A DNA stretch of 64,000 bases, taken from Fidelibacterota bacterium. Its GTDB lineage: Bacteria > Fidelibacterota > Marinisomatia > SCGC-AAA003-L08 > JACNLC01. Made by a program: the position numbers and the translations under genes. The notes beneath the pieces are model-generated. The model was given only the letters and a program-made list of their open reading frames with translations, ran no database searches and had not been told where the DNA came from. Location of the stretch: positions 6,047 through 70,046 of the forward strand of contig JAJRUW010000068.1 in assembly GCA_024277615.1 (NCBI GenBank), in the 5' to 3' direction. Of the stretch, positions 1-64,000 are shown one piece after another (position 1 is the stretch's first letter; every line of letters starts with the position of its first letter).

Positions 1-2043
1 AATACCAGTGATTATGTAGTTGCCGGGTTCCAGTTTAATGTCAGTGGACTGACACTTACAGGGGCTTATGGCGGAACTGCCGAACAGTACGGGTTTAATG
101 TTACGACAACCCCTGTTGGCGGCGTTCTGGGTTTCATTTTTGGAACTGACTATATACCGCAGGGCAATGAACTGCTTACAATCCTGACTTTCGATACTTT
201 TACCGACAATCTGTCTTGTCTTAGTGAAGCTGTAGTCTCAGCGCCTCCCGGTCAGGGCGAAATCTCCGTGATGTATGGTGACTGTTATACCTGGACCATC
301 TTTGGTTGTACAGATTCACAGGCTTGTAATTATGATCCGCTTGCCACCGACGATGATGGAAGCTGTCTGAGCAATGATTGTGCAGGTGAATGCGGTGGTA
401 CCCAAATCAATGATGAATTTGGCGGATGCTGCTATGCTGAAGAGATTGATGACTGCGGTGTTTGTCTGGGGGGCAACGCTGATATGGATTGTCTCGGAGA
501 ATGCTTCGGATCCCATATCACAGATGACTTTGGAGGCTGTTGCCTTGCCGGAGAAATTGATGACTGCGGTGTCTGCCTCGGAGGTGACGCTGACATGGAT
601 TGTAACGGTGACTGTTTTGGTGAGGCCTTTGAGAATGAATGCGGATGTGTTGGAGGTCTGACGGGGAATGAACCTGATTATTGTTATGGTTGCATCAGTG
701 AAAATTATTGTAATTATGATCCGGATGCGACTCTTGACGATGGCAGTTGTGATGACAGTTGCTGGGGCTGCATGGAAGCCGATGCTTTGAATTATGATCC
801 GGATGCTACAATGGCCTGTGATGGCTATGACGGCATAACCTGTTGTGAATTTGAAGTGGATGTACCGGTGCTGGAGGGCTGGACCTGGTTCTCCCTGAAT
901 CTTATATCCGATGATATGACGCTGAATAATGTGCTTTCCTCTCTCACCGGGAGTGCGAACCTCATCAAGGATCAATTTAGTTTTTCGCAGTACTATCCTG
1001 ACTTTGGCTGGTTCCCCAACTGGGAAATTGACCCCACCAAGATGTACATGATCAATATGGACCTGGAAGACGGGATCAATTTCACCGGTAATCCGGTTGA
1101 GATTCAACCCTTCCCGGTTACCCAGGGTTGGAACTGGATCGGCTATCTGCCTCAGGTGGCCATGGATGTACCCACAGCTCTGGCATCTTTGGACGACAAT
1201 GGCGGACAGTTGAAAACACAGTATGAAGGTTTCATGGATTACTATCCGGAAACCGGCTGGTTTGATGCTTCAGCCTTCATGATGGAACCCTTAAAGGGAT
1301 ACCAACTCTATATGAACCAGGCAGATGAACTGTTCTATCCTGATTACGGAGGCAGCGTACTGGTATCAAATCATAATCATAAGGCCCAGGATATCTCGCT
1401 TGCTAAACAGTTGACGGGCTGGGAAGTAGATCCCAACGCTTTCGAATATTCCGCATCAGTTGTTGCAACTGTGACCATCGAGGGTGCATCAGCCGGTGCG
1501 GAAGGAGATATGTTAGCGGCCTTTGTTGGAGATGAATGTCGGGGACTTACCTATGGTTCATATTTTGATCCGGCCGGCAAAGTTGTCTTCATGCTATTGG
1601 TTTACAGTAACGCTCCCGAAGGAGAACAGATAAACTTCCGCTTTGTCGATACTGCTGCAGATAAGATCTATGAATATCATGAATCGATAAATTTCATCGC
1701 AGACAACAGTATCGGCAGTGCTTATGACGCCCTGGAATTAAGTCAATATACGCTGCTTGAGGATGCGGACCTTTTACCGGCTGTCTATGCTTTGGATCCT
1801 GTGTATCCGAATCCGTTTAACCCGATAGCGACGATTGATTATTCCATCGAAAAACCCGGGATGGTGAAAGTTGTGATCTATGATATGCAGGGACGTGTTG
1901 TGGAAATTCTCGAAAATCAGTGGAAAGACGCCGGTCATTACAAACTGAACTGGGATGCCCGCAATCAGTCCAGTGGCATGTATATGGTGCAACTTACGTC
2001 CGGTGATTTTGAGCAGAACCGGAAACTTGTCTTAATGAAATAG
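1..2043 (+). CDS. Secreted modular Cys/Asp-rich protein with T9SS (Por_Secre_tail-type) C-terminal sorting domain; 5' end cut by window edge
   Basis: Frame 1 is open from nt 1 (NTSDYVVAGFQFNVSG...) into the ORF-track ORF 268..2043. It has three CNYDPxATxDDGSC-like motifs and two tandem 37-aa DDCGVCLGGxADMDCxGxCFG units. The C-terminus (YPNPFNPIATIDYSI...VVIYDMQGRVV...SGMYMVQLTSG...KLVLMK) fits the T9SS type-A CTD pattern. Confidence 0.8.
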   Translation, partial: NTSDYVVAGFQFNVSGLTLTGAYGGTAEQYGFNVTTTPVGGVLGFIFGTDYIPQGNELLTILTFDTFTDNLSCLSEAVVSAPPGQGEISVMYGDCYTWTIFGCTDSQACNYDPLATDDDGSCLSNDCAGECGGTQINDEFGGCCYAEEIDDCGVCLGGNADMDCLGECFGSHITDDFGGCCLAGEIDDCGVCLGGDADMDCNGDCFGEAFENECGCVGGLTGNEPDYCYGCISENYCNYDPDATLDDGSCDDSCWGCMEADALNYDPDATMACDGYDGITCCEFEVDVPVLEGWTWFSLNLISDDMTLNNVLSSLTGSANLIKDQFSFSQYYPDFGWFPNWEIDPTKMYMINMDLEDGINFTGNPVEIQPFPVTQGWNWIGYLPQVAMDVPTALASLDDNGGQLKTQYEGFMDYYPETGWFDASAFMMEPLKGYQLYMNQADELFYPDYGGSVLVSNHNHKAQDISLAKQLTGWEVDPNAFEYSASVVATVTIEGASAGAEGDMLAAFVGDECRGLTYGSYFDPAGKVVFMLLVYSNAPEGEQINFRFVDTAADKIYEYHESINFIADNSIGSAYDALELSQYTLLEDADLLPAVYALDPVYPNPFNPIATIDYSIEKPGMVKVVIYDMQGRVVEILENQWKDAGHYKLNWDARNQSSGMYMVQLTSGDFEQNRKLVLMK

Positions 2044-2067
2044 GATAGCATATTTCTGACAATTAAT

Positions 2068-2112
2068 GGCTGCAGCGGGATCTGAAAGGTTCTGTTGTAG
2101 CCGCTTTTTTAT
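2068..2112 (+). terminator. Rho-independent terminator after the T9SS cargo gene
   Basis: GGCUGCAGC (2068..2076) pairs with GUUGUAGCC (2094..2102), including G-U pairs. The stem is followed by GCTTTTTTATT. Confidence 0.55.
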
Positions 2113-2215
2113 TAGTTGAGCAGGCTGATTGAAATTGATTTGAACAGATACTGTAAAGCGATTAACTTTCGCGACTAAAATTAGCGTAAATCTTCAAAAT
2201 TGAGAGATAGAATTA

Positions 2216-2470
2216 ATGAGCGTAAATAAATCAGTTCAAAAACGAATCCGGCAAGCTGCAAAATCAAATCTGCGGAACCGGCACTACCGTTCAAAAATGA
2301 AAACAGCAATTAAAAAGGTGACTTCCTCCACAACCAGGGAAGAAGCATTACCTGTGTTGAATGAAGCTGTTTCCATCATTGACCAGGTTGCACGCAAGGG
2401 AATTATCCATAAGAATAATGCCGGCAATCAAAAGTCAAGGTTGATGAACTTCGTGAACAAATTGCAATAA
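2216..2470 (+). CDS. rpsT: 30S ribosomal protein S20
   Basis: 84 aa and basic. MSVNKSVQKRIRQAAKSNLRNRHYRSKMKTAIKK and the C-terminal KGIIHKNNAGNQKSRL are typical of S20. Confidence 0.95.
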   Translation: MSVNKSVQKRIRQAAKSNLRNRHYRSKMKTAIKKVTSSTTREEALPVLNEAVSIIDQVARKGIIHKNNAGNQKSRLMNFVNKLQ

Positions 2471-2493
2471 CGTTGCAGTTGAATTTAGTAAAA

Positions 2494-2522
2494 GGGGCTG
2501 TTTAACAGCCCCTTTTTATTTT
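2494..2522. terminator. Bidirectional rho-independent terminator between convergent rpsT and guaB
   Basis: GGGGCTG (2494..2500), loop TTTAA, CAGCCCC (2506..2512). The hairpin is flanked by an A-run upstream and a T-run downstream, so a U-tail exists in both orientations. Confidence 0.8.
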
Positions 2523-2591
2523 TATATCTGAATTATTGTTACCGGCACTACACTGCATCAAGAGCTGTCATTCGGTGCGGGTAACTGCCGG

Positions 2592-5562
<2,971 letters not shown>

Positions 5563-5629
5563 ATAAACTCCAAACGATAGATTTGCTTCATTAAATTACC
5601 TCAAATATATTGTTATCACGAAATATCAA

Positions 5630-8452
5630 TCAGAAAATTTCTTCAGATTCCAGCAGTACTTTATCAAAGCGTTGATAGGGAATGGGTTCAACCGGGAACG
5701 AGTCTAATATCACCGACCCGTAGCGCGCATTAAGCAGCCGCGGATCAGTAAAAATACAGACTCCCGTATCCTCCATACTGCGGATGAGCCGTCCGAAACC
5801 CTGTTTCATCCTGACGGTTGCATCCGGCACCGAATAATCCATGAAAGCATTCTTTCCCTCACGCTGAAAATTTTGAATTTTTGCAATTACCATAGGTTCC
5901 CTGGGGTTGGCGAAAGGAATTTTAACGATCATCAATGCTTCAACTTTATCGCCCGGCAGATCTACGCCTTCCCAGAAGCTGGCTGTGCCGATGAGTATTG
6001 CTCTGGAATGGGCCAGATAACCCCTGATTAATGCCAGACGATTGCTCCCCGGGACCTGAACAAATAGCCGGCGTTCACTCATATGCAGGGATGCCTGCAG
6101 AAAATCCTTCAGAGCCCTGGTTTGCTGATAGGAAGTGCATAAAACCAGCATCCGTTTGTGAAATTTGAGAGTGAAACGATCGATCTGCGCGGCCACTGCT
6201 TTCAGATAGTCCTGGCTGTTGATATTCAGGTCTGAAGAAAAAGTAAACAGTTTCATCTGGTCCTGATAGAGAAAGGGGGAATAATAGATTTCTTCACTGA
6301 TTTCCCGTTCCGGGGGGAGGTGATGCAAGCCGATAGTGTCGGACAGATATTTAAAACTGTAATCAACGGTTAGAGTGGCAGAGCAGACAAGACCGCCGGC
6401 CTCTCTGGAAAAAATACCCTCGGCAATGAATTGGCTCACGTCCCGCGGCGCACAGCTGAAGTTTGCATAAGTACGATTCCCATAGGTCGTAAAGGAAGAC
6501 CAGACTATATCTTCTCTGTCAACAGCCAGTACCCGGTCAAAAACGGTAAGTGTGGTCTGTAGTGAATTTGCAAGGATTTTCAGTTCCTGCACATACTCAC
6601 TTTTTTTCCCTGCAGGGATATTCCGGGCTGTACTGATAAATTCGCCCACCAAAGTATTGAAACCTTTCAGGGCTGTTGAAAGTTCTTCCGGAGGCGGTTG
6701 AATTCCCGCAAATTCATTTCCAGGATCATCAATGACATGGGTCACCTCGTATCTTGGGTTTTGTACAGTGGTTGCTCCCTTCTTTTGCTTGCTATAGGCA
6801 GTAAAAAAGGATCGCAGGGCAGTCTGCAGCTGTGTGACTTTATCCGACAATTCATTCTACAGGGAAGTCAATCTTTCGCTCTCTGAAAGCAGTGCTGTTA
6901 GTTTATCTCCAATCACGACCTGCTGGTCTGAAAAAAATGCGAAAATATCATCAAAAGAACGTTCGCCTACCCGGTTGATCAATTGATCACGGGCCGCCCT
7001 TTCGAGATTATGTCCTTCATCAATAACATAGCAGAATGTGGGTGGGAGGGTCATATTCCCCTGTATTGTATCACTCATAAGCAAAGCGTGGTTTACCACT
7101 ATGATATCGGCCTGCCCCAATGCATCCCTGACTTTACGCAGGAAACAACCCTCCTGCCGGTCACAGCGGGAACTGGTACAATATCCCGACTCACTGCGAA
7201 TTTTCGACCATAACCTGCCCGAACGTTGCAGCATAAAACCATTGCATTCACTCACATCTCCGGATTTTGTAAATTCCACCCAAACCAAGATTGGCAGGAT
7301 GTCCTCGCAGTCCTTTTCAGAGAGTACCCTGGCGCTGTTTTGAAGCAGTCTGTTCAGGCGTGTTTTACATAGATAATTATGGCGCCCTTTCAAAAGAATG
7401 GCATAAGTGTCAATATCTACAGCCGTGGATAAGGCGGGCAGGTCTTTATAGAATAATTGATCCTGCAGATTCTTTGTGTAAGTCGAAACGACCAAAGGAA
7501 TATCCGTATGTTTGCGATTCAGGAGTCCGGCCGAAAGATAGGCCAGGGATTTCCCCAGTCCCGTTCCGGCTTCGGCAAGATGAATTTGTCCGTTATTGAA
7601 AGTATTGTATGCATCGACGGCAAATTCGGTCTGGGCTTTACGGGATTCATAATCTTTCCAGTTTGACGGAATGACACCTCCTTCGCCAAACCATTCGTTT
7701 ATGGATTTTTCAACATTTACATTGGCCGAACCTGATTCATGACGGTAATAGAAATTTTTAATTTTTTTCTCGATATTTGAAGGAACCAATCCGTTGACTT
7801 CCTTCGCCCGTACAGCCAGGTTGATGATGTCTTTTAGCAGGGCCAGCCCGTGCAGGCGTGTATGCTTGACGGCGTCATAGAGTTTTTGAATGATATGAAG
7901 CGGATAGGAGGCAGCCTCGTGGATCAGATCCACGAAGATCAATCCGGTATTCTTCGTATCTGCCCCAGCCCGGTGTGCGCCTGCAGAAGAATAACCGAAA
8001 TACTCACTAATACCGCCAAGGTTGAATTCGTGATGAAAAAACAGGAAAGTTCTTGCCAGGATCAGCGTATCGTAGATTTCGTTCTGGATACTTGTAAATT
8101 GATTATTTTCCAAATCCTGCTCCAGAAATGAAAGGTCAAATTTGATCATGTGCCCCACAAGCGGCAACGAACCTATGAAATCCATCAGAGGCTGCAATAC
8201 TTCATCGATGGTAGGAGACGATTTCACCATTTCATCCGTGATTCCCGTCAATTCGATAATTTCAGTAGGGATCTTTTGTTGAGGGTTGACGAGGGTAGTG
8301 AACTCCTCAACAGGTAAACCCTGCTCAAAGCGATAAGCGGATATTTCTGTTATTGCATCTTTACCAGGAGTCAAACCGGTGGTCTCGAGGTCCAGGGCAA
8401 TGAAGCGGTTCAGTTGCAGGGCGTCCAGTAGTTCGGAGATTTTCAAGTTCAA
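5630..8452 (-). pseudogene. dinG: DinG-family protein (DnaQ-like 3'-5' exonuclease domain + superfamily-2 helicase) interrupted by one in-frame TAG at 6857..6859
   Basis: The N-terminal ORF 6857..8452 has the exonuclease motif FIALDLETTGL, Walker A AEAGTGLGKSLAY and box II VIDEGHNLE. ORF 5630..6850 has the helicase C-terminal domain (GTASFWEGVDLPG, KQGFGRLIR). Both ORFs are in the same reading frame, separated by TAG-AAT-GAA. Confidence 0.85.
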
Positions 8453-9630
8453 ATCCCGGCAAATACTTTGATGACATCAACGATCAGGGAAGGTTTTTTG
8501 AATACACAGGCCTTGAAAATTCGAGTAAGTGTACGTTCATTTTCAGGTATCCGGCTTACTTCGTGCGCAATATTATTGAGCTCATCATCAGTGAGATTGA
8601 TGATCGTGTTTTTCATACGGTAAAAGCGGTTATGTGTATCCCCGAAATCCTTACGGATTTTTTGAACATAGGTCTGCAGGAATTTTACGGAGCAGTCACC
8701 GGTGTTGACAGCCCTGGCGGCTACTTGTCCCCCGATCCAGCCGGCTTTCATTCCTGAAATGATACCGCCGCCGGTCATGGCATTCACATGGTGGGCGGCA
8801 TCCCCGACCAGCAGTATTCCGTCAGCCACGGGTTTTTCCATCGGTTTAGCGCAGGGTACTCCGCCGCACATGGTGGTGAGAATAGAGGCCCCGGGATATT
8901 CACGCTGCAGGAATTCATCCAGATATCTTTTTGGGGATTTTTCTTTTGCAAGATGTCCGGCAACCCCAAGACCTATATTTGCACTGCGTTCACCCTTGGG
9001 AAAAACCCAAAGATAGCCTCCTGGTGCATAGCGCCGGCCGACATAAAAGACAATTCTATTGATGTCCAGATCAATATTTGCAACGGAATACTGGACGCAG
9101 GTCTCAATATCTTTCATTTTAACCTGTGTCCGGATACCGGCCCAGCGACCGACGCGGGATTCCACACCGTCCGCCCCGATAACTATTTTTGCCCTGATAC
9201 TGCGCGGTTCCCCGAGATACTCGAGGGTGACACCCCTGACAGCACCATCTTCAATAATTAACCCGTTCACATAGGATTTTGTATAGATCTCCGCCCCGGC
9301 GTTGGCAGCATCCTGCGCCAGGTCGTAATCGAAGAGCCGGCGGTGCAGGACGTATCCTTTCTGGTTCGTAAATTTTGCTTTAATGCGGGTCTCATCCGGC
9401 GCCACCAGACCAAAATGAGTGATGGAAGCTGCGATCCAGGAATCTTTGATTTCGACAAACTGCTTTAAACCCAGCTCCCCGACGGCTTCACCACAGCGCA
9501 CGGGATACCCGATGTCCCGATCTTTTTCCAAAAGGCAGACTGATGCACCGTTTACCGCGGCCATCTTTGCCGCCATGGAACCGCTGGGACCGCCGCCTAC
9601 AACGATGACATCATAACTATTTTTCATCAT
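8449..9630 (-). CDS. Geranylgeranyl reductase family FAD-dependent oxidoreductase
   Basis: It has YDVIVVGGGPSGSMAA (FAD Rossmann fold), PGGYLWVFPKG and LVGDAAHHVNAMTGGGI. I moved the start to ATG 9630/9627 (MMKNSYDV) because the longer ORF-track N-terminus overlaps the ferredoxin gene. The stop overlaps the dinG start (ATGA). Confidence 0.85.
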   Translation of the reverse strand: MMKNSYDVIVVGGGPSGSMAAKMAAVNGASVCLLEKDRDIGYPVRCGEAVGELGLKQFVEIKDSWIAASITHFGLVAPDETRIKAKFTNQKGYVLHRRLFDYDLAQDAANAGAEIYTKSYVNGLIIEDGAVRGVTLEYLGEPRSIRAKIVIGADGVESRVGRWAGIRTQVKMKDIETCVQYSVANIDLDINRIVFYVGRRYAPGGYLWVFPKGERSANIGLGVAGHLAKEKSPKRYLDEFLQREYPGASILTTMCGGVPCAKPMEKPVADGILLVGDAAHHVNAMTGGGIISGMKAGWIGGQVAARAVNTGDCSVKFLQTYVQKIRKDFGDTHNRFYRMKNTIINLTDDELNNIAHEVSRIPENERTLTRIFKACVFKKPSLIVDVIKVFAGI

Positions 9631-9796
9631 CCGACTCCAGAACTTCAATTGGACAGATTTCAACGCAGAGATCACAGTCGATACAAACTTTCGCATCAAT
9701 TGAAATAGCGGCTTCTTTCAATTCAATACAATCCACGGGACAGACTGCCACGCAGGTTCCACAGAAGTCACACCTGTTTTCTCTGATGCTAATCAT
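9617..9796 (-). CDS. 2x[4Fe-4S] dicluster ferredoxin (59 aa)
   Basis: It has two CxxCxxCxxxCP motifs (CDFCGTCVAVCP and CIDCDLCVEICP). I chose the start at ATG 9796 (MISIRENR), which overlaps the UbiA stop (TAG 9789..9791). Confidence 0.8.
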   Translation of the reverse strand: MISIRENRCDFCGTCVAVCPVDCIELKEAAISIDAKVCIDCDLCVEICPIEVLESDDEK

Positions 9797-10793
9797 TATC
9801 CACCACAAAAGTCGGGTAGTGCAGGTCAAAGCGATGCCAATAATAGTATTTTGACAGATAGAATACAACGAAGACTGCCGGAAACAGCAGCGGATAAATT
9901 GACATCACGAAAACCGCCAGGATCAGTATGGAATAGCGAATGGCCCGGAGCACGTCTTTGGTTTGATTCCGAATGAGTGTAACTGCATAGAACGGCAGCG
10001 ATACCAGGGCTGCTGTGGAACTGACCGGATCCGCAAGTTTATACCCCAACAAAAAGGCTGCCAGTACAAAAAGAGTTCCTATCAGGATCGTAGTCCGCTG
10101 ACCAAAGCGGACGGGGAATGTTTTGGCTCCGGTTTCCACATCACCTTTCAGATCGGGGATTGTAGTCAGCATGGAGGTTGCAGTGAAACAGAGCAGATAG
10201 GGGACGGCAACGAGCAGCATTTTCCAGCTGACGGCTCCCGCGAGGCCGGCACCTGTGGAGTGATAAACCTGTACCCAGCCCGAGCAGTAGATGATCAGGC
10301 CGGCCAGTGAATTTGTGAGCATGCCCAGGACCGGCTTTTTCTTAAAATGAAACGGTTCCAGGTTGTACAGAACCCCCCAGAAGAAATACAGCAAAAACCC
10401 CAACAACAGGGCAGACCAGCCCGGAATTACCAGCACAACCACGCCGATGGTGCCAAACCAAATCATTAGTTTACGAGCCTGTTCCGTCGAGATGATATTG
10501 CCTACCAGGAATAATTTTTTATTCAGACTGTCACTTTTTACATCCTTGATCTGATTCAGGATGAAAGTACTGCCTGATATCAATGTCACACCTATGAACA
10601 GAAATATCGTCGGGAAATCGTAGTTGACAATCCAAACCTGGTAACGGTCAATATTCATTCTGGCAGCTGCCATGCCTACGGTGAGCATTACCCAAACGGG
10701 GAAAAACAGTGTAGGCCGGAGTAAAAATAAACGGTCGAAGAGCGGTACTATTTTTTTGTGTACGGGATGATCCCGGAAAAACTTTTTAATCAT
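9789..10793 (-). CDS. UbiA-family integral-membrane prenyltransferase
   Basis: 334 aa with about 8-9 hydrophobic segments. The first Asp-rich motif is NQIKDVKSD (NxxxDxxxD) and the second is DLKGD (DxxxD). The start overlaps the purF stop by 8 nt. Confidence 0.8.
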   Translation of the reverse strand: MIKKFFRDHPVHKKIVPLFDRLFLLRPTLFFPVWVMLTVGMAAARMNIDRYQVWIVNYDFPTIFLFIGVTLISGSTFILNQIKDVKSDSLNKKLFLVGNIISTEQARKLMIWFGTIGVVVLVIPGWSALLLGFLLYFFWGVLYNLEPFHFKKKPVLGMLTNSLAGLIIYCSGWVQVYHSTGAGLAGAVSWKMLLVAVPYLLCFTATSMLTTIPDLKGDVETGAKTFPVRFGQRTTILIGTLFVLAAFLLGYKLADPVSSTAALVSLPFYAVTLIRNQTKDVLRAIRYSILILAVFVMSIYPLLFPAVFVVFYLSKYYYWHRFDLHYPTFVVDND

Positions 10794-12144
10794 GATTTCC
10801 TTTCGAAGTAACAGGATAATTTCCTGAAAAACAAGCCGTGCAGAAATGTTCTTTTTCTTCTCCCGTGGCTTTCAGCATTCCGTCAATGGATAAATAACCC
10901 AGGGAATCGACGTCAATGATGGTCTGCATTTCCGCCGCTGAATGCTCTGCGGCGATGAGCTCCGATGCGGTAGGGAAGTCCATCCCGTAAAAACAGGGGT
11001 GGCGCACAGGTGGGGAGCCGATTCGCACATGCACTTTTTTTACTCCCGATTCTCTCAGGAGCCGGGTTAATTTTTTCAGTGTCGTACCCCTGACGATCGA
11101 ATCATCTACTACAACCACCTCACGATCTTTTAGTACACCGCTCACCGTGTTAAATTTGAGTTTAACGGATAGATCCCGCAGCCTTTGTGAAGGAAAGATG
11201 AAAGTTCTGCCCACATAGTGATTCCGTATCAGACCAATCTCGTATTTGAGGTTTGCGCGCCGGGCGTAACCCAGGGCGTTGGTATTGCTGGAATCCGGTA
11301 CGGAGATTACGATGTCAGCTGTGGGTGCAGGCTGCTCATCTGCCAGAACTTTGCTGAATTTGCGTCTGAGTTTATCCACATTTTCATTGAAGATCCGGGA
11401 ATCGGGTCTGGAAAAATAAATGTGCTCAAAGATGCAGTGGCGGGGCTGCGTCTCCCGGAAGATCTGTTTTGTGTGCAGGCCATCCGAATTGATTACCAGC
11501 ATTTCGCCGGGCCGGATGTCCCGGATGTAATCTGCACCCAGCAGGTCGAAGGCACAGGTTTCAGATGCGAGAATATGGGCATCTTTCAGTCTGCCGAGGC
11601 AGAATGGGCGGATACCATGGGGGTCCCTGGCAGCGATTAGTTCGTCAGGCGTGATGACCAGCAGGGAATAAGCCCCGGCGACCTTTTGCAGAGCACGTTC
11701 AAGGCGGTCTGCGACCGATTTACCCTGCTCCCGGGCCAGCAGGTGGATGATGATCTCCGTATCCGTGGAAGTCTGAAAAATTGCGCCCTCTCTCTGCAGG
11801 CGGCGACGCATTTCAACTGCATTCACCAGATTCCCGTTGTGTGCAATGGAGATGGGAATGTCATCTACATCGAACATGAGCGGTCCCACATTTTTCCGGT
11901 CACTTTCGCCGGTAGTGGAGTAGCGCACATGTCCGATGGCGGAATCTCCCTGCAGCCCTTCAAAAACACGGGGTTCGCTGAAAATGTCTGAGACGAGCCC
12001 TTCGCCCATATAGCGAAACAACGCACCGTCATTTGCTGAAACGATCCCGGCGCCTTCCTGTCCCCGGTGCTGCTGGGCATAGAGCCCCATATAGGCCAGT
12101 GTGGAGGCTTCCGAATTATTGTAAATTCCCATGATCCCGCACAT
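10786..12144 (-). CDS. purF: Amidophosphoribosyltransferase
   Basis: It has the MCGIMGIY N-terminal nucleophile Cys, a PRTase motif VVVVDDSIVRGTT and C-terminal cluster cysteines (CTACFSGNYP). Confidence 0.95.
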   Translation of the reverse strand: MCGIMGIYNNSEASTLAYMGLYAQQHRGQEGAGIVSANDGALFRYMGEGLVSDIFSEPRVFEGLQGDSAIGHVRYSTTGESDRKNVGPLMFDVDDIPISIAHNGNLVNAVEMRRRLQREGAIFQTSTDTEIIIHLLAREQGKSVADRLERALQKVAGAYSLLVITPDELIAARDPHGIRPFCLGRLKDAHILASETCAFDLLGADYIRDIRPGEMLVINSDGLHTKQIFRETQPRHCIFEHIYFSRPDSRIFNENVDKLRRKFSKVLADEQPAPTADIVISVPDSSNTNALGYARRANLKYEIGLIRNHYVGRTFIFPSQRLRDLSVKLKFNTVSGVLKDREVVVVDDSIVRGTTLKKLTRLLRESGVKKVHVRIGSPPVRHPCFYGMDFPTASELIAAEHSAAEMQTIIDVDSLGYLSIDGMLKATGEEKEHFCTACFSGNYPVTSKGNHD

Positions 12145-12145
12145 G

Positions 12146-12577
12146 TCAGTTCACGGACCCGTTGGTGTTTCCCTCCTGGGCCTCCTGCGTATCCCCGGTT
12201 TTGGGAGGCGGGGGGATATCTTCGGCTGTTCCATCTTTTGCTTTTGCGGGGAAGGTGGAGAGCTGTGCATCAACATAGGCATCCAGCATGCTGTAGATCA
12301 TCAGGCCGGCAATCCACCAGGCGTAAGTGTTGCGCTTGCCGATGCTGCCGGATCTCTCGTAGCTGTGGAATTGAGAAACGGCATAGGCCTGCCCCAGCGC
12401 CAGAATTGCTGCTTTGACATATTTGCCGTTATAGATTTGCCCCAGTCCCGGCAGAATGCTCAATTTCCAGGCCAGTTTGGGATTTTTTATTTTAGTCGAG
12501 TCGATATAACTCTCCTGGGCAAAAGAAAGCTGTAGCAGCAGGAACAGGACTATAATAATGGGGAAGCTTCTTTTCAT
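12146..12577 (-). CDS. DUF5683-like small membrane/secreted protein
   Basis: It has a signal-like N-terminus MKRSFPIIIVLFLLLQLSFAQ. SILPGLGQIYNGKYVKA and the following hydrophobic segments resemble the DUF5683 family common in Bacteroidota-like genomes. Confidence 0.6.
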   Translation of the reverse strand: MKRSFPIIIVLFLLLQLSFAQESYIDSTKIKNPKLAWKLSILPGLGQIYNGKYVKAAILALGQAYAVSQFHSYERSGSIGKRNTYAWWIAGLMIYSMLDAYVDAQLSTFPAKAKDGTAEDIPPPPKTGDTQEAQEGNTNGSVN

Positions 12578-12954
12578 CTCACCAATCCGACGGCATCAAT
12601 CTCAACATCCACTCCCATAGGCAGTTCGGAAACCTGTACCGTCGATCTCGCCGGCGGGTCATCCTGGAAATATTTTTTGAAAACTTCATTGAGCAGCGGG
12701 AAATTTCCAAGGTCTTTCAGATAAACCGTCAGTTTTAAAATTTGCCCGAGAGAGCTGCCACCCGCTTCGAGAACAGCACTGATGTTTCCGATCACCTGTT
12801 CGACCTGCTGCGTGAAATCGCCTTCAACCGGACTTCCCGTCTTTGGGTCCAAGGGTATCTGGCCCGATGTAAAAACCAATCCGTTTGCAATAACCCCCTG
12901 GGAATAGGTTCCTATGGCTGCAGGGCTTTGGGGTGTATTTATTATTTTTCGCAT
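12574..12954 (-). CDS. ridA: RidA/YjgF family reactive-intermediate deaminase
   Basis: 126 aa with PAAIGTYSQGV, VFTSGQIPLDP and STVQVSELPMGVDVEIDAV. Confidence 0.9.
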   Translation of the reverse strand: MRKIINTPQSPAAIGTYSQGVIANGLVFTSGQIPLDPKTGSPVEGDFTQQVEQVIGNISAVLEAGGSSLGQILKLTVYLKDLGNFPLLNEVFKKYFQDDPPARSTVQVSELPMGVDVEIDAVGLVR

Positions 12955-12963
12955 GTTGACTCC

Positions 12964-13383
12964 TTAAAAATGCCACATGGCCAGTTTGATTTCGGGATTT
13001 GGTTTCCTTGAGATTTTGAGGCCGCCCGGCAGGATGATAAATTCACCTATGGCAGAGATAACTCCCTCGAAGAGATGTCCGCCTATGACCTTGAAATCTT
13101 TGCCGCTCAAAGTAACATGCACGTGGATGAAAAGGCGGTCATCTGGAAAAGAAATATTGCCTGTCAAGCCAAGCAGTTCAAATGAGCCGGAGAAGCTGCG
13201 GCGGTGATAATCCTGTTTCTCGCGGTCGTAATATCCCAGAACTACATCTCTGACGGCTCCGATGCCGAGGATCAGACCGGAGCGGAGAGTTTCTTTTTCA
13301 GCCACTTCTGTGAGGGAAGCGATGACATCATCACCGGGTTGCAAACTGACGAAAATTTGATGGTCGTCTCTGATGTATTTCAT
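12964..13383 (-). CDS. PPC (DUF296) domain protein
   Basis: 139 aa. The pattern LQPGDDVIASL...GIGAVRDVVLGYYD...FELLGLTGNIS...HVHVTLSG...GGHL is typical of the PPC/DUF296 fold family. Confidence 0.7.
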   Translation of the reverse strand: MKYIRDDHQIFVSLQPGDDVIASLTEVAEKETLRSGLILGIGAVRDVVLGYYDREKQDYHRRSFSGSFELLGLTGNISFPDDRLFIHVHVTLSGKDFKVIGGHLFEGVISAIGEFIILPGGLKISRKPNPEIKLAMWHF

Positions 13384-14837
13384 GGCCGCCAGCGCAAATT
13401 GGGGTTGCGATTTGCCCGGGTTTCATCCAGCCGCCTAACCGGCGTATTCACAGGGGCGGAATGGATCCGCTCCGGATCGCTGTCGATAATTTTGTCGATC
13501 TCGTGCATGGCCTCTGCAAATTTATCGAGAGTCTGCCTGGATTCGGTTTCAGTAGGTTCTATCATCATGGACTCACTGACGTTGATGGGAAAATAGATAG
13601 TCGGTGCGTGAAAACCATAATCCAGCAGGGCTTTGGCAATGTCCAGTACCCTCACACCGCGCTCTTTTTGACGCGTCCCGGAGATTACAAATTCGTGCAT
13701 GGTTCCTTCTGTAAAGGGGATGTTGTAAACAGGTGCTAGTTTGGCCTTGAGATAGTTTGCATTGATGATGGCAGAGCGGGTCATGTGCCGCACTCCGCTT
13801 TCTCCCAGCATCCGGATATAACCCCAGGCCCTCACCAGCACACCGAAATTACCAAAAAAGCTATGGACATTCCCAATGGAGTCAGGCTTGTTGTAGTCCC
13901 GGATAAATTTCCCGTCTTCGGTTCGGTGGATGACCGGAATGGGTAAGAAGGGAATGAGTTTTTTTGTCACACCGATGGGTCCGGCTCCCGGACCACCACC
14001 CCCGTGAGGTGTGGAAAAGGTTTTGTGGAGATTGATATGCGTGATATCAAACCCCATATCCGACGGACGAGTCAGTCCTGCCAGCGCATTCAGATTTGCT
14101 CCGTCCATGTACATCAAACCGCCTGCCGAATGAACAATGGATGCAATGGCTTCGATATCGTTTTCAAAAAGCCCCAGAGTATTCGGCTGGGTCAGCATCA
14201 TTCCGGCAGTTTCAGCATCCGCCTTTGCTTTCAGATCTTCAAGATCGATTTTGCCCCGGTCATTGCTTTTAACCACTTTGGGCTTGAACCCGGCTGATAC
14301 AACCGAAGCGGGATTGGTCCCATGTGCCGTTTCCGGGATCAGAATGAAGTGACGGCGGTGCCCGGCCGTCTGATCGTGATATTTGCGTATCACCAGAGCC
14401 CCGGTAAATTCTCCCTGTGCACCGGCACTCGGCTGCAGTGTGACGCCGTCCATCCCCGTGATCTTCTGCAGCATCTGTTCCAGTTCCCACATGAGTTGCA
14501 AGGCTCCCTGTACCGTATTGTCCGACTGCAACGGATGCAGCCCGGCAAATTCCGGCAGGGCCGCGAGGGCATCATTGATCTTGGGGTTGTATTTCATAGT
14601 ACAGGACCCGAGTGGATAGAAGTCCTTGTCAATGTGATGGTTTTTTACTGACAGATTAACAAAATGGCGGACGACTTCAGGTTCTGTAACCTGAGGCAGT
14701 TCTGCAGGTTCGGTTCTCAACAGCGAGTTATCAATAATGTCCGTCAGTTCCAGCCCGGGCACATCTGAGTGGGGGATGGGCGTTCCCTGACTGCCTGATC
14801 TGCTTTCGTCAAAAATGAGTGGTGTCTTTACAAACAT
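13380..14837 (-). CDS. gcvPB: Glycine dehydrogenase (decarboxylating) subunit 2
   Basis: 485 aa with LPQVTEPEVVRHF, YPLGSCTMKYNPK and the PLP-Lys region NLHKTFSTPHGGGGPG. Confidence 0.93.
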   Translation of the reverse strand: MFVKTPLIFDESRSGSQGTPIPHSDVPGLELTDIIDNSLLRTEPAELPQVTEPEVVRHFVNLSVKNHHIDKDFYPLGSCTMKYNPKINDALAALPEFAGLHPLQSDNTVQGALQLMWELEQMLQKITGMDGVTLQPSAGAQGEFTGALVIRKYHDQTAGHRRHFILIPETAHGTNPASVVSAGFKPKVVKSNDRGKIDLEDLKAKADAETAGMMLTQPNTLGLFENDIEAIASIVHSAGGLMYMDGANLNALAGLTRPSDMGFDITHINLHKTFSTPHGGGGPGAGPIGVTKKLIPFLPIPVIHRTEDGKFIRDYNKPDSIGNVHSFFGNFGVLVRAWGYIRMLGESGVRHMTRSAIINANYLKAKLAPVYNIPFTEGTMHEFVISGTRQKERGVRVLDIAKALLDYGFHAPTIYFPINVSESMMIEPTETESRQTLDKFAEAMHEIDKIIDSDPERIHSAPVNTPVRRLDETRANRNPNLRWRP

Positions 14838-14924
14838 AAATTACCTGTCAATTCAGATTAACTAAAATTCTTTCTGCCCGGGCAACAGGCCGGAGTCTGC
14901 CTCTGTTCAGGCAGGGTTTCCAGC

Positions 14925-17522
14925 TCAACCGGCTCCCTTTTGTAACTTTTCACGGATCAGCTTTGCACCGGTTTCAAGGGCCGCATCAAGGAGACTGGTA
15001 TCTTTTCCGCCGGCAGTTGCCAGGTGTGGCCGGCCGCCGCCGCCGCCGCCCATCTGCGCACCCACAGACCTGACAACCTCGCCGGCCTGCACGGTTCCGG
15101 TAAGATCATCGGTCACGGCACACATGACCATGGGTCTGGAATTTTGGACGGTTCCCACCAGAGCCACTGCCCGCTGCCGCGCCTGGGTCCGGAAAATATC
15201 TCCAAGTTTCTTCAAATCACCCAAATCTTCCAGCCTGGTAACCACAAGACGTACATTTCCGATGGTTTCTCCGCGGTTGAGCAGGCCTTCCATCACGGCA
15301 GCCTGCCCCGACTTTTTTAAGCTCTCAAGTTCCTTTTCAAGGGCATGTCGCTGCTCGATTAGTGCATCGATCCGGTCAGGGATTTCAGATCTGGAACATT
15401 TCAACTGCCCACGGACTTTTTCAATGAGTACTTCCTGTGTCTGTATGAATTCCAGGGCGGCCTCACCCGTAAGGGCTTCCAGGCGGCGTACGCCTGCCGC
15501 CAGGGCGCTTTCCGCAATGATCTTGAAAATACCGATATCCCCGGTGCGGTATGCATGAATTCCTCCGCACAGCTCTCGTGAGAAGCCCGGAACTTCTACC
15601 ACCCTCACCGACGAGCCGTATTTTTCACCGAACAGGGCCGTTGCACCGCTTCCAATGGCGGATTTATAATCCGTAACCGAGGTTGTAACCGCCAGGTTTT
15701 TACGGATTTCGGTATTGACGATATTCTCTATTTTTTTCAGATCGGCCCGGGATATCTGCTCGAAGTGGGTCAGGTCAAACCGCAGCCTGTCCGGAGCTAC
15801 GAGTGAGCCCGCCTGATTGACATGTTCACCCAGCACCATCTTCAGCGCCTTATGCAGCAGATGGGTGGCAGTGTGGTTCAGGCGAATACGGTTGCGGCGC
15901 AGGCTATCCACTTCTGCCCTGAGACTTTTGACGGAGTTCAGGGTTCCCGACTCTATCGTTCCGCGATGGACGATTTCATCGACAGTTTTAAATGTGTCAG
16001 TTACAACGATTCGCAGATTGTCGGTTTTGAGAATCCCCGTATCGCCTACCTGTCCGCCCTGTTCAGGGTAGAAAGGCGTTTTGTCCAGGATTATATCCAC
16101 GTAATCAACGGACTGAAAATATTTACGGATAGTGGCTTTCACGGCAGTTTGCTCATAACCGATGAAGCCGCCGGAAGGACCGTCGGAGACGGTAATCCAT
16201 TCCCGTGAATCATCAATTCGGTTGAATTTGCCGGCGGCCCGGGCTCTGTCACGCTGCTGCTGCATGCAGACATCAAAACCGGCCACATCCACCGAAAAAC
16301 CTTTCTCACGGGCAAGTAATTGTGTCAAATCAAGAGGAAAGCCGTAAGTATCGTATAACTTGAAAGCAGCTTTACCGGAGATGGTCTCCTGCGGTTTTAA
16401 CTTGCCGGAAATCCGGGCAAAGATTTCCAGACCCCGGTCCAATGTCTCACCGAATGAAACCTCTTCGGCACGAATCACGCGTCTGATGTGGGCTTTTTTA
16501 TCGACGATCTCAGGGAAAGCTTCACCCATGATTTCAATCAGCGGGTCCACGAGTTCAAAAATGAAAGGTTCGCGCATCTGCAGCAGACGGCCGAAGCGGG
16601 CAGCCCTGCGCAAAACACGTCTCAAAACATAACCCCGGCCTTCATTGCCCGGCAGGGCACCATCGGCAATGGAGAAAGAAAGCATACGCAGATGGTCGGC
16701 AATCACACGGTGAGGAACTCCCGCCTGAAAATCAAGGGGTTTCCCGGTGAGTGTCACGATCTTTTCGAGAATGGGAATGAACAGATCGGTTTCGTAATTG
16801 GATTGATGTCCGTTCAGCAGGGCAACGATCCGTTCAAAACCTGCTCCCGTATCCACGTGACATCTCGGCAGATCCGAAAGTGTCCCGTCTGCATTGCGGT
16901 TGTACTGTATGAAAACAAGATTCCAGATCTCACGGTAGGCAGGGTCGCTGTTGACGCCGGAGGCAGTCTGATGTGACGGGTCATCCCCGGAATAATAGTG
17001 AATTTCACTGCAGGGTCCGCAGGGTCCCGTTTCACCCATTTCCCAGAAATTATCTTTGCTGCCGAATTTCAGGATGCGGTCCCGGGGAATATCCGTAAAT
17101 TTGGCCCATAACTCTCCGGCCTCGTCATCTTCCTCATAAATTGTTACCCACAGGCGCTGCTTGTCGATTTTCCAGACATCCGTGAGTAATTCCCAGGCCC
17201 ATTGAATGGCCTCCTGTTTGTAGTAGTCACCGAAGGACCAATTCCCCAGCATCTCAAAAAAAGTATGGTGGTAATCGTCCACGCCCACTTCTTCGAGATC
17301 ATTGTGTTTGCCGCTGACGCGGATACATTTCTGGGTATTTACAACTCTGGGTGCCACGGGTTTGGTCTGACCCAGAAAAACCGGTTTAAACTGGTTCATA
17401 CCGGCATTGATGAACAGGAGCGTCGGATCTCCCAGAGGTACAACCGGAGAACTGCGTACAAAGCGGTGGTCCCGCTCAAGAAAAAAATCCAGAAACTGCC
17501 GGCGGATCTCTTTTGAGGTCAT
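14925..17522 (-). CDS. alaS: Alanine--tRNA ligase
   Basis: 865 aa with MTSKEIRRQFLDFF, FINAGMNQFK, WSFGDYYK, the editing-domain motifs HTATHLLH and CGGIH, and a C-terminal DHHA1-like GGGGGGRP. Confidence 0.97.
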   Translation of the reverse strand: MTSKEIRRQFLDFFLERDHRFVRSSPVVPLGDPTLLFINAGMNQFKPVFLGQTKPVAPRVVNTQKCIRVSGKHNDLEEVGVDDYHHTFFEMLGNWSFGDYYKQEAIQWAWELLTDVWKIDKQRLWVTIYEEDDEAGELWAKFTDIPRDRILKFGSKDNFWEMGETGPCGPCSEIHYYSGDDPSHQTASGVNSDPAYREIWNLVFIQYNRNADGTLSDLPRCHVDTGAGFERIVALLNGHQSNYETDLFIPILEKIVTLTGKPLDFQAGVPHRVIADHLRMLSFSIADGALPGNEGRGYVLRRVLRRAARFGRLLQMREPFIFELVDPLIEIMGEAFPEIVDKKAHIRRVIRAEEVSFGETLDRGLEIFARISGKLKPQETISGKAAFKLYDTYGFPLDLTQLLAREKGFSVDVAGFDVCMQQQRDRARAAGKFNRIDDSREWITVSDGPSGGFIGYEQTAVKATIRKYFQSVDYVDIILDKTPFYPEQGGQVGDTGILKTDNLRIVVTDTFKTVDEIVHRGTIESGTLNSVKSLRAEVDSLRRNRIRLNHTATHLLHKALKMVLGEHVNQAGSLVAPDRLRFDLTHFEQISRADLKKIENIVNTEIRKNLAVTTSVTDYKSAIGSGATALFGEKYGSSVRVVEVPGFSRELCGGIHAYRTGDIGIFKIIAESALAAGVRRLEALTGEAALEFIQTQEVLIEKVRGQLKCSRSEIPDRIDALIEQRHALEKELESLKKSGQAAVMEGLLNRGETIGNVRLVVTRLEDLGDLKKLGDIFRTQARQRAVALVGTVQNSRPMVMCAVTDDLTGTVQAGEVVRSVGAQMGGGGGGRPHLATAGGKDTSLLDAALETGAKLIREKLQKGAG

Positions 17523-17523
17523 A

Positions 17524-19026
17524 TCAGAAGATCACCTGAGTTTCAAATTGCATCGAATGCACCGGCTCCAACCGGCCGTCCGGCCCCATGACATAAGTGG
17601 TGCGGGCCTTATAAACTATCATGACACCGCCTGAGACTTCCAAACCTATATCGTAGCCAAAAACAGTGGTGGCGCTGGCCTTAAAGTCAAAGGGGTTCGG
17701 GATATTACTCTGCTGATAAAAAGCCGCTGCTTTCTTGACTTTGGGAATGAACGAAGTATTCAGCGCCACAGTGGCTAAAAAGGTTTTATTGGAATCATCG
17801 ATGTAATCGTCCTCTGTGTCACTCCAGATCTGACCGCTCATATCCTGGTAGCCGAGACCGAGATCGACGATATTCAGCAAAGCCAGGGATAGATGAGAGT
17901 AAAAGCCTGAGGTTTTGCCATAGCGATAAAGCTGACTCTCTTTGGTAAAAATGGAGTCGTTACCGTCGCTGTAAGTGATGAGTGCCCGGTTCACATCGTA
18001 GGACTGATCCCAGTAACTGAAAAGGAAGTTTTCCGAAGCTGTGCGGTATTCGGCGCGAAATTGGGCAATGCCAAAATGAGTATAGATACCGAGGGGCACC
18101 AGGCCATAGCCGAGGCTGCCGGAATTGCCATTGACTTTTGCCGTTTCCCCGAGAAGCTGTCCGAACTCCGAGTACAGTTGAATTTTGGGCGTGACCTGAT
18201 AAGAGATGTCCACGGCTATACCGCTCACCGAATCCCCTGAATATTGGTCTTTTGAATAGGTATTTCGGGGAATGCCCGTGTTACTGTTAAACCACTGGGA
18301 GAAACCCGTCGAATCACCGGCATGGTCGGCAGCATAGACATCCAGCCACGTACCGAACTTGTCGGCAACAGACTGATCGTAATAATCCGGGTTATCCGGC
18401 AGGTCATCAAAAACATCCGGGACATCATCTCCGTCACTGTCGATGAGCCCGGCATACTGGTCCATATCCGTGACGAAGGAGATTCCAATGGCGGCTTTTC
18501 CGAAGAAAGGTGTTGCCAGCCGCAGGCCGGTCATTCCCGGAGTGTGCTTAAAATCACTCTGGATATATTCCAGCTGCAGGGATGAAAACCGGGCTTTTAA
18601 GTCCAGTCCTATGCGCCGGAAGCTGGGGTAATCGATCATATTTGAATAGCGGTTCACGAGAATTCCATGACCCAGGGTGGCCAGGGGCAGCGCACCGGCT
18701 CTGAAGTAAAAGGGGTCATCGGGCTGAGCCCAGCGTACATAGAAAACTTTGTCCAGTATGGTGCGGGCAACGGCGGGGCCGTCGGAGAAATCCCAACTGT
18801 TCTGATAAATATTTCCGTCAGAATCGATATAGAGATAGATATCGAGTCCGATACCGAGTTTGCCGATGACGATCTCAGGCCGCAAGGCCAGTTGGTTGTA
18901 AATTTTTCCATTGATGATCACGGAGCCGAAACTACCGGACATGTTCGTATTTTCCAGGATGCTTCCCTGGGAAAAGAGCATACCGCCCAGAAAAATGATA
19001 AACAGACTGCAGGTGAACTTCTTCAT
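17524..19026 (-). CDS. Predicted outer-membrane beta-barrel protein, unknown family
   Basis: It has a signal peptide MKKFTCSLFIIFLGGMLFSQ, alternating amphipathic segments, an acidic loop DSDGDDVPDVFDDLPDNPDYYD and a C-terminal aromatic residue (...FETQVIF). Confidence 0.6.
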   Translation of the reverse strand: MKKFTCSLFIIFLGGMLFSQGSILENTNMSGSFGSVIINGKIYNQLALRPEIVIGKLGIGLDIYLYIDSDGNIYQNSWDFSDGPAVARTILDKVFYVRWAQPDDPFYFRAGALPLATLGHGILVNRYSNMIDYPSFRRIGLDLKARFSSLQLEYIQSDFKHTPGMTGLRLATPFFGKAAIGISFVTDMDQYAGLIDSDGDDVPDVFDDLPDNPDYYDQSVADKFGTWLDVYAADHAGDSTGFSQWFNSNTGIPRNTYSKDQYSGDSVSGIAVDISYQVTPKIQLYSEFGQLLGETAKVNGNSGSLGYGLVPLGIYTHFGIAQFRAEYRTASENFLFSYWDQSYDVNRALITYSDGNDSIFTKESQLYRYGKTSGFYSHLSLALLNIVDLGLGYQDMSGQIWSDTEDDYIDDSNKTFLATVALNTSFIPKVKKAAAFYQQSNIPNPFDFKASATTVFGYDIGLEVSGGVMIVYKARTTYVMGPDGRLEPVHSMQFETQVIF

Positions 19027-19086
19027 GGTAATCCTCCCGTTTTCAAGGTTAAAATGACATCAAATTTATCTGGTAAACAGAAAGTA

Positions 19087-19103
19087 TTACAATCAGATTG
19101 TAA
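19087..19103. promoter_or_regulatory. Perfect 8+1+8 palindrome TTACAATC-A-GATTGTAA upstream of the OMP gene
   Basis: Read directly from the sequence. Its centre lies ~70 nt upstream of the ATG at 19026, inside a 218-nt intergenic region. Confidence 0.3.
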
Positions 19104-19244
19104 GGATAGTTTTGAGGTATGCGTGGATTGTCTGAATTACAGATCAGTACAAGTCATACGGGTTCGATCGGATACTGCCTCACCCTGCTGTTGAGCAGAA
19201 TGCCTGCCGGGATCAGTCCGGCGGAATTAAAACCTGCTCGGGCC

Positions 19245-22163
19245 TCACACCTCCACCAGCTTTTCAAATAACTGTCCAGCGGCTTCAATTTTTGATTTAT
19301 TGCCGATAACACAGCGATAGGGATTCTCCATAAGTTGCACAAAATGGGGTGCCATGGCTTTCAAGTCATTTACTGTGGTGGTCTTGATCTCACGCATGAG
19401 GTTAAGGCGGTATTCGGGAGTGACACCGCTGAGCAGATCGTTCCTGGCGCGTAGCCCCGTCATGGCTGGTGAGAGCAGAGGATCAAATTTCCCGAAAGTG
19501 CGGATAATCCAGTGTTCCATAACCTCCCGGCTGACTGACAGTTCTGCAATGGCCGCAGGAATCTTATTAAAAGTGTTATATGTTTCTGCAACATTGGGGT
19601 CCCGGTAACTGATGAAAAAGGTATTGCCTGTGAGGATATTGCTTTCGATCCAGGTACCGTAGGCTCCGCCCTTTACGCGGATGGCGTTGTGCAGATAATC
19701 ATGGCTCAGAATGGATTTAAGAACTTCGAGCCTGCCGGAATATGGCAAACCAGTTTCAAAGAGTTTTCCGCCCTGAACGGCAAAAACTATCTCGGCAGGG
19801 ACAATGAAAGCCTCATTCAGGGGGTGACCTGTAAAGTTGCGCGGTACATCTTCCCGGGTGTTATTGCCGAAGCTGTCAATCAGCCGGGGCAGATGTTTGT
19901 CAATAATTTTGATATCTTCCTCTGAGGCTGTGATTGCAAGGGTAAGATTATCCCGGTTGAACAGTATCTCTTTCATCAGCGACAGGGTAGCCAGCAGCTG
20001 CTCTTCCTGTTCATCGTAGTGCTGAACAAGGTCCCGCAGTTTGAAAAAAGCGGTTATTCCGTTTACGGCCTCCTGGTACTTACCGTTTTCCGAGAGATAT
20101 GAGCTGACCCGGGAGAGCGGAATGCCCGTACCGCCTTTTCTGATGGCTTGTTCGGTCCAGGTATAATTCCGTTCGACAATCTGACGGATTCGCTGACGGT
20201 CATGGAATGAAACATTTTTAAAGATGTCAGCAACCAGCTCCAATGCCTGGGGCAGGTAACTCCGCAGGACCTTGACGTTGAACCACTGGATTGGGTGAAA
20301 CTCAAGGGGGTTATTTAACTGCATATGATTGGCAAAATCCGCGCTGAAGTCACCGGTGTATCTGGCAAGCTCTTTGGCGATGGTCATATAATTACGATCT
20401 GCAGTACCGATCTCGGTGACGAGATTAGCAAAGAGTTTCAGCCAGGGCAGCAGCTCTGTGGGGAGGGCTGAGACATCGAGACCGATATTCAGATAGGTTA
20501 TGGAATTGGTAAAAAGTTCGGTCGTTATGCAGGGGATATCCCTGATCTTCTGAACCTGTGCGGTGCGTATGTCCACTTTTTCGGGAATATCCGAGAGGTT
20601 TAAGCACGGGAGCAGTTTCAGTTTTTCCGGCGGATTGGGCGTTTCCTGGTATTTTAATAAATCCCCGGTGGTCTGCACCAGCCGGCCAACCTGGTCGGGT
20701 GTAAGAGATTTGCGAAAGGTTTCCAGTTTTGTCCGGGTCGCAGCGGCAATTCGTTCGCTTTTGCCGGGATCGGGGAACGCCGTCAAAAAGACATACTGTT
20801 GATTCTCGATGAGATATTCACGGATCAGGTCCTCGAAATATCGGCCCTCCAGTGCTTCCTCACGGATGGCCCGGAAGAGTTCTTCAAATTTGAGCACTTC
20901 AAAAGGGTCCAGATTATTAAAACTGGCGGAAGTTGCCGCCTGCAGGTAGTTCAGTCCCCGCTGTGACTTCAGAGATTTCTCACGCTCCGAAAACTCCACC
21001 GAATTCAGTTCAGCCAGAACCAGGTCCTTATCGAGACCTGTATCACAGATCTGACGCAGCGAATCAAAATAGCGGGTCCGGAATTTTTCTTTATCGTTTT
21101 CGTCGGCTCCAATTAAAACCGTAAACATGGATGTACAGGGCATGTTGTCGGTGAAAAAACCCACCAGGTCTTTACCCAAACCGGCTGACAAAACGGCGGC
21201 TTTCAGGGGGGAGGCATCGGAATAATACAATATGTTGCCGATGATGGCGAAGGCCAGATTTTTTTTGTATTCGGCAAAGGGGAAAAGTTTTGTACACAGG
21301 GCAAAATAGGTTTTCCCCTCAAGCGTGTCATGCCTATTCACGGCGTAACCGATGCGTTCATCAACGGGGCCTTCGATGCTGTCACCGGGTATGAGGACCG
21401 CAGGCTGTCTCCCGGCCTCGAATTTTGACAGGAAATTCCCATCAATTCTGGCGAGCTCCGCATCCAGATCGGCATCTCCGTAAACGCCAATTACGGCATT
21501 CCCGGGATGATAAAATCTCTCGTGAAAAGCCCGAAATTCTTCGTAAGTAAGCTCGACAATATTTTCCGGGTTGCCCCCTGAATCCACGGCATAGGGTGTC
21601 CCCGGCAGCAGGGCCTTATAAACGGAGTTGTAGATCAGCCTGAGAGGGTCGGAATAGGCCCCTTTCATCTCATTGTAAACCACACCCACATATTTTAATT
21701 CATCTTCCGCCTTTCGCAATTCATGGTGCCAGCCCTCCTGTAAAAAGGTATTTTTTTCAAGCAGCGGGTTCAGGGTTACATCGAGATAAATATCCATGAG
21801 GTTGAAATATTCCTTCTCGTTGCGGGTGGCAAAAGGATAGACGGTTTTGTCGGAAGAAGTCATCGCATTGAGAAAGGTTACGAGTCCCGTTTTCATCAAT
21901 TCATCGAACAGATCTTTGACCGGATATTTTTTTGAGCCCGAAAGAACAGAGTGTTCGATGATGTGTGCCGCACCCGTCGAGTCCGCAGGCAGTGTGTGAT
22001 AGCTAACCGTAAAAGTTTTATTAGTATCATCATTTTTTATGGCAATCAGAGGAGTACCTGTTTTAACGTGCGTAAAAAGGTACAGCATCGATTTAATCTC
22101 ATCCACATATCCGGCTTCCTGCAGTTTGAATCCGTGATATTGTCGGCCAGTTGTATATTCCAT
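19245..22163 (-). CDS. M16C-family (PreP/falcilysin-like) zinc metallopeptidase
   Basis: About 972 aa. It has the inverted zinc motif HIIEH near the N-terminus (AAHIIEHSVLSGS). I chose the start at ATG 22163 (MEYTTGRQYHGF), which overlaps the TAA of the upstream gene as TAATG. The longer ORF-track form would overlap that gene by 160 nt. Confidence 0.85.
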   Translation of the reverse strand: MEYTTGRQYHGFKLQEAGYVDEIKSMLYLFTHVKTGTPLIAIKNDDTNKTFTVSYHTLPADSTGAAHIIEHSVLSGSKKYPVKDLFDELMKTGLVTFLNAMTSSDKTVYPFATRNEKEYFNLMDIYLDVTLNPLLEKNTFLQEGWHHELRKAEDELKYVGVVYNEMKGAYSDPLRLIYNSVYKALLPGTPYAVDSGGNPENIVELTYEEFRAFHERFYHPGNAVIGVYGDADLDAELARIDGNFLSKFEAGRQPAVLIPGDSIEGPVDERIGYAVNRHDTLEGKTYFALCTKLFPFAEYKKNLAFAIIGNILYYSDASPLKAAVLSAGLGKDLVGFFTDNMPCTSMFTVLIGADENDKEKFRTRYFDSLRQICDTGLDKDLVLAELNSVEFSEREKSLKSQRGLNYLQAATSASFNNLDPFEVLKFEELFRAIREEALEGRYFEDLIREYLIENQQYVFLTAFPDPGKSERIAAATRTKLETFRKSLTPDQVGRLVQTTGDLLKYQETPNPPEKLKLLPCLNLSDIPEKVDIRTAQVQKIRDIPCITTELFTNSITYLNIGLDVSALPTELLPWLKLFANLVTEIGTADRNYMTIAKELARYTGDFSADFANHMQLNNPLEFHPIQWFNVKVLRSYLPQALELVADIFKNVSFHDRQRIRQIVERNYTWTEQAIRKGGTGIPLSRVSSYLSENGKYQEAVNGITAFFKLRDLVQHYDEQEEQLLATLSLMKEILFNRDNLTLAITASEEDIKIIDKHLPRLIDSFGNNTREDVPRNFTGHPLNEAFIVPAEIVFAVQGGKLFETGLPYSGRLEVLKSILSHDYLHNAIRVKGGAYGTWIESNILTGNTFFISYRDPNVAETYNTFNKIPAAIAELSVSREVMEHWIIRTFGKFDPLLSPAMTGLRARNDLLSGVTPEYRLNLMREIKTTTVNDLKAMAPHFVQLMENPYRCVIGNKSKIEAAGQLFEKLVEV

Positions 22164-25039
22164 TATTCGTTGGTTTCCTTCAGAGGTTTTGTTTGTTTGT
22201 CGGAGACCGGTTCCGGTTCCGTATTCAGTGAGTCGAGGACGGCTTTCCAGAATGTGCCGCCCGAGTCTTTCAGTTCGGCAATGAGTTGCTTCCGCAGGGA
22301 GGGGCTTTGAAAGCGGATCCACTCCCTGAAAATTTTAGCGGATGAATCCATTTCCACGACATTTGAGATCAATTTCAGAGTTTCACCCCGTAAATTTATA
22401 TCGGTATGCCGCAGGATTTTCAGAAAAACCGGCATGCTCAATTTGGCTTTGGTTCTCTTGAGCCCCTGTATGAAGCTGTTTCGCACGAGCTGACTGGAAT
22501 CCGCAAAGATGATAGGCAGATAGAATTCCACATGGGCCGGGTTCAGCGTCCCGATGGCATAGGCTGTCCGCATGCGGACATGGACATGTTCATCCTGAAG
22601 CAGGGGGGAGAGCGCGGGGGTTGCATCCTGGTCGCCGATCCTGCCAAGCTGCAGAGCCGCTAATGCCCGGGTCTGCCAGTGCGGGGAGTTAGTCAGATGC
22701 GTCAATGCCGGCAGAGCTTCCCGGACTTTTTTATTTCCTGCAACCCGGGCACACATTGAGACCACCGCGCGGCGGGCTGATGCGAGAGAGTCGGTCAGTA
22801 AAGTTTTATAAGCCGTGGAATCCGGTCCTTCCAGCATTTTATTAAGCAATGCTTCCAGTGCATGCCGTTCCCGTGCGGAAGAGGTGTTCAGTCTGGTTTT
22901 CAAAAAAGGCAGCGCTTGAGCACCACGGGCGATAATTGCATCCCTTGCAGGCTGCACATTATACTGAAATTTTTGGGGCGCTGCCGAAGCTTGTATAAAA
23001 AGGCTGTCAACCGTTGAGGCCAGAGGTATTTTCAATTCATCCGGTGGCGTCAGCAGGGGGTCGGTCCTTTCGGGAAGCAGATCGGGGAACAGGTCGTAAT
23101 CGGCAAAGATGCCGAAAGTTGATTTACGGCTGACGGTATTGTTGCCTTCCTTGCTGCCATACAGGTCAATACCGGCTCCATCTGCAAAAATACCTATCAT
23201 GCCGTAATTGCGGCGGAAGTCGGAATACCCCAGCATGTTTTTCAGGTTTCTGGCAATATAGCTGTCATCTCCTTTTTCATCAATCAAAACGGAGATAGCG
23301 TTTGCATTACCGCCGCCCATTGAGAGGCTTTCGGCAGTATAATCATCGTCTCCTGCGAGATCAAACAGGCCGCCAAAGGCAATATCATGGCCGCAGCCCT
23401 GGGATACGCCGTGGGAATAATAATGATCGTTACCTTTTAAATCCAGCAGCACGGCATGGGCGAGGTGGATGCCCGCCCCCTGGGCATACTGGTAGGCCAG
23501 ATAGCGATCATCTCCCTCCCGGTCGTAAAGGCTTCCCAGACTGTACCAATAGGCCGTACCCTGCCCAAAGATATCCGTTTGATAAGTATCATTTCCCGCA
23601 TAGTCAAAAAGCATCCCGATACCTCCGGATGCCAAAGGGCGGTAACCGAGTCCGGCACCCTGAGTGAAGGCCACGAAATGTGTATCGTAGCGCAGGAAAT
23701 CCTGAAAAGGACTGGTGGTGGCATAAACATCGTTACCCGAATAGTCGGCGACGGCACCGAACCCTCTCGTGAAGCCGAAGCCCTGGGCCTGGGCGTAACT
23801 GCGGTACAGATCGCTGCCTGATTTATCCAGTAATAAGCCCAGACCAAAAGCGCCGCTGCCCTCCACACAGGTTTTTCCGGAGTAGAGATCGTTTCCGGCG
23901 GAATCCACGAGAATACCGGCTCCAAACAGACCCGAGCCGAGAGCAAAATTGCCGGCTGCGTAATAGTCGTCGCCGTTTAGATCAAAGAGCAGCGAAGCCC
24001 CGAAAAACCCGCTGCCGAAAGCAAAATCCCCGCCCAGATATCGATCATCCCCGGCCGTATCAATGATGACCCTCACAGGCTGTTTAAGCATTGCGGATTT
24101 GTCCATGTCCGGCAGCAGATAAGTATCATCCCCGCCAAAGTCAATGATGAGCAAAAAGTCGCCGGAGTGCACATCGTTTCCGGTTCCGCCAAAGCGGATA
24201 TCGCCGTAATCCGTATGTACAGTTCTGGTCTTGATCTCTTGTTTTAACCGGATTGAATCAAGCGTGGAATAGATCAGCGAAAATAAGTCCAGTGTGGGGA
24301 TCAGAATTTCATTCAGGTCAAATTTTTCTGCTGCCGAAAAAAAATCCGCCGCCGTCTTTTCACTTTCCATCTCACTTTTTTTCAAGTCCCAGATTGACAT
24401 ATCCTGGGACTCCTCGGACATGAGCAGCATAGAATCGGCCTGTGTCGTGATTCGGTGCAGCAGTGTAGAATCCACAGAGGCCAGATACTGTGATAATCTA
24501 GCGGATGTGGTCATCGAAGAGCTGATGATCTTTAGCACCGATTGCGTGGTTTCACTGGGCCTAAGAGATTTTGCCGCCAAGGCCTGTGACAACTTATTCC
24601 ATACTCCAACGGGAACCGCCTTCCAGAAAGGCAGCGCCGGCTTTTCGGTAGTCGGGATGCTGCGGGAAAGGATCTTCATGAGTGCCTGTCTGGAAATAAT
24701 CGTGTCGGTAATGGTTTCCCGCATGTAGTCCAGGAAAGCAGCGGGGTGAGCGTAGAGGCTGTCGGCAAATTGTTCGGTAAGCGGCGCAAGCCCGGCGGGG
24801 TTGTCGAAAGTATCTTTGACAATAGAAAGACGCTGCGGGTCGTCGGGCACGACATCCCAGGGCAGCCATACATCTCCCCGGGACATATTCATCTCCACCA
24901 GGGCAGAATCCATCAGCCAGAAAGCATGATCAAAGGTTCCGCCAAAACATGGTAAAACCAAAAGGTACAGTAATGTTGCTGTACAGCTGAATCTCCGGAA
25001 AGAAATGGCGGGAAGGGATTTCCGGTTACGAAAGCTCAA
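22163..25039 (-). CDS. Secreted repeat protein: about 12 D-x-x-G-(N/D)-D-x-Y beta-solenoid-like repeats plus C-terminal HEAT repeats
   Basis: It has a signal-like N-terminus (LLYLLVLPCFGG). Repeats such as DSAGNDLYSG, DKSGSDLYRS, DYSGNDVYAT, DYAGNDTYQT and DLKGNDHYYS are separated by GxGxFG stretches (aa ~284-628). The C-terminus has HEAT-like units (SPHWQTRALAALQLGRIGD, DEHVHVRMRTAYAIGTL). Confidence 0.6.
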   Translation of the reverse strand: MSFRNRKSLPAISFRRFSCTATLLYLLVLPCFGGTFDHAFWLMDSALVEMNMSRGDVWLPWDVVPDDPQRLSIVKDTFDNPAGLAPLTEQFADSLYAHPAAFLDYMRETITDTIISRQALMKILSRSIPTTEKPALPFWKAVPVGVWNKLSQALAAKSLRPSETTQSVLKIISSSMTTSARLSQYLASVDSTLLHRITTQADSMLLMSEESQDMSIWDLKKSEMESEKTAADFFSAAEKFDLNEILIPTLDLFSLIYSTLDSIRLKQEIKTRTVHTDYGDIRFGGTGNDVHSGDFLLIIDFGGDDTYLLPDMDKSAMLKQPVRVIIDTAGDDRYLGGDFAFGSGFFGASLLFDLNGDDYYAAGNFALGSGLFGAGILVDSAGNDLYSGKTCVEGSGAFGLGLLLDKSGSDLYRSYAQAQGFGFTRGFGAVADYSGNDVYATTSPFQDFLRYDTHFVAFTQGAGLGYRPLASGGIGMLFDYAGNDTYQTDIFGQGTAYWYSLGSLYDREGDDRYLAYQYAQGAGIHLAHAVLLDLKGNDHYYSHGVSQGCGHDIAFGGLFDLAGDDDYTAESLSMGGGNANAISVLIDEKGDDSYIARNLKNMLGYSDFRRNYGMIGIFADGAGIDLYGSKEGNNTVSRKSTFGIFADYDLFPDLLPERTDPLLTPPDELKIPLASTVDSLFIQASAAPQKFQYNVQPARDAIIARGAQALPFLKTRLNTSSARERHALEALLNKMLEGPDSTAYKTLLTDSLASARRAVVSMCARVAGNKKVREALPALTHLTNSPHWQTRALAALQLGRIGDQDATPALSPLLQDEHVHVRMRTAYAIGTLNPAHVEFYLPIIFADSSQLVRNSFIQGLKRTKAKLSMPVFLKILRHTDINLRGETLKLISNVVEMDSSAKIFREWIRFQSPSLRKQLIAELKDSGGTFWKAVLDSLNTEPEPVSDKQTKPLKETNE

Positions 25040-25072
25040 GGCAAACCGCTATTAAAAAAGGTTCATGAAGTA

Positions 25073-26074
25073 TTATTCTATTTCCATCCCCAGGAATGCT
25101 TTGACCTTCTGCTCAATTTCCTCTCTGATCTTGTCGTTTTCAGTAAGAAATCTTTTGGCATTTTCCCGACCCTGTCCGATTTTATTTTGTCCGTATGAGA
25201 ACCAGGAACCTGTTTTTTCAATAACATCGGCTTGCAGCGCCAGGTCCAGCAAATCCCCTTCATAAGAAATACCCGTACCATACATAATATCGAACTCTGT
25301 GGTCTTAAAGGGAGGAGCCATCTTATTCTTCACGACTCTGACGCGGGTTCTGCTCCCCACGACCCTGTCGCCTTCCTTAATCTGGCTGATCCTGCGGATA
25401 TCCAGCCGGAGGGATGAGTAGAATTTCAGGGCATTACCACCGGTAGTGGTTTCAGGATTCCCGAACATGACGCCAATTTTCATGCGCAGTTGATTGATGA
25501 ATATAACGGAAGTGTTGGATTTGGAAACAGTCCCGGTCAATTTCCGCAGCGCCTGGGACATTAAACGGGCCTGAAGTCCAACATGTTTATCACCCATCTC
25601 CCCGTCGAGTTCAGCTTTAGGGACCAGGGCAGCCACGGAGTCAATGACTATTACATCGAGGGCGCCGGTACGCACCAGCGTTTCACATATCTCGAGGGCC
25701 TGTTCGCCGGTGTCCGGCTGTGAAATGAGTAAATTTTCCGTATCGACACCCAGATTCTTGGCATAACCGGGATCCAGCGCATGTTCGGCATCGATGAAAG
25801 CGGCATAACCGCCTGTTTTTTGTGCCTGGGCTACGATGTGCAGGGTCAGCGTGGTTTTACCCGAGGATTCGGGACCGTAAATCTCGATTACTCGACCCCG
25901 GGGAACACCTCCGATCCCAATGGCTGCATCGAGAGATATGGAGCCGGTTGAGATGGCTTCGGCTTTAACTGCAACACCATCCCCCATGCGCATTATGGAA
26001 CCTTTTCCAAATTGTCTTTCAATTTGAGTTATTGCCAGATCAATAGAAGTGCTTTTCTGATTTTTTTCTGCCAT
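25073..26074 (-). CDS. recA: Recombinase RecA
   Basis: 333 aa with [12 protein letters not shown], Walker [19 protein letters not shown] and loop L2 region [20 protein letters not shown]. Confidence 0.98.
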
Positions 26075-26075
26075 T

Positions 26076-26666
26076 TCATGCCTTTCTTGAGTTCTGAATT
26101 AGAGAAAATTTTTCTAAAACCGTATATTGCGGGCCGTCCTGCGTGAGAATGCTTTCATAGAGAATGAATTCGTTGATTGTGAAATTAATGGGATTGTAAA
26201 CCGTATTCAAAAACGGTGTAAAATCTATTTTATCAGGTTTTACCTTTGGTCGGACCCTTCCGATGGTAATATGCGGCTTGAAATTGTCTCTGGGGTCCGG
26301 GGGATAGGTTTCTGCCAATGCCAGAGTTATGGATTGCTGCAGCGAAATGAGCTCCGCAGCGCCCTTGCGGATGCCGAGCCACAGGATTCGTGCTTTACGT
26401 TCGTCCGGGAAAAGGCCGGTTCCCTCAATAGAGACGGGAATTCTGGGAAAAGTGCCAATCCCTCGCAGTTGTTCAGCAAGCTTCGGAATATCGTCCGTTT
26501 CGACATTCCCCAGAAATTTGAGTGTCAGGTGCAGATGAAAGCCCGAAAGCCAGCGAATTTCAGCCAGGGGTGTTTTTACTACGGAAGCGATCATGGGCAT
26601 CAGCTTGCCCACAGTTCGGGGGATATTTATTGCGACAAAAGTTCTTTTTGTATTTTCTCGGGTCAT
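26076..26666 (-). CDS. thpR: RNA 2',3'-cyclic phosphodiesterase (2H phosphoesterase, LigT/ThpR)
   Basis: It has two H-x-T-x motifs, HLHLTLKF and PHITIGR, at the expected spacing in a 196-aa protein. Confidence 0.8.
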
Positions 26667-27922
26667 GTGAGAATATTTCCCTCTTCCCGACTTGTTTTAT
26701 GCAGCAGGAATCGTCTGAGCTGGTCGAGGGCAGCCGTGACAGTCATCTCCCGGTGCAGCGTCCGTTCCGGAATGAGATTTAATTTTTTCACCTGCGTTTT
26801 AGAACTGTAAGCTAAGGCAATAAACACCAGCCCCACAGGTTTTTCATCGGAACCGCCTCCCGGCCCGGAGATTCCCGTCATGCTGAGGGCAAAGTCTGTG
26901 CCCGTCCGGGCTTTGCAGCCTTCTGCCATGGCCGTGGCGACAGGTGCGCTTACTGCTCCGAAACGAGACAGAAGTTCCTCCGGTACCCCCAGCAATTCAC
27001 GTTTCAGGTCATTGCTGTAACTGACCACACCTCCGAAAAAATACCGGGAACTCCCCGGAATATCCGTTAGCCGTTTTGAAAGGAGACCACCGGTACAGGA
27101 TTCAGCAACGGAAAGGGTTTTCCCGGAGCCCAGCAACATTTTCCCGACAACATTTTCCAGTGTTTCACCGTCACGGCCGAAATAATGTGTACCCAATCGT
27201 TGAATTAACCGGTTGATCAGTTTTTCTTTAACTTCGTCATTTGTCCCCGGTTTTTGCCGGATACGCAAATTGACACCCGTGTGATGAGGGAGGAAAGCAA
27301 AACCGAAACCCCGGGCGTTATTATCGAGAATATCCCGGACATCTTCCGCCAATTTGCTCTCCGGTATGCCCGTGGTTTGCAGCGTAACAATTCGTTTAAA
27401 AGTTGCTTGGGGTAAATACTCTGGGAGGATTGTTTCCAAAACCATGGCCTTCATTTCCGCAGGGACACCGGGCAGGGCAAAGACTGAACTTTTGCCATGG
27501 ACAAACCGCATGCCCAGGGCTGTACCGATACGGTTTGGGATATGCTCACAGTCGGTCAGGAGCATGGCCTGTGAACGATTTAAAGATGGAATTTTAAAAT
27601 TCCTTTTTTTGAATCTCTCCGTAAGTTGACGGTAATATTTTTCATCAAAATATTCATCCGTTTTAAAAATTGTTTTAAAAGCAGCCTTGGTAATGTCATC
27701 GCGGGTGGGGCCTAAGCCCCCCGTCACAAAGATGAATGTATATCCGGTTTTCAGTGCCTGCGAAACCGCTGATATGATCGCTTCTGTATCATCCGGGACA
27801 GTGATCCTTTGTCGGATTGAGATTCCCAGCGGCAGGAGCGTTTGTCCGAGCCAGGCGGAGTTTGTATCGATTGTAAACCCCTGCAAGAGTTCATCTCCAA
27901 TCGTGATAAGGCAGGCAGTCAT
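26663..27922 (-). CDS. cinA: CinA family protein (MoCF-like + nicotinamide-nucleotide amidase domains)
   Basis: It has LITIGDELLQGFTIDTNSAWL, TGGLGPTRDDIT and the C-terminal PncC-like SVAESCTGGLL. I chose the start at ATG 27922 (MTACLITIG), which overlaps the pgpA stop. Confidence 0.9.
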   Translation of the reverse strand: MTACLITIGDELLQGFTIDTNSAWLGQTLLPLGISIRQRITVPDDTEAIISAVSQALKTGYTFIFVTGGLGPTRDDITKAAFKTIFKTDEYFDEKYYRQLTERFKKRNFKIPSLNRSQAMLLTDCEHIPNRIGTALGMRFVHGKSSVFALPGVPAEMKAMVLETILPEYLPQATFKRIVTLQTTGIPESKLAEDVRDILDNNARGFGFAFLPHHTGVNLRIRQKPGTNDEVKEKLINRLIQRLGTHYFGRDGETLENVVGKMLLGSGKTLSVAESCTGGLLSKRLTDIPGSSRYFFGGVVSYSNDLKRELLGVPEELLSRFGAVSAPVATAMAEGCKARTGTDFALSMTGISGPGGGSDEKPVGLVFIALAYSSKTQVKKLNLIPERTLHREMTVTAALDQLRRFLLHKTSREEGNILT

Positions 27923-28362
27923 GACAGTCGAGTGAAGGCCAAAAGCAAAATCCACGAAATAAAACCGGCCAGGACATCATCTGCCATAATTCCTAAACCA
28001 CCCTCAAGACTTTGGACCCGGTTGACAATCCAGGGTTTTGAAATATCGAGAAGTCTAAAGAGTAAAAAGCCAAGTATGAAGAGCAACAACTCCTTGGGAA
28101 TGATCAGCAGGGTCAGCCACATACCGACAACCTCATCAATGACAATTCTGGCAGGATCCTTTTCATTTGTGCGTCGACTCTCCTTCCCTGAAAAAAAGAT
28201 GCCGGCCGGAAGCATGAACAGAATCAGAAACAGCTGCAAAAAAATATTTGCCGGAATAACCCACCAGATGGCGGCCGCTGCGAGACTTCCCCAGGTCCCC
28301 GGGGCCAAGGGGAGATATCCGATATAAAAAAATGTTGAAAACAGTTTTGTAAAAATAGTCAC
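27919..28362 (-). CDS. pgpA: Phosphatidylglycerophosphatase A
   Basis: 147 aa with FFYIGYLPLAPGTWGSL, IVIDEVVGMW and RLLDISKPW. Confidence 0.88.
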   Translation of the reverse strand: MTIFTKLFSTFFYIGYLPLAPGTWGSLAAAAIWWVIPANIFLQLFLILFMLPAGIFFSGKESRRTNEKDPARIVIDEVVGMWLTLLIIPKELLLFILGFLLFRLLDISKPWIVNRVQSLEGGLGIMADDVLAGFISWILLLAFTRLS

Positions 28363-28363
28363 G

Positions 28364-28951
28364 CTACTTTCTTATGAAAATAAGTTTTAAAATATTATAA
28401 TTATAGAGAAGATAATGAAACCCGGTATATGCGGTTACAGCAGTGGTGAATACCATCAGAATGTAAATAATGTGGTACTGTGTAAAATAGTTTGAAATCC
28501 GGAACCAGTGATAGCTGTTCAATACGAAATAGATGAGGATCAAATGAATGACTATCATCTGCAGAGTAGTTTTCAGTTTTCCGGCCCGACTGGTCTTCAT
28601 GGTGACTCCTTTCAGTTGCATGATCATCCGCAGAACTGTTACCACCACATCCCGGAAGGCGATTAAAAGGAGCATCCATAATTTTATTTCGCCGAAAATC
28701 CAGAAAGAGACAAAGGCTGAGAGCACCAGAAATTTATCTGCCAGCGGATCGAGAAAGACACCGACCTTGGTCACAACGCCGTATTTTCGGGCAATGCGCC
28801 CGTCGAAAGCATCTGTGATCGAGGCAATGATAAAAACGATCAGCGCAAATGTCTTACCATGTGAGATTCCTGAAAACAAAAAGTACAGGAAAAGCGGAGT
28901 TAATAAAATCCTACCGATAGTCAGCAGATTCGGGACATGTCTCTTACCCAT
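28364..28951 (-). CDS. pgsA: CDP-diacylglycerol--glycerol-3-phosphate 3-phosphatidyltransferase
   Basis: It has the CDP-alcohol phosphatidyltransferase motif DAFDGRIARKYGVVTKVGVFLDPLADK. It lies in pgsA-pgpA-cinA-recA synteny. Confidence 0.85.
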   Translation of the reverse strand: MGKRHVPNLLTIGRILLTPLFLYFLFSGISHGKTFALIVFIIASITDAFDGRIARKYGVVTKVGVFLDPLADKFLVLSAFVSFWIFGEIKLWMLLLIAFRDVVVTVLRMIMQLKGVTMKTSRAGKLKTTLQMIVIHLILIYFVLNSYHWFRISNYFTQYHIIYILMVFTTAVTAYTGFHYLLYNYNILKLIFIRK

Positions 28952-29543
28952 CAGTGACGCTAACCCTCTCTGTCAATGACCGGCTTATGGTCAGATCATC
29001 CACATATTCCAGATTGCCCCCAACGGGTAATCCTCTGGCCAGGCGGGTAACCTTTACATTTTGGTCCGCCAATAATTGTGTGAGAAAAAGAGTGGTTGTC
29101 TCGCCTTCAATACTGGCATTAATCGCCAGGATGATCTCCCTGGCCTCAGCTGCCCTCTTCACCAAATCCTGCAGATTAAGGTCGTCGGGACCGACACCGT
29201 CGAGTGGCGAAAGGACTCCGCCTATTACATGGTATAACCCCTTGAAGCCGGTGCGTTCAAAAATGAAGATATCAGCGGGTTCTTCTACCACGCAGATTGT
29301 TCCCCGGTCACGATGCGGGTCTTGGCAGATCTCACAAAGTGATCCCTCGGCGATACTGTGACAGATTTCACAAAATTGGATGTACTTGGTCAAATCCTGC
29401 AGTGCCTGAGCCATCTCCAGCACATATTCTTTTTCGGCAGTAAGGAGGAAAAATCCCAGTCTGCGGGCGGTTTTCTTACCGATTCCCGGCAGTTTCTCCA
29501 GAGACGTGATCACCCGTTCAAGGGATGGGGGAAAAGGCGTCAT
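28944..29543 (-). CDS. recR: Recombination protein RecR
   Basis: 199 aa with LPGIGKKTARRL (HhH), the zinc finger CEICHSIAEGSLCEIC and a Toprim region ICVVEEPADI. Confidence 0.95.
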   Translation of the reverse strand: MTPFPPSLERVITSLEKLPGIGKKTARRLGFFLLTAEKEYVLEMAQALQDLTKYIQFCEICHSIAEGSLCEICQDPHRDRGTICVVEEPADIFIFERTGFKGLYHVIGGVLSPLDGVGPDDLNLQDLVKRAAEAREIILAINASIEGETTTLFLTQLLADQNVKVTRLARGLPVGGNLEYVDDLTISRSLTERVSVTDG

Positions 29544-29872
29544 TACATCCCCGGAATTTTAAGATTCCCCAGCATTCCTCCAGCTGCTGCGTTCATTTTT
29601 TCCTCTGCGGCGCTGTCTGCATTTTGAAGTGCCTGATTCACTGCTACTAAGACGAGATCCTCTACCATTTCGATATCTTCTTCGAGGATCTCTTTTTCAA
29701 TTTTAATAGATATGATATCCTTTTTCCCGTTTGCCGTGACCGTGACCATACCTCCGCCGGATTGGCCTTCGACCAGCAGATCTGCCAGCTCAGCCTGTGC
29801 TTTGGCCATTTTAGCCTGCATCTGCTGAGCCTGCTTAAGCATCCCGGCCATATTTCCACTTTTTGGAAACAT
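29543..29872 (-). CDS. ybaB: Nucleoid-associated protein YbaB/EbfC
   Basis: 109 aa with MLKQAQQMQAKMAKAQAEL and GGGMVTVTANGKKDIISIKI. It lies in dnaX-ybaB-recR synteny. Confidence 0.92.
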   Translation of the reverse strand: MFPKSGNMAGMLKQAQQMQAKMAKAQAELADLLVEGQSGGGMVTVTANGKKDIISIKIEKEILEEDIEMVEDLVLVAVNQALQNADSAAEEKMNAAAGGMLGNLKIPGM

Positions 29873-29881
29873 TAATTTCTC

Positions 29882-31534
29882 CTATCTGATAATTTCACCA
29901 TTAAATTTTTCAATAATATCCGACATAAGAGGGTGGTCGCGTTCCGGTTCAACGGGTTTTACGGCACTCTGCTTTGCCAGTGTCGGATTAGATTTAAATT
30001 TTATTCTGACAGATGTTCCTAAAACATCCTTTGCAATACTTTCTATTGTGGGTTTGTCTTTTTCCAGACTGCGTACCGTGAATCCATTTTCGTTATTTAA
30101 TCGTACAGCAAGCTGCCCGCCCGTAAAGGTCAGCAATTCCGATCCCTGTAAAAAATGAGCAATTTTATAATTAACAAGCCCAAGTTTTTCCAAAACTGTA
30201 GGCCATTTTTCACAGATAAATTCCAAATTAATCGACTCGGGAGTTACTGTCTGATGCCTAAGCGAAGCAGGATCGGGCTCGGAGACATGAGTTGGTTTTC
30301 GGTTGTGGGTGGTCAGAGGCTTGCCGTTCGACTCAGGCGGTGTTTTCGCGGCGGCATCTTGAGCAGTACCGGTAACGGTTTTACTTTTTCGCTGAGGTCG
30401 GGGTGTTACGCGTCTGGTCTTGTCAGCGAGGAGCTCAGAGATCAGCACAGATGAATCCATGGCGGCTAATTTTAGAAAAAGGGCTTCCAGGGCAACCCGG
30501 GGCTGCTGTAAGAATCTCAACCGCGATTCAAATTTTAGTACGAGTTCGATCATTCTGAGCAGATCCAACCGGGAGACGGATTGACTGTTCTCCAAAAGCC
30601 AGTTAACAACGGCTCTATCTAACCGTACTTTATCCGTTTGATCGCTTAAAACGAAAAGACATTTCCGCAGAAAAGCATTAAAGCCGGTTATGAAATTAGG
30701 GATGGAATAACCTGAATCCACAACTTCGGAAATTTTGGTAAGTAAAACATTGTAATTGGAATTAATTATTGCCCCAAGCAGTTCGAGATAGAGGGGATCC
30801 TCAATTATGCCAAGTACATCCTTTACGATGGATTCCTCAATATCATTCTCACAATAAGCAATTATCTGGTCCAATAAACTAAGGGAATCGCGCATGCTTC
30901 CATCTGCCTTTGTTGCAATGAGTTCCAGTGAATTCCCATCGTAGGACAATCCTTCCCGGATAAGTATCTGTCCCAGGTAAGCAGCAATGTCATCGGTGGT
31001 TAAGCGTTTGAAATCGAATCGCTGCGTGCGGGATAAAATTGTGAGCGGGATCTTTTGGGGGTCCGTTGTTGCCATGATAAAGATTACATGGGGAGGAGGT
31101 TCCTCGAGGGTTTTCAGGAGGGCATTAAAAGCCTGATGCGTTAACATATGCACTTCATCGATGATATAAATGCGGTATTTACCGGTTGCCGGGTGGTATT
31201 TGACGGCTTCACGCAGGTCACGGATTTCATCGATGCCGCGATTCGAGGCTCCATCTATCTCCAGGACGTCGATACTTCGTCCCTCGGTTATTTCCACACA
31301 ATTTACACAGGTACCGCAGGGATTATCATCTTTATAATGCTGACAATTCAGTGATTTGGCAAGTATTCTGGCAGCGGTAGTTTTTCCGATGCCCCTTGGA
31401 CCGGTAAACAAATAACCATGGGCAACGCGATTTAACCGAATTGCATTCTGCAGGGTTCGGGTTACATGCTGTTGGCCTGTAATCCCCTCAAAGACCATGG
31501 GGCGATATTTTCTGGATAGGACCTGATAACTCAT
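29882..31534 (-). CDS. dnaX: DNA polymerase III subunit tau/gamma
   Basis: I set the start at ATG 31534 (MSYQVLSRKYRPMVFEGITGQQHV). It has Walker A GPRGIGKTT, the zinc module CGTCVNC, and IIDEVHML. The ORF-track N-terminal extension (to 31810) runs through the SRP RNA gene and is not credible. Confidence 0.93.
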   Translation of the reverse strand: MSYQVLSRKYRPMVFEGITGQQHVTRTLQNAIRLNRVAHGYLFTGPRGIGKTTAARILAKSLNCQHYKDDNPCGTCVNCVEITEGRSIDVLEIDGASNRGIDEIRDLREAVKYHPATGKYRIYIIDEVHMLTHQAFNALLKTLEEPPPHVIFIMATTDPQKIPLTILSRTQRFDFKRLTTDDIAAYLGQILIREGLSYDGNSLELIATKADGSMRDSLSLLDQIIAYCENDIEESIVKDVLGIIEDPLYLELLGAIINSNYNVLLTKISEVVDSGYSIPNFITGFNAFLRKCLFVLSDQTDKVRLDRAVVNWLLENSQSVSRLDLLRMIELVLKFESRLRFLQQPRVALEALFLKLAAMDSSVLISELLADKTRRVTPRPQRKSKTVTGTAQDAAAKTPPESNGKPLTTHNRKPTHVSEPDPASLRHQTVTPESINLEFICEKWPTVLEKLGLVNYKIAHFLQGSELLTFTGGQLAVRLNNENGFTVRSLEKDKPTIESIAKDVLGTSVRIKFKSNPTLAKQSAVKPVEPERDHPLMSDIIEKFNGEIIR

Positions 31535-31670
31535 TTTGCAACCGATTATTAAGAGACAATCAACTGAAATTACACCCAGGGTAACATAAAAACGATACCG
31601 ATACCGGGAAATATCCGGGAACCTTGTTCCCGACCGAATTTCCAAAACTTTTGTTAGTTTTATAATTGGA

Positions 31671-31945
31671 CAAATCTGTGCACCGCAGGTTGAACCCTCT
31701 GTTTGAAAGCTTTTTGATGCAGCCAGCTCAGCCCCAGATTTCTGCGGCACATGCTCAAGACAGCTACCGCTGCTTCCTTCCGGACCTGACGGGGTTCGAT
31801 GCCAGAACATTGCGCAGAGCTGAAAGCATCAACACTACTTACATCAATTGGCCAGCTCAGCAGAGCCCGCCCTGCGATTTTCGACCCTGCTTAAGCGGGT
31901 TTCAGGTTACAGGAAACCGCTAGCTTCCCATCTAGCACAGATTTG
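31671..31945 (-). ncRNA. ffs: Signal recognition particle RNA, large (Bacillus-type, Alu-domain-containing) form
   Basis: The minus strand contains GUCAGGUCCGGAAGGAAGCAGC (plus 31769..31790), the helix-8 signature. The 5' part, UGUGCUAGAUGGGAAGCUAGCGGUUUCCUGUAACCUGAAACCCGCUUAAGCAGGGUCGAAAAUC, resembles the B. subtilis scRNA Alu domain as I recall it. An 11-bp perfect closing helix joins 5' CAAAUCUGUGC (31935..31945) and 3' GCACAGAUUUG (31671..31681). The position upstream of dnaX matches Bacillus synteny. Confidence 0.85.
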
Positions 31946-32018
31946 TGGAGTTGAAGGGGCTTGAACCCTCGACCTCTGCATTGCGAACGCAGCGCTCTCC
32001 CAACTGAGCTACAACCCC
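31946..32018 (-). tRNA. tRNA-Ala (anticodon CGC), CCA not encoded
   Basis: The reverse complement is GGGGTTGTAGCTCAGTTGGGAGAGCGCTGCGTTCGCAATGCAGAGGTCGAGGGTTCAAGCCCCTTCAACTCCA. It folds as a cloverleaf with a 7-bp acceptor stem including the G3:U70 alanine identity pair, anticodon loop TTCGCAA and T-loop GGTTCAAGCC. The 3' flank is CAA, not CCA. Confidence 0.93.
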
Positions 32019-32042
32019 AAATTGGGAAAAATCCAACCTGTA

Positions 32043-32070
32043 AATTTACCCTTGAATCATTTTTTATCAA
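32043..32070 (-). promoter_or_regulatory. Possible sigma70-type promoter for tRNA-Ala/SRP RNA (TTGATA-16 nt-TAAATT)
   Basis: On the minus strand, TTGATA (32065..32070) and TAAATT (32043..32048) are separated by 16 nt, ~25 nt upstream of the tRNA 5' end. This is a motif match only. Confidence 0.25.
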
Positions 32071-32102
32071 AAGTGAATCAACCGGTACAAAAAAACAATT
32101 TT

Positions 32103-32133
32103 GGGAAAAAGAAAACCTGCTCATGCAGGTTTT
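32103..32133 (-). terminator. Rho-independent terminator downstream of the pilin genes
   Basis: The minus strand reads AAAACCTGC-ATGA-GCAGGTTTT followed by CTTTTTCCC. The hairpin arms are at 32112..32120 and 32125..32133. Confidence 0.75.
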
Positions 32134-32167
32134 CAAGATCGGGTGTCTGTTGAGCCGCAACGTCGTG

Positions 32168-32542
32168 TCATTGGGCAATGAGAGTGTATTCATCCTCATT
32201 ACCACCGACGGGAGAGGAGTATATCCAGGTAGAGTTATCACCGTCGTATGTGAGAATACCTGTGTTTTGATCGTAGGTCCAGCCATCAGGTATTTCATCC
32301 AGAATAAGGGGAAAGTCCAGTTGATTCGTCGCCGGATATCTCTTGACACCGTTTGTCACAATCTGGTAGGCCGCATAATTATTTAAGCCCGTTTTGATAT
32401 TCCCAATGATATATGATTTATTTGCTATGTGCGCTGTGGTTGTAAAATCAAAAAATTTCGGAACGGCAACGGCGGCCATTATTCCAATTAATGTAATTAC
32501 AATAGTTAATTCTATCAGCGTAAAACCGTCTTGTTGCTTCAT
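32168..32542 (-). CDS. Type IV pilin-like protein, paralog 1
   Basis: It has the prepilin leader MKQQDG|FTLIELTIVITLIG (G-1, F+1, E+5) and a shared C-terminus DNSTWIYSSPVGGNEDEYTLIAQ. The mature part has no Cys. Confidence 0.85.
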   Translation of the reverse strand: MKQQDGFTLIELTIVITLIGIMAAVAVPKFFDFTTTAHIANKSYIIGNIKTGLNNYAAYQIVTNGVKRYPATNQLDFPLILDEIPDGWTYDQNTGILTYDGDNSTWIYSSPVGGNEDEYTLIAQ

Positions 32543-32775
32543 GATGGCACCTCGTTTATTGTGTATATTCTTATACGTTAACTTTGTCAGTGTTAATCAG
32601 AAAATTAACAGAAAAACCGTAAAGAATATTAAATAATTATTAAACGAGCATCCAAATATTTTTTACAATATGTAAAGGTAAAAGAAGGGGTATCGATATA
32701 ACGATGCGGGTACTTGAGGTATGCCGGTTAGCTTGCAGCCGGAATTGTAATACGGGAATCTGTAACAGCTATTGT

Positions 32776-33198
32776 TTATTGGGCAATTAGCGTATATTTT
32801 GAAGCGTTTCCGCTGACAGGCGAAGTATAAAGCCAGGTTGAATTATCTTCGGAAAATGTGAGTGTGCCGCTGGCTGGTGTGTAGGACCAACCATCCGGAA
32901 CCTCATCAAGGATAGCTTCCAGCCTGAGGTCAATTGTGGCCGGGAAGACCTTTTGATTATTTTGTGCCAGCTGATCAGAGGAATAACTGCTAAGGCCCGA
33001 ACGGATGATGCCGATAATTTTATCTTTGTTCGCCTCCTGAGCAACGGATTTCATGTCAAAGAATTTCGGAACGGCAACTGCTGCAAGGATGCCAATGATC
33101 GCAATGACAATAACCAGTTCTATCATTGTGAATCCCGTCTTCGAATAAGTGCAGGTTTGAGGGATATTTTCGGACAGTAATAATTTTTGTGTTTTCAT
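32776..33198 (-). CDS. Type IV pilin-like protein, paralog 2 (long leader)
   Basis: The leader and cleavage site read ...YSKTG|FTMIELVIVIAIIG. I set the start at ATG 33198 (MKTQKLLL) because the longer ORF-track start would include the 33207..33238 hairpin. The C-terminus is DNSTWLYTSPVSGNASKYTLIAQ. Confidence 0.8.
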   Translation of the reverse strand: MKTQKLLLSENIPQTCTYSKTGFTMIELVIVIAIIGILAAVAVPKFFDMKSVAQEANKDKIIGIIRSGLSSYSSDQLAQNNQKVFPATIDLRLEAILDEVPDGWSYTPASGTLTFSEDNSTWLYTSPVSGNASKYTLIAQ

Positions 33199-33206
33199 GA
33201 TTGTGA

Positions 33207-33238
33207 GAAGTGGGCTGCCTGTTATGACAGCCCACTTC
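33207..33238 (-). terminator. Perfect 11-bp stem-loop after pilin paralog 3 (no U-tract): attenuator or mRNA-stabilising hairpin
   Basis: GAAGTGGGCTG (33207..33217), a 10-nt loop, then CAGCCCACTTC (33228..33238). It lies 41 nt downstream of the pilin-3 stop. Confidence 0.45.
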
Positions 33239-33278
33239 AACATTGTCTGTTATAACAATGAACCGAGTAAGTCAGGAA

Positions 33279-33665
33279 TTATTGTGCCACTAAAGTATAT
33301 TTTGAAGCGTCACCTCCGACCGGTGATGTATAAAGCCAGGTTGAGTTATCACCGCTGTATGTCAAGATCCCGGTTCCCCCAACATAGGACCAACCGTCAG
33401 GCACTTCATCGAGAATGCTCTCAAGTGTCAATGATGCAGTTGCAGGGAAAGTCTTAGTCCCGTTAGTCGCCAACTGATTTGAGGCATAATTATTCAGACC
33501 GGTTTTAATATTTCCAATAACTGCATTTTTATTTGCGTTATGGGCCGTGGTTGTCAGATCAAAGAATTTCGGAACAGCAACCGCAGCCATTATACCGATA
33601 ATGGCAATTACGATGATTAATTCAATAAGCGTGAAACCACTTTGATGTTTATGGTTGTTTTTCAT
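33279..33665 (-). CDS. Type IV pilin, paralog 3 (best candidate major pilin)
   Basis: It has MKNNHKHQSG|FTLIELIIVIAIIG, preceded by AAGGAG. A sigma54-like promoter lies upstream and a strong hairpin downstream. The C-terminus is DNSTWLYTSPVGGDASKYTLVAQ. Confidence 0.85.
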   Translation of the reverse strand: MKNNHKHQSGFTLIELIIVIAIIGIMAAVAVPKFFDLTTTAHNANKNAVIGNIKTGLNNYASNQLATNGTKTFPATASLTLESILDEVPDGWSYVGGTGILTYSGDNSTWLYTSPVGGDASKYTLVAQ

Positions 33666-33733
33666 TATTCTTCTCCTTGGATTATTTTATTATTAAAATT
33701 CTTTTTTCAGTGTACCCGTCTTAAATGTACTTT

Positions 33734-33750
33734 TACAAGAACTGTGCCGG
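33734..33750 (-). promoter_or_regulatory. Candidate sigma54 (-24/-12) promoter upstream of pilin paralog 3
   Basis: The minus strand reads CCGGCACAGTTCTTGTA. GGCAC is at -24 and TTGTA at -12 with canonical spacing, but the -12 GC is GT. It lies ~70 nt upstream of the ATG. Confidence 0.4.
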
Positions 33751-33807
33751 TAATAATAATGTATGCTAATACATTGTATCATAAGATGTTAAGTTCCTTA
33801 CTAAATG

Positions 33808-33833
33808 GAGTGTGTCGCAGAATATGACACCTC
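33808..33833. promoter_or_regulatory. Inverted repeat GTGTC-N9-GACAC (extended GAG..CTC), possible activator binding site
   Basis: GTGTC is at 33812..33816 and GACAC at 33826..33830. The centre lies ~70 nt upstream of the -24 element of the pilin-3 promoter candidate. Confidence 0.3.
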
Positions 33834-33903
33834 TGTAAAAAAAAAGAACAGGCAATGCACAAAATGCAGGGGAAACACGGCCTGATCAGTAATAATTCCC
33901 AAC

Positions 33904-34128
33904 TCACAGATGGATGATAACCGTATAAGTTAAAAATACTGCTAGGGCTACGAGGATAATACCAATGCTGTGCCGGTGCGAATAAATATAGTAATCGGTT
34001 ATTATATCATTTGAAGATGTGTTTTGGTGAATATACTCACCAAGTTTTATTAACGTCTTAGGTGAGAATATCAGCAATATTCCGCTGAGAACTAAAATGC
34101 AGGCAATGGTTGCTAAATATAGTTTCAA
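33904..34128 (-). CDS. Small 2-TM membrane protein, paralog of 37002..37265
   Basis: 74 aa with two hydrophobic helices flanking a polar loop. LIFSPKTLIKLGEY aligns with LFFNSEKLQKICRAY of the other copy. Confidence 0.5.
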   Translation of the reverse strand: MKLYLATIACILVLSGILLIFSPKTLIKLGEYIHQNTSSNDIITDYYIYSHRHSIGIILVALAVFLTYTVIIHL

Positions 34129-34140
34129 GGGTTGTTTCTC

Positions 34141-35451
34141 CTAATATTCTATAATCGACTCGGGCATTAATTGATAACGGATGTCTGATGTGAAGCGGGA
34201 AAAATTATTCTCAAAAAGGACCATACTCCCTTCAGTCAGTTCTGGTTGACGGCCAATTTTTGAAGCAACCAGGCTGCCCTCAAAATGAGCCTGATCCCCC
34301 AATAATTCCAGCCCTTCTGCAGGTGCATATATCCCGCCGAAAACCTTACCGGAAAGGACAATCTTTTTGTTCGGACTTATTAGCTGTCCCCAAATCGTCT
34401 TGTAGTTCCGATCAATGTTGATAGAAGCATGGGAAAAAATCTCATTACGTAAGACGGGTCTCTCTAAAGGTCGTGTGGTCTGTCGGTCGATGCCGAATTG
34501 TGTATTTTTTTTAATTCTGATTATTTTCTTTGAAATAAGTATTATATTGTCACCGAAAATTGTTGGCCTATCATGTTCTCCTTTAAGGGTTAAGCTTCCG
34601 GTAGTAACTAAAAAAGCAGGATCGGCAGTTGATCCGCCATAGACGGAGACTCCCTCAAATTCCGCCTCACCTTTGATGAACAGTGTCTTGTCGGGAAATG
34701 TGCTCAAATCCAGGTTATCATTTTCAAGCTCATAATTTCCCAGAATTTTATTATCCTTCGTACTAGTGATTGTTTCGGCAATATCAATGAGAGAATCTTC
34801 TTGCGAAAAATCGAAGTTAGTCGTCGGAGCAAGATCCACAAGAGTCGTGTTCAGGTGATTACCCTGCCCATTGTCAGCAATTGAAGAAGACGACAGATGA
34901 TAAAAGTCCGCACTCTCAATATTACCGACACATCCATCACAATCGATGGACAGATTATCTTCGAAGAATATATCACCGTCAAATCTAAAATGATTACGGA
35001 AACTAATATTCGCTAACTGTCCATCTGATATTATCGATATCGCGGGCCAGTCCGGGGAGCTTACCATAGTAAACTGAGCCTGCATACGTCTTGAACTTTT
35101 TCCTACGAGCGAAGTACTTTCCAACCGGATGTGATCTGACGGCAAAGCAATTCCAAAACGATCCGTTGTTGAAGATTTGATGGAAATATCCCCTTTAAAA
35201 AATTGCCAACTCCCAATGAGTGATGGCAGGGAGTTTGCCTTAAGCCATTGTTTGGAAAAACAAATCCCTGATTTTGCATTAAGACCGGACTGAATGTCAG
35301 AAATATATTTTTCAGAATCAACGGCAGTTTTTGTGACCGTATTTACAGCACCGGTAATGAGTAATATAATTATCATTGATGAAAAAAGAGAAACCATGGA
35401 GAAAATGAAACCGCTGTTGGCTGCTACAATGGTTTGTCCTTGGCATTTCAT
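34141..35451 (-). CDS. Giant GspK/PilX-like minor pilin with predicted beta-solenoid C-terminal region (paralog B)
   Basis: 436 aa. The N-terminus is ...NSG|FIFSMVSLFSSMIIILLI (a pilin-like hydrophobic helix without E+5). It shares blocks with 35511..36980: TTDRFG, RRMQAQF/RRIQAYF, IDCDGCVGN, EDSLIDIAE, GDNIILIS, PLERP and the C-terminal IIEY/IVEY. Confidence 0.55.
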   Translation of the reverse strand: MKCQGQTIVAANSGFIFSMVSLFSSMIIILLITGAVNTVTKTAVDSEKYISDIQSGLNAKSGICFSKQWLKANSLPSLIGSWQFFKGDISIKSSTTDRFGIALPSDHIRLESTSLVGKSSRRMQAQFTMVSSPDWPAISIISDGQLANISFRNHFRFDGDIFFEDNLSIDCDGCVGNIESADFYHLSSSSIADNGQGNHLNTTLVDLAPTTNFDFSQEDSLIDIAETITSTKDNKILGNYELENDNLDLSTFPDKTLFIKGEAEFEGVSVYGGSTADPAFLVTTGSLTLKGEHDRPTIFGDNIILISKKIIRIKKNTQFGIDRQTTRPLERPVLRNEIFSHASINIDRNYKTIWGQLISPNKKIVLSGKVFGGIYAPAEGLELLGDQAHFEGSLVASKIGRQPELTEGSMVLFENNFSRFTSDIRYQLMPESIIEY

Positions 35452-35510
35452 CTTTAAATTTGTCCGGAACAGGTTTCAGCTCAGATTGGTAAATTCTTTA
35501 ATAGTACAAT

Positions 35511-36980
35511 TTAATATTCAACGATGGTTCCGGGAACGATATCATAGCCAATCGTCGCCAAAAAATAGTTCTGATTTCGGTTTGTAAGGTTCATGCGTCC
35601 ACGTTTTAAATCACCATTTGGTGGTTTCGACAATTCCCGTGTGAACACGGTACCTTCAATATAGCTGTTGTGGTCGTCGAATTCTAACCCCTCACCGGCG
35701 TACACGACACCATAATAAACACCATCTATTTTTACTTTGTGGGTCGGAGAAATTGATTGTGCCCAAACTGTTTTTACATTATGATCGATGGAAATTTCAC
35801 GGTTTGCATATAGTTCATTGACCGTTAGGGGACGTTCCAGGGGATTTATGTCCGAATAATCAATTCCCACCTGGGCTTCTTTTTCAGCTTTTATGTCTTC
35901 ATCTGAAACAAGGATTATATTATCGCCAATGGTGGTACCATTATGATGTTTTTCTTTAATTATTATATCTTTGGTAGCAACAATAAAACATGGTTCGGCG
36001 ATACTGCAATCAAGCACATTACAACCTTTAAGTTCTACTTTTCCTTTTACAAACAGTGTGTTATCCTCATAATCAGTAAGATTAATATCCGAATTTTCAG
36101 GTTTATAATCACCTTTGATCTTATTACCTGTTGTATGAGAAATTGCTTTGGCAATATCTATAAGACTGTCTTCATAAAAGAAATTAGCAGCAGGAATGAA
36201 CATTTCACCCACCGTTTCCCAGGACCATAAATTCCCGGAGCCGTTGTCGGTGATATTATTGCCGTTTCTCCTGTAAAAATATGCACCGGAGTTATTTCCA
36301 ACACAGTTATCACAATCAATATTGACGTCTGTACCAAAATAGACCGTACCGTCAAAGATAAAATCATCTTTCATGACAATGCCGGACTCATGGCCACCCC
36401 CGTGACCACCCCCGTGACCTCCATCGTGACCTCCGCCGTGACCATGCCCGCATCCACCGTCATCGTCATCATCATCATCATCATCATCATCATCGTCGTC
36501 CTCGTCATCATCCCCGTGACCGCCAGCGTTTTTCACTGACTCAACTACGGATATATCAGGCCAGAAATTGTTATTTAACGAGGAAAAATACGCTTGAATT
36601 CGCCGTACGCTGTTCCCGACAGTCGTCGTGCTGATGACACGCACCATCCAGGGCGGTAAGCTGTTTCCAAATCTGTCTTTTGTGGATGTTGTAATTGCAA
36701 TTGTGCTGTTGTGGAAATCCCAATTTCCTTCAACACTAGCCAGATTGTGGGTCTGTATCCACCTTTTGGTGAATTCGATCCCCGAGACGGAGCTGTATTT
36801 TGATTGAGATGAAGAAAGTGACTCTGAAGACAATGTCGTCGAGAGAGAGACCGAATTCATCGACCAGAGAACGATAGACCCCAGAATAAAGGTGACACCA
36901 AGTGACATTATGGAAAAAGCAAATCCGCCCTGGCGATCTGTTCTGCAGTTACTCAAATTTATATTATTCTGCTTTTTCAT
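35511..36980 (-). CDS. Giant GspK/PilX-like minor pilin (paralog A) with poly-Asp / His-Gly insertion
   Basis: 489 aa. The N-terminus is ...RQGG|FAFSIMSLGVTFILGSIVLW (no E+5). The insertion is GGHGDDDEDDDDDDDDDDDDDDGGCGHGHGGGHDGGHGGGHGGGHESG (aa ~153-199). The C-terminal two-thirds is collinear with paralog B. Confidence 0.55.
   Translation of the reverse strand: MKKQNNINLSNCRTDRQGGFAFSIMSLGVTFILGSIVLWSMNSVSLSTTLSSESLSSSQSKYSSVSGIEFTKRWIQTHNLASVEGNWDFHNSTIAITTSTKDRFGNSLPPWMVRVISTTTVGNSVRRIQAYFSSLNNNFWPDISVVESVKNAGGHGDDDEDDDDDDDDDDDDDDGGCGHGHGGGHDGGHGGGHGGGHESGIVMKDDFIFDGTVYFGTDVNIDCDNCVGNNSGAYFYRRNGNNITDNGSGNLWSWETVGEMFIPAANFFYEDSLIDIAKAISHTTGNKIKGDYKPENSDINLTDYEDNTLFVKGKVELKGCNVLDCSIAEPCFIVATKDIIIKEKHHNGTTIGDNIILVSDEDIKAEKEAQVGIDYSDINPLERPLTVNELYANREISIDHNVKTVWAQSISPTHKVKIDGVYYGVVYAGEGLEFDDHNSYIEGTVFTRELSKPPNGDLKRGRMNLTNRNQNYFLATIGYDIVPGTIVEY
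36466..36494 (-). repeat. (GAT)9 trinucleotide microsatellite encoding part of the poly-Asp tract
   Basis: The plus strand reads TCA x9 + TC without interruption (36466..36494). It is flanked by GAC/GAG/GAT codons that extend the acidic run. Confidence 0.9.
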
Positions 36981-37001
36981 TAGAACCTCCGTTTTATTAA
37001 T

Positions 37002-37265
37002 CTAAAGTTGAAGGAAAATTAATAACAGACCTGCTGCTGCGAGAATCCCTCCGAAACTGAAACGGTAAAGAAAGATCGCTTCATCATTCTCATTATATAT
37101 TTTCATGGCAGAAAATTGCAGATGTTTACTGTAGGCTCGGCAAATCTTCTGCAGTTTTTCTGAATTAAAGAAAAGCGCTGCACTAATCGTGAGCAGGGTT
37201 GCTACCAGGGCCAGGATAAAAATTTTATAAATAATCATAAATCCCTTAATTCTCCGGATAAACAT
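37002..37265 (-). CDS. Small 2-TM membrane protein, paralog of 33904..34128 (start may be ATG 37238)
   Basis: It has two hydrophobic helices (IFILALVATLLTISAALFF and FGGILAAAGLLLIFLQL). The ORF-track start overlaps the upstream gene by 20 nt; the internal Met10 removes that overlap. Confidence 0.45.
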   Translation of the reverse strand: MFIRRIKGFMIIYKIFILALVATLLTISAALFFNSEKLQKICRAYSKHLQFSAMKIYNENDEAIFLYRFSFGGILAAAGLLLIFLQL

Positions 37266-37782
37266 CGGCGATAAACCTAACCGACTGGTCTCCCGATTTC
37301 AATAGCAGATTCAAACGTGTACGCCATACATTTGCCAGGGTTTCGGTTAAGTCATCACCCTGATTATAATAATAAAACCCGCTGGAGTCAACCACAACGT
37401 TAGCGGTCACGATCATAGGAGAACCCTCACCGATAATTTGACGGAATAAGCCACCATTACCAAGCGTATATTCAACTGTAAGCGTATCATCCGACGCAAA
37501 TGAGCTTTGTTGATAACTGAATCTGAGAGTAGTATTACCAACAGAAACCAAATCCACCAGGGCTTCATATTCCCGGGTAAACCGTTTTACACTGTTGGAA
37601 CCATCGAGTACAATTTGTTTTCTCGTTTGAATCGTGTTGACAGTATTGGTACTTACCGAAATAATCGAGGCCACTACAACGGAGATGATAGTTACCACCG
37701 CCATACCAATTATCAATTCAATTAGTGTAAACCCTGGCAATCTGGAAAATGAGGAATGTAGTGGCTTTTGCATCATCATCAT
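37246..37782 (-). CDS. Minor pilin / pseudopilin (GspJ/PilW-like)
   Basis: It has the prepilin motif ...SRLPG|FTLIELIIGMAVVTII. 178 aa. The start overlaps the upstream stop (ATGA). Confidence 0.7.
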   Translation of the reverse strand: MMMMQKPLHSSFSRLPGFTLIELIIGMAVVTIISVVVASIISVSTNTVNTIQTRKQIVLDGSNSVKRFTREYEALVDLVSVGNTTLRFSYQQSSFASDDTLTVEYTLGNGGLFRQIIGEGSPMIVTANVVVDSSGFYYYNQGDDLTETLANVWRTRLNLLLKSGDQSVRFIADVYPEN

Positions 37783-38252
37783 GGTGTCATTATAGATGTT
37801 ATATTTACGGGAGCCTGCAATTCCGGGTGTAATACAGTAACGATAATTCTCTTATAATCGGTAACAGTTCCGACACTGTCCAGCAGATTGACATTAGGAT
37901 CAACATAGAATACTCTTGTTTTACCTGTAAAGCCAAAATAGCCCTGGTAGGTAAATGTGTATCCGATGTAATCATCAATATCATCATAATCTGCGGCTGA
38001 ATTTTCTTCCGCACCTAAGGGGTCACTCCAGGGAGACAGTGACTGCTCATCGAAAGAGTGTGCTCTGACGACCTCCATAATATTATTTGCCATAGATGTT
38101 CCGCGTATGATGGCTTCCATCCGGTTCTCCTGAGATTGCAGATTGCGCAGTGTCACCAGAGATGCAATAAAGGCGACACTGAGAAAAATTATCCCGACAA
38201 TAATGTCGAGCAGTGAAAAACCTTGCTGATATTTTCTAATTTGCATAAACAT
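37779..38252 (-). CDS. Minor pilin / pseudopilin (GspI/PilV-like)
   Basis: It has ...KYQQG|FSLLDIIVGIIFLSVAF (D at +5). 157 aa. Confidence 0.65.
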   Translation of the reverse strand: MFMQIRKYQQGFSLLDIIVGIIFLSVAFIASLVTLRNLQSQENRMEAIIRGTSMANNIMEVVRAHSFDEQSLSPWSDPLGAEENSAADYDDIDDYIGYTFTYQGYFGFTGKTRVFYVDPNVNLLDSVGTVTDYKRIIVTVLHPELQAPVNITSIMTP

Positions 38253-38717
38253 AGCCCGTTTCGGCAGTTACGATGATAAACTTGTTGTCGTTCAGGGCAA
38301 TAGTACCCCCTGCCGACGGTGTACCCCACCAATCAAAAATATTTCACTACCGCCGGAAAAATCTACAGCCGTCAAACTGACACCGGGGTATAGATCATCC
38401 AGTAAAAACTCCCCTGGCTCATTTGTTGAAGGATCGAGCATTAGCTGCCTGTTTTGCACATTTGGACCTGAATATATTCCATATTTATTTTGATTTACAT
38501 TTATGACCAACCAGGTTGTATCGTGAACTGAAGCTGCATAATCGGCGATGTACTGAATATCTTCTTTCAACTTCTCACTGGCATTATTAAGACGCAGGTT
38601 TATTATCACAGTATTGACTTTTGAACTAACGATGACGGATAGAATGCCCACGATTGCAATAACCATAATGATTTCAATGACCGAAAAACCGTCCTTTGAC
38701 ATCCCTTTGAAGATCAT
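38236..38717 (-). pseudogene. Minor pilin / pseudopilin (GspH/FimT-like) with apparent 1-nt frameshift at an A5 run (38335..38339)
   Basis: The N-terminus is MSKDG|FSVIEIIMVIAIVG. The ORF-track frame ends in ...SEIFLIGGVHRRQGVLLP*. The adjacent frame continues as FDWWGTPSAGGTIALNDNKFIIVTAETGYVYAN*, with the stop TAG at 38236..38238. That reads like a normal GspH-type C-terminus and overlaps the next gene start. Confidence 0.65.
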
Positions 38718-38808
38718 CGGAGGGGTCAGCCCTGAATTCCTGTTGCGTCTTTTGGGAATGATAATTTCCCATTAGATTGTACGGATTTTTCCATTATGAG
38801 GTTATTTC

Positions 38809-38824
38809 TGCAAAAATCAAACCG
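38809..38824 (-). promoter_or_regulatory. Candidate sigma54 promoter upstream of the minor-pilin operon
   Basis: The minus strand reads CGGTTTGATTTTTGCA: GG-N10-GC spacing with a perfect -12 TTGCA. It is nearly identical to the element at 54142..54158. Confidence 0.45.
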
Positions 38825-38943
38825 TCAATAAAAATTACGGGAAATTGATGATTTTCCGGAATGTGTTGTCTTATGATTGTACAGAATCTGTCTTATAATG
38901 TTACAAGCCCGTACCGACTGAGGCAGACTTATCAGTCAAGTGC

Positions 38944-39336
38944 TCAGGCTGCGGCAAATTCTATTTTTAATCCTTCTGCAATTGATTTGTGTAATCCATA
39001 AAAAGACACCGGTTTTGGGAAAAAATCAACATCACCTGAAACCTCTAATTTGTCCGATATCTCTTTCTCATAATTTAAATGACCGGTCATTACAATTTTT
39101 TTTAAGTCTTCCTGAATGGCATCCGCACGATTCAATAACTCGAATCCGTCGATTACGGGCATGCGGATATCCGTAATCAGTACATGGTATTTCTCACATT
39201 TAAGGAATTCAAGCGCTTCCATACCTGAATAGGCTGTCCTGATAGAATATTTATCGGTTAGTGTTTCCAACCCTTTTTTAAGCAGCTTACACAGGCGGAT
39301 TTCATCATCAACTATGAGTACTTTAATTTTTTCCAT
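38944..39336 (-). CDS. Single-domain response regulator (CheY-like receiver)
   Basis: It has KVLIVDDE, the acceptor HVLITDIRMPVIDG, VMTGH and FPKP. 130 aa. Confidence 0.85.
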   Translation of the reverse strand: MEKIKVLIVDDEIRLCKLLKKGLETLTDKYSIRTAYSGMEALEFLKCEKYHVLITDIRMPVIDGFELLNRADAIQEDLKKIVMTGHLNYEKEISDKLEVSGDVDFFPKPVSFYGLHKSIAEGLKIEFAAA

Positions 39337-39347
39337 ACACCTTAAAC

Positions 39348-39363
39348 TGCAATTTTCAGGCCA
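39348..39363 (-). promoter_or_regulatory. Candidate sigma54 promoter immediately upstream of the receiver gene
   Basis: The minus strand reads TGGCCTGAAAATTGCA against the consensus TGGCACG-N4-TTGCW, with 2 mismatches and exact spacing. The -12 C lies 13 nt upstream of the A of the ATG. Confidence 0.4.
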
Positions 39364-39493
39364 GGCAATTTATAGATAAAAATATTCAACTTATTTCAAT
39401 ATATTGTAATTCATTGTTGATATTTGGGACATGCGGTAAATAAATATTACACTTCGATAATGTTCACAGCTCACTGAGAAACTGTCAACGAAT

Positions 39494-40705
39494 CTATTTC
39501 ATCAAGGTATTCATGTCCCACATTGGCAGGAAGATCCCCATTGCAAAGATCAACAGAAAAATCCCGATCAGCACCGTCATGAGAGGCTCAATCACGGCAC
39601 TGAGCCCATCGATTTTTGCATCTACTTCGGTATCATATTGGTGTGCAATGTTTTCCAGCATCTGTTCCAGACTTCCTGACCGTTCACCGATTGAGATCAT
39701 TTTAATGGTCATCTTTGGAAAATACCGGCTGTCGGATAATGACTCGGATAGTGAAACTCCTTCAACTACCTGCCCTTTGGCGCTGCTGATGTCCTTTTTG
39801 AGAATTCTGTTTTCCAGCGTCAGTTCGGTAATTTCCAGTGCCTTCACGATCTGAATCCCGCTTTTCATCAGTGTTTGCAGGATATGCGCAAATCTAGCTA
39901 CGGATGACTTTAAGATAATATCCTTAAAAATCGGAATTGATAACTTTAATTTATCAAAAGATACGGCACCTGCATTAGTCTTCAGATAAAACCGCAGGGC
40001 TGTAATGATCCCGATAATTGCCAGCAGTGTAATCCACCAGTAATTGATAAACATGTGACTTATTCCAATCAAAATACGAGTGGGCAGAGGCAGCGTCACA
40101 CCTGCTGAAAGGAACATTTTTGAAAATTTAGGTATGATGAAAACGATTGCACCGGTGAAGGCAAGGGCCAGAATGGTCAAAACGATGATGGGATATCGCA
40201 GAGCCGCTTTGATGTTTTTTGAAACCTGGATATCATGACGAATGAAAACCCTTAAATTATCGAGTATCCCTTCCAAAACACCGGTAGCTTCACCGATTTT
40301 TACCATGTTGACATAAAGTGTATTGAAGACGTTTGGATGATCCGCCAGAGCAGAGGAGAAAGGTTGACCGCTTCTTACTTTTTGGATAATATCTTGTAAG
40401 ATCTTCTGCAATTTATCGGTTTCGGCCTGCTCCTCAATAGACTCCAGACATTCAATCAGCGGGACACCGGCTTTTAACATTACAACCAGTTGAGAAGTCA
40501 GGTTTTCCAGTTCTTGGGGTTTTACGACCTTCCTGAATTTTGGGAATACCTGTAAATTGATGGGTTCAGCTTTTTCTTTCAGAGAAAGCAGTGTATTGTT
40601 TTCCGACTCCATGATCTCATAGACCTCAAATTTGGAGTCCGCCTCGATGGTTGTCTCCCTTATCAAACCATCGCTGGTTACAATTTTACAGCTGAACCGG
40701 GGCAC
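39494..40705 (-). CDS. pilC: Type IV pilus platform protein PilC/GspF family
   Basis: 403 aa with two T2SSF repeats, three TM segments and a GTG start preceded by AAGGAG. It has MLKAGVPL, GEATGVLEG, LMKSGIQIV and GERSGSLEQML. Confidence 0.9.
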   Translation of the reverse strand: MPRFSCKIVTSDGLIRETTIEADSKFEVYEIMESENNTLLSLKEKAEPINLQVFPKFRKVVKPQELENLTSQLVVMLKAGVPLIECLESIEEQAETDKLQKILQDIIQKVRSGQPFSSALADHPNVFNTLYVNMVKIGEATGVLEGILDNLRVFIRHDIQVSKNIKAALRYPIIVLTILALAFTGAIVFIIPKFSKMFLSAGVTLPLPTRILIGISHMFINYWWITLLAIIGIITALRFYLKTNAGAVSFDKLKLSIPIFKDIILKSSVARFAHILQTLMKSGIQIVKALEITELTLENRILKKDISSAKGQVVEGVSLSESLSDSRYFPKMTIKMISIGERSGSLEQMLENIAHQYDTEVDAKIDGLSAVIEPLMTVLIGIFLLIFAMGIFLPMWDMNTLMK

Positions 40706-40768
40706 TACAGATCACTCCTTGAGTTTGGAATGTTAAGGTTACGATTTCGTCTAATATTCAATAATCTT

Positions 40769-42166
40769 TCAGTCATCCCGGTCTCCCTGTAAATCATAAA
40801 TTTTCATTTTCCTGTATAAGGCTGTTCGAGAAATACCGAGTGCTTTGGCAATTTTACTGATATTTTTTTTGCCTATCTGCAGAGCATGTTCTATAGCCAA
40901 TCGTTCAACCTCTGCAAGCGGTAAAATAGTTTCTCCAAAAACCAACTTATCGGCCCCGGTGGAAGGCGGGTCAGGCTCAGTTTGTCGGTAAACAGCCTCC
41001 TCGAGGATAGATTTTTCCAGGTGAGGTTCTTTTGCATAAAATATTATGCGTGTCAGCAGGTTACCCAGCTCTCTGATATTCCCTTTGAGAGGGAGCTCGC
41101 AGATGCTGTTTATCAGGTCGGAGGATATCGATTTTAAATCGAGCATTGAACTTGTGAGGTAATTACCGAGCAAAAACAAGATCAACAGAGGAATGTCACC
41201 GGGACGTTCTTTCAAAGGCAGCAGACGGATCGGGATCACGTTCAATCTGTGGAATAAGTCTTCTCTAAATTTACCCTCGGCGATGAGTTTTTCGAGACTC
41301 ATATTCGTAGCGGCAATCACTCGGATATCAACGGTTTTTGTGGTTGTACTCCCGAGTCTCTGAACAGTATGATCCTCCAATACCCGCAGCAGCTTTGCTT
41401 GCAGATCAAGCGCCATGTCACCAATTTCATCCAGGAAGATTGTGCTGTTATCAGCGAGCTCGAACATGCCGGGTTTAGCAGTATTAGCGCCTGTAAAAGC
41501 ACCTTTCTCATAACCGAAAAGCTCACTTTCCAGAAGATGTTCGGGGATTGCAGCGCAATTCAGAGAAATAAAATTTTGACTGCTCCGGGAACTTAGCTGA
41601 TGGATGGATCTGGCAACCAATTCTTTGCCGGTACCGCTGTCACCGAGAATCATAACGGTAAAGTCAGTCGCGGCCACTCTTGTAATCTGACGGTAAATAT
41701 CCAGCATGTGAGACGAATTGCCGACAAATTTTCCAAAACCGTTTGGTTTCAGGTGCGTTCGCAGTTTTTCGGGCAGGGCCTTTTTAAGACCGGAATAAGT
41801 ATTGATCCTGGAATGAATATCCGGTAATTCCGAAAGTATCATTTTGCGAAGATTGATCGAAAAAAGGGCATCATTTTTCCCGCAGAGTTCTCCACTGATT
41901 TTGTTACCGTCATAAAATATGATGACGGGCAGATGCCGGTCCTGGCGCCTCAGGCGTCGTATAAATCCGCTGTAATTATTCCGGAGCAGCTTCCAGTCCA
42001 GGAAAATGGCAGAAAATGTTTCAACAGTTGCATAGGATAACACCGAGGTCAGGTTCCGTGTGACCGTCAATTCTGATGAATTCTCCTGCAGACTGGATTT
42101 TAATTTCTTAATAAATCCGGGATCGGATTTTAACAGTCCCGTCGATATGCCCAGCAAGTAGCGCAT
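40769..42166 (-). CDS. Sigma54-dependent transcriptional activator (PilR-like) with degenerate N-terminal receiver
   Basis: It has the AAA+ core GDSGTGKELVARSIH, the GAFTGA loop (EKGAFTGANT) and a C-terminal Fis-type HTH (NISKIAKALGISRTALYRKMK). The N-terminal domain lacks the acidic DD pair (LLGISTG) but keeps IFLDWKL. Confidence 0.88.
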   Translation of the reverse strand: MRYLLGISTGLLKSDPGFIKKLKSSLQENSSELTVTRNLTSVLSYATVETFSAIFLDWKLLRNNYSGFIRRLRRQDRHLPVIIFYDGNKISGELCGKNDALFSINLRKMILSELPDIHSRINTYSGLKKALPEKLRTHLKPNGFGKFVGNSSHMLDIYRQITRVAATDFTVMILGDSGTGKELVARSIHQLSSRSSQNFISLNCAAIPEHLLESELFGYEKGAFTGANTAKPGMFELADNSTIFLDEIGDMALDLQAKLLRVLEDHTVQRLGSTTTKTVDIRVIAATNMSLEKLIAEGKFREDLFHRLNVIPIRLLPLKERPGDIPLLILFLLGNYLTSSMLDLKSISSDLINSICELPLKGNIRELGNLLTRIIFYAKEPHLEKSILEEAVYRQTEPDPPSTGADKLVFGETILPLAEVERLAIEHALQIGKKNISKIAKALGISRTALYRKMKIYDLQGDRDD

Positions 42167-43831
42167 TTATTCCAGTGTTATCCGCAACATTTCTTCAACC
42201 GACGTTTTCCCCGAGATGACCAGCTCCAAACTGGATTCGCGGAGAGTTCGCATTCCCTTTTCCACAGCCGTATGGTGAATAGTGCGAGCCGTGGCATTCC
42301 TGGTAACCATACCGGTTATTTCTTCGTCGGGTACGAGCAATTCATATACTCCTGTCCTGCCGGTGTAACCTGAGTTTTTACAATGCATGCACCCCCGGGC
42401 TTCATAAATGGAACTGCCCTGTTCGGCACTGATCCCGAGGCTTTCGAGGAGTTCCGGCGGAGCTGTGATTCTCTCTTTACAACTCGGACACAGCAGTCTT
42501 ATCAAGCGCTGGGCAAGTATTGCTCTCACGGTGGAGCTGACCAGGTAGGCATCCATCCCCATATTTGACAAGCGCGTAAAACATGATGCGGCATCGTTCG
42601 TATGGATTGTGCTAAAGACCAGATGCCCTGTAAGTGCAGCTCTGATAGCCAGTTCGGCAGTCTCCAGATCTCTGATTTCTCCAACCATAATGATATCCGG
42701 ATCCTGACGGAGCATGGAGCGTAGTGCGGCTGAAAATGTCATACCGGCTTTTGTATTTACCTGTGCCTGTGTGATGTTGTCCAGACGGTATTCAATAGGG
42801 TCCTCTACGGTCATTATATTGACTTCCACAGTATTGACCACGGCCAGGGTTGCATAAAGGGTTGTCGTCTTACCGGAACCGGTAGGGCCTGACACTATTA
42901 TCAATCCGTTCGGTGAATGAATTGATCTTTCCCACGTATGAAATGTATCCTTGCTGAATCCCATTTTTTCCAGTGATATTCTGGATTTCTTTTGGTCCAG
43001 AATTCGCATTACTATTTTTTCTCCGAGGGGAGTCGGGAAAGTTGATGAGCGGATATCCACATCCGAGCGCTGCTCCTGAAAATGAAACCTGCCGTCCTGG
43101 GGTTTCCGGGATTCGGCAATATCCATATTTGATAGTATTTTAATTCGGGAGATCAAGGGCGCTAAGGCTGAACGCGGGAATGTATAATATTGCTGCAGAA
43201 CACCGTCAACCCGGAAGCGGATCCGGACATCTTTCTCTCTGGGGTCGATATGAATATCACTGGCCCCGATTTTCACGGCTTCAAGAATCAGCATATTCGC
43301 TGATTCGATAATTTCCGTATCTTCGGCAATTTCTTTGGATACAACCCTTACCCTTGAGCGGGAATCCTCCTGTTCACTTCCCCCATCAACATATTGTTCG
43401 ACCCCGTAGTAGAGATCGATGACTTTCTTAATGCTCATCTCAGGAGCCAGTACGAGATTTATTTCCATTACAGTTTCAACGTTCAGCTCATCAATTATCT
43501 CAACGTTGATCGGGTCGGAACAGGCTACCGTCAATTTGTTGCCGATATGAAATAGCGGTATAATATTCAGCCTTTTTGCAACATCCTCTTTAACGATATC
43601 TATGACACCGTTTTCGATTTCATAAGTCAGGGGATCCAATGTGGGCAGTTTCAACTGGTCACTCACGGCCTCGATGATATCGTCTTCCGTTACAAAACCC
43701 AGTTCAATAAGGGCCAGGCCCAGGTATATGTCATGCGTCTGTTTATATTGGAGGGCTTCTTCCAGCTGCTGCATATCAATCTTGCCTTCGTCCAGCATGA
43801 TCTGCCCAAGTAATTTTTTTTCCTGTGCCAT
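42167..43831 (-). CDS. pilB: Type IV pilus assembly ATPase PilB/GspE/MshE family
   Basis: 554 aa with a T2SSE_N-like N-terminus, Walker A GPTGSGKTTT, an Asp box, Walker B IMVGEIRD, a His box and a tetracysteine motif CPSC...CMHC. Confidence 0.92.
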   Translation of the reverse strand: MAQEKKLLGQIMLDEGKIDMQQLEEALQYKQTHDIYLGLALIELGFVTEDDIIEAVSDQLKLPTLDPLTYEIENGVIDIVKEDVAKRLNIIPLFHIGNKLTVACSDPINVEIIDELNVETVMEINLVLAPEMSIKKVIDLYYGVEQYVDGGSEQEDSRSRVRVVSKEIAEDTEIIESANMLILEAVKIGASDIHIDPREKDVRIRFRVDGVLQQYYTFPRSALAPLISRIKILSNMDIAESRKPQDGRFHFQEQRSDVDIRSSTFPTPLGEKIVMRILDQKKSRISLEKMGFSKDTFHTWERSIHSPNGLIIVSGPTGSGKTTTLYATLAVVNTVEVNIMTVEDPIEYRLDNITQAQVNTKAGMTFSAALRSMLRQDPDIIMVGEIRDLETAELAIRAALTGHLVFSTIHTNDAASCFTRLSNMGMDAYLVSSTVRAILAQRLIRLLCPSCKERITAPPELLESLGISAEQGSSIYEARGCMHCKNSGYTGRTGVYELLVPDEEITGMVTRNATARTIHHTAVEKGMRTLRESSLELVISGKTSVEEMLRITLE

Positions 43832-43836
43832 GGTTA

Positions 43837-44607
43837 CTATCCTTTAATGATCAGAGTATGTACGTACCAGTTGATAATTTCCGGACCATATAAAATGCTG
43901 ATCAATGCTCCTAAACTAAGATAAGGTCCGAATGGCAATCGTCTGCCCAAACCTGATTTGCCGCTGACCAGCAATATCAAAATGACGATTGCCGAAGAGA
44001 AAAACGCCAGTGCAACGACTAATATACCTTCCTGCCACCCAAAAAAGAGACCCAGCAAAAATGCAAATTTCACATCCCCCAATCCCATCGCATCCTGTTT
44101 CAGAATGAGTTTTCCCAGAATTCTGATAATCAGAAAACCGAGTCCAAGTCCCAAAAAGCCCCAGAAATGCTGTGGAATCCCCGCATAACCACTACGGTAA
44201 ACAAAATACAGGGCCGGGACTAAAGCAATTACTAAAAAGGAGTCCGGTATAATTTGGACATCAAAATCGATAAAGGTCAAACCAATCAGGAGGCAGAGAA
44301 AGATGCCATAAAATATAAAATCAATGGGGTCACTAACACGTAAATAGGTGACAAATAAAATTGCTGCCGTCAGAAGCTCCACTAAAGGATATCGAATTGA
44401 TATCTTTTGGGCACAATTTGAGCATTTACCTCGCAGAAAAATATAGCTGAGTACGGGGATATTCTCGTACCACAGGATCATGTGTCCGCAATTTGTGCAG
44501 CTTGAACGGGGTGAGACAATGGATTTTCCCAGGGGAATCCGGTAAATGCAGACATTGAGAAAACTCCCAATTACCAGGCCCAGTATGATCACGAGTGCTG
44601 ATATCAT
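43837..44607 (-). CDS. pilD: Prepilin peptidase (A24 family)
   Basis: It has the N-terminal zinc-finger cysteines CTNCGH...CSNCAQ, multiple TM segments and the catalytic region MGLGDVKF. Confidence 0.9.
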   Translation of the reverse strand: MISALVIILGLVIGSFLNVCIYRIPLGKSIVSPRSSCTNCGHMILWYENIPVLSYIFLRGKCSNCAQKISIRYPLVELLTAAILFVTYLRVSDPIDFIFYGIFLCLLIGLTFIDFDVQIIPDSFLVIALVPALYFVYRSGYAGIPQHFWGFLGLGLGFLIIRILGKLILKQDAMGLGDVKFAFLLGLFFGWQEGILVVALAFFSSAIVILILLVSGKSGLGRRLPFGPYLSLGALISILYGPEIINWYVHTLIIKG

Positions 44608-44993
44608 TTTCGAGGCTCCGTAATTTGTTGTATGGCTTCCAATAATGTCTCCGGTACAATAGGTTTTGAGATTTGCAGATCGCCGCGAATTTCTCTCAGC
44701 AGGTTCTCATCGAGGTCTGCACCCTGATCTGTTATCAGGATTATCGGAATATGCTGGTATTGCTGGTCAAACTTCAACAGCCGGCAGACATGCAGACCGT
44801 CAATTTCCGGCAGCATAACGGCCAGAAGTATGAGATCGGGGTTTTCCGATCGGGCAAGTTTTAATCCGGTAAGTCCATCATCTGCTGAAATAACCCTCAT
44901 TTCGATCTGTTCGAGGAATGCGGTGATGAAATCGACGAAAGACAACTCTTCATCAATGATCAATATCTTTTTTCTGTCATCGTGCTGGGCCAT
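44604..44993 (-). CDS. Aspartate-less receiver domain protein (pseudo-receiver)
   Basis: It has a receiver fold with ILIIDEE, ILITDQ (Thr) and ISKP (Lys). The phospho-acceptor position reads DLILLAVMLPEIDG, with Ala58 where Asp is expected. Confidence 0.75.
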   Translation of the reverse strand: MAQHDDRKKILIIDEELSFVDFITAFLEQIEMRVISADDGLTGLKLARSENPDLILLAVMLPEIDGLHVCRLLKFDQQYQHIPIILITDQGADLDENLLREIRGDLQISKPIVPETLLEAIQQITEPRK

Positions 44994-46106
44994 TTATACT
45001 CCTGTTTTAAGCTGAATGGATAAACTGGCTTCCTGTTCTTCTTCGGTACTGATCCGCAAGCGTAAATCGGATTGATTGTCGGCATACCAAACGGCGGTTT
45101 CCCTGGTTATCCTGCCTTCGCGGTAAAGATTGAACAGACTTTGGTCGAAAGACTGCATGCCCTCATTATTCGAGGATTCGAGGGTTGTTTTCAGCATGTG
45201 CGTGTCCCCGCGCTGGATGAGGTCTTTAACGCGGGCCGAAGGGAACATGATTTCATGAGCGGCAATGTTTTTACCGTCAATGCCCGGCACCAGCCGCTGG
45301 GCAATAACGGCTTCCAGATTGTTGCTGATCTGCGACCGGATCATGACCTGGAGATAAGGATCGAAGAAGTTGACGATCCGTTCGATGGTTTGAGAGGTGT
45401 TGACGGCATGCAGCGTGCTGATGACCAAATGTCCCGTTTCAGAAAAATTCAGAGCTGCCGACATGGTCTCGATATCGCGTATTTCGCCGATAGAGATCAT
45501 TGAGGGGGATTCCCTCAGAGCGCTTTTTAGGGCCTGAGTGTAGTTTTTAGCATCGTGTCCTATCTCCCGCTGGTTGACGATAGACTTTTTATGCGAGTGC
45601 AGGAATTCGATGGGGTCCTCCAGCGTCAGAATATGTCCGGGCAGAGTGGCGTTACGATGGTCTATCATGGCTGCGATGGTTGTTGACTTCCCCGAGCCGG
45701 CCTGGCCCACGACCAGGATGAGCCCACGCTCCTTCAGAGTGAGGTTTTTCAGCTGTACCGGTAATGATAATTCGTCTATACTTTTAATCCGGTTCAAAAT
45801 TTGATGGATAACAAAGGCATCCGAGCCCCTCTGCTGAAAATAATTGATGCGAAAACGACCCACACCGGGAAAACTGTAAATAAAATCCAGATCATGTTCC
45901 CGGCGGAAATCCTCCTGCTGCTGTTTGGTCAACAGACTGGTGCGGAGGGCATCCAGCATTTCAAAAGTAACCTTCTTCTCTTCGATCACATGAATCTCAC
46001 TGCCTATTTTTAGAGTCGGATAGGCGCCGATACTGATGAATAAATCAGATGCTTTGGATTCTGCCATGATTTTCAACAGATCTTCAACTTTGTAAATATC
46101 AACCAT
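44994..46106 (-). CDS. PilT-family retraction ATPase paralog (PilU-like)
   Basis: It has Walker A GQAGSGKST, TLEDPIEF, GEIRD and TGHLVISTLH. It lacks the AxxNLIRE motif (it has VKDLIQRGD). Confidence 0.85.
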   Translation of the reverse strand: MVDIYKVEDLLKIMAESKASDLFISIGAYPTLKIGSEIHVIEEKKVTFEMLDALRTSLLTKQQQEDFRREHDLDFIYSFPGVGRFRINYFQQRGSDAFVIHQILNRIKSIDELSLPVQLKNLTLKERGLILVVGQAGSGKSTTIAAMIDHRNATLPGHILTLEDPIEFLHSHKKSIVNQREIGHDAKNYTQALKSALRESPSMISIGEIRDIETMSAALNFSETGHLVISTLHAVNTSQTIERIVNFFDPYLQVMIRSQISNNLEAVIAQRLVPGIDGKNIAAHEIMFPSARVKDLIQRGDTHMLKTTLESSNNEGMQSFDQSLFNLYREGRITRETAVWYADNQSDLRLRISTEEEQEASLSIQLKTGV

Positions 46107-47155
46107 TATTCCGCCCCGGCCAGAGCCAGACTCAATTCACTGTTCACATCCAGTAAAGCATCTTTAGAAACGATACCTGTACGAACCAGTTTGTCTATCG
46201 ACTGCTCAAGAGTGATCATTCCCATTCTTGTATTTGTTTGCAATATCGAGGGCAACTGGTAGGATTTTTTCTCCCGGATGAGGTTGGCTACGGCAGGTAT
46301 CCCCAGCATTACTTCAAATGCCGCCACCCTGCCCCCGTTGCTTTTTTTCAGCAGAATTTGCGAAATCACACCGATGAGTGTTTCACTGATCATCAGACGG
46401 ATCTGATTCTGCTGACTGGGAGGAAACTGATCGATAATGCGGTCAATGGTTTTGGTCGAGTTCACCGTATGCAGTGTCCCAAAAACCAGGTGGCCGGTTT
46501 CCGCAGCGGATATTGCCAGTGCAGTCGTCTCCAGATCTCGCATCTCACCGACAACGATCACATCAGGGTCTTCCCGCAGCGAACTGCGCAAAGCCTTTGA
46601 AAAGGAGTGTGTATCAATCCCTACTTCCCGATGATTGATCAGCGCAAGTTTGCTTTCATGAATATATTCCACGGGATCTTCAATCAGGATGATATGTTTT
46701 TTCTGTCGCCGATTGATATAGTCGATGATAGTGTTTAAGGTTGTCGATTTACCACTGCCGGTCGGTCCGGTGACCAGGATCAGACCTTTGGGACTCAGAG
46801 CAAGCTTTTTCAGAATGGGTGGTAATCTCAATTCCTCAAAAGTAAAACATTTTTCGGAGATTGCCCGCATCACCACCGTATCACCGAAATAGCCCTTAAA
46901 GACATTGATCCGAAAGCGGCCTATTCCCTTAAAATCACGTGAGAAATCGAGTTCCCATTCCTCTTCATATCGTTTTTTTTGATCCTCATTCATGATGTCA
47001 TAGGACAACAGATGCACATCTTCGGCGGAAAGACGAGGGAGATCGGTTCGCTGAACCTCACCATCCACTCTGACAATGGGTTCATGATTCGGACTCAGAT
47101 GCAGGTCAGAGGCTCCGATTTTACGAATGAAGTTCAGTAATTCATAAATTTCCAT
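46106..47155 (-). CDS. pilT: Twitching motility ATPase PilT
   Basis: It has GASDLHL, Walker A GPTGSGKST, IEDPVEY, GEMRD, TGHLVFGTLH and the PilT signature AVANLIREKK. Confidence 0.92.
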   Translation of the reverse strand: MEIYELLNFIRKIGASDLHLSPNHEPIVRVDGEVQRTDLPRLSAEDVHLLSYDIMNEDQKKRYEEEWELDFSRDFKGIGRFRINVFKGYFGDTVVMRAISEKCFTFEELRLPPILKKLALSPKGLILVTGPTGSGKSTTLNTIIDYINRRQKKHIILIEDPVEYIHESKLALINHREVGIDTHSFSKALRSSLREDPDVIVVGEMRDLETTALAISAAETGHLVFGTLHTVNSTKTIDRIIDQFPPSQQNQIRLMISETLIGVISQILLKKSNGGRVAAFEVMLGIPAVANLIREKKSYQLPSILQTNTRMGMITLEQSIDKLVRTGIVSKDALLDVNSELSLALAGAE

Positions 47156-47170
47156 ACTGAGCCCTGACTG

Positions 47171-48976
47171 CTAATCCAGTTTTACAATATTCGGTGTGAC
47201 AAAGAGCAATAGCTCACGCTGCTCGGCAATCGAAGATTTATGGGTAAACAATTTTTTCAAAAGCGGGATATCACCGAGAACAGGAACCTTTTTAGTATTG
47301 TCAATGACCTGATCAAAAATCAATCCGCCGATTAACAGTGTCTCACCGTCTTTAACCATGACCTGGTTATTCAGTGATCGGGTTGAGATGATGGGTCTGT
47401 CGTTGTTGGGACCGGTCATGCCGACGAGGGCTTCGACGATGGCATTCAATTTGATGGAAATATACTCATCCTGATTAATTCTGGGTGTTACATTCAGCGT
47501 GATATTAATATCTTCCTGTTCAAAGGAGTACTGGGTTTCAGATAGTATAGTACTGCTGTTCTGTGGCACAAGGATCGGGAAGGTTGTCCCGACATTCATG
47601 GTTGCAGTGGTATTATTTAAAGTCGTGGTTTGCGGCTCCTGGATCAGGCGTGTATCTCCGTCAGAGGAGAGCAGATCCATGATACCCTTAAAGACCGGCA
47701 GACTAAGCGTAGCGATTTTCAAATTTGTGAGCTTTCCAAGGTCCACTATAGAACTCAGGTCAGACTGTTCGGCGGAGGTCTTGGCAGGGGCACTCAGTTC
47801 GGCTCTCATAGTCCAGTCGATGCCCAGCTTCTCATCCAGCGTCAACTTTGTCTCTATGAACTTAACGGCAATATTGATCTGTTCTATCCGCCTGTCGAGC
47901 CTTGAGATGACGGATTCGATTTGATCGAAATTTGCATAAATGTCCGTTACAATTATATGGTCCAGACTCGTCTGCTGCTGATTCCCGTAACCGCCGAGAC
48001 CACCCAGTCCACCCTGAGCGCTCCCGCCATAACGGCCTGAAGTTGAGCCCGTTGTGTACCCTGACAGGCTGGCCTGGGTGCCGGTTTGGCCATAACCGCC
48101 TGTTCCCTGACCGGTCAGTCCGCCACTGCCATAGGGTGTCACACTGCCGATGCCGCCAGCTCCGTATGAAGAACCGTACAGACCGAGTCCACCCTGGGGA
48201 ATGGGTGTGAATACCTGTACCTTACCTTTTTTTGAGAGTACATTTTCAAGTGCCGTAGCCAGCGAAATTGCATCTGCATACTCCAGTTTATAGACTCTCG
48301 TAGTCAGTTCGCCCGCCATATCGTCGGCAGTGGGTTTGATGACGACAATATTACCCTGCACGAACCACGAATATCCGTTGACTTTTAAGATAGCATCCAG
48401 TGCATCCCCCAGATTGACATCCGTAAGGGTCACGGTTACTTTGCCCTCGATATCGGCACCTGCGATAATATTGAGATTGTTCTGTTCAGCCAGGAGCCGG
48501 AGGATATCCAGTAAAGGAGCATCCTTGAAATTAAGCGAGCCGGTTTGACTGAATTGAAAGGCTTCTTCCAGAGGATTGTCAGCAGGAGCTTCAGACTCCG
48601 GAGACCGCCAGGCGACGATAACGCGGTTACCGCTGTTGTGAATTGTGTAATCGGGCAACGATGTAAAACGGAGCATTACGATCAGATTATTATGCCCTGT
48701 ATTGGCAAACATCTCACTGGCATCAATTCTGTACAGCGGAGGCAGGTCCAACTGTTTGCTGAAATGGTCAATGTCGAATTTTTTAGTGGAGAAAGTCAAC
48801 TTCAACTGTGGTGGTGATGAAAATTCATCGGCATTGATCAAATCTTCACCCAGGGTAATTGACACAACTGAACTGTCCCCGTTCAAGTAGGTTGTAACCC
48901 ACTCCTGATGTTGGGAAAAGAGACACAAAGGAAGTATCAATAAGATTATTGGAAGTATTTTTTTTCTGTAATTCAT
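47171..48976 (-). CDS. pilQ: Type IV pilus secretin (PilQ/MshL-like) with Gly/Tyr/Ser-rich insertion
   Basis: It has a signal peptide, an AMIN-like N-terminal domain and an N0-like region LNFKDAPLLDILRLLAEQ. The secretin C-terminus is VPVLGDIPLLKKLF...RELLLFVTPNIV. An 80-aa low-complexity insert sits at aa ~257-337. Confidence 0.9.
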   Translation of the reverse strand: MNYRKKILPIILLILPLCLFSQHQEWVTTYLNGDSSVVSITLGEDLINADEFSSPPQLKLTFSTKKFDIDHFSKQLDLPPLYRIDASEMFANTGHNNLIVMLRFTSLPDYTIHNSGNRVIVAWRSPESEAPADNPLEEAFQFSQTGSLNFKDAPLLDILRLLAEQNNLNIIAGADIEGKVTVTLTDVNLGDALDAILKVNGYSWFVQGNIVVIKPTADDMAGELTTRVYKLEYADAISLATALENVLSKKGKVQVFTPIPQGGLGLYGSSYGAGGIGSVTPYGSGGLTGQGTGGYGQTGTQASLSGYTTGSTSGRYGGSAQGGLGGLGGYGNQQQTSLDHIIVTDIYANFDQIESVISRLDRRIEQINIAVKFIETKLTLDEKLGIDWTMRAELSAPAKTSAEQSDLSSIVDLGKLTNLKIATLSLPVFKGIMDLLSSDGDTRLIQEPQTTTLNNTTATMNVGTTFPILVPQNSSTILSETQYSFEQEDINITLNVTPRINQDEYISIKLNAIVEALVGMTGPNNDRPIISTRSLNNQVMVKDGETLLIGGLIFDQVIDNTKKVPVLGDIPLLKKLFTHKSSIAEQRELLLFVTPNIVKLD

Positions 48977-48980
48977 GGTA

Positions 48981-49463
48981 TTATTGTGTTAGTATTAATC
49001 GGATTGATTGATCCCCCTTGCTCAATATTACATACCGGAATGCAATCTTATCGAGACGGTAGCCACTGATCACGTCGCCTTCCCGCAAAATATTTGAATT
49101 GATCACAGCCGTGCAGCTGTTGCTGATGCAGGAGATTCCGGTGAGGTCCAGAGTCGATGCTTTTGTTGCTTTGTCAAACAGCAGACCGTCGCCTTCCTGC
49201 AGATCAGCCGAAACATAATAAAATGGGTCTTGCGACCAGTCTTCCGGCCAGCCGGATTTTAACAATTTCTCAATTCGGGACATATCGGGAATGCTTACAG
49301 CCGGAGCGACGGGAGCGGTAACGGTTGCAGCAATGGCAGCTGTCTCCGATTGCACCGCCGTTCCGGTTTTACCTCCCAGATAGCCTGAATCCCAAAGGTA
49401 ATAGACAATCACTGCCAGTAAAACTGCTGCTAAAATGTACTGACGTTTATTTTCACTGTTCAT
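48981..49463 (-). CDS. PilP/MshK-like pilus assembly protein (single N-terminal TM)
   Basis: 160 aa with an N-terminal TM (YILAAVLLAVIVYYLW). Its position between the PilO-like gene and the secretin matches PilP/MshK. I recognised no diagnostic motif. Confidence 0.4.
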   Translation of the reverse strand: MNSENKRQYILAAVLLAVIVYYLWDSGYLGGKTGTAVQSETAAIAATVTAPVAPAVSIPDMSRIEKLLKSGWPEDWSQDPFYYVSADLQEGDGLLFDKATKASTLDLTGISCISNSCTAVINSNILREGDVISGYRLDKIAFRYVILSKGDQSIRLILTQ

Positions 49464-50041
49464 ATTTTACGGTCCCCTGCAACGTACCAATAAGTATAGA
49501 GCAGCATTTCTCCGGTCAGGGCTCCGCCCGGTTCGAGTTCGGATTCGATATCAAGTGAGCCGATATTGATCAATGCGTCTGAATTGACGAATTCTTCAAT
49601 CATGGCGGTGATAGAAAAGAAATCTCCCATAAACTGGAATTGAATCGGGATTCTCTCAATATGTTTTTTAGTAGTGACCAATTGATATTTGATTGCGGGA
49701 AAGGAATCCCTCAGGTCCGGTGAAAAGGAAATAATGCGGATATTTTGTTTTTTTGCCACACTTCGGATTTTTTCCAGTACATCCACAAAATTATTATGGC
49801 TCGATAAAGAATATTGCAGCGTGTCAAAATCGGCCTCACTTTTCGTGAAATGAGCTTTGATCAACGGGTAATACTCCACCGACAGGTTCAGGGTTTCGAT
49901 CTGTTTCTCAACCCTGGAAAGTTCTTCCTGTTTTTGGATCAGGTTGCCGCCGTCGATATAAATTACTTTAACGGCCCACCACAGGAATGCGACAACGAGG
50001 ACTGCCAGGAGTATGATATAAGTACGTTTGTACTTTTTCAT
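49460..50041 (-). CDS. PilO/MshJ-like pilus assembly protein
   Basis: 193 aa with an N-terminal TM (TYIILLAVLVVAFLWWAV), a coiled-coil segment (QKQEELSRVEKQIETL) and then an alpha/beta domain. Its position follows the PilM-PilN fusion. Confidence 0.5.
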   Translation of the reverse strand: MKKYKRTYIILLAVLVVAFLWWAVKVIYIDGGNLIQKQEELSRVEKQIETLNLSVEYYPLIKAHFTKSEADFDTLQYSLSSHNNFVDVLEKIRSVAKKQNIRIISFSPDLRDSFPAIKYQLVTTKKHIERIPIQFQFMGDFFSITAMIEEFVNSDALINIGSLDIESELEPGGALTGEMLLYTYWYVAGDRKI

Positions 50042-50042
50042 A

Positions 50043-53000
50043 TCAGATCCCCAGCTTCAGATTAAACAAAAACTTATTGGATGCCTTCTCGGCAATATCT
50101 TCCATGTCAATGGAAACCGACGAAAAATAAGGCAGTTGTTCGAGCTTAAGCCTGAAATTCGTGAGTTGTATATGCGCCAGGGATACATCACTGGTTACAA
50201 AACCGTTCAGCAGGAGGACGTCATCAATTGAATTAACGGTTTTTACACCATTATCATCGACGGTTTCACGGGTCTCTTTAGTGAATGAAAGCGATGTCAG
50301 CTTGATATCTTTGGGGATTATGTTAGACAACAGTTTGAGAAGATTTCTCTGATAAACGGTATAGACCCTGTCATTTTCCAACAGACGATAATAGTCCTCA
50401 ATGAGCTTTGTATCTTTCTGCAGAGTCAGCATCTCGTTTTTACGCTTCGTTAACTGTTCGGCGTGAATCCGTTTTTCGTCCAGCTTCACGGAGATCGAAT
50501 CATATCTCGTACTCATCCAGAATCCGGAGACGGCAAAAAGCGGGAGTAAAACTACAGCCATGGCCGTCATGAGTTTGCTCCTGAAAATATAGCGGTATTC
50601 GCTGCGGTTTTTTTCGGGTATGATGTTGAGGGGTTCGGTATTTTTTGCCAACAGGGCAAAGTTTGTCACAAAGTTCGGGAGTTGGCTTTCTGCAATTACC
50701 TTTCCGCCTTTGAACCTGTATTTCCCTGTGCGCAGGGGATTGAAATATCCTGCTTTCAGGTTCAGGCTTTGATTGATGGTCTGAACAAGATTGGGAAAAG
50801 TCGAGCCGACCCCGTCAAACAACATGACCTCCCAGTTCAAGTCCGGATTCTGTTTTTTGAAATAGTTTAGAGAACGGTTTAATTCGCTGGTTATGCGCTC
50901 AACCACCGGTCGCAGGAATATTGAGATCTTATAGAGATCGATGTGTGAACCTTCCGAAATGCCCGTGCGGTCTTTTGGGAATCCATATTTTTTTAATAGC
51001 TGTCGGGCCATGGGAAGATCAATCTGAATGGATTTGTCATCAGCGGTCACTTTTTTCATTACGGCTTTATAAAGATCATCTGCGCCGATGGCAATTTCCC
51101 TGGAAAAAGCCAGCTTGTGAGAGTTGATCACCGTAACCACGGTGCGCATTTCACCCATCCGAACCAGCACGTAACAACCTCGATTCAGATCCGGATAATT
51201 TTGCATGAATGCTTTCCACATTATCACCGGAATGGTGGAATAATAACGTAATTTCAGCTTGTGTATTTCAAAAGTAGCAATGGACTTTTCGATGACACTT
51301 CTATCGCCGGCACTAATCACGATATCATCTTTAATACTCTTATCCGGAGATTTGATCTGTTCCCAGTTGATCACCGCATGATCGGAACTGAATGGCAGGT
51401 TCTTCTTGGCATGCCAGGCTACGAGGTCAGACAGATCACCGGATTTTAAGCGGGGAGTTTGAAAAATGTGGGTCTTTGTGGGATGCTTCGCCGAAAGAAA
51501 AGCTGAATAAGAAATACTCCGGACAGAATCGTCAATATCATTTTCAAGCACGTGGTCGATGAGTTTTTCCACTGAGTCCAGGGTCAGCTTTCCCTCGTGA
51601 TAGGGGAGTGTGTACTCCCTGAAATCCCGGATTTCAGTACCTTTCCCATCCTCTTTTATCTGGAGCAGCCAGAGTTGATTGTTATCCTGGTGCAGACTAA
51701 TTTTATATGTAGCTTCATTAAACTTATTCTTTAAAGATGTGAGAAAATGGCCGCCCTTCGGCTTTATCTCAAGCTCAGGGATAACTTTAAACAACTCTTC
51801 ATCGAAGCCCGGAGGTTTTACCACAACCGGTGCGACTTCTCCCTTTTTCAAAGCTGTATTTTTCAACAGGGCATCCGGTTTACCAGGGGAACTTGCAGGC
51901 TTTGCGGATGGCTCCTCTATGGGGCTTAAAATGTTGCTCCCCTTTTTTAGTTTAGCCGCATCTTCGGTACTCCCCTTCTCGATACGGGAAAGACGCATTT
52001 TGCCGGAAGAGGTTGCAATAGAAACAGTGGGTGTCAGTCCGGCTTTTTCCTTGCGGACTTCCCGGGGTTTCTTTTCTGCCGGCGTATCTGTTGCAGCGGG
52101 TTTGGACTTCACCGCTTCAGGCGACTTGGTAATTCCTTTCCCGGCGGCAGGTTTTGCAGCTTTCGGTTCCTTCGATCGCTCAGGTGCTGCGGGCTCGTCG
52201 GGTTTACTCCCGAGCTTATCTTTCAACAATTCCTCTAATCGTGCAGTTTCCCCGGCTGCGCCAAGAGTTTCGGAAGCTGCCTTTCCGTCCGCCCCGGCAG
52301 TTTTAAGGCGTGGGGCCTCTTTTTTACCGCTGGATTGGGATTCTTCCTTTATTTTCGGGGTCTCTGCCTGCGGTTGGTCTTTTTCTTTGCGTTTTGGCGG
52401 AGTTTTTTCTACCGCATCCGGGCTTTTAGTCACTTTAGCAGGACTGGCAATTTCCGGTGTCTTCCCGGGTTGTACGGAAGGCGCTTCCGCTGGTTTATCA
52501 ACGCTTCTGACGGCAGATCTTTGATCAATATTATTTAAGATCTCTTCAATTCTGGCCAGTTCCCTGGTGACGGCATTTTTGGTAGAAGCCTTCTTTGGAA
52601 CGGCCGGCGTGCCCTGTGTGGAGGTGGTTTCAACTGTGTGAGCGCTCCGTTGGTTGGCCGCCGCACCGGCGGCTTTCTTCTTGGCTGCAATCAGTTCATC
52701 CAGTTTGGAGACGGGGGCAGGAGTCGTTTTTTTGGGAGCGGATAATTCTGATTTACCGGATATATCCGATTTACGTAAATCTGCACTTGTGGTCTTTTTC
52801 TGTGAGTCTGTGTTTTCGGATTTTTCCGATTTTTGGCGGGTCAACCTTAGTTTTTCGAGCAACCCCGTTTTTTCCGACGTGTTCCCCGACTTTAATCCGG
52901 GTTCTGCTGCGGGCTTTGGCGACTTTTTCTCTCCTCTCAATGTCCCGGGAATTTTTATTTCTGTTTTCTTGGATTTGGTAACCGGCAGTACTTTGGGCTG

Positions 53001-53240
53001 GATAACAGATTCGTGATCATGCTCTGCCCTTTCCTGTTTTTTCCCGGTAGTATCGGATTTCTGTTCGGGCTTTGGGGTTTCCTTGCCTTCTGAGTTATTT
53101 TTAGATTCGTCATCGGGGGCTTGAGAAGGTTTTTCCGGTACTGCTCTGGTGCGCAGTTCTTTCTCCGCATCCTGTGCCCTCAACAGGTCTAAAAGCCTGT
53201 TGGTGGCAATTTCACCTCGTTTAGATGTCGGATTAGACAT
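50043..53240 (-). CDS. PilM-PilN fusion (MshI-like) with ~450-aa Lys/Pro/Ala/Glu/Ser/Thr-rich disordered N-terminal region
   Basis: I chose the start at ATG 53240 (MSNPTSKRGE), which overlaps the exeA-like stop. The ORF-track aa ~530-900 look like an actin-like PilM fold (ISLHQDNNQLWLLQ..., LFDGVGSTFPNLVQ). A TM follows (LMTAMAVVLLPLFAVSGFWM), then a PilN-like periplasmic domain. Confidence 0.7.
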   Translation of the reverse strand: MSNPTSKRGEIATNRLLDLLRAQDAEKELRTRAVPEKPSQAPDDESKNNSEGKETPKPEQKSDTTGKKQERAEHDHESVIQPKVLPVTKSKKTEIKIPGTLRGEKKSPKPAAEPGLKSGNTSEKTGLLEKLRLTRQKSEKSENTDSQKKTTSADLRKSDISGKSELSAPKKTTPAPVSKLDELIAAKKKAAGAAANQRSAHTVETTSTQGTPAVPKKASTKNAVTRELARIEEILNNIDQRSAVRSVDKPAEAPSVQPGKTPEIASPAKVTKSPDAVEKTPPKRKEKDQPQAETPKIKEESQSSGKKEAPRLKTAGADGKAASETLGAAGETARLEELLKDKLGSKPDEPAAPERSKEPKAAKPAAGKGITKSPEAVKSKPAATDTPAEKKPREVRKEKAGLTPTVSIATSSGKMRLSRIEKGSTEDAAKLKKGSNILSPIEEPSAKPASSPGKPDALLKNTALKKGEVAPVVVKPPGFDEELFKVIPELEIKPKGGHFLTSLKNKFNEATYKISLHQDNNQLWLLQIKEDGKGTEIRDFREYTLPYHEGKLTLDSVEKLIDHVLENDIDDSVRSISYSAFLSAKHPTKTHIFQTPRLKSGDLSDLVAWHAKKNLPFSSDHAVINWEQIKSPDKSIKDDIVISAGDRSVIEKSIATFEIHKLKLRYYSTIPVIMWKAFMQNYPDLNRGCYVLVRMGEMRTVVTVINSHKLAFSREIAIGADDLYKAVMKKVTADDKSIQIDLPMARQLLKKYGFPKDRTGISEGSHIDLYKISIFLRPVVERITSELNRSLNYFKKQNPDLNWEVMLFDGVGSTFPNLVQTINQSLNLKAGYFNPLRTGKYRFKGGKVIAESQLPNFVTNFALLAKNTEPLNIIPEKNRSEYRYIFRSKLMTAMAVVLLPLFAVSGFWMSTRYDSISVKLDEKRIHAEQLTKRKNEMLTLQKDTKLIEDYYRLLENDRVYTVYQRNLLKLLSNIIPKDIKLTSLSFTKETRETVDDNGVKTVNSIDDVLLLNGFVTSDVSLAHIQLTNFRLKLEQLPYFSSVSIDMEDIAEKASNKFLFNLKLGI

Positions 53241-54087
53241 TAAAAGGGTCCTCAGACTGCATTTTTTTAAAGACCAGCGTACTATCGACAATTTCCTTAC
53301 CGTTCAGGAGCATATCCATGATGAGATAATGACATAAATTGACAATTTTGCGCGGATACCCTTTCGTATGTTCGTGAATCATTTTTTTTGCTTCATCGGT
53401 GAAGAGACGTTCCCCCGCAGGCAGGCCGGCTACTTTCAGGCGGTGGTCGATAAAAGCAATAGTACTGCTCTCGTTGAGAGGTTTGATCACATAACCAAAA
53501 GCGATTCTGTCCTTAAAATTTTCATGCTGATTTACCAGTTCCTGAAATTCCGGTTGGGCAAAAATGACCACCTGGATCAGTTTTCGATCGTTGGTTTCAA
53601 AATTCAGTAATGTACGGATGACTTCTATCTGATCGGCTCCCATTTTCTGACCTTCATCGATTAATAGCACAATCTCTTTATTCGAGTGGATGGCCGAATC
53701 CAGCAGGAAATGTTCGACCTGGTTCATAGTGTCCGTTTTGACATCGGCTTTATTTTTAATTATGAAAAGTCGTTTCAAAAAGAGCAGAAACTCCATTCCA
53801 TCCCTCCAGGTCGGATTCAGGATCAGGAAAAAATCATAGTTTTTCCCGAATTCCACAAAACGGTCCAGGAGCAGGCGTGAAAGCGTAGTCTTTCCGGTCC
53901 CGACATCACCGATGACAACATGCAGTCCGCGATTGAGTCTGAGTGACATTTCGAGACGATTCAGGCATTCACCGTGATTTTTAGTTTGATAGAAAAACTC
54001 CGGATCAGGAGCCATGGCAAATGGTTCACGAACCAGTCCCAGCAGTTCATAATAACCGGCCTGAGAATTTTTTAGGGATGTACTCAA
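53233..54087 (-). CDS. ExeA/MshM-like AAA ATPase
   Basis: It has YYELLGLVREPFAMAPDPEFFY, Walker A GDVGTGKTT, Walker B LLIDEGQ and FAQPEF. 284 aa. Confidence 0.85.
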   Translation of the reverse strand: MSTSLKNSQAGYYELLGLVREPFAMAPDPEFFYQTKNHGECLNRLEMSLRLNRGLHVVIGDVGTGKTTLSRLLLDRFVEFGKNYDFFLILNPTWRDGMEFLLFLKRLFIIKNKADVKTDTMNQVEHFLLDSAIHSNKEIVLLIDEGQKMGADQIEVIRTLLNFETNDRKLIQVVIFAQPEFQELVNQHENFKDRIAFGYVIKPLNESSTIAFIDHRLKVAGLPAGERLFTDEAKKMIHEHTKGYPRKIVNLCHYLIMDMLLNGKEIVDSTLVFKKMQSEDPFNV

Positions 54088-54141
54088 ATATTGACCCTGT
54101 TAATTAAATAGAAATAAAACAACTTAAATCAATCGTGACTA

Positions 54142-54158
54142 TGCAAATTTCAAACCAA
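54142..54158 (-). promoter_or_regulatory. Candidate sigma54 promoter upstream of the exeA-pilMN-pilO-pilP-pilQ... operon
   Basis: The minus strand reads TTGGTTTGAAATTTGCA: TGG at -24 and TTGCA at -12 with GG-N10-GC spacing. It lies ~55 nt upstream of the ATG at 54087. Confidence 0.5.
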
Positions 54159-54563
54159 ACCTCTGCAATCAATGTCGGCCAATCGCCCTTAAAGGTGATC
54201 TTTCTCTCACAAAATGACGATTGTCCGATTAATAGCGTGGCTTGCATTCTGAGTGGCAGTGAAGATTTTTATTACACTAACCGGAGAGAAATTTACGGTG
54301 GGTCTGGCCATTATTTTAAGTAGAAATTGAGACTCCCCCTGACACTTTATATCCCGGAAAAAACGGCTGGTTTCAGCTTCGTGCATGAATGGCCGTTTTC
54401 CTTTCAGGTTGTTGCAGGACTGCCTGGGAGTTATCAGCAATTAGCCCGGGCGGGAATTCCAGGGAAAAATAGCGTATTAATCGCTGTGCAGTACCAGTTA
54501 CCGATTAGCGTCAATTTATTTTGAAGATGTGAATCATAGGGACAGCTAACCTAAATTTGCGCC

Positions 54564-55502
54564 ATGTTTTCCGACCTGATCAACAAGATTCGGCAGAGCG
54601 ACAGAACAGCCGTTGCCCGGGCGATTACCGCTATTGAGAACTCTCTGCCCGGACATGAGGAAATTCTTGCCGCTATTTATCCCTTCAGGGGCAGGGCCTT
54701 CCGCATCGGAATAACGGGTCCCCCAGGCGCCGGTAAAAGCTCTCTCACGGACAAATTGGTGACGCTCTACCGGCAACAGCAAAAAAAAGTCGCCGTAATT
54801 GGCGTTGATCCTACCAGTCCGTTCACCGGCGGCGCGCTTCTGGGCGATCGTATCCGAATGCTGGGCCACTTTGCTGATCCCGGCGTTTTTATCCGCAGTA
54901 TGGGCAGCCGCGGAGGGCATGGCGGACTGGCCCGCAAGACGCAGGAGGTGGGGGATGTGTTCGAAGCGGCCCGTTTTGATATTATTCTCTTTGAAACTGT
55001 CGGCGTCGGGCAGGTTGAACTGGATGTTGTCCAGGCTACCGACTCGGTGGTAGTGGTGCTGGTGCCGGAATCCGGCGATGAAATCCAGATGATGAAGGCA
55101 GGTCTTATGGAAATCGGCGATCTTTTCGTGATCAATAAGGCCGACCGTGACGAGGCCCGGAAATTGCAGGTCACATTGAACAATATCCTCAACTCTGCTC
55201 CCCGGTCGGCCGGGCAGTGGAAACCCGAAGTGCTGTTGACCGTGGCCACGACCGGTGACGGAGTGGACCCGCTCTTTCAAAAGATCGGGGCTCACTTGGA
55301 ATACCTCAGCGAAACAGGACTGTGGCAGCAGAAAATGAATGCCCGTTATACGCGTCAGGTCCGGGATCAGGTTGTCAGGCAGTTTAACAACTCTTTCTGG
55401 ACTCCTCAAAAAGAAAAAGCTCTTCAGGACCAGCTTGACCGTGAGCCGGGGGCAAGGATCAACCCTTTTAAACTGGCGGGGAGTCTCTTCACGAATGACT
55501 AA
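54564..55502 (+). CDS. meaB: Methylmalonyl-CoA mutase-associated GTPase MeaB/ArgK
   Basis: It has RAITAIEN, the P-loop GITGPPGAGKSSL, GGALLGDRIRM, ETVGVGQ and INKADRD. Confidence 0.9.
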   Translation: MFSDLINKIRQSDRTAVARAITAIENSLPGHEEILAAIYPFRGRAFRIGITGPPGAGKSSLTDKLVTLYRQQQKKVAVIGVDPTSPFTGGALLGDRIRMLGHFADPGVFIRSMGSRGGHGGLARKTQEVGDVFEAARFDIILFETVGVGQVELDVVQATDSVVVVLVPESGDEIQMMKAGLMEIGDLFVINKADRDEARKLQVTLNNILNSAPRSAGQWKPEVLLTVATTGDGVDPLFQKIGAHLEYLSETGLWQQKMNARYTRQVRDQVVRQFNNSFWTPQKEKALQDQLDREPGARINPFKLAGSLFTND

Positions 55503-56226
55503 GTCCGCCAGAGAAATGTCTTTCTGGGAGCATCTTGAAGAGTTGCGCTGGAGGATATTTAAGATCCTTTTTACCGTCATCATCGGTGCTGTGATCACCT
55601 ACTATTACTCCGATGAAGTCATTAAACTGTTCGTGGCACCAACGGCGAATCTGAAGGTTGATCTAAACCTGCAGGTGCTGAAAGTGACCAGTATGTTAAT
55701 GGTAAAACTCTCAATCAGCCTCATGGGGGGGCTTTGCCTGGGACTGCCCATGATCATCTATCAGGTTTGGCGGTTCATTACTCCGGCTTTTGAAGAGCCC
55801 CGGACGGGTGCTATTTTTTTCATTGTCACTTTTGCAACGGTTTTTTTTCTCCTGGGGCTGACCTTTGGATATTTCGTTCTGCTCCCCTTTACGCTACACT
55901 TCTTCACATCGCTGACATCGGCCTATGTGCCGGTTAACTATAATTTTACGCTGGATGCCTATCTCAATTACGGCTTGTGGATCCTGTTTGCCTGCGGTTT
56001 GGCCTTTCAACTGCCTGTAATTGTGCTGTTCTTCGCCAAACTGGGTCTCGTCGGTTCAGGAATTTTACGCAAATACCGTAAATATGCCCTGGTGGTTTTC
56101 CTTATCGTCGGCGGTATTCTCACACCGCCGGATCCCCTGAGCCAGATCATGATCGTAATTCCTCTGCTATTGCTCTATGAACTGAGTATTCTGATTGCCT
56201 GGCTGGTCAACCGGGAGAAAAAATGA
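55495..56226 (+). CDS. tatC: Twin-arginine translocase subunit TatC
   Basis: It has MSFWEHLEELRWRIFK and six TM segments. I set the start at ATG 55495 (or 55516), overlapping the meaB stop. The ORF-track start at 55339 lies inside meaB. Confidence 0.9.
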   Translation: MTKSAREMSFWEHLEELRWRIFKILFTVIIGAVITYYYSDEVIKLFVAPTANLKVDLNLQVLKVTSMLMVKLSISLMGGLCLGLPMIIYQVWRFITPAFEEPRTGAIFFIVTFATVFFLLGLTFGYFVLLPFTLHFFTSLTSAYVPVNYNFTLDAYLNYGLWILFACGLAFQLPVIVLFFAKLGLVGSGILRKYRKYALVVFLIVGGILTPPDPLSQIMIVIPLLLLYELSILIAWLVNREKK

Positions 56227-56227
56227 G

Positions 56228-57204
56228 ATGAAAAAAATTCTCAGGCAATTGTCTTTACCTATTCAGACGGACATCGAAGAATTTCATCAAATGTACCGGG
56301 ATTCGTTGAAATCGGAGGTCAAACTAATTAATACGGTCATCAGTTTCATCTCCCGCAGGAAAGGTAAACAGATCCGTCCCATTCTGACACTGCTGGCTGC
56401 AAATATCTGCGGAACGGCCACCGAGATGACCTATCGGGCTGCAGCCCTGGTGGAAATGCTGCATGTGGCCACACTCGTCCATGATGATGTCGTTGATGAC
56501 GCTGACCTCAGACGTGGCTGGCCCTCAGTTAAACGCATCTGGAAAAATAAACTGGCCATTCTGGTGGGGGATTATATGTTTTCCAAGGCCCTGAGTAATA
56601 TGATTTATCTGCGCGATTTTGATGCTCTCGAACTTCTATCGACTACGGCAGAACGCCTCAGCCAGGGTGAAATCCTCCAGATTGAAAAAGCCATGAAAAG
56701 TGATATGTCGGAAGAAGTCTATTACCGTATGGTAGCGGACAAAACGGCTTCCCTTATTTCAGCCGCCTGTGAGTTGGGTGCCGTTACCACAACCACTGAC
56801 CCGGAACAGCGTTCAGCTATGCGGATATATGGTGAAAAGTGGGCATAGCTTTCCAGATCAAAGATGACCTTTTCGATATTATCGGAAATGTTGAGGGGCT
56901 GGGGAAACCAACGGGGTTCGATCTCAAAAAAAATATGCTGACCCTGCCACTGATCCACTATTTTGCATCTGTGAATGAGGGTGATCGCAGACATTTGCGG
57001 AGGAAATTGAACAATCATGCCAGACGCGGGGATAAAGCCTCTATCAGCAGGGCCATCCGGGAGAGCGGGAGCCTGGACTATGCCCTGAAGGTTATCCGCC
57101 GGTTCTCGGATGAAGCCCGGGAAGCTTGGAGCATTTTCCCCGACTCACCGGTTAAAGTTGCCTTGGGGGCATTTATAGATTTTAATCTTCAAAGGGATTT
57201 TTAA
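56228..57204 (+). pseudogene. ispB: Long-chain polyprenyl diphosphate synthase (IspB-like) with 1-nt frameshift at A4 run 56835..56838
   Basis: It has FARM LVHDDVVDDADLRRG in ORF 56195..56848 and SARM FQIKDDLFD in ORF 56839..57204. The junction reads RIYGEKWA* in one frame and (V)GIAFQIKDD in the other. One extra A would restore YGEKVGIAFQ. Confidence 0.8.
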
Positions 57205-57207
57205 ATC

Positions 57208-57795
57208 GTGAAATTACGCCGCAGCCGCAAAAGAATTCGTAAGAAGAGACTCGCCACCCGGCAGGATCGCATCATGACACTGGCCAATATGATCAGTATC
57301 AGCCGCATGCTCATGGCCCTGCCTCTGGTATATTACCTTGAAAATAACAGACTGGGAATGTCGCTGTTATACATCGGTCTGATCATCCTCTCCGATCTGT
57401 TGGATGGTTATGTGGCTCGCCATGCCGATGAGATAACGAATTTCGGGAAGCTGATCGATCCGGTCGCGGACAAGATCTGCCTGATGGTGGTGCTGATTTA
57501 TCTGCTGTTCGAATACGGCACGCCTTTTCTGATCCTGATCATTTTGCTGGGTGCCAGGGATCTGTTGCTGGTAATTTTTGCCACTTTTCTGCTCAGCAGC
57601 GGATCAGAAGTATTCCAGTCTCTGTGGTGGGGCAAGGTCTTCATCACCGTCACCGCTGCAATGATGCTGTTATTCGTCATCGGATTGACGGGGCCGGGGA
57701 TGATACTCTATTATGCTTCCCTGATCCTGCTGGCAATCAGCACTTTTTTTTATTTTCAAAATTATCGAAATTATATGAAGGAATTAACACAGTAA
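57208..57795 (+). CDS. CDP-alcohol phosphatidyltransferase family protein (second copy in the window)
   Basis: It has the motif DLLDGYVARHADEITNFGKLIDPVADK (D-x2-DG-x2-AR...G-x3-D-x3-D). The start is GTG at 57208, or ATG at 57274 (MTLANMISISR). Confidence 0.8.
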   Translation: MKLRRSRKRIRKKRLATRQDRIMTLANMISISRMLMALPLVYYLENNRLGMSLLYIGLIILSDLLDGYVARHADEITNFGKLIDPVADKICLMVVLIYLLFEYGTPFLILIILLGARDLLLVIFATFLLSSGSEVFQSLWWGKVFITVTAAMMLLFVIGLTGPGMILYYASLILLAISTFFYFQNYRNYMKELTQ

Positions 57796-58698
57796 ATGAT
57801 ACCATTTTTCAGGAAAACATTTTCGGGGCTCCAAAAAACCCGGCAGAAGCTGTTGCAGGCATTTGCCAGAATTTCAGGGAAAAGCATTCTTTCCGCCACT
57901 GATCTGGAAACCCTGGAGGAAGCCCTATTGCAAGCCGATCTGGGATGGCAGGTCGTAGAACAGATACTCGACCGTCTGTCCGAACCAGGCACGGCGGGGG
58001 AGACCTGGGAAGCCAAATTCGTAACCACGCTCAACGCCATGCTCGCAGGCAACGGGTCGGCTCCTGCCCTTAAGCAGACTCTGCTCCTCGTCGGTGTCAA
58101 CGGGACCGGTAAAACAACCACTGCCGCTAAACTTGCGGGACTCTTTTCCCGCGAGCAGGAACGCGTCATGCTCATTGCGGCGGATACGTACAGAGCTGCA
58201 GCCGTCGAACAACTGGAGGCCTGGTCAAAACGTCTGGGAGTTTATCTCATGGCCAACACTTCCACCAAGGATCCGGCTGCAGTCGCCTTTGACGGGATCG
58301 CCTCCGGTCTCAGCCGGAATTACGAGCGTCTCATTGTGGATACTGCCGGTCGTCTGCACACTTCTCCCAACCTGATGAAAGAGTTGGAAAAGATCTACCG
58401 TGTGGCCCGTAAAAAGACCGAGCACATCAGCGTTCTCATTACTATTGATGCCAATACCGGACAGAATGGTATTATGCAGGCCAGAGAGTTCAACGAAGCT
58501 CTGCCCATTGATGGTGTAATCCTCACCAAAATGGATGGCACGGCCCGGGGGGGCATAGCCGTTCCCATCATGCTGGATCTCAAGCTGCCCGTTTACTATC
58601 TGGGAGTTGGGGAGCAGGCGGATGATCTCATTCCGTTTGATCAACTAAGTTATCTGAAAGGGCTAATCGGACTCAGGGAGGATGCGTTAATGCCATGA
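57796..58698 (+). CDS. ftsY: Signal recognition particle receptor FtsY (NG domain only)
   Basis: It has LLVGVNGTGKTTTAAKLA, DTAGRL and LTKMDGTARGG. Confidence 0.93.
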   Translation: MIPFFRKTFSGLQKTRQKLLQAFARISGKSILSATDLETLEEALLQADLGWQVVEQILDRLSEPGTAGETWEAKFVTTLNAMLAGNGSAPALKQTLLLVGVNGTGKTTTAAKLAGLFSREQERVMLIAADTYRAAAVEQLEAWSKRLGVYLMANTSTKDPAAVAFDGIASGLSRNYERLIVDTAGRLHTSPNLMKELEKIYRVARKKTEHISVLITIDANTGQNGIMQAREFNEALPIDGVILTKMDGTARGGIAVPIMLDLKLPVYYLGVGEQADDLIPFDQLSYLKGLIGLREDALMP

Positions 58699-59993
58699 CA
58701 GACGGCCCCAAAAAAATATCACTGGTAAGTTTGGGTTGTGCCAAGAATCTGGTAGATTCGGAGGTGCTGCTGGGCGGACTCAAAAAGGCAGATTTCAGCA
58801 TCGTGGATGAACCGGGTGATGCAGATACCGTCATTATCAACACCTGTGGATTCCTCGAGTCCGCCCGGGAAGAGTCTGTGGAAGTCATACTGGAAGCGGG
58901 TGCTTTGAAAACTGCTGGGCAGATCAGCCAACTGGTAGTGATGGGATGCTTTTCTGAACGTTACGGAACGGAACTGCGCCGGGAACTGCCTGAGGTGGAT
59001 GAATTTTTCGGGACTCACGATCAGGCAAAAATTTTATCCTATCTCACGGGGAAACCACATGTGAAAGCCGACCCGGACTATTATCGTTCTCTGCTGACCC
59101 CCGGACATTACGCCTATCTGAAGATCACAGAAGGCTGTGATAACGGCTGCTCTTTTTGTTCAATCCCTCTCATGCGTGGACTGCAGGTTAGCCAACCTCT
59201 GGAATGGTGTGTTCACGAAGCCCGGCGGCTGGCTCAAAACGGCGTGAAGGAAATTCTCGTTATCGGTCAGGACACTACTTCATACGGCTGGGATTTGTCC
59301 CCCAGGATAGGTCTGCAGCATGTGCTGGAAGCCCTGGACCGGGTTGAAGGTCTGGAGTGGGTCAGGTTGCATTATGCTCATCCTGCACATCTGCACCGGG
59401 AAGTGATTAAACAGTTTGGCAGGCTGGAAAAGCTGGTGCCCTATGTGGATATGCCGGTTCAGCATGCTTCGGACAAAATATTGAAGAGCATGCGCCGTGG
59501 TCTGGGCAGGGATGGTATTTTGAAGCGCATCGATGCACTGCGTAAGGTCAATCCCGAAATCATATTGCGAACCTCCGTCATCGTAGGGTACCCCGGTGAA
59601 ACACAGGAGGATTTTAATCTGTTGAGGGATTTTGTAGAGGAAGTTCGTTTTGACCGCCTGGGCGTGTTCACCTATTCGGAGGAGGAGGGTACGAAGGCAG
59701 TTGACTACAGCGATAATATTCCCTCACAGGTAAAATTTGACAGAATGGATGAAATTATGCTGCTCCAGCAGGATATCAGTCTGCAGAAAAATGAGGACCT
59801 CATCGGCACCACGGAAAAAATTCTCATCGATACACACACGGCAGACGGTAACTCTGTGGGGCGGACCTTCAGGGACTCTCCGGAGGTGGATAATATTGTG
59901 GCCGTTGAAGGCCGACACCCCGTGGGAGAATTTATCAATGTTAAATTCACAGAGGCCGGCGAATACGAGCTGGTCGGGGAGGCTGTTGAATGA
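58695..59993 (+). CDS. rimO: Ribosomal protein S12 methylthiotransferase RimO
   Basis: It has ISLVSLGCAKNLVDSE (UPF0004 domain), the radical-SAM motif CDNGCSFCSIP and a C-terminal TRAM domain. Confidence 0.88.
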   Translation: MTDGPKKISLVSLGCAKNLVDSEVLLGGLKKADFSIVDEPGDADTVIINTCGFLESAREESVEVILEAGALKTAGQISQLVVMGCFSERYGTELRRELPEVDEFFGTHDQAKILSYLTGKPHVKADPDYYRSLLTPGHYAYLKITEGCDNGCSFCSIPLMRGLQVSQPLEWCVHEARRLAQNGVKEILVIGQDTTSYGWDLSPRIGLQHVLEALDRVEGLEWVRLHYAHPAHLHREVIKQFGRLEKLVPYVDMPVQHASDKILKSMRRGLGRDGILKRIDALRKVNPEIILRTSVIVGYPGETQEDFNLLRDFVEEVRFDRLGVFTYSEEEGTKAVDYSDNIPSQVKFDRMDEIMLLQQDISLQKNEDLIGTTEKILIDTHTADGNSVGRTFRDSPEVDNIVAVEGRHPVGEFINVKFTEAGEYELVGEAVE

Positions 59994-60394
59994 AAATCAT
60001 CGGAATAGACCACGTGGCCATAGCTCTTTCAGACTTGCAGGAACTGGGTGACCTGCTTCGGGAACTCCCGGGAATAGAGGCCCTGGGTACGGAGATAGTG
60101 GAAGATCAGGGTGTAAAAACGGATATATTCGGAACCGGACGGGGAAAAATCGAATTACTGGCTTCTGTTGCAGAAGATTCTCCGGTGGATAAATATCTCC
60201 GGAAGAAAGGACCGGGGATACATCATATTGCCCTGCTGGTGGAAGACCTGGAGGGCATGCTTATATACTGCCGTGAAAAAGGCCTTCGTCTGATAGATGA
60301 AGAACCCCGCCGGGGCGCCGGAGGCAACCGAATTGCCTTTCTGCATCCCAAATCAACCGGTGGTATTCTCATCGAGCTCTGTGAAAAACCGTAA
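59990..60394 (+). CDS. mce: Methylmalonyl-CoA epimerase (VOC family)
   Basis: 134 aa with IDHVAIAL, GPGIHHIALLVEDL and IAFLHPKSTGGILIELCE. Confidence 0.85.
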   Translation: MKIIGIDHVAIALSDLQELGDLLRELPGIEALGTEIVEDQGVKTDIFGTGRGKIELLASVAEDSPVDKYLRKKGPGIHHIALLVEDLEGMLIYCREKGLRLIDEEPRRGAGGNRIAFLHPKSTGGILIELCEKP

Positions 60395-60483
60395 CATTTT
60401 TTATGCCCGGACACACCTTCCAGAACTGCTAAATTCCAGTTTAGAAATTTTGACTTGTAAATAAATCAGACACAACCCTTGTT

Positions 60484-60990
60484 ATGAAACCAGTAAAAAT
60501 AAAAAGGAAGATCACACCCCGTTATCTGCTGAGGCTTTTCCTCGAAGGAATGGGCTATTTATTTTCCTATCTTGTCAAATACCTGCCCTGGATTGCCCTG
60601 GTTGTATTATTTTATATTATGACACGTTATCAGGAGTTCAGGAACTATTACTGTGCCGATCTCGAAAGTACATCGACCCAGGTTCTCAACGCTGAAGAAG
60701 TAACTTACTTTGAGAAGAAATGCAATTATCGCGGGGATTTCTACCTGGAGATCGTCGCTGAAGTTCAGGACTACGCCGGAACCGGCTTCCGGTTCGCTCT
60801 TTTCCTCACGGCTCTTTTAGTGGCGATTGTCCCCTATGTGATCACACATTATTATCGCAAAGAAACCTTTCCGCCTAAGACCGTCAGGGGAACGATTCTG
60901 GTGTTTCTGTGGTGGTTTTGTTTTTTCTGGCTGACCAGCTCGATCATACTGTACAATCCTTTCTATGACTGGCTGAAAGACATTCTCTGA
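60484..60990 (+). CDS. Hypothetical membrane protein (about 3 TM)
   Basis: An ORF with hydrophobic segments (LPWIALVVLFYIM, FALFLTALLVAIVPYVI, ILVFLWWFCFFWLTSSIIL). I recognised no family. Confidence 0.45.
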   Translation: MKPVKIKRKITPRYLLRLFLEGMGYLFSYLVKYLPWIALVVLFYIMTRYQEFRNYYCADLESTSTQVLNAEEVTYFEKKCNYRGDFYLEIVAEVQDYAGTGFRFALFLTALLVAIVPYVITHYYRKETFPPKTVRGTILVFLWWFCFFWLTSSIILYNPFYDWLKDIL

Positions 60991-61053
60991 TCATCGTCTA
61001 AGGATACCGCTCCGCAAGGCGGTGCAATTGCCGTTTCGGCTGTTGTTAAGCTC

Positions 61054-62880
61054 ATGGACCTGAAAGACAAATTAAAGCGCGTTCCTCCCTTGCCCGGTGT
61101 CTATTTTTTCCGGAATACCCGGGGAACCATAATCTATATCGGCAAGGCTCTGGTGCTGAGAAATCGCGTGCGCTCCTACTTTCAAAACACGAAAAACAAA
61201 GATGCCAAAACCAGATTGCTGGTAAAAAATATTGCGGACCTTGAGTGGCTCGTAGTACGTGACGAAGTTGAAGCACTGCTTACCGAAGCCAACCTGATCC
61301 GGGAGCACAGACCCCGTTTCAATATCAGTCTTAAGGATGACAAGACCTTCCCGTATATTCAAATTAGCACCGAGCCCTTTCCCCGCGTTAAGCTCATCCG
61401 AATGAAAACAATCCCCAGGGACGGGTCCACCTATTTTGGACCATATACCGAAGTAAAGCGGCTGAGAGAGACCATGCGTGTACTGCACAATGTTTTCCCC
61501 CTGCGCTCCTGTGACTATCATTTGGATGCCGAAACAATTGCGGCAGGTAAAATTAAGCTTTGTCTGGATTACCACATAAAACGCTGCGAGGGTCCCTGTG
61601 AGGGTCTCGTATCCCGGGAACATTACGCCGAAATGATCAGTCAGGTGATCCGTTTTCTGCGCGGCAGGAATGACCAGCTGCGCAGTTACCTCATCGACAA
61701 AATGAACCGGGCCAGTACAAATTTGCGCTTTGAGGAAGCTTTGCGTTTTCGCAACCAACTGGATGCCGTGGAGAAATTTACTCAGCGGCAGAAGAAAGTT
61801 ACTGCCGATTTCACGGATCGGGATGTCCTGGTGGTGGCCTCGGAGAATACCTACGGAACGGGAGTTGTCCTGCGCATTCGCAACGGGTTCTATCTGGGAA
61901 GGGAGAAATTTAGTCTGAAAATAGTGGACGGAACTCCCGCAGCTGAGATAGTATCCCGTTTCCTGCATCAGTACTATTCCGCAACGGAAGATATACCGAA
62001 AGAGATATTGCTGGAAATGGAAATTGAGGATTTGAATGTCGTGGAGACCTGGCTGCGGGGACGCAGAGGAAATAAGGTGACAGTCCTGGTTCCTCAAAAA
62101 GGTGAAAAGAGAAAACTGGTGAGAATCTGCCGCAGCAATGCAGATCTTTTACTGGGAGAGATCAGACTCAAGAAACTAAAACGACGGGAATTGTTGCCGA
62201 AACCGGTTACGGTGCTGCAAGAGGATCTGGGACTTGCAGTTCCGCCGCGGAGGATTGAGGCGTTTGACAATTCAAATATACAGGGGACACATCCTGTGGC
62301 CTCCATGGTGTGTTTCATCGATGGCAAACCCTGTAAATCCGAGTATCGCAAATTCGACATCAAAACCGTAACGGGGTCTGATGATTTCGAATCCATGTAC
62401 GAAGTTGTAAAACGGCGTTATGAAAGGGTCACGCGGGAACACCTCCCCCTGCCGGACCTCATTCTCATCGACGGCGGTAAAGGGCAGTTACGTTTTGCCT
62501 ATCGGGCTCTGAAAGAGCTGAAACTGGAATATCTCCCGGTCATCGGTCTGGCCAAGCGTCTGGAAGAAGTCTATAAACCCGCTATGAGCGAACCCCAGAA
62601 TATCCCGAAAACATCACCCGGGCTCTTTCTGCTGCGCAGGGTTCGGGACGAAGCTCACCGTTTTGCTGTTTCTTTTCATCGGGAAAAAAGAGCCAGGGCT
62701 ATGACCCGGTCGGTACTGGAGGAGGTCTCGGGGCTGGGAGAAAAACGAATTCAGAAAATCTGGCAGGCGTACAATTCCCTGTCGGATTTAAAAAAGGCTA
62801 CGGCTGAAGAGGTCAGTGCGAAAGTTGGTCTTCCTGCGAAAGTTGCAGCGGCGTTGTGTAAAAAATTAGCTGAAAAGTGA
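61054..62880 (+). CDS. uvrC: Excinuclease ABC subunit C
   Basis: It has a GIY-YIG N-terminus (PGVYFFRNTRGTIIYIGKA), a UVR domain (FEEALRFRNQL), an endonuclease V-like region and a C-terminal HhH2. Confidence 0.96.
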   Translation: MDLKDKLKRVPPLPGVYFFRNTRGTIIYIGKALVLRNRVRSYFQNTKNKDAKTRLLVKNIADLEWLVVRDEVEALLTEANLIREHRPRFNISLKDDKTFPYIQISTEPFPRVKLIRMKTIPRDGSTYFGPYTEVKRLRETMRVLHNVFPLRSCDYHLDAETIAAGKIKLCLDYHIKRCEGPCEGLVSREHYAEMISQVIRFLRGRNDQLRSYLIDKMNRASTNLRFEEALRFRNQLDAVEKFTQRQKKVTADFTDRDVLVVASENTYGTGVVLRIRNGFYLGREKFSLKIVDGTPAAEIVSRFLHQYYSATEDIPKEILLEMEIEDLNVVETWLRGRRGNKVTVLVPQKGEKRKLVRICRSNADLLLGEIRLKKLKRRELLPKPVTVLQEDLGLAVPPRRIEAFDNSNIQGTHPVASMVCFIDGKPCKSEYRKFDIKTVTGSDDFESMYEVVKRRYERVTREHLPLPDLILIDGGKGQLRFAYRALKELKLEYLPVIGLAKRLEEVYKPAMSEPQNIPKTSPGLFLLRRVRDEAHRFAVSFHREKRARAMTRSVLEEVSGLGEKRIQKIWQAYNSLSDLKKATAEEVSAKVGLPAKVAAALCKKLAEK

Positions 62881-62913
62881 ACTTCGGGGCACTAAAAACC
62901 CCGCATTAAGCCG

Positions 62914-63288
62914 TCAACTTTTAAGCCTGGCGATAACCGATTCGAGTTGTTCCGTTGAAATTGGTTTGTTGAGAAAGGCCACGGCTTTAAACGCTTCGGC
63001 TTTGCCAATGGTCTCTTTATCTGAATAGCCCGTCATGAAAATAAGCTCGGGATGATAGATTTTATAGATCTCATGTGCGGTTTCAATACCGTCCATCGGT
63101 CCTGCCAGACCGATATCCATCAGGATGACTTCAGGCCTTTCGGACAGCGCCAATTGTACAGCCTGCTCACCTTTCCCGACCTGACCGCAGATCTCATATC
63201 CATTCTGCTCAAAAATGGTTGTCCAGAGCAAACCGCTGATGAACTCATCTTCAACAATCAGAACTTTCGGTTTTTTCTCCAAGATCAT
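62914..63288 (-). CDS. Single-domain response regulator
   Basis: It has KVLIVEDE, VILMDIGLAGPMDG, FMTGY and LNKP. It overlaps the upstream kinase stop by 4 nt. Confidence 0.88.
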   Translation of the reverse strand: MILEKKPKVLIVEDEFISGLLWTTIFEQNGYEICGQVGKGEQAVQLALSERPEVILMDIGLAGPMDGIETAHEIYKIYHPELIFMTGYSDKETIGKAEAFKAVAFLNKPISTEQLESVIARLKS

Positions 63289-64000
63289 ACCCTCCGTTTG
63301 TATTGACTGTGTTCAAATTCAACGGTCCAGGTGGTTCCCCGGTTTGATTCAACATTAACAGAACCGTTGAGCTGCTGTTCGGCGATACCGTAGATCAGGC
63401 GCATACCCATGCTCTCACTGCGGCGGGTATCAAGGCCTGCAGGCAGTCCTACGCCGTTATCACTTATTTTCAACAGGATCTTATCCGCTTTGGTTTTTTT
63501 TAAAACAATTCTGATTATACCTTTCCGCTGGTCCGGGAAGGCATGCTCCAGGGCATTGGTGAGCATTTCGTTCAGCAGCAAGCCGCAGGGTATGGCAATA
63601 TCGATCAGAACCTGCAGCGGTTCGACCTGTAATTTCAACTCGTGCGTATGGCCGGTATCACTGTAGCCTTCCATGAGGTTGGCAGCCAGCTCTTCAACAT
63701 AGTCATTCAGATTTATACTTGAAAGGTCCTTGGATTGATACAGCTTCTGGTGGACCAGCGCCATGGCCTCGATGCGATGGATCATATCCTCATTATTTTT
63801 TAGCAGAAGAGGGTCGGCAATTTTTTGGGACTGCAAGGCCAGCAGAGAAGAGATCACCTGCATATTGTTCTTGGTTCTGTGATAGAGCTCATTGAGCAGT
63901 ATGCTTTTTTCTCTTAAGGCCAGTTGTATATCTTCCTCGGCCTTTTTGTTCTCGGTAATATCGATGAGTGTACTTTGCATTCCAACGACCTTTCCATCCG
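63285..64000 (-). CDS. Sensor histidine kinase, HisKA_2/HWE-type (5' end beyond the window)
   Basis: It has LLNELYHRTKNNMQVISSLL (H-box HRxKN) and HATPase_c (NALEHAF, DNGVGLP). The frame stays open upstream of the ORF-track Met, through a PAS-like tail (DGKVVGMQSTLIDITE), to nt 64000. Confidence 0.85.
   Translation of the reverse strand, partial: DGKVVGMQSTLIDITENKKAEEDIQLALREKSILLNELYHRTKNNMQVISSLLALQSQKIADPLLLKNNEDMIHRIEAMALVHQKLYQSKDLSSINLNDYVEELAANLMEGYSDTGHTHELKLQVEPLQVLIDIAIPCGLLLNEMLTNALEHAFPDQRKGIIRIVLKKTKADKILLKISDNGVGLPAGLDTRRSESMGMRLIYGIAEQQLNGSVNVESNRGTTWTVEFEHSQYKRRV

Follow-up and report, generated by a model that had tools for sequence, protein, structure and literature searches.

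A conserved UbiA, ferredoxin and geranylgeranyl reductase gene trio in Fidelibacterota as a candidate module for saturated isoprenoid lipids

Three adjacent genes in a Fidelibacterota contig, which encode a UbiA-superfamily prenyltransferase, a 2x[4Fe-4S] ferredoxin and a flavoprotein of the geranylgeranyl reductase (GGR) family, form a real, conserved and uncharacterised isoprenoid-lipid module. We see about an even chance that the trio is an operon-like unit making a saturated isoprenoid membrane lipid, and its reading as an archaeal-type ether-lipid module is plausible. In the proposed scheme, the UbiA-clade enzyme would, by homology, take a polyprenyl chain from its diphosphate and join it to an acceptor embedded in the membrane. 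That acceptor would most probably be a lipid built on glycerol phosphate, like the one used by DGGGP synthase (DGGGPS). The ferredoxin would then pass low-potential electrons to the FAD of the GGR, as homology and the conserved gene coupling suggest, and the GGR would hydrogenate the double bonds of one or more isoprenoid chains, as the Methanosarcina acetivorans GGR does with its neighbouring ferredoxin. A CDP-alcohol phosphatidyltransferase paralogue might finally add the polar head group, a step to which synteny in KSB1-type loci points.

Organization and conservation of the locus

In the window (the whole stretch of 64,000 nucleotides analysed here), the genes lie on the minus strand in the order purF, UbiA, ferredoxin, GGR and dinG, with successive overlaps of 8, 8, 14 and 4 nt:

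10786..12144, minus strand: purF, amidophosphoribosyltransferase (TIGR01134, 498 bits against a cut-off of 350), housekeeping upstream neighbour, outside the pathway
9789..10793, minus strand: UbiA-superfamily prenyltransferase, 334 aa (PF01040, 91 bits against a cut-off of 34)
9617..9796, minus strand: ferredoxin, 59 aa, two CxxCxxCxxxCP motifs (2x[4Fe-4S]; PF00037, PF13237, PF12838), presumed electron donor to the GGR
8449..9630, minus strand: GGR-family flavoprotein, 393 aa, with GxGxxG, the RCGE cysteine (C46), PGGYLWVFP and LVGDAA
5630..8452, minus strand: dinG (DnaQ-exonuclease/DinG helicase), downstream neighbour, outside the pathway

Domain and family profile scores bear out the identities assigned to the three genes in the original prediction, and the junctions confirm that they overlap one another and are overlapped by purF and dinG. 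Read from the sequence, the purF stop and the UbiA start share 8 nt (ATGATTAA, 10786-10793), as do the UbiA stop and the ferredoxin start (ATGATTAG, 9789-9796). The ferredoxin stop and the GGR start (ATGATGAAAAATAG) share 14 nt with the ATG at 9630 or 11 nt with the ATG at 9627, and the GGR stop and the dinG start share 4 nt (TTGA) if translation of dinG does begin at the TTG at 8452. The dinG reading frame is broken by an in-frame TAG (6857-6859), at which a relative with 86% identity (L013) carries Gln. The earlier statement that these overlaps imply co-translation over-reads them: of the window's 50 pairs of neighbouring ORFs on one strand, 19 overlap and 15 more are 0-10 nt apart. Because overlaps are ordinary in such a compact window, those with purF and dinG are uninformative on function.

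Conservation across phyla, rather than overlap, is the stronger, non-chance signal of the trio. Its gene adjacency is kept in 73 of 86 related loci, which represent at least three phyla (Marinimicrobia/Fidelibacterota, KSB1 and Zhuqueibacterota). Ferredoxin and GGR are tightly coupled, with an overlap in 61 of 77 loci, while UbiA and ferredoxin overlap in 32 of the 77 and are separated by no more than 20 nt in a further 30. This looser spacing, with insertions that reach 1 kb, is consistent with another explanation, in which ferredoxin and GGR are a functional pair and UbiA adjoins them by inherited order in an old syntenic block (purF ... ftsY-rimO), outside any shared pathway. The conserved block does include unrelated housekeeping genes (purF, ftsY and rimO); UbiA occurs without GGR in 13 loci, and its WOR-3 homologues always lack both ferredoxin and GGR. 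Moreover, catalytic Asp residues are lost in 43 of 252 UbiA-family representatives, and one such copy (L007) still adjoins ferredoxin-GGR. However, the adjacency survives across phyla at 30% protein identity, gaps are at most 20 nt in 62 of 77 loci, and the UbiA and GGR products both act on isoprenoids; inherited gene order outside a shared pathway is an improbable account.

Ferredoxin and geranylgeranyl reductase

The GGR is, judging from its sequence, of the archaeal lipid type. It passes TIGR02032 (229 bits against a cut-off of 159), matches PF22578 GGR_cat with 96 bits, and aligns over its full length with the Thermoplasma enzyme 3oz2 (E 3.3e-71, residues 5-384 on 4-391), sharing RCGE, YxWxFP and GDAA. 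It scores 262 bits on the Thermoplasmatales lipid reductase model, compared with 132 on BchP/ChlP and 49.5 on MenJ. According to previous studies, the M. acetivorans GGR requires a ferredoxin from the same locus as its in vivo reductant (review PMC10821996; cited in PMC7852524 ref. 83), a precedent that the ferredoxin-GGR pairing matches, as had been proposed. Euryarchaeota-like GGRs in FCB genomes were already noted by Villanueva et al. (2021).

Motifs and placement of the UbiA-superfamily protein

The UbiA protein keeps intact catalytic motifs, including the Asp motifs predicted to bind Mg2+ and diphosphate, and its AlphaFold2 model is all-helical and confident (pLDDT 93.5). Catalytic and positioning roles of the aligned residues in Methanocaldococcus jannaschii DGGGPS (MjDGGGPS) were taken from PMC9385802:

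10530..10556, minus strand: first Asp-rich motif, N80-Q-x2-D84-x3-D88, aligned with MjDGGGPS N62, D66 and D70
10140..10154, minus strand: second Asp-rich motif, D214-x2-G-D218, aligned with MjDGGGPS D183 and D187, with Thr at the D180 equivalent
9813..9845, minus strand: family-specific C-terminal tail, Y-Y-W-H-R-F-x3-Y-P, in which Y317, R321, F322 and P327 show little or no variation

Y143 is likewise aligned with MjDGGGPS Y125. The first Asp motif is intact in 88 of 92 locus copies, and the C-terminal tail is retained even where copies have lost the Asp motifs. Conservation of the N-terminus MIKKFF..HP.HKK throughout the family supports the start call.

Homologues of this clade are distributed in Marinimicrobia, KSB1, Zhuqueibacterota and WOR-3. 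In the neighbour-joining (NJ) tree, the family forms a single clade in 100% of bootstraps, placed outside euryarchaeal DGGGPS, the deep branching being left unsettled by the tree. The nearest solved relative is DGGGPS (MjDGGGPS, 6m31/7bpu), by both profile and fold: run against all PDB sequences, the family profile matched MjDGGGPS (E 4.8e-14) and ChlG (E 1.3e-8) alone, with no match at E<=10 to ApUbiA, AfUbiA, UBIAD1 or other aromatic prenyltransferases, and 7bpu and 6m31 were the top Foldseek matches. However, the protein is under every NCBIfam equivalog cut-off, with 38.6 bits on DGGGPS (cut-off 296), forms its own clade, and is outranked on the DGGGPS profile (40.6 bits) by ChlG (80) and E. 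coli UbiA (55). Membership of the DGGGPS family was thus rejected by score, clade and profile ranking, all the tests run. Clustering of UbiA enzymes reportedly follows the acceptor (PMC9385802), so the separate clade hints at a different acceptor; as a separate subfamily, the enzyme may either work in a DGGGPS-like way without being DGGGPS, or use that different acceptor.

Weak NCBIfam scores of the same order as that on DGGGPS were also obtained for homogentisate phytyltransferase (40.8 bits), BchG (34) and MenA (33.7); the family groups with MenA in 56% of NJ bootstraps, and MenA lies 5-6 kb downstream of GGR in one Marinimicrobia subclade. These observations would fit quinone or aromatic prenylation, in which UbiA puts a prenyl or phytyl chain on a menaquinone-, tocopherol- or plastoquinone-like head, and GGR and ferredoxin saturate the tail, either before transfer like ChlP, or after it like MenJ or the Archaeoglobus menaquinone prenyl reductase. 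Such a function is unlikely. Relatives carry a bona fide MenA as a separate gene that passes TIGR00751 (140 bits against 102), and for this reason the UbiA protein is not MenA; nor is it ChlG, and its BchG score compares with a cut-off of 212. It did not fall robustly inside a MenA or BchG clade. The PDB search without aromatic prenyltransferases and the low MenJ score of the GGR also argue against this function, as does the absence of quinone-ring, tocopherol and chlorophyll genes beside the trio in the window and its relatives, the lack of chlorophyll and quinone-ring genes in the window having been rightly noted before.

Foldseek also matched the UbiA model to a membrane PRTase (8j8k, E 4e-4), and a KSB1-type member has a faint DPPR-synthase match (E 2.8e-4). 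The enzyme might accordingly have a polyprenyl phosphate as its substrate, one possibility being a PRPP-dependent phosphoribosyltransferase akin to mycobacterial DPPR synthase, with GGR and ferredoxin yielding a partly saturated, dolichol-like lipid that carries envelope glycans. Consistent with this, UbiA directly follows purF, whose product uses PRPP, in 69 of 86 loci, and the WOR-3 homologues have envelope-glycolipid-type neighbours (Lip_A_acyltrans-GT4-polysaccharide deacetylase clusters). We find a carrier-lipid function hard to believe, however, because the family profile had no match to 8j8k/8j8j at E<=10, the window's purF is a bona fide housekeeping equivalog, the GGR resembles lipid GGRs, and no glycan genes adjoin the trio in Marinimicrobia or KSB1.

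Archaeal ether-lipid genes and possible partners

The most specific sub-case of the preferred reading, a saturated isoprenoid membrane lipid, is a strict archaeal pathway, in which UbiA would be a functional DGGGPS adding the second geranylgeranyl to GGGP from a GGGPS encoded elsewhere, and GGR and ferredoxin would give an archaeol-type phospholipid. The profile and fold relationship, the catalytic residues aligned with MjDGGGPS and the archaeal lipid type of the GGR all favour it. In one Marinimicrobia MAG, Coleman et al. (2019) listed OIO64010.1 as a GGGPS and OIO65800.1 as a 'DGGGPS'; their survey covered 12 FCB phyla and reported the two genes in every one. Cloacimonetes GGGPS and DGGGPS in E. 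coli gave unsaturated archaeol-PG. This sub-case, whose likelihood is counted within that of the preferred reading, is nevertheless rather doubtful. In addition to the failed DGGGPS membership, no GGGPS adjoins the trio or UbiA in any of 92 related loci (L001-L092). Neither the window nor the related loci, which total ~1.3 Mb, showed a GGGPS, G1PDH or CarS, a weak negative since the GGGPS query was an unconfirmed group-I Archaeoglobus sequence. Villanueva et al. report the Cloacimonetes-type GGGPS and DGGGPS from Marinimicrobia, though no single genome had the two together, yet across the phylum the trio's UbiA clade is near-universal; KSB1 already has both canonical enzymes, which would make the trio's UbiA redundant there. 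Among FCB phyla, G1PDH has been reported only in Fibrobacteres and Cloacimonetes. The trio's UbiA clade was apparently left uncounted in both surveys, and the published lipid analysis of the sole cultured member of the phylum covers fatty acids only (PMC11652737).

Two further genes of the window are candidates for a distant role:

57208..57795, plus strand: divergent CDP-alcohol phosphatidyltransferase paralogue (PF01066), possible distant partner of the trio
56195..57204, plus strand: polyprenyl diphosphate synthase, its reading frame broken by a -1 frameshift (A-run near 56838), which may supply the prenyl donor

The paralogue scores 72.9 bits on the pgsA model (cut-off 109), compared with 119.8 for the canonical pgsA (28364-28951). 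Its homologue comes right after GGR, or after UbiA, in loci of the KSB1 type: a CDP-alcohol phosphatidyltransferase is immediately downstream in 17 of 28 KSB1-type loci, and in six loci it directly follows UbiA with no ferredoxin or GGR in between. This synteny may reflect inherited gene order rather than a functional link, because the block holds unrelated housekeeping genes. The polyprenyl diphosphate synthase scores 216 bits on HepT, 213 on IdsA and 205 on IspB, each under its cut-off.

Comparison with known systems

Archaeal MjDGGGPS and, by its confident model, the trio's UbiA share the UbiA-superfamily membrane fold, and their N-x3-D-x3-D, D-x3-D and Y...K/P motifs align. However, identity is only ~17-18%, the R-P-L-P-S-G segment after the first motif is replaced by K-K-L-F-L, and the trio's protein adds a conserved helix at the N-terminus and, at the C-terminus, the invariant YYxxRFxxxYP tail. 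The Cloacimonetes/FCB GGGPS-DGGGPS systems (Villanueva et al. 2021; Coleman et al. 2019) likewise combine FCB-superphylum hosts, archaeal-type lipid genes and Euryarchaeota-like GGRs, but their DGGGPS homologues are near TACK archaeal enzymes and co-localised with GGGPS, whereas the trio's UbiA clade is distinct and linked to ferredoxin-GGR rather than to GGGPS.

A UbiA-family transferase and a GGR-family reductase also act on one isoprenoid chain in MenA/MenJ, from which the trio differs in the separate MenA gene of its relatives and the low MenJ score of its GGR. The same enzyme pairing is found in ChlG/BchG with ChlP/BchP, and ChlG is the second-best PDB profile match; however, the trio's proteins are under the curated cut-offs (34 against 212 and 132 against 343), no photosynthesis genes accompany them, and ChlP itself is not encoded with a ferredoxin.

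The digeranylgeranylglycerophospholipid reductase of Thermoplasma acidophilum (3oz2) aligns over the full length of the GGR with conserved FAD-binding and catalytic motifs, although the 262 bits compare with an equivalog cut-off of 780. As in M. acetivorans, a GGR-family flavoprotein gene stands beside a small ferredoxin gene, a likeness of gene arrangement; in the trio the host is bacterial, the genes overlap and a UbiA gene precedes them.

Organization of the Gene Block

Genes run without interruption on the minus strand from about 14.8 kb to 2.6 kb of the window, and the UbiA-family gene, the ferredoxin (Fd) gene and the geranylgeranyl reductase (GGR) gene lie in this run between purF and dinG:

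10786-12144, minus strand: purF (TIGR01134, 498 bits against a cut-off of 350)
9789-10793, minus strand: UbiA-family gene (PF01040, 91.2 bits against a gathering threshold of 34.2)
9617-9796, minus strand: ferredoxin of 59 aa, with two CxxCxxCxxxCP motifs
8449-9630, minus strand: GGR-family gene (TIGR02032, 229.3 bits against 158.8; PF22578, 96 against 27)
5630-8452, minus strand: dinG, with an in-frame TAG at 6857-6859

The original prediction described a trio overlapped at both ends by its neighbours, and this description proved correct: the five genes stand in this order, and the junctions read from the sequence are ATGATTAA (purF/UbiA), ATGATTAG (UbiA/Fd), ATGATGAAAAATAG (Fd/GGR, a 14-nt overlap in the window) and TTGA (GGR/dinG). 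Overlaps alone carry little weight, because 19 of the 50 same-strand neighbour pairs in the window overlap and 15 more are spaced at 0-10 nt. A promoter and terminator scan gave counts near those of shuffled controls. The dinG gene is broken by its single in-frame TAG, at which an 86%-identical relative (locus L013) has Gln (CAG-type) within one unbroken gene of 938 aa; a nonsense mutation or a sequencing error accounts for the TAG.

Elsewhere in the window, a large bacterial SRP RNA (31676-32018, minus strand, 150 bits) adjoins tRNA-Ala(CGC) and is overlapped by the upstream end of the dnaX ORF (29882-31810), so that dnaX itself probably starts further downstream. According to ORF translations, a type IV pilus/type II secretion-like cluster (33279-53291, minus strand) contains pilins, GspE/PilB, two PilT, a prepilin peptidase, the PilQ secretin and PilM/N/O-like genes. 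G+C is lower (about 40%) at 32-40 kb. A 958-aa ORF is found at 22163-25039, and ORFs of 312 and 295 aa at 54564-56226 were judged by eye to be MeaB/ArgK-like and TatC-like.

Reductase and Ferredoxin

The GGR aligns over its full length with the digeranylgeranylglycerophospholipid reductase of Thermoplasma acidophilum (3oz2; residues 5-384 to 4-391, E 3.3e-71). It passes the TIGR02032 subfamily cut-off and carries the PF22578 catalytic domain, and its sequence and the 3oz2 alignment reveal the GxGxxG FAD motif, the catalytic Cys in RCGE, PGGYLWVFP (PxxYxWxFP) and LVGDAA (LxGD), motifs also reported for archaeal GGRs (PMC10821996). The equivalog models of archaeal digeranylgeranylglycerophospholipid reductases are still its best-scoring models, although their cut-offs are not reached (NF041160, 261.7/780; NF041080, 179.6/580; NF041385, 83/700). 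By model, it scored 262 bits for the Thermoplasmatales lipid reductase, 132 for BchP/ChlP, 55 for FixC and 49.5 for MenJ. A FixC/FixX identity of the GGR and Fd was rejected, with 55 bits for FixC against 229 for the GGR family. Villanueva et al. have already observed that FCB genomes contain Euryarchaeota-like GGRs.

The Fd is a clostridial-type 2x[4Fe-4S] protein (C9/12/15/19-P and C38/41/44/48-P) that PF00037 matches twice. Its gene adjoins that of the GGR, as in the ferredoxin-dependent GGR system of the Methanosarcina acetivorans type. This precedent had been cited in the original prediction, and the literature bears it out: the M. acetivorans GGR depends on the ferredoxin whose gene lies in the same locus (PMC10821996; ref. 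83 of PMC7852524).

Identity of the UbiA Protein

The UbiA protein has the Asp-rich motifs of the UbiA superfamily (N80/D84/D88 and D214/D218) and its polytopic all-helical fold. It lies under every curated NCBIfam cut-off, the best scores being 46 bits for PRK12884 'prenyltransferase', 41 for homogentisate phytyltransferase, 39 for DGGGP synthase (DGGGPS) and 34 each for BchG and MenA. Scores against the individual cut-offs were 38.6/296, 32.1/353 and 31.5/278 for the DGGGPS equivalogs (NF009521, NF009522 and NF009512), 34/212 and 32/313 for ChlG/BchG (TIGR01476 and NF005742), and at best 33.7 bits against 264, by a partial match, for MenA (TIGR00751/PRK06080). Exhaustive search among 50%-identity representatives returned 848 relatives at E<=1e-3, of which 434 reached E<=1e-10. 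An NCBI protein encoded on a 76-kb contig is 100% identical to the window protein. The closest named relatives are from an 'FCB group bacterium' (86% identity) and Candidatus (Neo)Marinimicrobia (about 50-64%), and named members of the family carry generic annotation only. Hallmarks of the family are N-Q-x2-D-x3-D-x2-N-K, P-D-x2-G-D, a conserved N-terminal helix and an invariant C-terminal tail, YYxxRFxxxYP.

When the UbiA-family profile was searched against all PDB sequences, only the M. jannaschii DGGGPS (MjDGGGPS, 6m31; E 4.8e-14) and chlorophyll synthase (1.3e-8) were matched. N80, D84, D88, Y143, D214 and D218 of the window protein align with N62, D66, D70, Y125, D183 and D187 of MjDGGGPS, mutation of which impairs that enzyme (PMC9385802). 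With the AlphaFold2 model (pLDDT 93.5), Foldseek retrieved no structures other than those of the UbiA family at E<1e-3, listing DGGGPS structures first, followed by AfUbiA, ApUbiA, UBIAD1 and the mycobacterial PRTase, with TM-scores all alike (0.5-0.63).

A neighbour-joining tree with 200 bootstraps was built from the UbiA family together with ten euryarchaeal DGGGPS, four MenA, two E. coli enzymes (UbiA and CyoE) and a ChlG fragment. Monophyly was recovered in 100% of bootstraps for the UbiA family, for DGGGPS and for MenA, and the window protein did not nest within the euryarchaeal DGGGPS sampled. Placement within MenA, which the original prediction had named as an outcome against it, was likewise not found, as the MenA group excludes the UbiA family. 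Deep groupings were unsupported (family with DGGGPS, 1%; with MenA, 56%; with DGGGPS and ChlG, 20%). The UbiA-family profile scored its own members at 330-430 bits, DGGGPS at <=53, ChlG at 50 and MenA at <=41, and the DGGGPS profile scored ChlG at 80, E. coli UbiA at 55 and the window protein at 40.6 bits. The tree and the reciprocal profile scores place the protein in a subfamily of its own, which ranks alongside DGGGPS, ChlG or MenA. DGGGPS is its nearest characterised relative, not its family. ChlG/BchG, HPT, CyoE and E. coli-type UbiA identities were rejected on curated cut-offs and profile scores.

Several Marinimicrobia relatives possess a separate MenA (TIGR00751, 140.5 bits against 102), which in one subclade is located 5-6 kb downstream of the GGR (L001:17488-18432, L036:7609-8625 and L007:15372-16757). 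Since this separate MenA passes the TIGR00751 cut-off, the UbiA of the trio is not a missing menaquinone prenyltransferase, and a MenA identity was rejected. Prenylation of an aromatic or quinone acceptor, followed by saturation of the tail, is an unlikely reading of the trio. In L007, MenA forms a single fusion protein with a PNPOx-like (FMN-binding) domain at its N-terminus, an unusual architecture.

Conservation Across Related Loci

Scanning one genome per GTDB species with a narrow family alignment (A2) gave 80 related loci, a set biased towards copies that retain the RPTLFF motif. ORFs were called in every locus and matched against the window proteins. UbiA, Fd and GGR follow each other in 73 of 86 loci from Marinimicrobia/Fidelibacterota, KSB1, Zhuqueibacterota and further MAGs, with UbiA identity as low as about 30%, and purF is upstream of UbiA in 69 loci. 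The Fd and GGR genes overlap in 61 of 77 loci, and another 14 loci space them at <=20 nt; for UbiA and Fd, 32 of 77 loci show an overlap and 30 a spacing of <=20 nt, a few having interruptions of up to 1 kb. These counts and spacings identify the conserved core as Fd and GGR in tight coupling, with the UbiA gene directly upstream, an arrangement that cannot be chance. That the adjacency of UbiA is merely inherited synteny, with Fd and GGR alone forming a functional pair, is improbable.

One or both Asp-rich catalytic motifs are lost in 43 of 252 full-length UbiA-family representatives, 37 of which retain the C-terminal YYxxRFxxxYP tail. Examples are L007:8001-8948 (P0269), L006:8001-9038 (P0123), P0124, P0134, P0142, P0153 and P0156, and at least the L007 and L006 copies are still within purF-UbiA-Fd-GGR synteny. 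Such copies may be pseudo-enzymes or scaffolds.

Upstream of purF, 27 loci carry a PHP/CehA-McbA-like metallohydrolase of about 350 aa (e.g., L001:7616-8674, L007:5570-6619 and L049:7553-8605); this assignment excluded the conserved gene as a lipid enzyme. Many relatives also have a DUF2279-like small protein in this position next to purF, and both genes are missing from the window.

Downstream of the GGR, Marinimicrobia loci carry dinG. In KSB1-type loci, the GGR is followed by a CDP-alcohol phosphatidyltransferase in 17 of 28, then by ftsY and rimO, and the order purF-UbiA-Fd-GGR-(CDP-alcohol phosphatidyltransferase)-ftsY-rimO describes L065-L092 (KSB1, Zhuqueibacterota and further MAGs). 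Six loci have UbiA directly before this transferase, with neither Fd nor GGR. The window holds a paralogue, separate from its canonical pgsA (28364-28951):

57208-57795, opposite strand to the trio: CDP-alcohol phosphatidyltransferase paralogue, with a polyprenyl diphosphate synthase before it and ftsY and rimO after it

This transferase-ftsY-rimO segment (57208-59993) is 46 kb from the trio, behind the polyprenyl synthase. A -1 frameshift near 56838, in a short A-run (gaaaag), divides the synthase (56195-57204, plus strand) into two ORFs, and when joined by hand it scores near-equally, below every cut-off, on the HepT, archaeal IdsA and IspB models.

The UbiA homologues of WOR-3 and Stahlbacteria have no GGR neighbour and adjoin lipid-A-type acyltransferase/GT4/deacetylase genes, or rpmB. 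In three WOR-3 loci (L011, L012 and L094), UbiA closes a run of dUTPase, lipid-A-type acyltransferase, GT4 and polysaccharide deacetylase genes, with no GGR nearby, which is reminiscent of glycolipid (PIM-like) operons. Polyprenyl-phosphate carrier chemistry is, like inherited synteny, an improbable account of the trio.

Search for Ether-Lipid Partner Genes

The window carries a single UbiA-superfamily gene, a single GGR, and no recognisable GGGP synthase (GGGPS) or G1P dehydrogenase (G1PDH) within its 64 kb. A phmmer search for GGGPS found no match in the window or in 92 related loci, a weak test given its query, an approximate Archaeoglobus sequence of group I. Genes inserted among UbiA, Fd, GGR and ftsY in outlier loci included none of GGGPS size, only HAD hydrolase, TPR/lipoprotein, toxin-antitoxin or methylase genes.

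Published evidence on GGGPS and DGGGPS in the carrier phyla is mixed. Coleman et al. reported 'orthologues' of both in all 12 FCB phyla surveyed, listed one Marinimicrobia MAG with both, and found G1PDH in Fibrobacteres and Cloacimonetes only. Their Marinimicrobia 'DGGGPS' (OIO65800.1) was not among the 10 UbiA-family clusters checked. As the UbiA clade is near-universal in Marinimicrobia, we infer that those surveys did not count it as DGGGPS; in KSB1, the clade would be redundant if it were a DGGGPS. Because of this redundancy and its apparent absence from the survey counts, the strict archaeal-pathway reading is weakened, but the clade may still carry out a DGGGPS-like reaction on another glycerolipid acceptor. 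For the sole cultured member of the phylum, fatty acids alone were analysed (PMC11652737).

Proposed Function and Comparison with Known Systems

We propose that the novel-clade UbiA enzyme, predicted to be catalytically competent, would prenylate a membrane acceptor, that the archaeal-type GGR, fed by Fd as its putative donor, would saturate the prenyl chain, and that a dedicated CDP-alcohol phosphatidyltransferase might then attach a head group. This general reading has about an even chance of being right, and a true DGGGPS-like ether-lipid reaction takes up about half of that chance. It is a doubtful extension that the clade is an unrecognised bacterial lipid prenyltransferase which, with the Fd-driven GGR (and the KSB1 transferase), would yield saturated isoprenoid glycerolipids without the canonical GGGPS/DGGGPS pair in SAR406/Marinimicrobia, KSB1 and Zhuqueibacterota, which are abundant in ocean and sediment. 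If true, the 'lipid divide' would be crossed by a second route, a bacterial one, and phytanyl-type ether lipids found in marine samples might have a bacterial source. In a variant of this extension, lineages with decayed Asp motifs would keep the UbiA-like protein as a partner of Fd-GGR in the membrane, with no catalytic role.

Few uncultured bacteria in the dark ocean match Marinimicrobia (SAR406) in abundance, and the possible production of archaeal-like isoprenoid lipids by FCB bacteria bears on the 'lipid divide' and on the reading of archaeal lipid biomarkers. The trio offers a precise, testable handle on possible saturated isoprenoid lipids in SAR406 and KSB1. Were its product an ether isoprenoid lipid, mixed membranes would occur far beyond Cloacimonetes; were it a saturated quinone or carrier lipid, a bacterial 'archaeal-type GGR' would no longer be evidence for archaeal lipids.

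Our literature search found no publication describing the UbiA-Fd-GGR trio. Previous studies had already described the FCB group as carrying archaeal-type lipid genes and Euryarchaeota-like GGRs, and had described the archaeal ferredoxin-GGR pairing. The trio offers a defined and conserved set of three genes to study, separate from the GGGPS/DGGGPS pair that earlier work addressed, with the uncharacterised UbiA clade as the component in question. What is new here is that this UbiA clade stands apart, that it is coupled to Fd-GGR across phyla, that the block is extended by the CDP-alcohol transferase in KSB1, and that some members of the family have decayed catalytic motifs.

Follow-up and report, generated by a model that had tools for sequence, protein, structure and literature searches.

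A putative ComZ-like class of pilus tip proteins, encoded beside two conserved small membrane proteins in a Marinimicrobia type IV pilus cluster

Marinimicrobia (SAR406) abound in the ocean and remain uncultured. What are two very large pilin-like proteins and two small membrane proteins doing in a pilus gene cluster of such an organism? The stretch of DNA analysed here (the window; 64,000 nucleotides of Fidelibacterota bacterium assembly GCA_024277615.1, contig JAJRUW010000068.1, positions 6,047 to 70,046) contains a complete PilBCD/MNOPQ/T cluster, with a prepilin peptidase gene (pilD) and no PilY1 gene in the cluster. Set within it is a minus-strand module that encodes, in transcription order, small A (s78), a 489-aa protein (L489), a 436-aa protein (L436), and small B (s74) (Table 1). 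A preliminary description of the window had proposed these four ORFs and placed them after the minor pilins and before the pilins; both the ORFs and the placement hold, with three N-methyl-motif minor pilin genes upstream and three pilin genes downstream. The gaps between the gene for the 178-aa minor pilin and those for s78, L489, L436, and s74 are 7, 21, 59, and 12 nt, respectively.

Table 1. Features of the pilus cluster discussed in the text, in window positions; a slash marks the predicted prepilin cleavage site.
Feature	Position	Strand	Description
Terminator-like hairpin	32111-32134		3' of the three pilin genes; from terminator scan
Three tandem pilin genes	32168..33665	-	128, 155, and 124 aa; GFTLIE N-termini; N_methyl E=2.9e-10 to 4.6e-7
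Sigma-54-like -24/-12 element	33735..33748	-	GGCAC-N5-TTGT; ~70 nt 5' of first pilin gene
Small B (s74)	33904..34128	-	2-TM, 74 aa; TTG start; conserved L19, P23, R52, G56
L436	34141..35451	-	Putative ComZ-like apical minor pilin, paralog 2; more divergent, without acidic insert
L489	35511..36980	-	Putative ComZ-like apical minor pilin, paralog 1
L489 low-complexity insert	36381..36542	-	Residues 147-200; poly-Asp, then GGH repeats; (GAT)n + 12-nt repeat
Small A (s78)	37002..37238	-	2-TM, 78 aa; 87-aa ORF extends to 37265; apparent divergent paralog of small B
Minor pilin, 178 aa	37246..37782	-	G/FTLIE; PilW/GspJ position, directly 5' of module; N_methyl above Pfam threshold
Minor pilin, 157 aa	37779..38252	-	G/FSLLD (Asp at +5); PilV/GspI position; weak PilV match, E=0.006
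Minor pilin, 141 aa	38292..38717	-	G/FSVIE; GspH/FimU/ComGD-like by position and sub-threshold NCBIfam GspH/ComGD matches
Sigma-54 activator gene	40769-42166
PilD (prepilin peptidase) gene	43837-44607

L489 and L436 align end to end (35% identity, E=1e-92) and have in common all of the blocks listed in the preliminary description (IDCDxCVGN, EDSLIDIA, GDNIIL, PLERP, and a terminal I[IV]EY); judged by their sequences, they are true paralogs. L489 is predicted to consist of a 19-residue leader, a helix beginning G/FAFSI, a pilin sheet, an Asp/His-rich insert, a beta-solenoid, and a conserved C-terminal strand, and in each protein the single hydrophobic segment is N-terminal. A single-copy homolog (P0004) is nearer to L489 (41%, 361 bits) than to L436, and the C-terminal part of L436 has a dN/dS of 0.11 (dN 0.17; neighbouring genes, 0.01-0.07). 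The family to which both proteins belong is rare, with 46 representatives at E<1e-3 among 1.84 billion clusters, mostly full-length at 410-650 aa, and its named members are nearly all Marinimicrobia (Neomarinimicrobiota). Neither L489 nor L436 matched any Pfam or NCBIfam model. The sequence family defined here, whose members in the window are matched by no curated model, is probably the tip subunit of the pilus in these bacteria. DUF7305 (PF23981) matched the solenoid part of 3 of 30 family members, with one match above threshold, and neither protein of the window; the literature searched contained no mention of DUF7305 or of DUF6199 (see below). The public gene call of L436 begins at Met123 and misses the pilin domain, and automated annotation thus conceals this class of pilin.

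An N-terminal pilin-like helix lacking the glutamate at position +5 had been proposed for both proteins, and it is present in both and throughout the family. The N-termini, G/FAFSI in L489 and G/FIFSM in L436, lead into a hydrophobic helix whose +5 residue is Ile or Met, and among the 28 family members having an N-terminus, all have Gly(-1), 22 have F or Y at +1, and none has Glu or Asp at +5, where A, I, G, V, T, L, and similar residues are found. Gly(-1), the hydrophobic +1 residue, a hydrophobic alpha1-N of ~20 residues, and the alpha-beta pilin fold of the predicted model are features of the type IV pilin superfamily. Two features of the PilK/PilX/GspK class are also found: the absence of Glu+5 (“PilK homologs invariably lack Glu+5”; PMC13533445) and coding beside GspH/I/J-type minor pilins, with the H/I/J labels taken from weak matches. 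The PilX_N (PF14341) and T2SS GspK Pfam models did not match L489 or L436 at E<=1; one distant family member, P0030, matched PilX_N (E=6.4e-4) with 20.1 bits, under the 25.5 cut-off. The extreme C-terminus, (S/T)-x-x-E-[YFI], is conserved in the family, with Glu435 nearly invariant, and the model predicts a strand at residues 424-428, after the solenoid, that may return in cis to the pilin sheet. Where PilY1 is absent, the published framework has the C-terminal strand supplied in cis, with a large insertion ahead of it (PMC13533445).

The AF2 model of L436, a confident one (pLDDT 88.7, pTM 0.78), consists of a helix (residues 13-72), four strands (80-131), and short repeated strands that extend up to residue 428, with a pLDDT of ~80-94 for the pilin helix and sheet; the beta-solenoid that had been suggested for the strand-rich C-terminal regions is seen in this predicted structure. 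A Foldseek search of the PDB with the model returned Thermus ComZ (6qvi; E=1e-7 to 2e-6 over chains A to C, prob 1.0) as the only entry matching at E<0.001, followed by the ice-binding proteins 4nu3, 3uyv, 9lhn, 3wp9, and 4nu2 (E=0.03-0.08), a result that gives substance to the analogy with ComZ drawn in the preliminary description. ComZ combines a pseudopilin-like domain with an FfIBP-like solenoid, an ice-binding fold being named for the latter (PMC6561018), and the predicted L436 model likewise joins a pilin-like domain to a triangular ice-binding-type solenoid, at TM 0.26-0.30 and an rmsd of ~14 A. Because the TM-scores are low, the match to ComZ is one of common architecture and local fold and not of close superposition. 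A profile of 30 family members searched against all PDB sequences gave no 6qvi match at E<=10, and the Pfam, NCBIfam, and PDB profile searches revealed no sequence-level link of the large proteins to ComZ, GspK, or PilX.

The gene neighbourhood adds to the resemblance. In Thermus thermophilus HB27, comZ (6QVI; PMC6561018) follows three minor pilin genes and precedes the major pilin gene, and the order minor pilins, large gene, pilins recurs in loci L003, L005, L010, L012, L026, and L027. Homologs of the 178-aa pilin lie immediately 5' of the large gene or the small A gene in related loci, and the 157-aa minor pilin is kept in L002, L003, L005, and L010 under purifying selection (dN/dS 0.07). 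The three minor pilins of the window gave weak matches to GspH/ComGD, PilV, and GspI/ComGF; order, size, and these sub-threshold matches point weakly to the labels H, I, and J, and the 141-aa member had no solved relative found by sequence. ComZ is too bulky for the body of the fibre and hence located at its tip, and the same may apply to L489 and L436. The proteins of the window differ from ComZ in lacking detectable sequence similarity to it (global TM-score 0.30), in being shorter (436-489 aa versus the 498-518-residue ComZ chains in 6QVI), in their acidic solenoids and the Asp/His-rich insert of one copy, and in the duplication of the large gene and its accompaniment by two small 2-TM genes. 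ComZ also binds DNA and its GspI-like neighbour PilA2.

A second published counterpart is the cyanobacterial PilX described in a preprint (bioRxiv 10.64898/2026.02.12.705559), which, by the description in passages of that source, has the same pilin-solenoid architecture and occurs in genomes without PilY1. Those passages propose the solenoid as a tip plug and adhesin and several PilX subfamilies as a route to alternative priming complexes; they concern another phylum and contain no mention of small 2-TM partners. GspK, PilK, and PilX (PMC13533445) resemble the window proteins in lacking Glu+5 and, as is proposed below for the window proteins, come first in the tip initiation complex, and the (S/T)xxE[YFI] C-terminus of our family fits the in-cis donation of a C-terminal strand. 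The additional domain of GspK, however, is alpha-helical and inserted in the middle of the sheet, and PilX and PilK are small and need PilY1 or PilC in trans. Apical minor pilins that bear a solenoid have already been published, as ComZ in 2019, as cyanobacterial PilX in the 2026 preprint, and within the beta-strand-addition framework of PMC13533445. The module had been put forward as the best candidate for an undescribed sub-system; that claim does not stand for the large proteins, and the small ones are what is undescribed. If the tip assignment is correct, the design in which a solenoid replaces PilY1, known from Thermus and cyanobacteria, would extend to another phylum.

Both small ORFs are real genes under purifying selection. 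Comparison of s78 with its ortholog in L002 revealed 22 synonymous and 3 non-synonymous differences (dN/dS 0.03), and s74 is 91% identical to its counterpart in L001, the two differing by 26 synonymous changes and 7 non-synonymous ones (dN/dS 0.05). The first ORF of the module had been read as 87 aa. The gene is genuine, and its product is probably 78 aa long, starting at ATG 37238, as indicated by a separate gene call in L002 (78 aa) and alignment with the 80-aa ortholog of L003; read as 87 aa, the ORF would run into the gene upstream. Each ORF encodes two hydrophobic segments, and the two proteins have in common a conserved AP...GE..NR...R...G frame. BLASTP detected no similarity between small A and small B, while hhalign aligned the profiles of their orthologs in register (probability 96.6%, E=6e-10), lending support to the earlier suggestion that the two are paralogs and, at the level of sequence profiles, to an old and distant relationship. 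No curated family matched them above threshold, in line with the view that they have no known counterpart in canonical T4P/T2SS sets: s74 scored 20.5 bits against DUF6199 (PF19701), under the 27.7 cut-off, one Marinimicrobia homolog also matched this model weakly, s78 did not match it, and homologs gave weak, inconsistent matches to DUF4345, DUF2065, and DUF2905.

That the pairing of small 2-TM and large minor pilin genes might be confined to this genome is contradicted by a survey of related loci. Of the 14 evaluable loci found via the large protein, 13 have at least one small gene adjoining the large one, and in 13 of 14 a small B homolog is its immediate 3' neighbour. The pairing holds in every evaluable Neomarinimicrobiota-type locus, the orders being large-small-small, small-large-small, and small-large-large-small; in L009, which encodes a distant family member, no small gene lies beside the large one. 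The module had also been described as duplicated, a description that fails: L003 has a single large gene with the two small genes on either side of it, and most Neomarinimicrobiota have the large-small-small order, from which it follows that duplication was limited to the large gene and took place in the clade of the window, and that the small pair is ancestral.

[quoted passage not shown] The insert of L489 consists, by TRF, of 17.7 copies of a 3-nt and 4.2 copies of a 12-nt repeat, and its length differs in the ortholog P0003. Runs of Asp and His occur in or near the pilin-solenoid junction of at least 8 family members, two of the family (P0016 and P0039) have second such runs at the C-terminus, and other members carry CBM96 (3 members) or DUF7467 (1 member) at the junction. 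The stalk-head junction takes interchangeable binding modules (acidic His-rich, CBM96, DUF7467) that point to candidate pilus ligands, and these variable inserts, the Asp/His-rich and CBM96 ones in particular, favour a putative adhesin role for the large proteins, which the preliminary description had suggested may be tip adhesins or ligand binders.

We consider it likely that L489 and L436 are apical pilins of the ComZ/PilX class with conserved small partners. They would be minor pilins in the PilK/PilX/GspK position of a type IVa-like pilus, with a predicted class-III signal peptide cleaved after the invariant Gly, followed by the Glu+5-less helix, the four-stranded pilin sheet, a triangular ice-binding-type beta-solenoid of ~290 residues, and the conserved extreme C-terminal strand. 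Each would nucleate the priming complex of minor pilins, joined by the 157-aa and 178-aa subunits, its C-terminal strand completing the pilin sheet in cis, and would ride at the fibre tip, where the solenoid would serve as plug and adhesin in place of the absent PilY1. Duplication would have yielded two alternative tips, one of them bearing the poly-Asp/Gly-His insert, a probable binder of cations or of mineral or particle surfaces. The two small hairpin proteins would most likely pair in the inner membrane, their loop predicted to lie in the cytoplasm, and may hold the Glu+5-less tip pilin or hand it over before assembly. We offer this specific role only tentatively. A fuller version, in which the pair is an unrecognised, lineage-specific T4P component that acts as an inner-membrane heterodimer to chaperone the tip pilin, gate its processing, or deliver it to the assembly platform, and in which the insert lets the pilus grab metal- or mineral-bearing particles, is conceivable and somewhat doubtful. 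We know of no such small-protein factor in any T4P or T2SS set. The small 2-TM proteins are the undescribed part of the module, and the conserved pair is a new candidate for a factor in the assembly of apical pilins, one that may bear on how a first subunit lacking Glu+5 is managed in the membrane.

It seems quite unlikely that the large proteins instead serve a competence pilus as DNA receptors of the ComZ type, with solenoids that bind extracellular DNA for transformation and not surfaces. ComZ, the closest solved structure, does bind DNA and has the same gene position (pilA1-3, comZ, pilA4; PMC6561018), but relatives of L489 and L436 carry a carbohydrate-binding module (CBM96) between pilin and solenoid, the solenoids of both window proteins are acidic (pI 4.6-4.7), and L489 contains a run of ~20 Asp/Glu. 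The argument from charge is weak because ComZ itself is without basic patches, and the DNA-contact lysines of ComZ are unmappable since no sequence alignment exists. Less probable still is that the large proteins are signal-anchored periplasmic or surface beta-helix proteins, such as polysaccharide-active enzymes. Beta-helices are common in lyases and hydrolases, Foldseek gave weak matches to a PL6 lyase and a polygalacturonase (E>1), and the window proteins match no pilin Pfam model. Yet Gly(-1) and Phe(+1) are invariant or nearly so, the pilin helix and sheet are predicted confidently, P0030 matches PilX_N below threshold, in every locus the large gene keeps its place, with minor pilins on one side and pilins on the other, and the best structural matches are ComZ and non-enzymatic ice-binding proteins.

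Similarly, we think it improbable that the small genes encode generic DUF6199/DUF4345-like membrane proteins that are merely co-transcribed with the pilus operon, with no particular function connected to the tip pilin. Their matches are weak, sub-threshold, and spread over several unrelated small-membrane DUFs, L009 does without them, and the mechanism proposed for them is our own inference. These points must be set against their persistence beside the large gene despite changes of gene order, the strong purifying selection on both, and the outcome of a search that started from the small proteins themselves. This word-indexed search covered 5.8 billion proteins and yielded just 21 clusters, of which every named one is Marinimicrobia or an unclassified “bacterium”, and all 4 of the 4 locus types reached in this way have an adjoining large family member.

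Two minor features lie around the tandem pilin genes downstream of the module. The number of matches to the sigma-54-like motif in the window equals that expected by chance, and position and conservation in L001 are what speak for the putative element 5' of the first pilin gene. The window also contains a gene for a sigma-54 activator, and a terminator-like hairpin follows the three pilin genes (Table 1).

The four module genes sit in a complete type IV pilus cluster that spans about 54.1 to 32.1 kb on the minus strand of the window. The cluster begins with an ExeA-like ATPase, a 1082-aa PilM-like fusion, PilO- and PilP-sized genes and a secretin, continues with two PilT-type ATPases, a response regulator, a prepilin peptidase, PilB, a sigma-54 activator and PilC, and ends with a second response regulator, short pilin-like genes (141, 157 and 178 aa), the module and pilins of 128, 155 and 124 aa. 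It contains no PilY1-like gene. The module ORFs, encoding the small two-TM proteins s78 and s74 and the large proteins L489 and L436 (489 and 436 aa), lie exactly where a preliminary description had placed them, and the gaps separating the 178-aa gene, s78, L489, L436 and s74 (7, 21, 59 and 12 nt, respectively) indicate that the genes from the 178-aa gene through s74 are read as one operon. For the upstream small ORF, an independent gene call in the related locus L002 and alignment with an 80-aa homolog from a second locus, L003, favor a start at the ATG at 37238, hence a length of 78 aa over the 87 aa described earlier.

Features of the pilus region and of related loci
Feature	Sequence	Position	Strand	Remark
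ExeA/GspA-like AAA ATPase	window	53233-54087	-	first gene of the cluster
PilM-like protein, 1082 aa	window	50043-53291	-	
Sigma-54 activator	window	40769-42166	-	
Minor pilin, 157 aa	window	37779-38252	-	PilV/GspI position; G|FSLLD, Asp replaces Glu at +5
s78	window	37002-37238	-	small 2-TM protein
L489	window	35511-36980	-	large protein
L436	window	34141-35451	-	large protein
s74	window	33904-34128	-	small 2-TM protein
Sigma-54-type -24/-12 element	window	33735-33748	-	GGCAC-N5-TTGT; ~70 nt upstream of first pilin gene
Tandem pilin paralogs, 128, 155, 124 aa	window	32168-33665	-	N-termini nearly identical
Terminator-like hairpin	window	32111-32134		
tRNA-Ala(CGC)	window	31945-32018	-	directly downstream of pilin array and hairpin
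219-aa gene	L005	9568-10227		between two small 2-TM genes
95-aa gene	L007	2692-2979	convergent	conserved, convergent to small 2-TM genes
95-aa gene	L010	7506-7793	convergent	as above
95-aa gene	L027	9956-10243	convergent	as above

An AlphaFold2 model of L436, built from a 30-sequence family alignment, reached a pLDDT of 88.7 and a pTM of 0.78 (an earlier model from a 3-sequence alignment, pLDDT 48.5, was kept out of the fold search). The model comprises a helix (residues 13-72) and four strands (80-131) that together form the classic pilin “lollipop”, a long series of short strands (139-412) and a last strand (424-428). The only Foldseek matches in the PDB below 1e-3 were the three chains of ComZ from Thermus thermophilus (6qvi; E=1e-7 to 2e-6, probability 1.0), followed by ice-binding proteins (E=0.03-0.08). 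ComZ has been described as a T2SS-pseudopilin-like (GspK-like) domain joined to a triangular beta-solenoid that is closest in fold to the ice-binding protein FfIBP (PMC6561018), the same terms that describe our model. Global TM-scores for the ComZ match were just 0.26-0.30, the query was a predicted structure, and the family sequence profile matched none of ComZ, GspK and PilX when compared with the PDB; the analogy with ComZ drawn in the preliminary description is therefore supported for architecture, not for demonstrable homology.

Residues at both ends of the large proteins resemble those of apical pilins. Gly(-1) is present in 28/28 family members and Phe or Tyr occupies +1 in 22 of them, while none has an acidic residue at +5, a position that is Glu in the neighboring pilins except for the Asp of the 157-aa protein. 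The extreme C-terminus, (S/T)-x-x-E-[Y/F/I]-COOH, is kept across the family, with Glu435 near-invariant. According to a 2026 PNAS study, PilK homologs, which form the most apical subunit, invariably lack Glu+5, and pilus assembly is licensed by an extreme C-terminal beta-strand (PMC13533445). The strand is supplied either in trans, by PilY1, or in cis, by proteins of the GspK, CpaL or ComZ type, in which a large insertion precedes it. A 2026 preprint shows that every cyanobacterial PilX bears an IBP-like solenoid inserted ahead of the last strand and proposes that this solenoid acts as a tip plug in place of PilY1 (bioRxiv 10.64898/2026.02.12.705559). The last strand of the large proteins would presumably return to the pilin sheet as well. 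Because these signatures match published ones and the cluster lacks a PilY1-like gene, the large proteins fit a known kind of protein, an apical minor pilin whose head is an integral solenoid.

L489 and L436 align over their whole length (35% identity, E=1e-92, BLASTP), the sole large gap being a 47-residue Asp/His/Gly-rich insert in L489, and neither matched a Pfam or NCBIfam model. A word-indexed search of 5.8 billion proteins with L436 returned only itself and one fragment, 71% identical, from a MAG labeled “FCB group bacterium”, and a genome-contig scan with the same query found no relatives. The public call for L436 (P0001) is 314 aa long and starts at internal Met123, so the pilin-like N-terminal domain is absent from the database entry. 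Exhaustive HMMER searching of 1.84 billion cluster representatives recovered 46 proteins at E<1e-3, 25 of them at E<1e-30, mostly full-length matches of 410-650 aa, and on this sampling the large proteins define a rare family. Scanning GTDB species genomes with a family sub-alignment yielded 12 loci, 11 labeled Candidatus Neomarinimicrobiota and one Lentisphaeria. The latter, L025 (CAYVVT010000015.1, “uncultured Lentisphaeria”), has a complete large-small-small module, and its label may reflect a binning error or horizontal transfer; every other locus with a name is assigned to Marinimicrobia (Neomarinimicrobiota) or labeled just “FCB group” or “bacterium”.

The large gene is single-copy in L003 (P0004), and the beginning of a second copy is also present in the close relative L002, indicating that the duplication is confined to the window’s clade. 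P0004 aligns with L489 at 41% identity (361 bits) and with L436 at 35% (250 bits); on these alignments, L436 is the more divergent paralog. Compared with L001, a further related locus, the C-terminal part of L436 gave dN=0.17 and dN/dS=0.11 and the adjoining pilins gave dN=0.01, indicating that L436 is fast-evolving yet constrained. Given this dN/dS of 0.11 and an intact reading frame, we reject the reading of L436 as a decaying pseudogene. The 128- and 124-aa pilins share 98% identity with their L001 counterparts, against only 71% for the 436-aa protein beside them.

The acidic insert of L489 is encoded by 17.7 copies of (GAT)n and 4.2 copies of a 12-nt repeat, and the insert in the ortholog P0003 is of a different length. 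Asp/His runs occur at or close to the same junction between pilin domain and solenoid in at least eight members, among them a 553-aa protein of Marinimicrobia whose run is (DDHG)n; P0016 and P0039 bear a second run near the C-terminus as well. In this region three members have a CBM96/disaggregatase-repeat module, and one has DUF7467. Both solenoids of the window are acidic (pI 4.6-4.7). That the junction takes swappable binding modules argues for a tip that would bind ligands, and it mildly disfavors the rival reading of the large proteins as a competence DNA receptor like ComZ, whose architecture they share. That the large proteins are instead beta-helix proteins unrelated to pili is very unlikely: the conserved Gly(-1), the predicted pilin helix and sheet, the gene position between minor pilins and pilins, and best structural matches to ComZ and ice-binding proteins point to a pilin. 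We consider it probable that L489 and L436 are alternative apical minor pilins that would prime assembly together with the 157- and 178-aa subunits and whose IBP-like solenoid, with variable inserts at its junction, would serve as both plug and adhesin at the pilus tip.

s78 and s74 each have two hydrophobic segments. BLASTP detects no similarity between them; aligning the ortholog profiles of the two gave an in-register match of 62 columns (probability 96.6%, E=6e-10). In an alignment of 24 small proteins, Leu19, Arg52 and Gly56 are invariant and Gly16 and Pro23 near-invariant, and the loop joining the hydrophobic segments is mostly net positive, so by the positive-inside rule it would be cytoplasmic. 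As judged from coding sequence, both are real genes: s74 differs from its L001 counterpart by 26 synonymous and 7 non-synonymous changes (dN/dS 0.05), and s78 from that of L002 by 22 and 3 (dN/dS 0.03). A Pfam/NCBIfam scan gave no above-threshold family, only weak and inconsistent matches to DUF6199, DUF4345 and similar families. The literature searched mentions neither DUF7305 nor DUF6199 and contains nothing relevant on Marinimicrobia pili.

To survey the pairing, large- and small-family HMMs were run on all fetched loci. Sixteen non-redundant loci were reached via the large protein, 14 of them with enough downstream DNA to judge, and one or two small genes directly follow the large gene in 13/14 (gaps of 15-311 nt), the lone exception being a distant family member in L009. 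When the small-protein profile served as query instead, 21 clusters were recovered; those with a name are Marinimicrobia or unclassified “bacterium”. In all four locus types examined, the small genes immediately follow a member of the large family (verified at E=1e-80 to 8e-151) within a pilus cluster. Gene order is large-small-small in most Neomarinimicrobiota, small-large-small in L003, and small-large-large-small in the window and L002. Tandem duplication of a small-plus-large unit is ruled out by the single large gene of L003 and by the large-small-small order of most relatives. The observation in the preliminary description stands, and its interpretation holds in part: the ComZ-like architecture is supported and the pairing is conserved, but its duplicated module gives way to a conserved unit of one solenoid pilin plus, mostly, two small paralogs. 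Hitch-hiking membrane peptides, as their lack of a recognized family might suggest, would be an alternative explanation for the small genes, but synteny that persists through rearrangement makes a functional tie to the solenoid pilin very likely. Our preferred proposal for their role, tentative and held with less than even confidence, is that the two would pair up in the inner membrane to hold the Glu+5-less pilin, process it or hand it over. The large proteins belong to a kind already known; what is new is that they come with two conserved small membrane partners and have a modular junction.

Several further features were noted. The 219-aa product in L005 has a weak match to PG_binding_1 (peptidoglycan-binding). 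The 95-aa product, encoded in several Neomarinimicrobiota loci, has an H-N-I-K-G motif that recalls HPt phosphotransfer domains; no such gene was seen at the equivalent position of the window. Homologs of the 157-aa minor pilin have Glu+5 in L005 (G|FSLLE) and Asp+5 in L010 (G|FSIID), and comparison of the three upstream minor pilins with PDB sequences gave no informative match. The ExeA/GspA-like ATPase best matches TIGR03015 (XrtA/PEP-CTERM-associated ATPase; 166 bits, cut-off 324.5). Residues 608-1009 of the 1082-aa protein match PilM/Amuc_1101 models, its N-terminal half is a low-complexity stretch of ~500 residues rich in Lys, Glu, Pro, Ala and Ser, and its C-terminal TM/coiled part possibly represents a fused PilN; its gene coincides with an excursion in AT skew (-0.28) at 52-54 kb. 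G+C content is ~0.40 at 32000-40000 (the section of the cluster with the pilins, minor pilins and PilC) versus 0.44-0.53 in the flanks. The sigma-54-type element is kept at the matching L001 position as TGGCAT-N5-TTGT; three such motifs were found in the window versus 2.6 expected, which is chance level, so we reject statistical support and record its position only. The three tandem pilins have a common C-terminal block, DE(V/I)PDGW(S/T)Y...DNSTW(L/I)Y(T/S)SPV(G/S)G...YTL(I/V)AQ. Beyond the tRNA gene lies a dnaX-ybaB-recR-pgsA-pgpA block, and synteny of this arrangement extends to L001 and L003.

What the first reader, a model, noticed from the sequence alone, without database searches (positions are those of the whole stretch)
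36384..36524. Poly-Asp / His-Gly tract in one tip-protein paralog, encoded partly by a perfect (GAT)9 microsatellite
Paralog A contains GGHGDDDEDDDDDDDDDDDDDDGGCGHGHGGGHDGGHGGGHGGGHESG. That is a run of ~18 acidic residues followed by (G)nH repeats. Paralog B has nothing at this position. Such tracts are classic divalent-cation binders: Asp for Ca/Mg or mineral surfaces, His-Gly for Ni/Zn/Cu. This suggests metal- or mineral-dependent adhesion at the pilus tip. At the DNA level, nine uninterrupted GAT units (36466..36494) form a slippage-prone repeat. Slippage in multiples of 3 nt would change tract length in frame, giving length polymorphism rather than on/off switching.
Basis: partly seen in the sequence, partly recalled or inferred. 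Interest (0 to 1): 0.6.

Follow-up and report, generated by a model that had tools for sequence, protein, structure and literature searches.

The report
Length-variable Asp/His loop in pilus-tip pilin
A real, disordered stretch of aspartate, histidine and glycine sits in a probable pilus-tip protein of an uncultured marine bacterium; it changes length in frame by DNA slippage and recurs across this rare protein family, which suggests a selected, probably cation-binding, role that has not been tested.

Summary
Residues 153-200 of a 489-aa minus-strand gene (35511..36980) read exactly as quoted. They include 18 consecutive acidic residues and a perfect (GAT)9 at 36468..36494, where shuffles give none. 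Three further assemblies carry the tract, so it is not an artefact.

The predicted length polymorphism is real. Two 4.8-kb contigs with no mismatches differ only by (GAT)9 versus (GAT)11. Closer and more distant relatives differ by 14-16-aa in-frame indels.

The protein has no Pfam or NCBIfam match. Its AlphaFold model (pLDDT 84.6) shows a type IV pilin module plus a beta-solenoid. The best PDB match is ComZ, the proposed tip pilin of Thermus. The gene lies after three minor-pilin genes in a complete type IV pilus cluster of a Marinimicrobia/FCB-group genome.

The tract is disordered and sits at the pilin-to-solenoid junction. In relatives this junction holds nothing, other Asp/His tracts, or folded modules (CBM96, DUF7467). 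In relatives the Asp tracts use mixed codons, so the composition looks selected at the protein level.

Metal or mineral binding is plausible but untested. I rate it a new variant of a modular tip pilin, of moderate interest.

The parts
35511..36980 (-). Gene A: 489-aa ComZ-like modular minor pilin. It has a prepilin-like N-terminus, a pilin module, the Asp/His/Gly tract and a beta-solenoid.
   Evidence: ORF and translation. AF2 model with pLDDT 84.6. Foldseek best hit is ComZ 6QVI, E 1.9e-5. No Pfam or NCBIfam match.
36537..36932 (-). Pilin module of A (residues 17-148): a long alpha-1 helix (17-76) and a beta-sheet (84-148), ending in the conserved motif FWPDISVVE.
   Evidence: Secondary structure of the AF2 model. 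Family alignment.
36381..36524 (-). Asp/His/Gly low-complexity tract (residues 153-200). It is predicted disordered and forms the first linker between the pilin module and the beta-solenoid.
   Evidence: Sequence. pLDDT below 50 at 153-160 and 169-196. It maps between profile positions 143 and 146, a family-wide insertion hotspot.
36459..36512 (-). Run of 18 acidic residues (D3-E-D14): 12 GAT, 5 GAC and 1 GAG codon.
   Evidence: Codon listing. Tandem Repeats Finder period 3 with 17.7 copies.
36468..36494 (-). Perfect (GAT)9 microsatellite, the slippage-prone core.
   Evidence: 0 expected in 100 shuffles.
36394..36444 (-). 12-nt tandem units (4.2 copies, 84% matches) encoding the GGGH repeats. 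The 90%-identical ortholog P0001 has a 42-nt deletion that removes most of these units.
   Evidence: Tandem Repeats Finder. DNA alignment.
35514..36380 (-). Beta-solenoid module and conserved C-terminal strand (residues 201-489).
   Evidence: AF2 pLDDT mostly above 90. Foldseek hits to ComZ and to ice-binding-protein beta-solenoids.
34141..35451 (-). Paralog B (436 aa, 38% identical to A), which lacks the tract.
37002..37265 (-). 87-aa ORF with two hydrophobic segments, conserved immediately upstream of A orthologs.
   Evidence: A 78-aa ORF occupies the same position in L001, L002 and L008.
37246..38717 (-). Three minor-pilin genes: 38292..38717 (GspH/ComGD-like), 37779..38252 (weakly PilV-like) and 37246..37782 (N_methyl, weakly GspI/J-like).
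   Evidence: Pfam and NCBIfam scans.
32776..33665 (-). Two PilA/GspG-like pilin genes downstream of B (33279..33665 and 32776..33243).
38944..54087 (-). Rest of the type IV pilus cluster: response regulator, PilC (T2SSF), sigma-54 activator, PilB/MshE-type ATPase, prepilin peptidase, response regulator, two PilT-like ATPases, secretin, PilO, a PilM-containing protein and an AAA_22 protein.
   Evidence: Pfam scans.

Best explanation
Gene A encodes a modular minor pilin with the ComZ architecture: a GspK/PilX-class pilin module without Glu5 that carries a beta-solenoid. It most likely caps a retractile type IV pilus of a Marinimicrobia/FCB-group bacterium. The Asp/His/Gly tract is an intrinsically disordered loop at the junction between the pilin module and the solenoid. 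In this family the junction acts as a payload slot. In relatives it is empty, or it carries other Asp/His tracts, CBM96 carbohydrate-binding modules or DUF7467 modules.

The tract's length is tuned in frame by replication slippage of the GAT units and the 12-nt GGGH units. This is shown. Its composition (45% Asp, 24% Gly, 11% His) is maintained at the protein level. This is inferred from recurrence and from mixed synonymous codons in relatives.

The most likely molecular role, inferred from chemistry only, is multivalent binding of divalent cations: Ca2+/Mg2+ on carboxylates and Zn2+/Ni2+/Cu2+/Fe2+ on imidazoles. That would let the pilus tip stick to negatively charged, mineral or particle surfaces by cation bridging, with repeat length setting valency and reach.
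For: - The tract is real and more than chance.
- Length variation: L002 and L008 are identical over 4810 bp apart from one 6-nt gap, (GAT)9 versus (GAT)11. P0001 is 90% identical but its tract is about 14 aa shorter. In the P0004 cluster, 98%-identical proteins differ by a 16-aa indel inside their Asp/His tract.
- Architecture: AF2 pLDDT is 84.6, with helix 17-76, sheet 84-148, a disordered stretch 153-196 and a confident beta-rich module 200-488. Foldseek ranks ComZ 6QVI first (E 1.9e-5, probability 1.0), then the FfIBP-type solenoids. The ComZ paper reports the same solenoid similarity (FfIBP), and finds GspK as closest to ComZ's pilin domain (PMC6561018).
- Operon context. The distant homolog P0004 sits in the same gene order.
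- Hotspot: MAFFT and HMM mapping place inserts between profile positions 140 and 146 in many lineages. The inserts include CBM96/DNRLRE and DUF7467.
- Recurrence: Asp/His tracts occur in about 14 of some 90 cluster representatives, at three or more sites, and in a second minor pilin of the P0004 operon (L003:8225-9310). 13 of 15 independent tracts contain both Asp and His. His is 10.8% of tract residues against 1.9% in the window's proteins. Ala, Val, Tyr, Leu, Ile, Phe, Met, Gln and Arg are absent from the 15 independent tracts.
- Codons: relatives' tracts use GAT:GAC at 30:17 and 10:7, close to the genome-wide 64% GAT, and have no identical-codon run longer than 4.
- P0089 keeps the pilin module, an Asp/His tract and the C-terminal strand but has no solenoid.
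Against: - No metal binding, adhesion or pilus-tip location has been measured.
- The link to ComZ is by fold only. TM-scores are low (0.26) and a family profile finds no ComZ sequence in the PDB.
- Pfam N_methyl and PilX_N do not match A.
- Paralog B and most family members work without any tract, so it is dispensable for the core role.
- His (CAT) and Gly (GGT) are single-base neighbours of GAT, so part of the composition could be mutational.
- In several relatives Asp/Glu tracts flank folded inserts, which fits a simple linker role as well.
- L002 and L008 may derive from overlapping samples. The (GAT)9/(GAT)11 difference could then be within-population heterogeneity or an assembler's choice rather than two fixed alleles; either way the length varies.
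Confidence: 0.55

Rival explanations
1. The tract is a neutral passenger. It is a tolerated low-complexity expansion in a permissive, solvent-exposed interdomain linker, produced and resized by slippage and with no function of its own. The Asp/His/Gly composition reflects the GAT seed and its one-step neighbours CAT and GGT.
For: - A pure (GAT)9 core and 12-nt repeats are present.
- Paralog B and most family members lack any tract.
- The site tolerates inserts of many kinds and sizes.
- The region is predicted disordered.
Against: - The same composition recurs at three or more different sites, in distant lineages and in a different minor pilin of a related operon.
- Relatives' tracts have scrambled synonymous codons at genome-typical GAT:GAC ratios, so they are old and held at the amino-acid level.
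- Other one-step neighbours of GAT (Tyr, Ala, Val) never occur. Asn, a transition away, is rarer than His, which needs a transversion.
- No other kind of polar homopolymer (poly-Gln, poly-Lys, poly-Pro) appears as a long tract in the family, and Asn and Ser occur only mixed into the Asp/His tracts.
Confidence: 0.2
2. The tract is an acidic entropic spacer or hinge. It gives the solenoid freedom of movement, or keeps the tip away from the anionic cell surface and other pili, or acts as a nucleic-acid mimic that modulates a ComZ-like DNA-binding surface. Cation binding is incidental.
For: - It is one of the peptide linkers between the two modules.
- In relatives, Asp/Glu tracts flank the folded DUF7467 inserts on both sides.
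- ComZ binds DNA (PMC6561018).
Against: - A pure spacer does not explain the consistent enrichment of His, present in 13 of 15 tracts.
- P0089 keeps the tract although there is no solenoid to space.
- P0004 and P0007 carry it inside a Cys-bounded loop of the solenoid rather than in a linker.
Confidence: 0.15
3. The tract is a variation device. Hypermutable length change at an exposed tip epitope lets the cell escape pilus-specific phages or grazers. The variability itself is what is selected.
For: - Length differs between every allele seen, including otherwise identical contigs.
- The junction is the most variable part of the family.
Against: - Composition is conserved while sequence is not, which points to chemistry rather than mere novelty.
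- Several relatives' tracts lack pure DNA repeats and so are not hypermutable.
- No phage or receptor evidence exists.
Confidence: 0.08
4. The tract is an assembly or sequencing artefact.
For: Low-complexity repeats are error-prone in short-read assemblies.
Against: - The tract is in frame inside a long ORF.
- It is found, with lineage-specific differences, in the window, a Logan assembly, an NCBI MAG and a JGI metagenome.
Confidence: 0.01

Closest known systems
ComZ of Thermus thermophilus (PDB 6QVI), the competence-pilus tip pilin and DNA receptor (PMC6561018)
   Same: - It is a pilin module carrying a large beta-solenoid, and it is the best Foldseek match (E 1.9e-5).
- The solenoid also resembles ice-binding proteins such as FfIBP, as reported for ComZ.
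- The gene lies among minor-pilin genes next to a PilA-like pilin gene.
- Both have an atypical prepilin N-terminus.
   Different: - No sequence-level similarity is detectable and TM-scores are low (0.26).
- Neither the ComZ paper (0 mentions of calcium) nor my own knowledge gives ComZ an Asp/His tract.
- Here there are two tandem paralogs.
- DNA binding is untested.
- The phylum differs (Marinimicrobia/FCB group versus Deinococcus-Thermus).
GspK / PilX class of tip minor (pseudo)pilins
   Same: - It is a large minor pilin lacking Glu5, encoded after GspH/I/J-like genes.
- It carries an extra domain grafted into the pilin fold and is expected to be at the tip. ComZ's pilin module is closest to GspK.
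   Different: - Pfam PilX_N and the NCBIfam GspK models do not match A. Only a faint PilX_N hit appears, in relative P0027 (E 0.038).
- The grafted domain is a beta-solenoid, not the alpha-domain of GspK.
- GspK's structural Ca2+ site (from my own knowledge) is a folded site, not a low-complexity tract.
Modular type IV pilins, e.g. Streptococcus sanguinis PilB (vWA module with a metal-binding MIDAS) and PilC (lectin module) (PMC8179133, PMC9934059)
   Same: - A functional payload is grafted onto a pilin module and presented at the pilus tip.
- In PilB, metal coordination (Mg2+/Mn2+) matters for pilus function.
- Relatives of A carry CBM96 or DUF7467 modules in the same slot.
   Different: - Here the payload in the slot is a disordered low-complexity tract rather than a folded domain.
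- Its length is genetically unstable.
His/Asp-rich metal-binding disordered segments: the ZnuA His-rich loop, HypB/SlyD/Hpn tails, His-rich loops of CDF and ZIP transporters, and the prion HGGGW octarepeat (from my own knowledge, not tested here)
   Same: - The composition is similar: runs of Asp/Glu with interspersed His, and HGGG units.
- The tract is predicted disordered.
   Different: - Those segments sit in metal transport or chaperone proteins, not on a pilus.
- No sequence homology is implied.
- Metal binding by this tract is unmeasured.
Simple-sequence-repeat contingency loci of bacteria
   Same: - A perfect 9-unit repeat lies inside a surface-structure gene.
- Unit-number change between near-identical genomes is demonstrated.
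   Different: - The units are 3 nt and 12 nt, so slippage changes protein length and cannot switch the gene on or off.
- The mutation rate was not measured.
PilY1 calcium-dependent pilus regulator (from my own knowledge)
   Same: It is a large pilus-tip-associated protein whose cation binding controls pilus behaviour.
   Different: - PilY1 is not a pilin. It has a beta-propeller with an EF-hand-like site.
- No PilY1 homolog or Pfam match was found here.

Membership tests
Type IV pilin / minor pilin | Class III signal peptide: a short basic leader, then Gly, then Phe followed by about 20 hydrophobic residues. | tested here: inconclusive
   The sequence reads ...TDRQGG|FAFSIMSLGVTFILGSIVLW, and the Gly is nearly invariant in the family. 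However, Pfam N_methyl and TIGR02532 do not match A, and cleavage is unproven. A prepilin peptidase gene is in the cluster.
Type IV pilin / minor pilin | Pilin fold: a long N-terminal alpha-1 helix packed on an antiparallel beta-sheet. | tested here: met
   The AF2 model has helix 17-76 and strands 84-148 with block pLDDT mostly 84-92, dipping to 72-76 in two blocks. Foldseek aligns it to the pilin ComZ.
Type IV pilin / minor pilin | Encoded in a type IV filament gene cluster. | tested here: met
   PilB/MshE, PilC, two PilT-like ATPases, prepilin peptidase, secretin, PilM/O and five other pilin genes lie on the same strand.
Tip-class minor pilin (GspK/PilX-like) | No Glu at mature position 5. 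| tested here: met
   The mature N-terminus would be F-A-F-S-I. No family member in the alignment has Glu5.
Tip-class minor pilin (GspK/PilX-like) | Sequence match to the PilX_N or GspK models. | tested here: not met
   There is no hit for A, B, P0003 or P0004 even at E up to 10 in Pfam or up to 1 in NCBIfam. The only signal is a faint PilX_N hit in P0027 (E 0.038).
ComZ-like pilins | A beta-solenoid grafted into the pilin fold, with structural similarity to 6QVI. | tested here: met
   Foldseek gives 6qvi_A at E 1.9e-5 and probability 1.00, followed by ice-binding-protein solenoids. Whether the C-terminal strand returns to the pilin sheet could not be checked, because no model coordinates were available.
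ComZ-like pilins | Detectable sequence homology to ComZ. | tested here: not met
   A profile of 20 family members searched against all PDB sequences did not find ComZ at E up to 10.
ComZ-like pilins | DNA binding and a role in natural transformation. | not testable with these tools
   This needs EMSA or genetics.
Simple-sequence-repeat (contingency-type) locus | A perfect tandem repeat whose unit number differs between closely related genomes. | tested here: met
   (GAT)9 in the window and in L002, (GAT)11 in L008, with 0 mismatches over the other 4810 bp.
Simple-sequence-repeat (contingency-type) locus | Slippage switches expression on and off (phase variation). | tested here: not met
   The units are 3 nt and 12 nt long, and all observed variants stay in frame.
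Metal-binding His/Asp-rich disordered segment | Measured binding of divalent cations. | not testable with these tools
   Only composition is available: 18 Asp, 2 Glu, 7 His and 19 Gly in 48 residues, with recurrence across the family.
RTX / EF-hand / DxDxDG calcium-binding repeats | A match to a defined repeat model, or regularly spaced motifs. | tested here: not met
   No Pfam calcium-binding repeat family matches A even at E up to 10. A single GGHGDD and a single DDDDDG are the only motif-like strings.

The most novel reading that the evidence does not exclude
A rare, Marinimicrobia-centred family of ComZ-like tip pilins uses a disordered Asp/His tract as its adhesive or capture payload instead of a folded domain. 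The tract's length would be tuned by microsatellite slippage. It would allow cation-bridged attachment of a retractile pilus to mineral or particle surfaces, or capture of trace metals at the pilus tip. It would be interchangeable, in the same slot, with CBM96 and DUF7467 modules, and present in a minimal 183-aa 'pilin plus tract' form (P0089).
Probability: 0.2. Interest if true: 0.7.

Novelty: new variant of a known kind. Interest (0 to 1): 0.5.

Why it matters
Type IV pili are versatile partly because functional modules are grafted onto tip pilins. All described payloads are folded domains. If a length-variable, disordered Asp/His tract is itself the payload, that adds a new way to build a pilus adhesin. 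It would also give a testable mechanism for how abundant but uncultured deep-ocean Marinimicrobia attach to particles or minerals.

The work also defines a previously unannotated family: no Pfam or NCBIfam model, and about 90 clusters among 1.84 billion representatives. It has the ComZ architecture outside Thermus, with an identifiable slot for swapping modules. If the tract turns out to be only a tolerated linker, the finding reduces to an ordinary coding microsatellite.

Tried and rejected
- Word-indexed homology searches gave only 2-4 hits each. The third search, with a 20-sequence profile from which the tracts had been removed, was no better. The exhaustive HMM search was what defined the family.
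With a narrower alignment, the genome collection gave only two loci, one of which duplicates L002.
- Both metagenome scans, one by protein pattern and one by a conserved 23-nt DNA flank, found nothing. A population-scale table of tract lengths could therefore not be made.
- Six window proteins were looked up by exact sequence and none was in the collection, so the source record was not identified. The only window-derived protein found was P0005, a 314-aa fragment of paralog B.
- Pfam and NCBIfam gave no family for A or B, and the hits inside the tract were low-complexity noise.
- Readings considered and rejected:
  - Assembly artefact: the tract occurs in several further assemblies.
  - On/off phase variation: the repeat units are multiples of 3 nt.
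  - An RTX or EF-hand repeat domain: no model matches.
  - A coding ORF on the opposite strand: the + strand gives only an 85-aa His/Arg-rich stop-free segment.
- A PHROGs scan of the neighbours of P0089 was uninformative about whether that scaffold is viral.
Full report
OBSERVATION. The coordinates fall inside a minus-strand ORF, 35511..36980, of 489 aa. The acidic run is 18 residues long (D3-E-D14, 36459..36512). Its core is a perfect (GAT)9 at 36468..36494; counting the partial unit, the run is 36466..36494. One hundred dinucleotide-preserving shuffles of the window gave no match even with two mismatches allowed. It is the longest perfect trinucleotide repeat in the 64 kb. Tandem Repeats Finder also sees 4.2 copies of a 12-nt unit at 36394..36444, which encode the GGGH repeats. 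Downstream paralog B (34141..35451, 436 aa, 38% identical) has only a short linker at this point.

NOT AN ARTEFACT, AND THE LENGTH VARIES. Three orthologs from other assemblies carry the tract, each in a different version:
- P0001 (Logan SRR29324590) is 90% identical as protein and 91% as DNA.
- P0002 (NCBI MAG GCA_964543505.1) is 74% identical.
- P0095 (JGI 3300023548) matches P0002 at every aligned position, apart from two extra Asp.

The clearest case is L002 versus L008. Over 4810 aligned bases there are no mismatches and a single 6-nt gap, which is (GAT)9 versus (GAT)11. P0001 lacks 42 nt of the GGGH-unit region and has an interrupted Asp run. In the distant P0004 cluster, proteins that are 98% identical differ by a 16-aa indel inside their own Asp/His tract. 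All variants are in frame. One caveat: L002 and L008 may derive from related samples, so their difference may be within-population heterogeneity. No reads were available to check this.

WHAT THE PROTEIN IS. Neither A nor B matches any Pfam or NCBIfam model. An exhaustive HMM search of 1.84 billion cluster representatives found only 89 relatives at E<=1e-3. The few that carry names come from Marinimicrobia (Neomarinimicrobiota, Fidelibacterota) or 'FCB group' MAGs. A T9SS-tailed protein elsewhere in the window is consistent with an FCB-group origin.

An AlphaFold2 model built on 37 family sequences has mean pLDDT 84.6. It shows a 60-residue N-terminal helix (17-76) on a beta-sheet (84-148), which is a pilin fold. 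Residues 153-196 are disordered (pLDDT below 50 for most of the stretch). Residues 200-488 form a confident beta-rich module. Foldseek against the PDB ranks the three chains of ComZ from Thermus thermophilus (6QVI) first (E 1.9e-5, probability 1.0), followed by ice-binding-protein beta-solenoids such as FfIBP. The ComZ paper reports the FfIBP similarity for ComZ's solenoid and GspK as the closest match to its pilin domain, and argues on steric grounds that ComZ must sit at the pilus tip (PMC6561018).

The similarity is architectural only. TM-scores are low (0.26), and a family profile does not find ComZ among PDB sequences.

The N-terminus (…RQGG|FAFSIMSLGVTFIL…) has the Gly-Phe-hydrophobic pattern of a prepilin but lacks Glu5, as do all family members. 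From my own knowledge, this is the hallmark of GspK/PilX-type tip subunits.

CONTEXT. All the relevant genes are on the minus strand, in this order:
- an AAA_22 protein, a PilM-containing protein, PilO and the secretin;
- two PilT-like ATPases, a response regulator and the prepilin peptidase;
- a PilB/MshE-type ATPase, a sigma-54 activator, PilC and a second response regulator;
- three minor-pilin genes (GspH-like, PilV-like and an N_methyl pilin) and an 87-aa ORF;
- A, then B, then two PilA/GspG-like pilins;
- dnaX, ybaB and recR.

The distant homolog P0004 sits at the same place in a syntenic cluster on a 220-kb contig whose near-identical cluster-mates are annotated as Marinimicrobia. 'Tip-protein paralog' is therefore a reasonable reading, supported by structure and gene position. 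It is not proven.

WHERE THE TRACT SITS. In a MAFFT alignment of 38 family members, and in an HMM mapping, the tract lies immediately after the conserved FWPDxSxIE motif that ends the pilin module and before the first solenoid strand (profile positions 143-146). This junction is the family's insertion hotspot. It takes one of four forms:
- Most members have a few residues there.
- The A clade, P0016, P0019, P0028, P0042 and probably P0032 and P0045 have Asp/Glu/His/Gly-rich tracts.
- P0015 and P0028 have a DUF7467 module there.
- P0027, P0029, P0035 and P0037 have a CBM96 / disaggregatase-related (DNRLRE) carbohydrate-binding module there.

The junction thus behaves as a payload slot of a modular pilin, in the sense of Raynaud et al. 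(PMC8179133).

IS THE COMPOSITION SELECTED? Several lines of evidence say yes.
- Asp/His tracts recur in about 14 cluster representatives and at other sites. One site is a Cys-bounded loop 30 residues downstream (P0004, P0007). Others are profile position 193 (P0012) and a C-terminal site in P0019.
- In the P0004 operon a different protein carries such tracts. It is a bona fide prepilin of 361 aa (L003:8225-9310), with a 75-aa Asp/Gly/Asn/His tract, then a DUF7467 module, then an Asp/His tail.
- Pooled over 15 independent tracts, the composition is D 45%, G 24%, H 11%, E 6%, N 6% and S 4.5%. There is no Ala, Val, Tyr, Leu, Ile, Phe, Met, Gln or Arg. Thirteen of the 15 contain both Asp and His. 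His is about 5.7 times its frequency in the window's proteins.
- In the L003 tracts, Asp codons are mixed at GAT:GAC 30:17 and 10:7, matching the 64% GAT of ordinary genes. No identical-codon run exceeds 4. This pattern fits an old tract held at the amino-acid level, not a recent DNA expansion. In the window and in P0002, a pure (GAT)9 core is superimposed on such codon-mixed flanks. That points to recent slippage within an older tract.
- P0089 (183 aa) keeps the pilin module, an Asp/His/Asn tract and the conserved C-terminal strand but has no solenoid. The tract can therefore be the only thing in the slot.

MECHANISM (INFERRED). Runs of carboxylates with interspersed imidazoles and HGGG units are chemically suited to multivalent binding of Ca2+/Mg2+ and of Zn2+/Ni2+/Cu2+/Fe2+. 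From my own knowledge, comparable segments include the ZnuA loop, the HypB/SlyD/Hpn tails, the His-rich loops of CDF transporters and the prion HGGGW repeat. Placed in the ligand slot of a tip pilin on a retractile pilus, such a tract would most plausibly mediate cation-bridged attachment to anionic, mineral or particle surfaces. Repeat length would set valency and reach.

I put about 0.55 on the overall picture: a selected, slippage-tuned, cation-binding payload loop of a ComZ-like tip pilin. The component judgements are:
- slippage-driven length variation, about 0.95;
- tip-pilin identity, about 0.75;
- in-vitro metal binding, about 0.7;
- metal-dependent adhesion as the biological role, about 0.3.

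RIVALS.
- A neutral, tolerated expansion (0.2). It is weakened by the recurrence, the codon mixing and the restricted composition.
- An acidic spacer, hinge or DNA mimic (0.15). It fits the Asp/Glu flanks of DUF7467 inserts, but it does not explain the His enrichment or P0089.
- An epitope-variation device against pilus phages (0.08).
- An artefact (0.01).

COMPARISON AND NOVELTY. By architecture this is a ComZ-like, GspK/PilX-class modular minor pilin. By sequence it belongs to an unannotated family. Searches of the held literature for histidine-rich or poly-aspartate tracts in pilins returned nothing. I classify it as a new variant of a known kind, a modular tip pilin whose slot holds a length-variable disordered Asp/His tract. 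Interest is moderate (0.5). The anatomy and evolution are clear and somewhat unexpected, but the function rests on composition alone.

Noticed in passing
L003:8225-9310 (+), contig FLOH01000124.1, same operon as P0004: A 361-aa bona fide prepilin (GFSLIE motif) made of a pilin domain, a 75-aa Asp/Gly/Asn/His tract, a DUF7467 module (Pfam E 5.6e-11) and an Asp/His C-terminal tail. The same DUF7467 module occurs in the junction slot of the ComZ-like proteins P0015 and P0028, so modules and acidic tracts appear to be shuffled between different minor pilins.
   Followed up: partly
P0089; L009:6001-6552 (ENA ERZ23491642, 139-kb scaffold): A 183-aa 'mini' family member with a pilin module, an Asp/His/Asn tract and the conserved C-terminal strand but no beta-solenoid. 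It is listed in 77 blocks of the collection. Its neighbourhood is a run of small unknown ORFs with no pilus genes. This might indicate a mobile or viral element, but the PHROGs scan was uninformative.
   Followed up: partly
P0045 residues ~135-185; P0032 residues ~150-190: A Trp/Gly/Arg-rich, Cys-bounded segment (for example GRGYGKGWRWGRSGRGIDWWAW…CLDIWGWKWGNNC) directly precedes the Asp/His tract in two distant family members. Its nature is unknown.
   Followed up: no
window 37002..37265 (-): An 87-aa ORF with two hydrophobic segments lies between the third minor-pilin gene and gene A. A 78-aa ORF sits at the same place in L001, L002 and L008. It has no family match.
   Followed up: partly
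window 36450..36455 (Cys177 of A); compare P0028, P0019 and L003:8225-9310: The lone Cys after the Asp run in A (…DDDDGGCGH…) resembles the 'acidic run then C-G-E-C-D-G-K' start of the DUF7467 inserts in relatives. The tract could be the remnant flank of a lost module. P0001 and P0002 lack this Cys.
   Followed up: no
window 34141..35451 (-) versus P0005: The only public protein identical to a window product is a 314-aa version of paralog B, which covers 72% of the 436-aa ORF. Exact look-ups of six window proteins, including A, found nothing. Gene calls in the source record may therefore differ or be missing.
   Followed up: partly
window 268..2043 (+), repeat at 401..603: An ORF with a T9SS C-terminal sorting domain contains a 111-nt tandem repeat (1.8 copies) that encodes Cys-rich units.
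   Followed up: no
window 15033..15050: A perfect (GCC)6 lies inside the alanyl-tRNA synthetase ORF (14925..17522, minus strand). It is the second-longest trinucleotide repeat in the window.
   Followed up: no
window 38944..46106 (-): The pilus cluster embeds a sigma-54 enhancer-binding protein and two stand-alone response regulators. The assembly ATPase carries an MshEN domain, which from my own knowledge is a c-di-GMP-binding domain in MshE. This suggests regulated pilus production.
   Followed up: no
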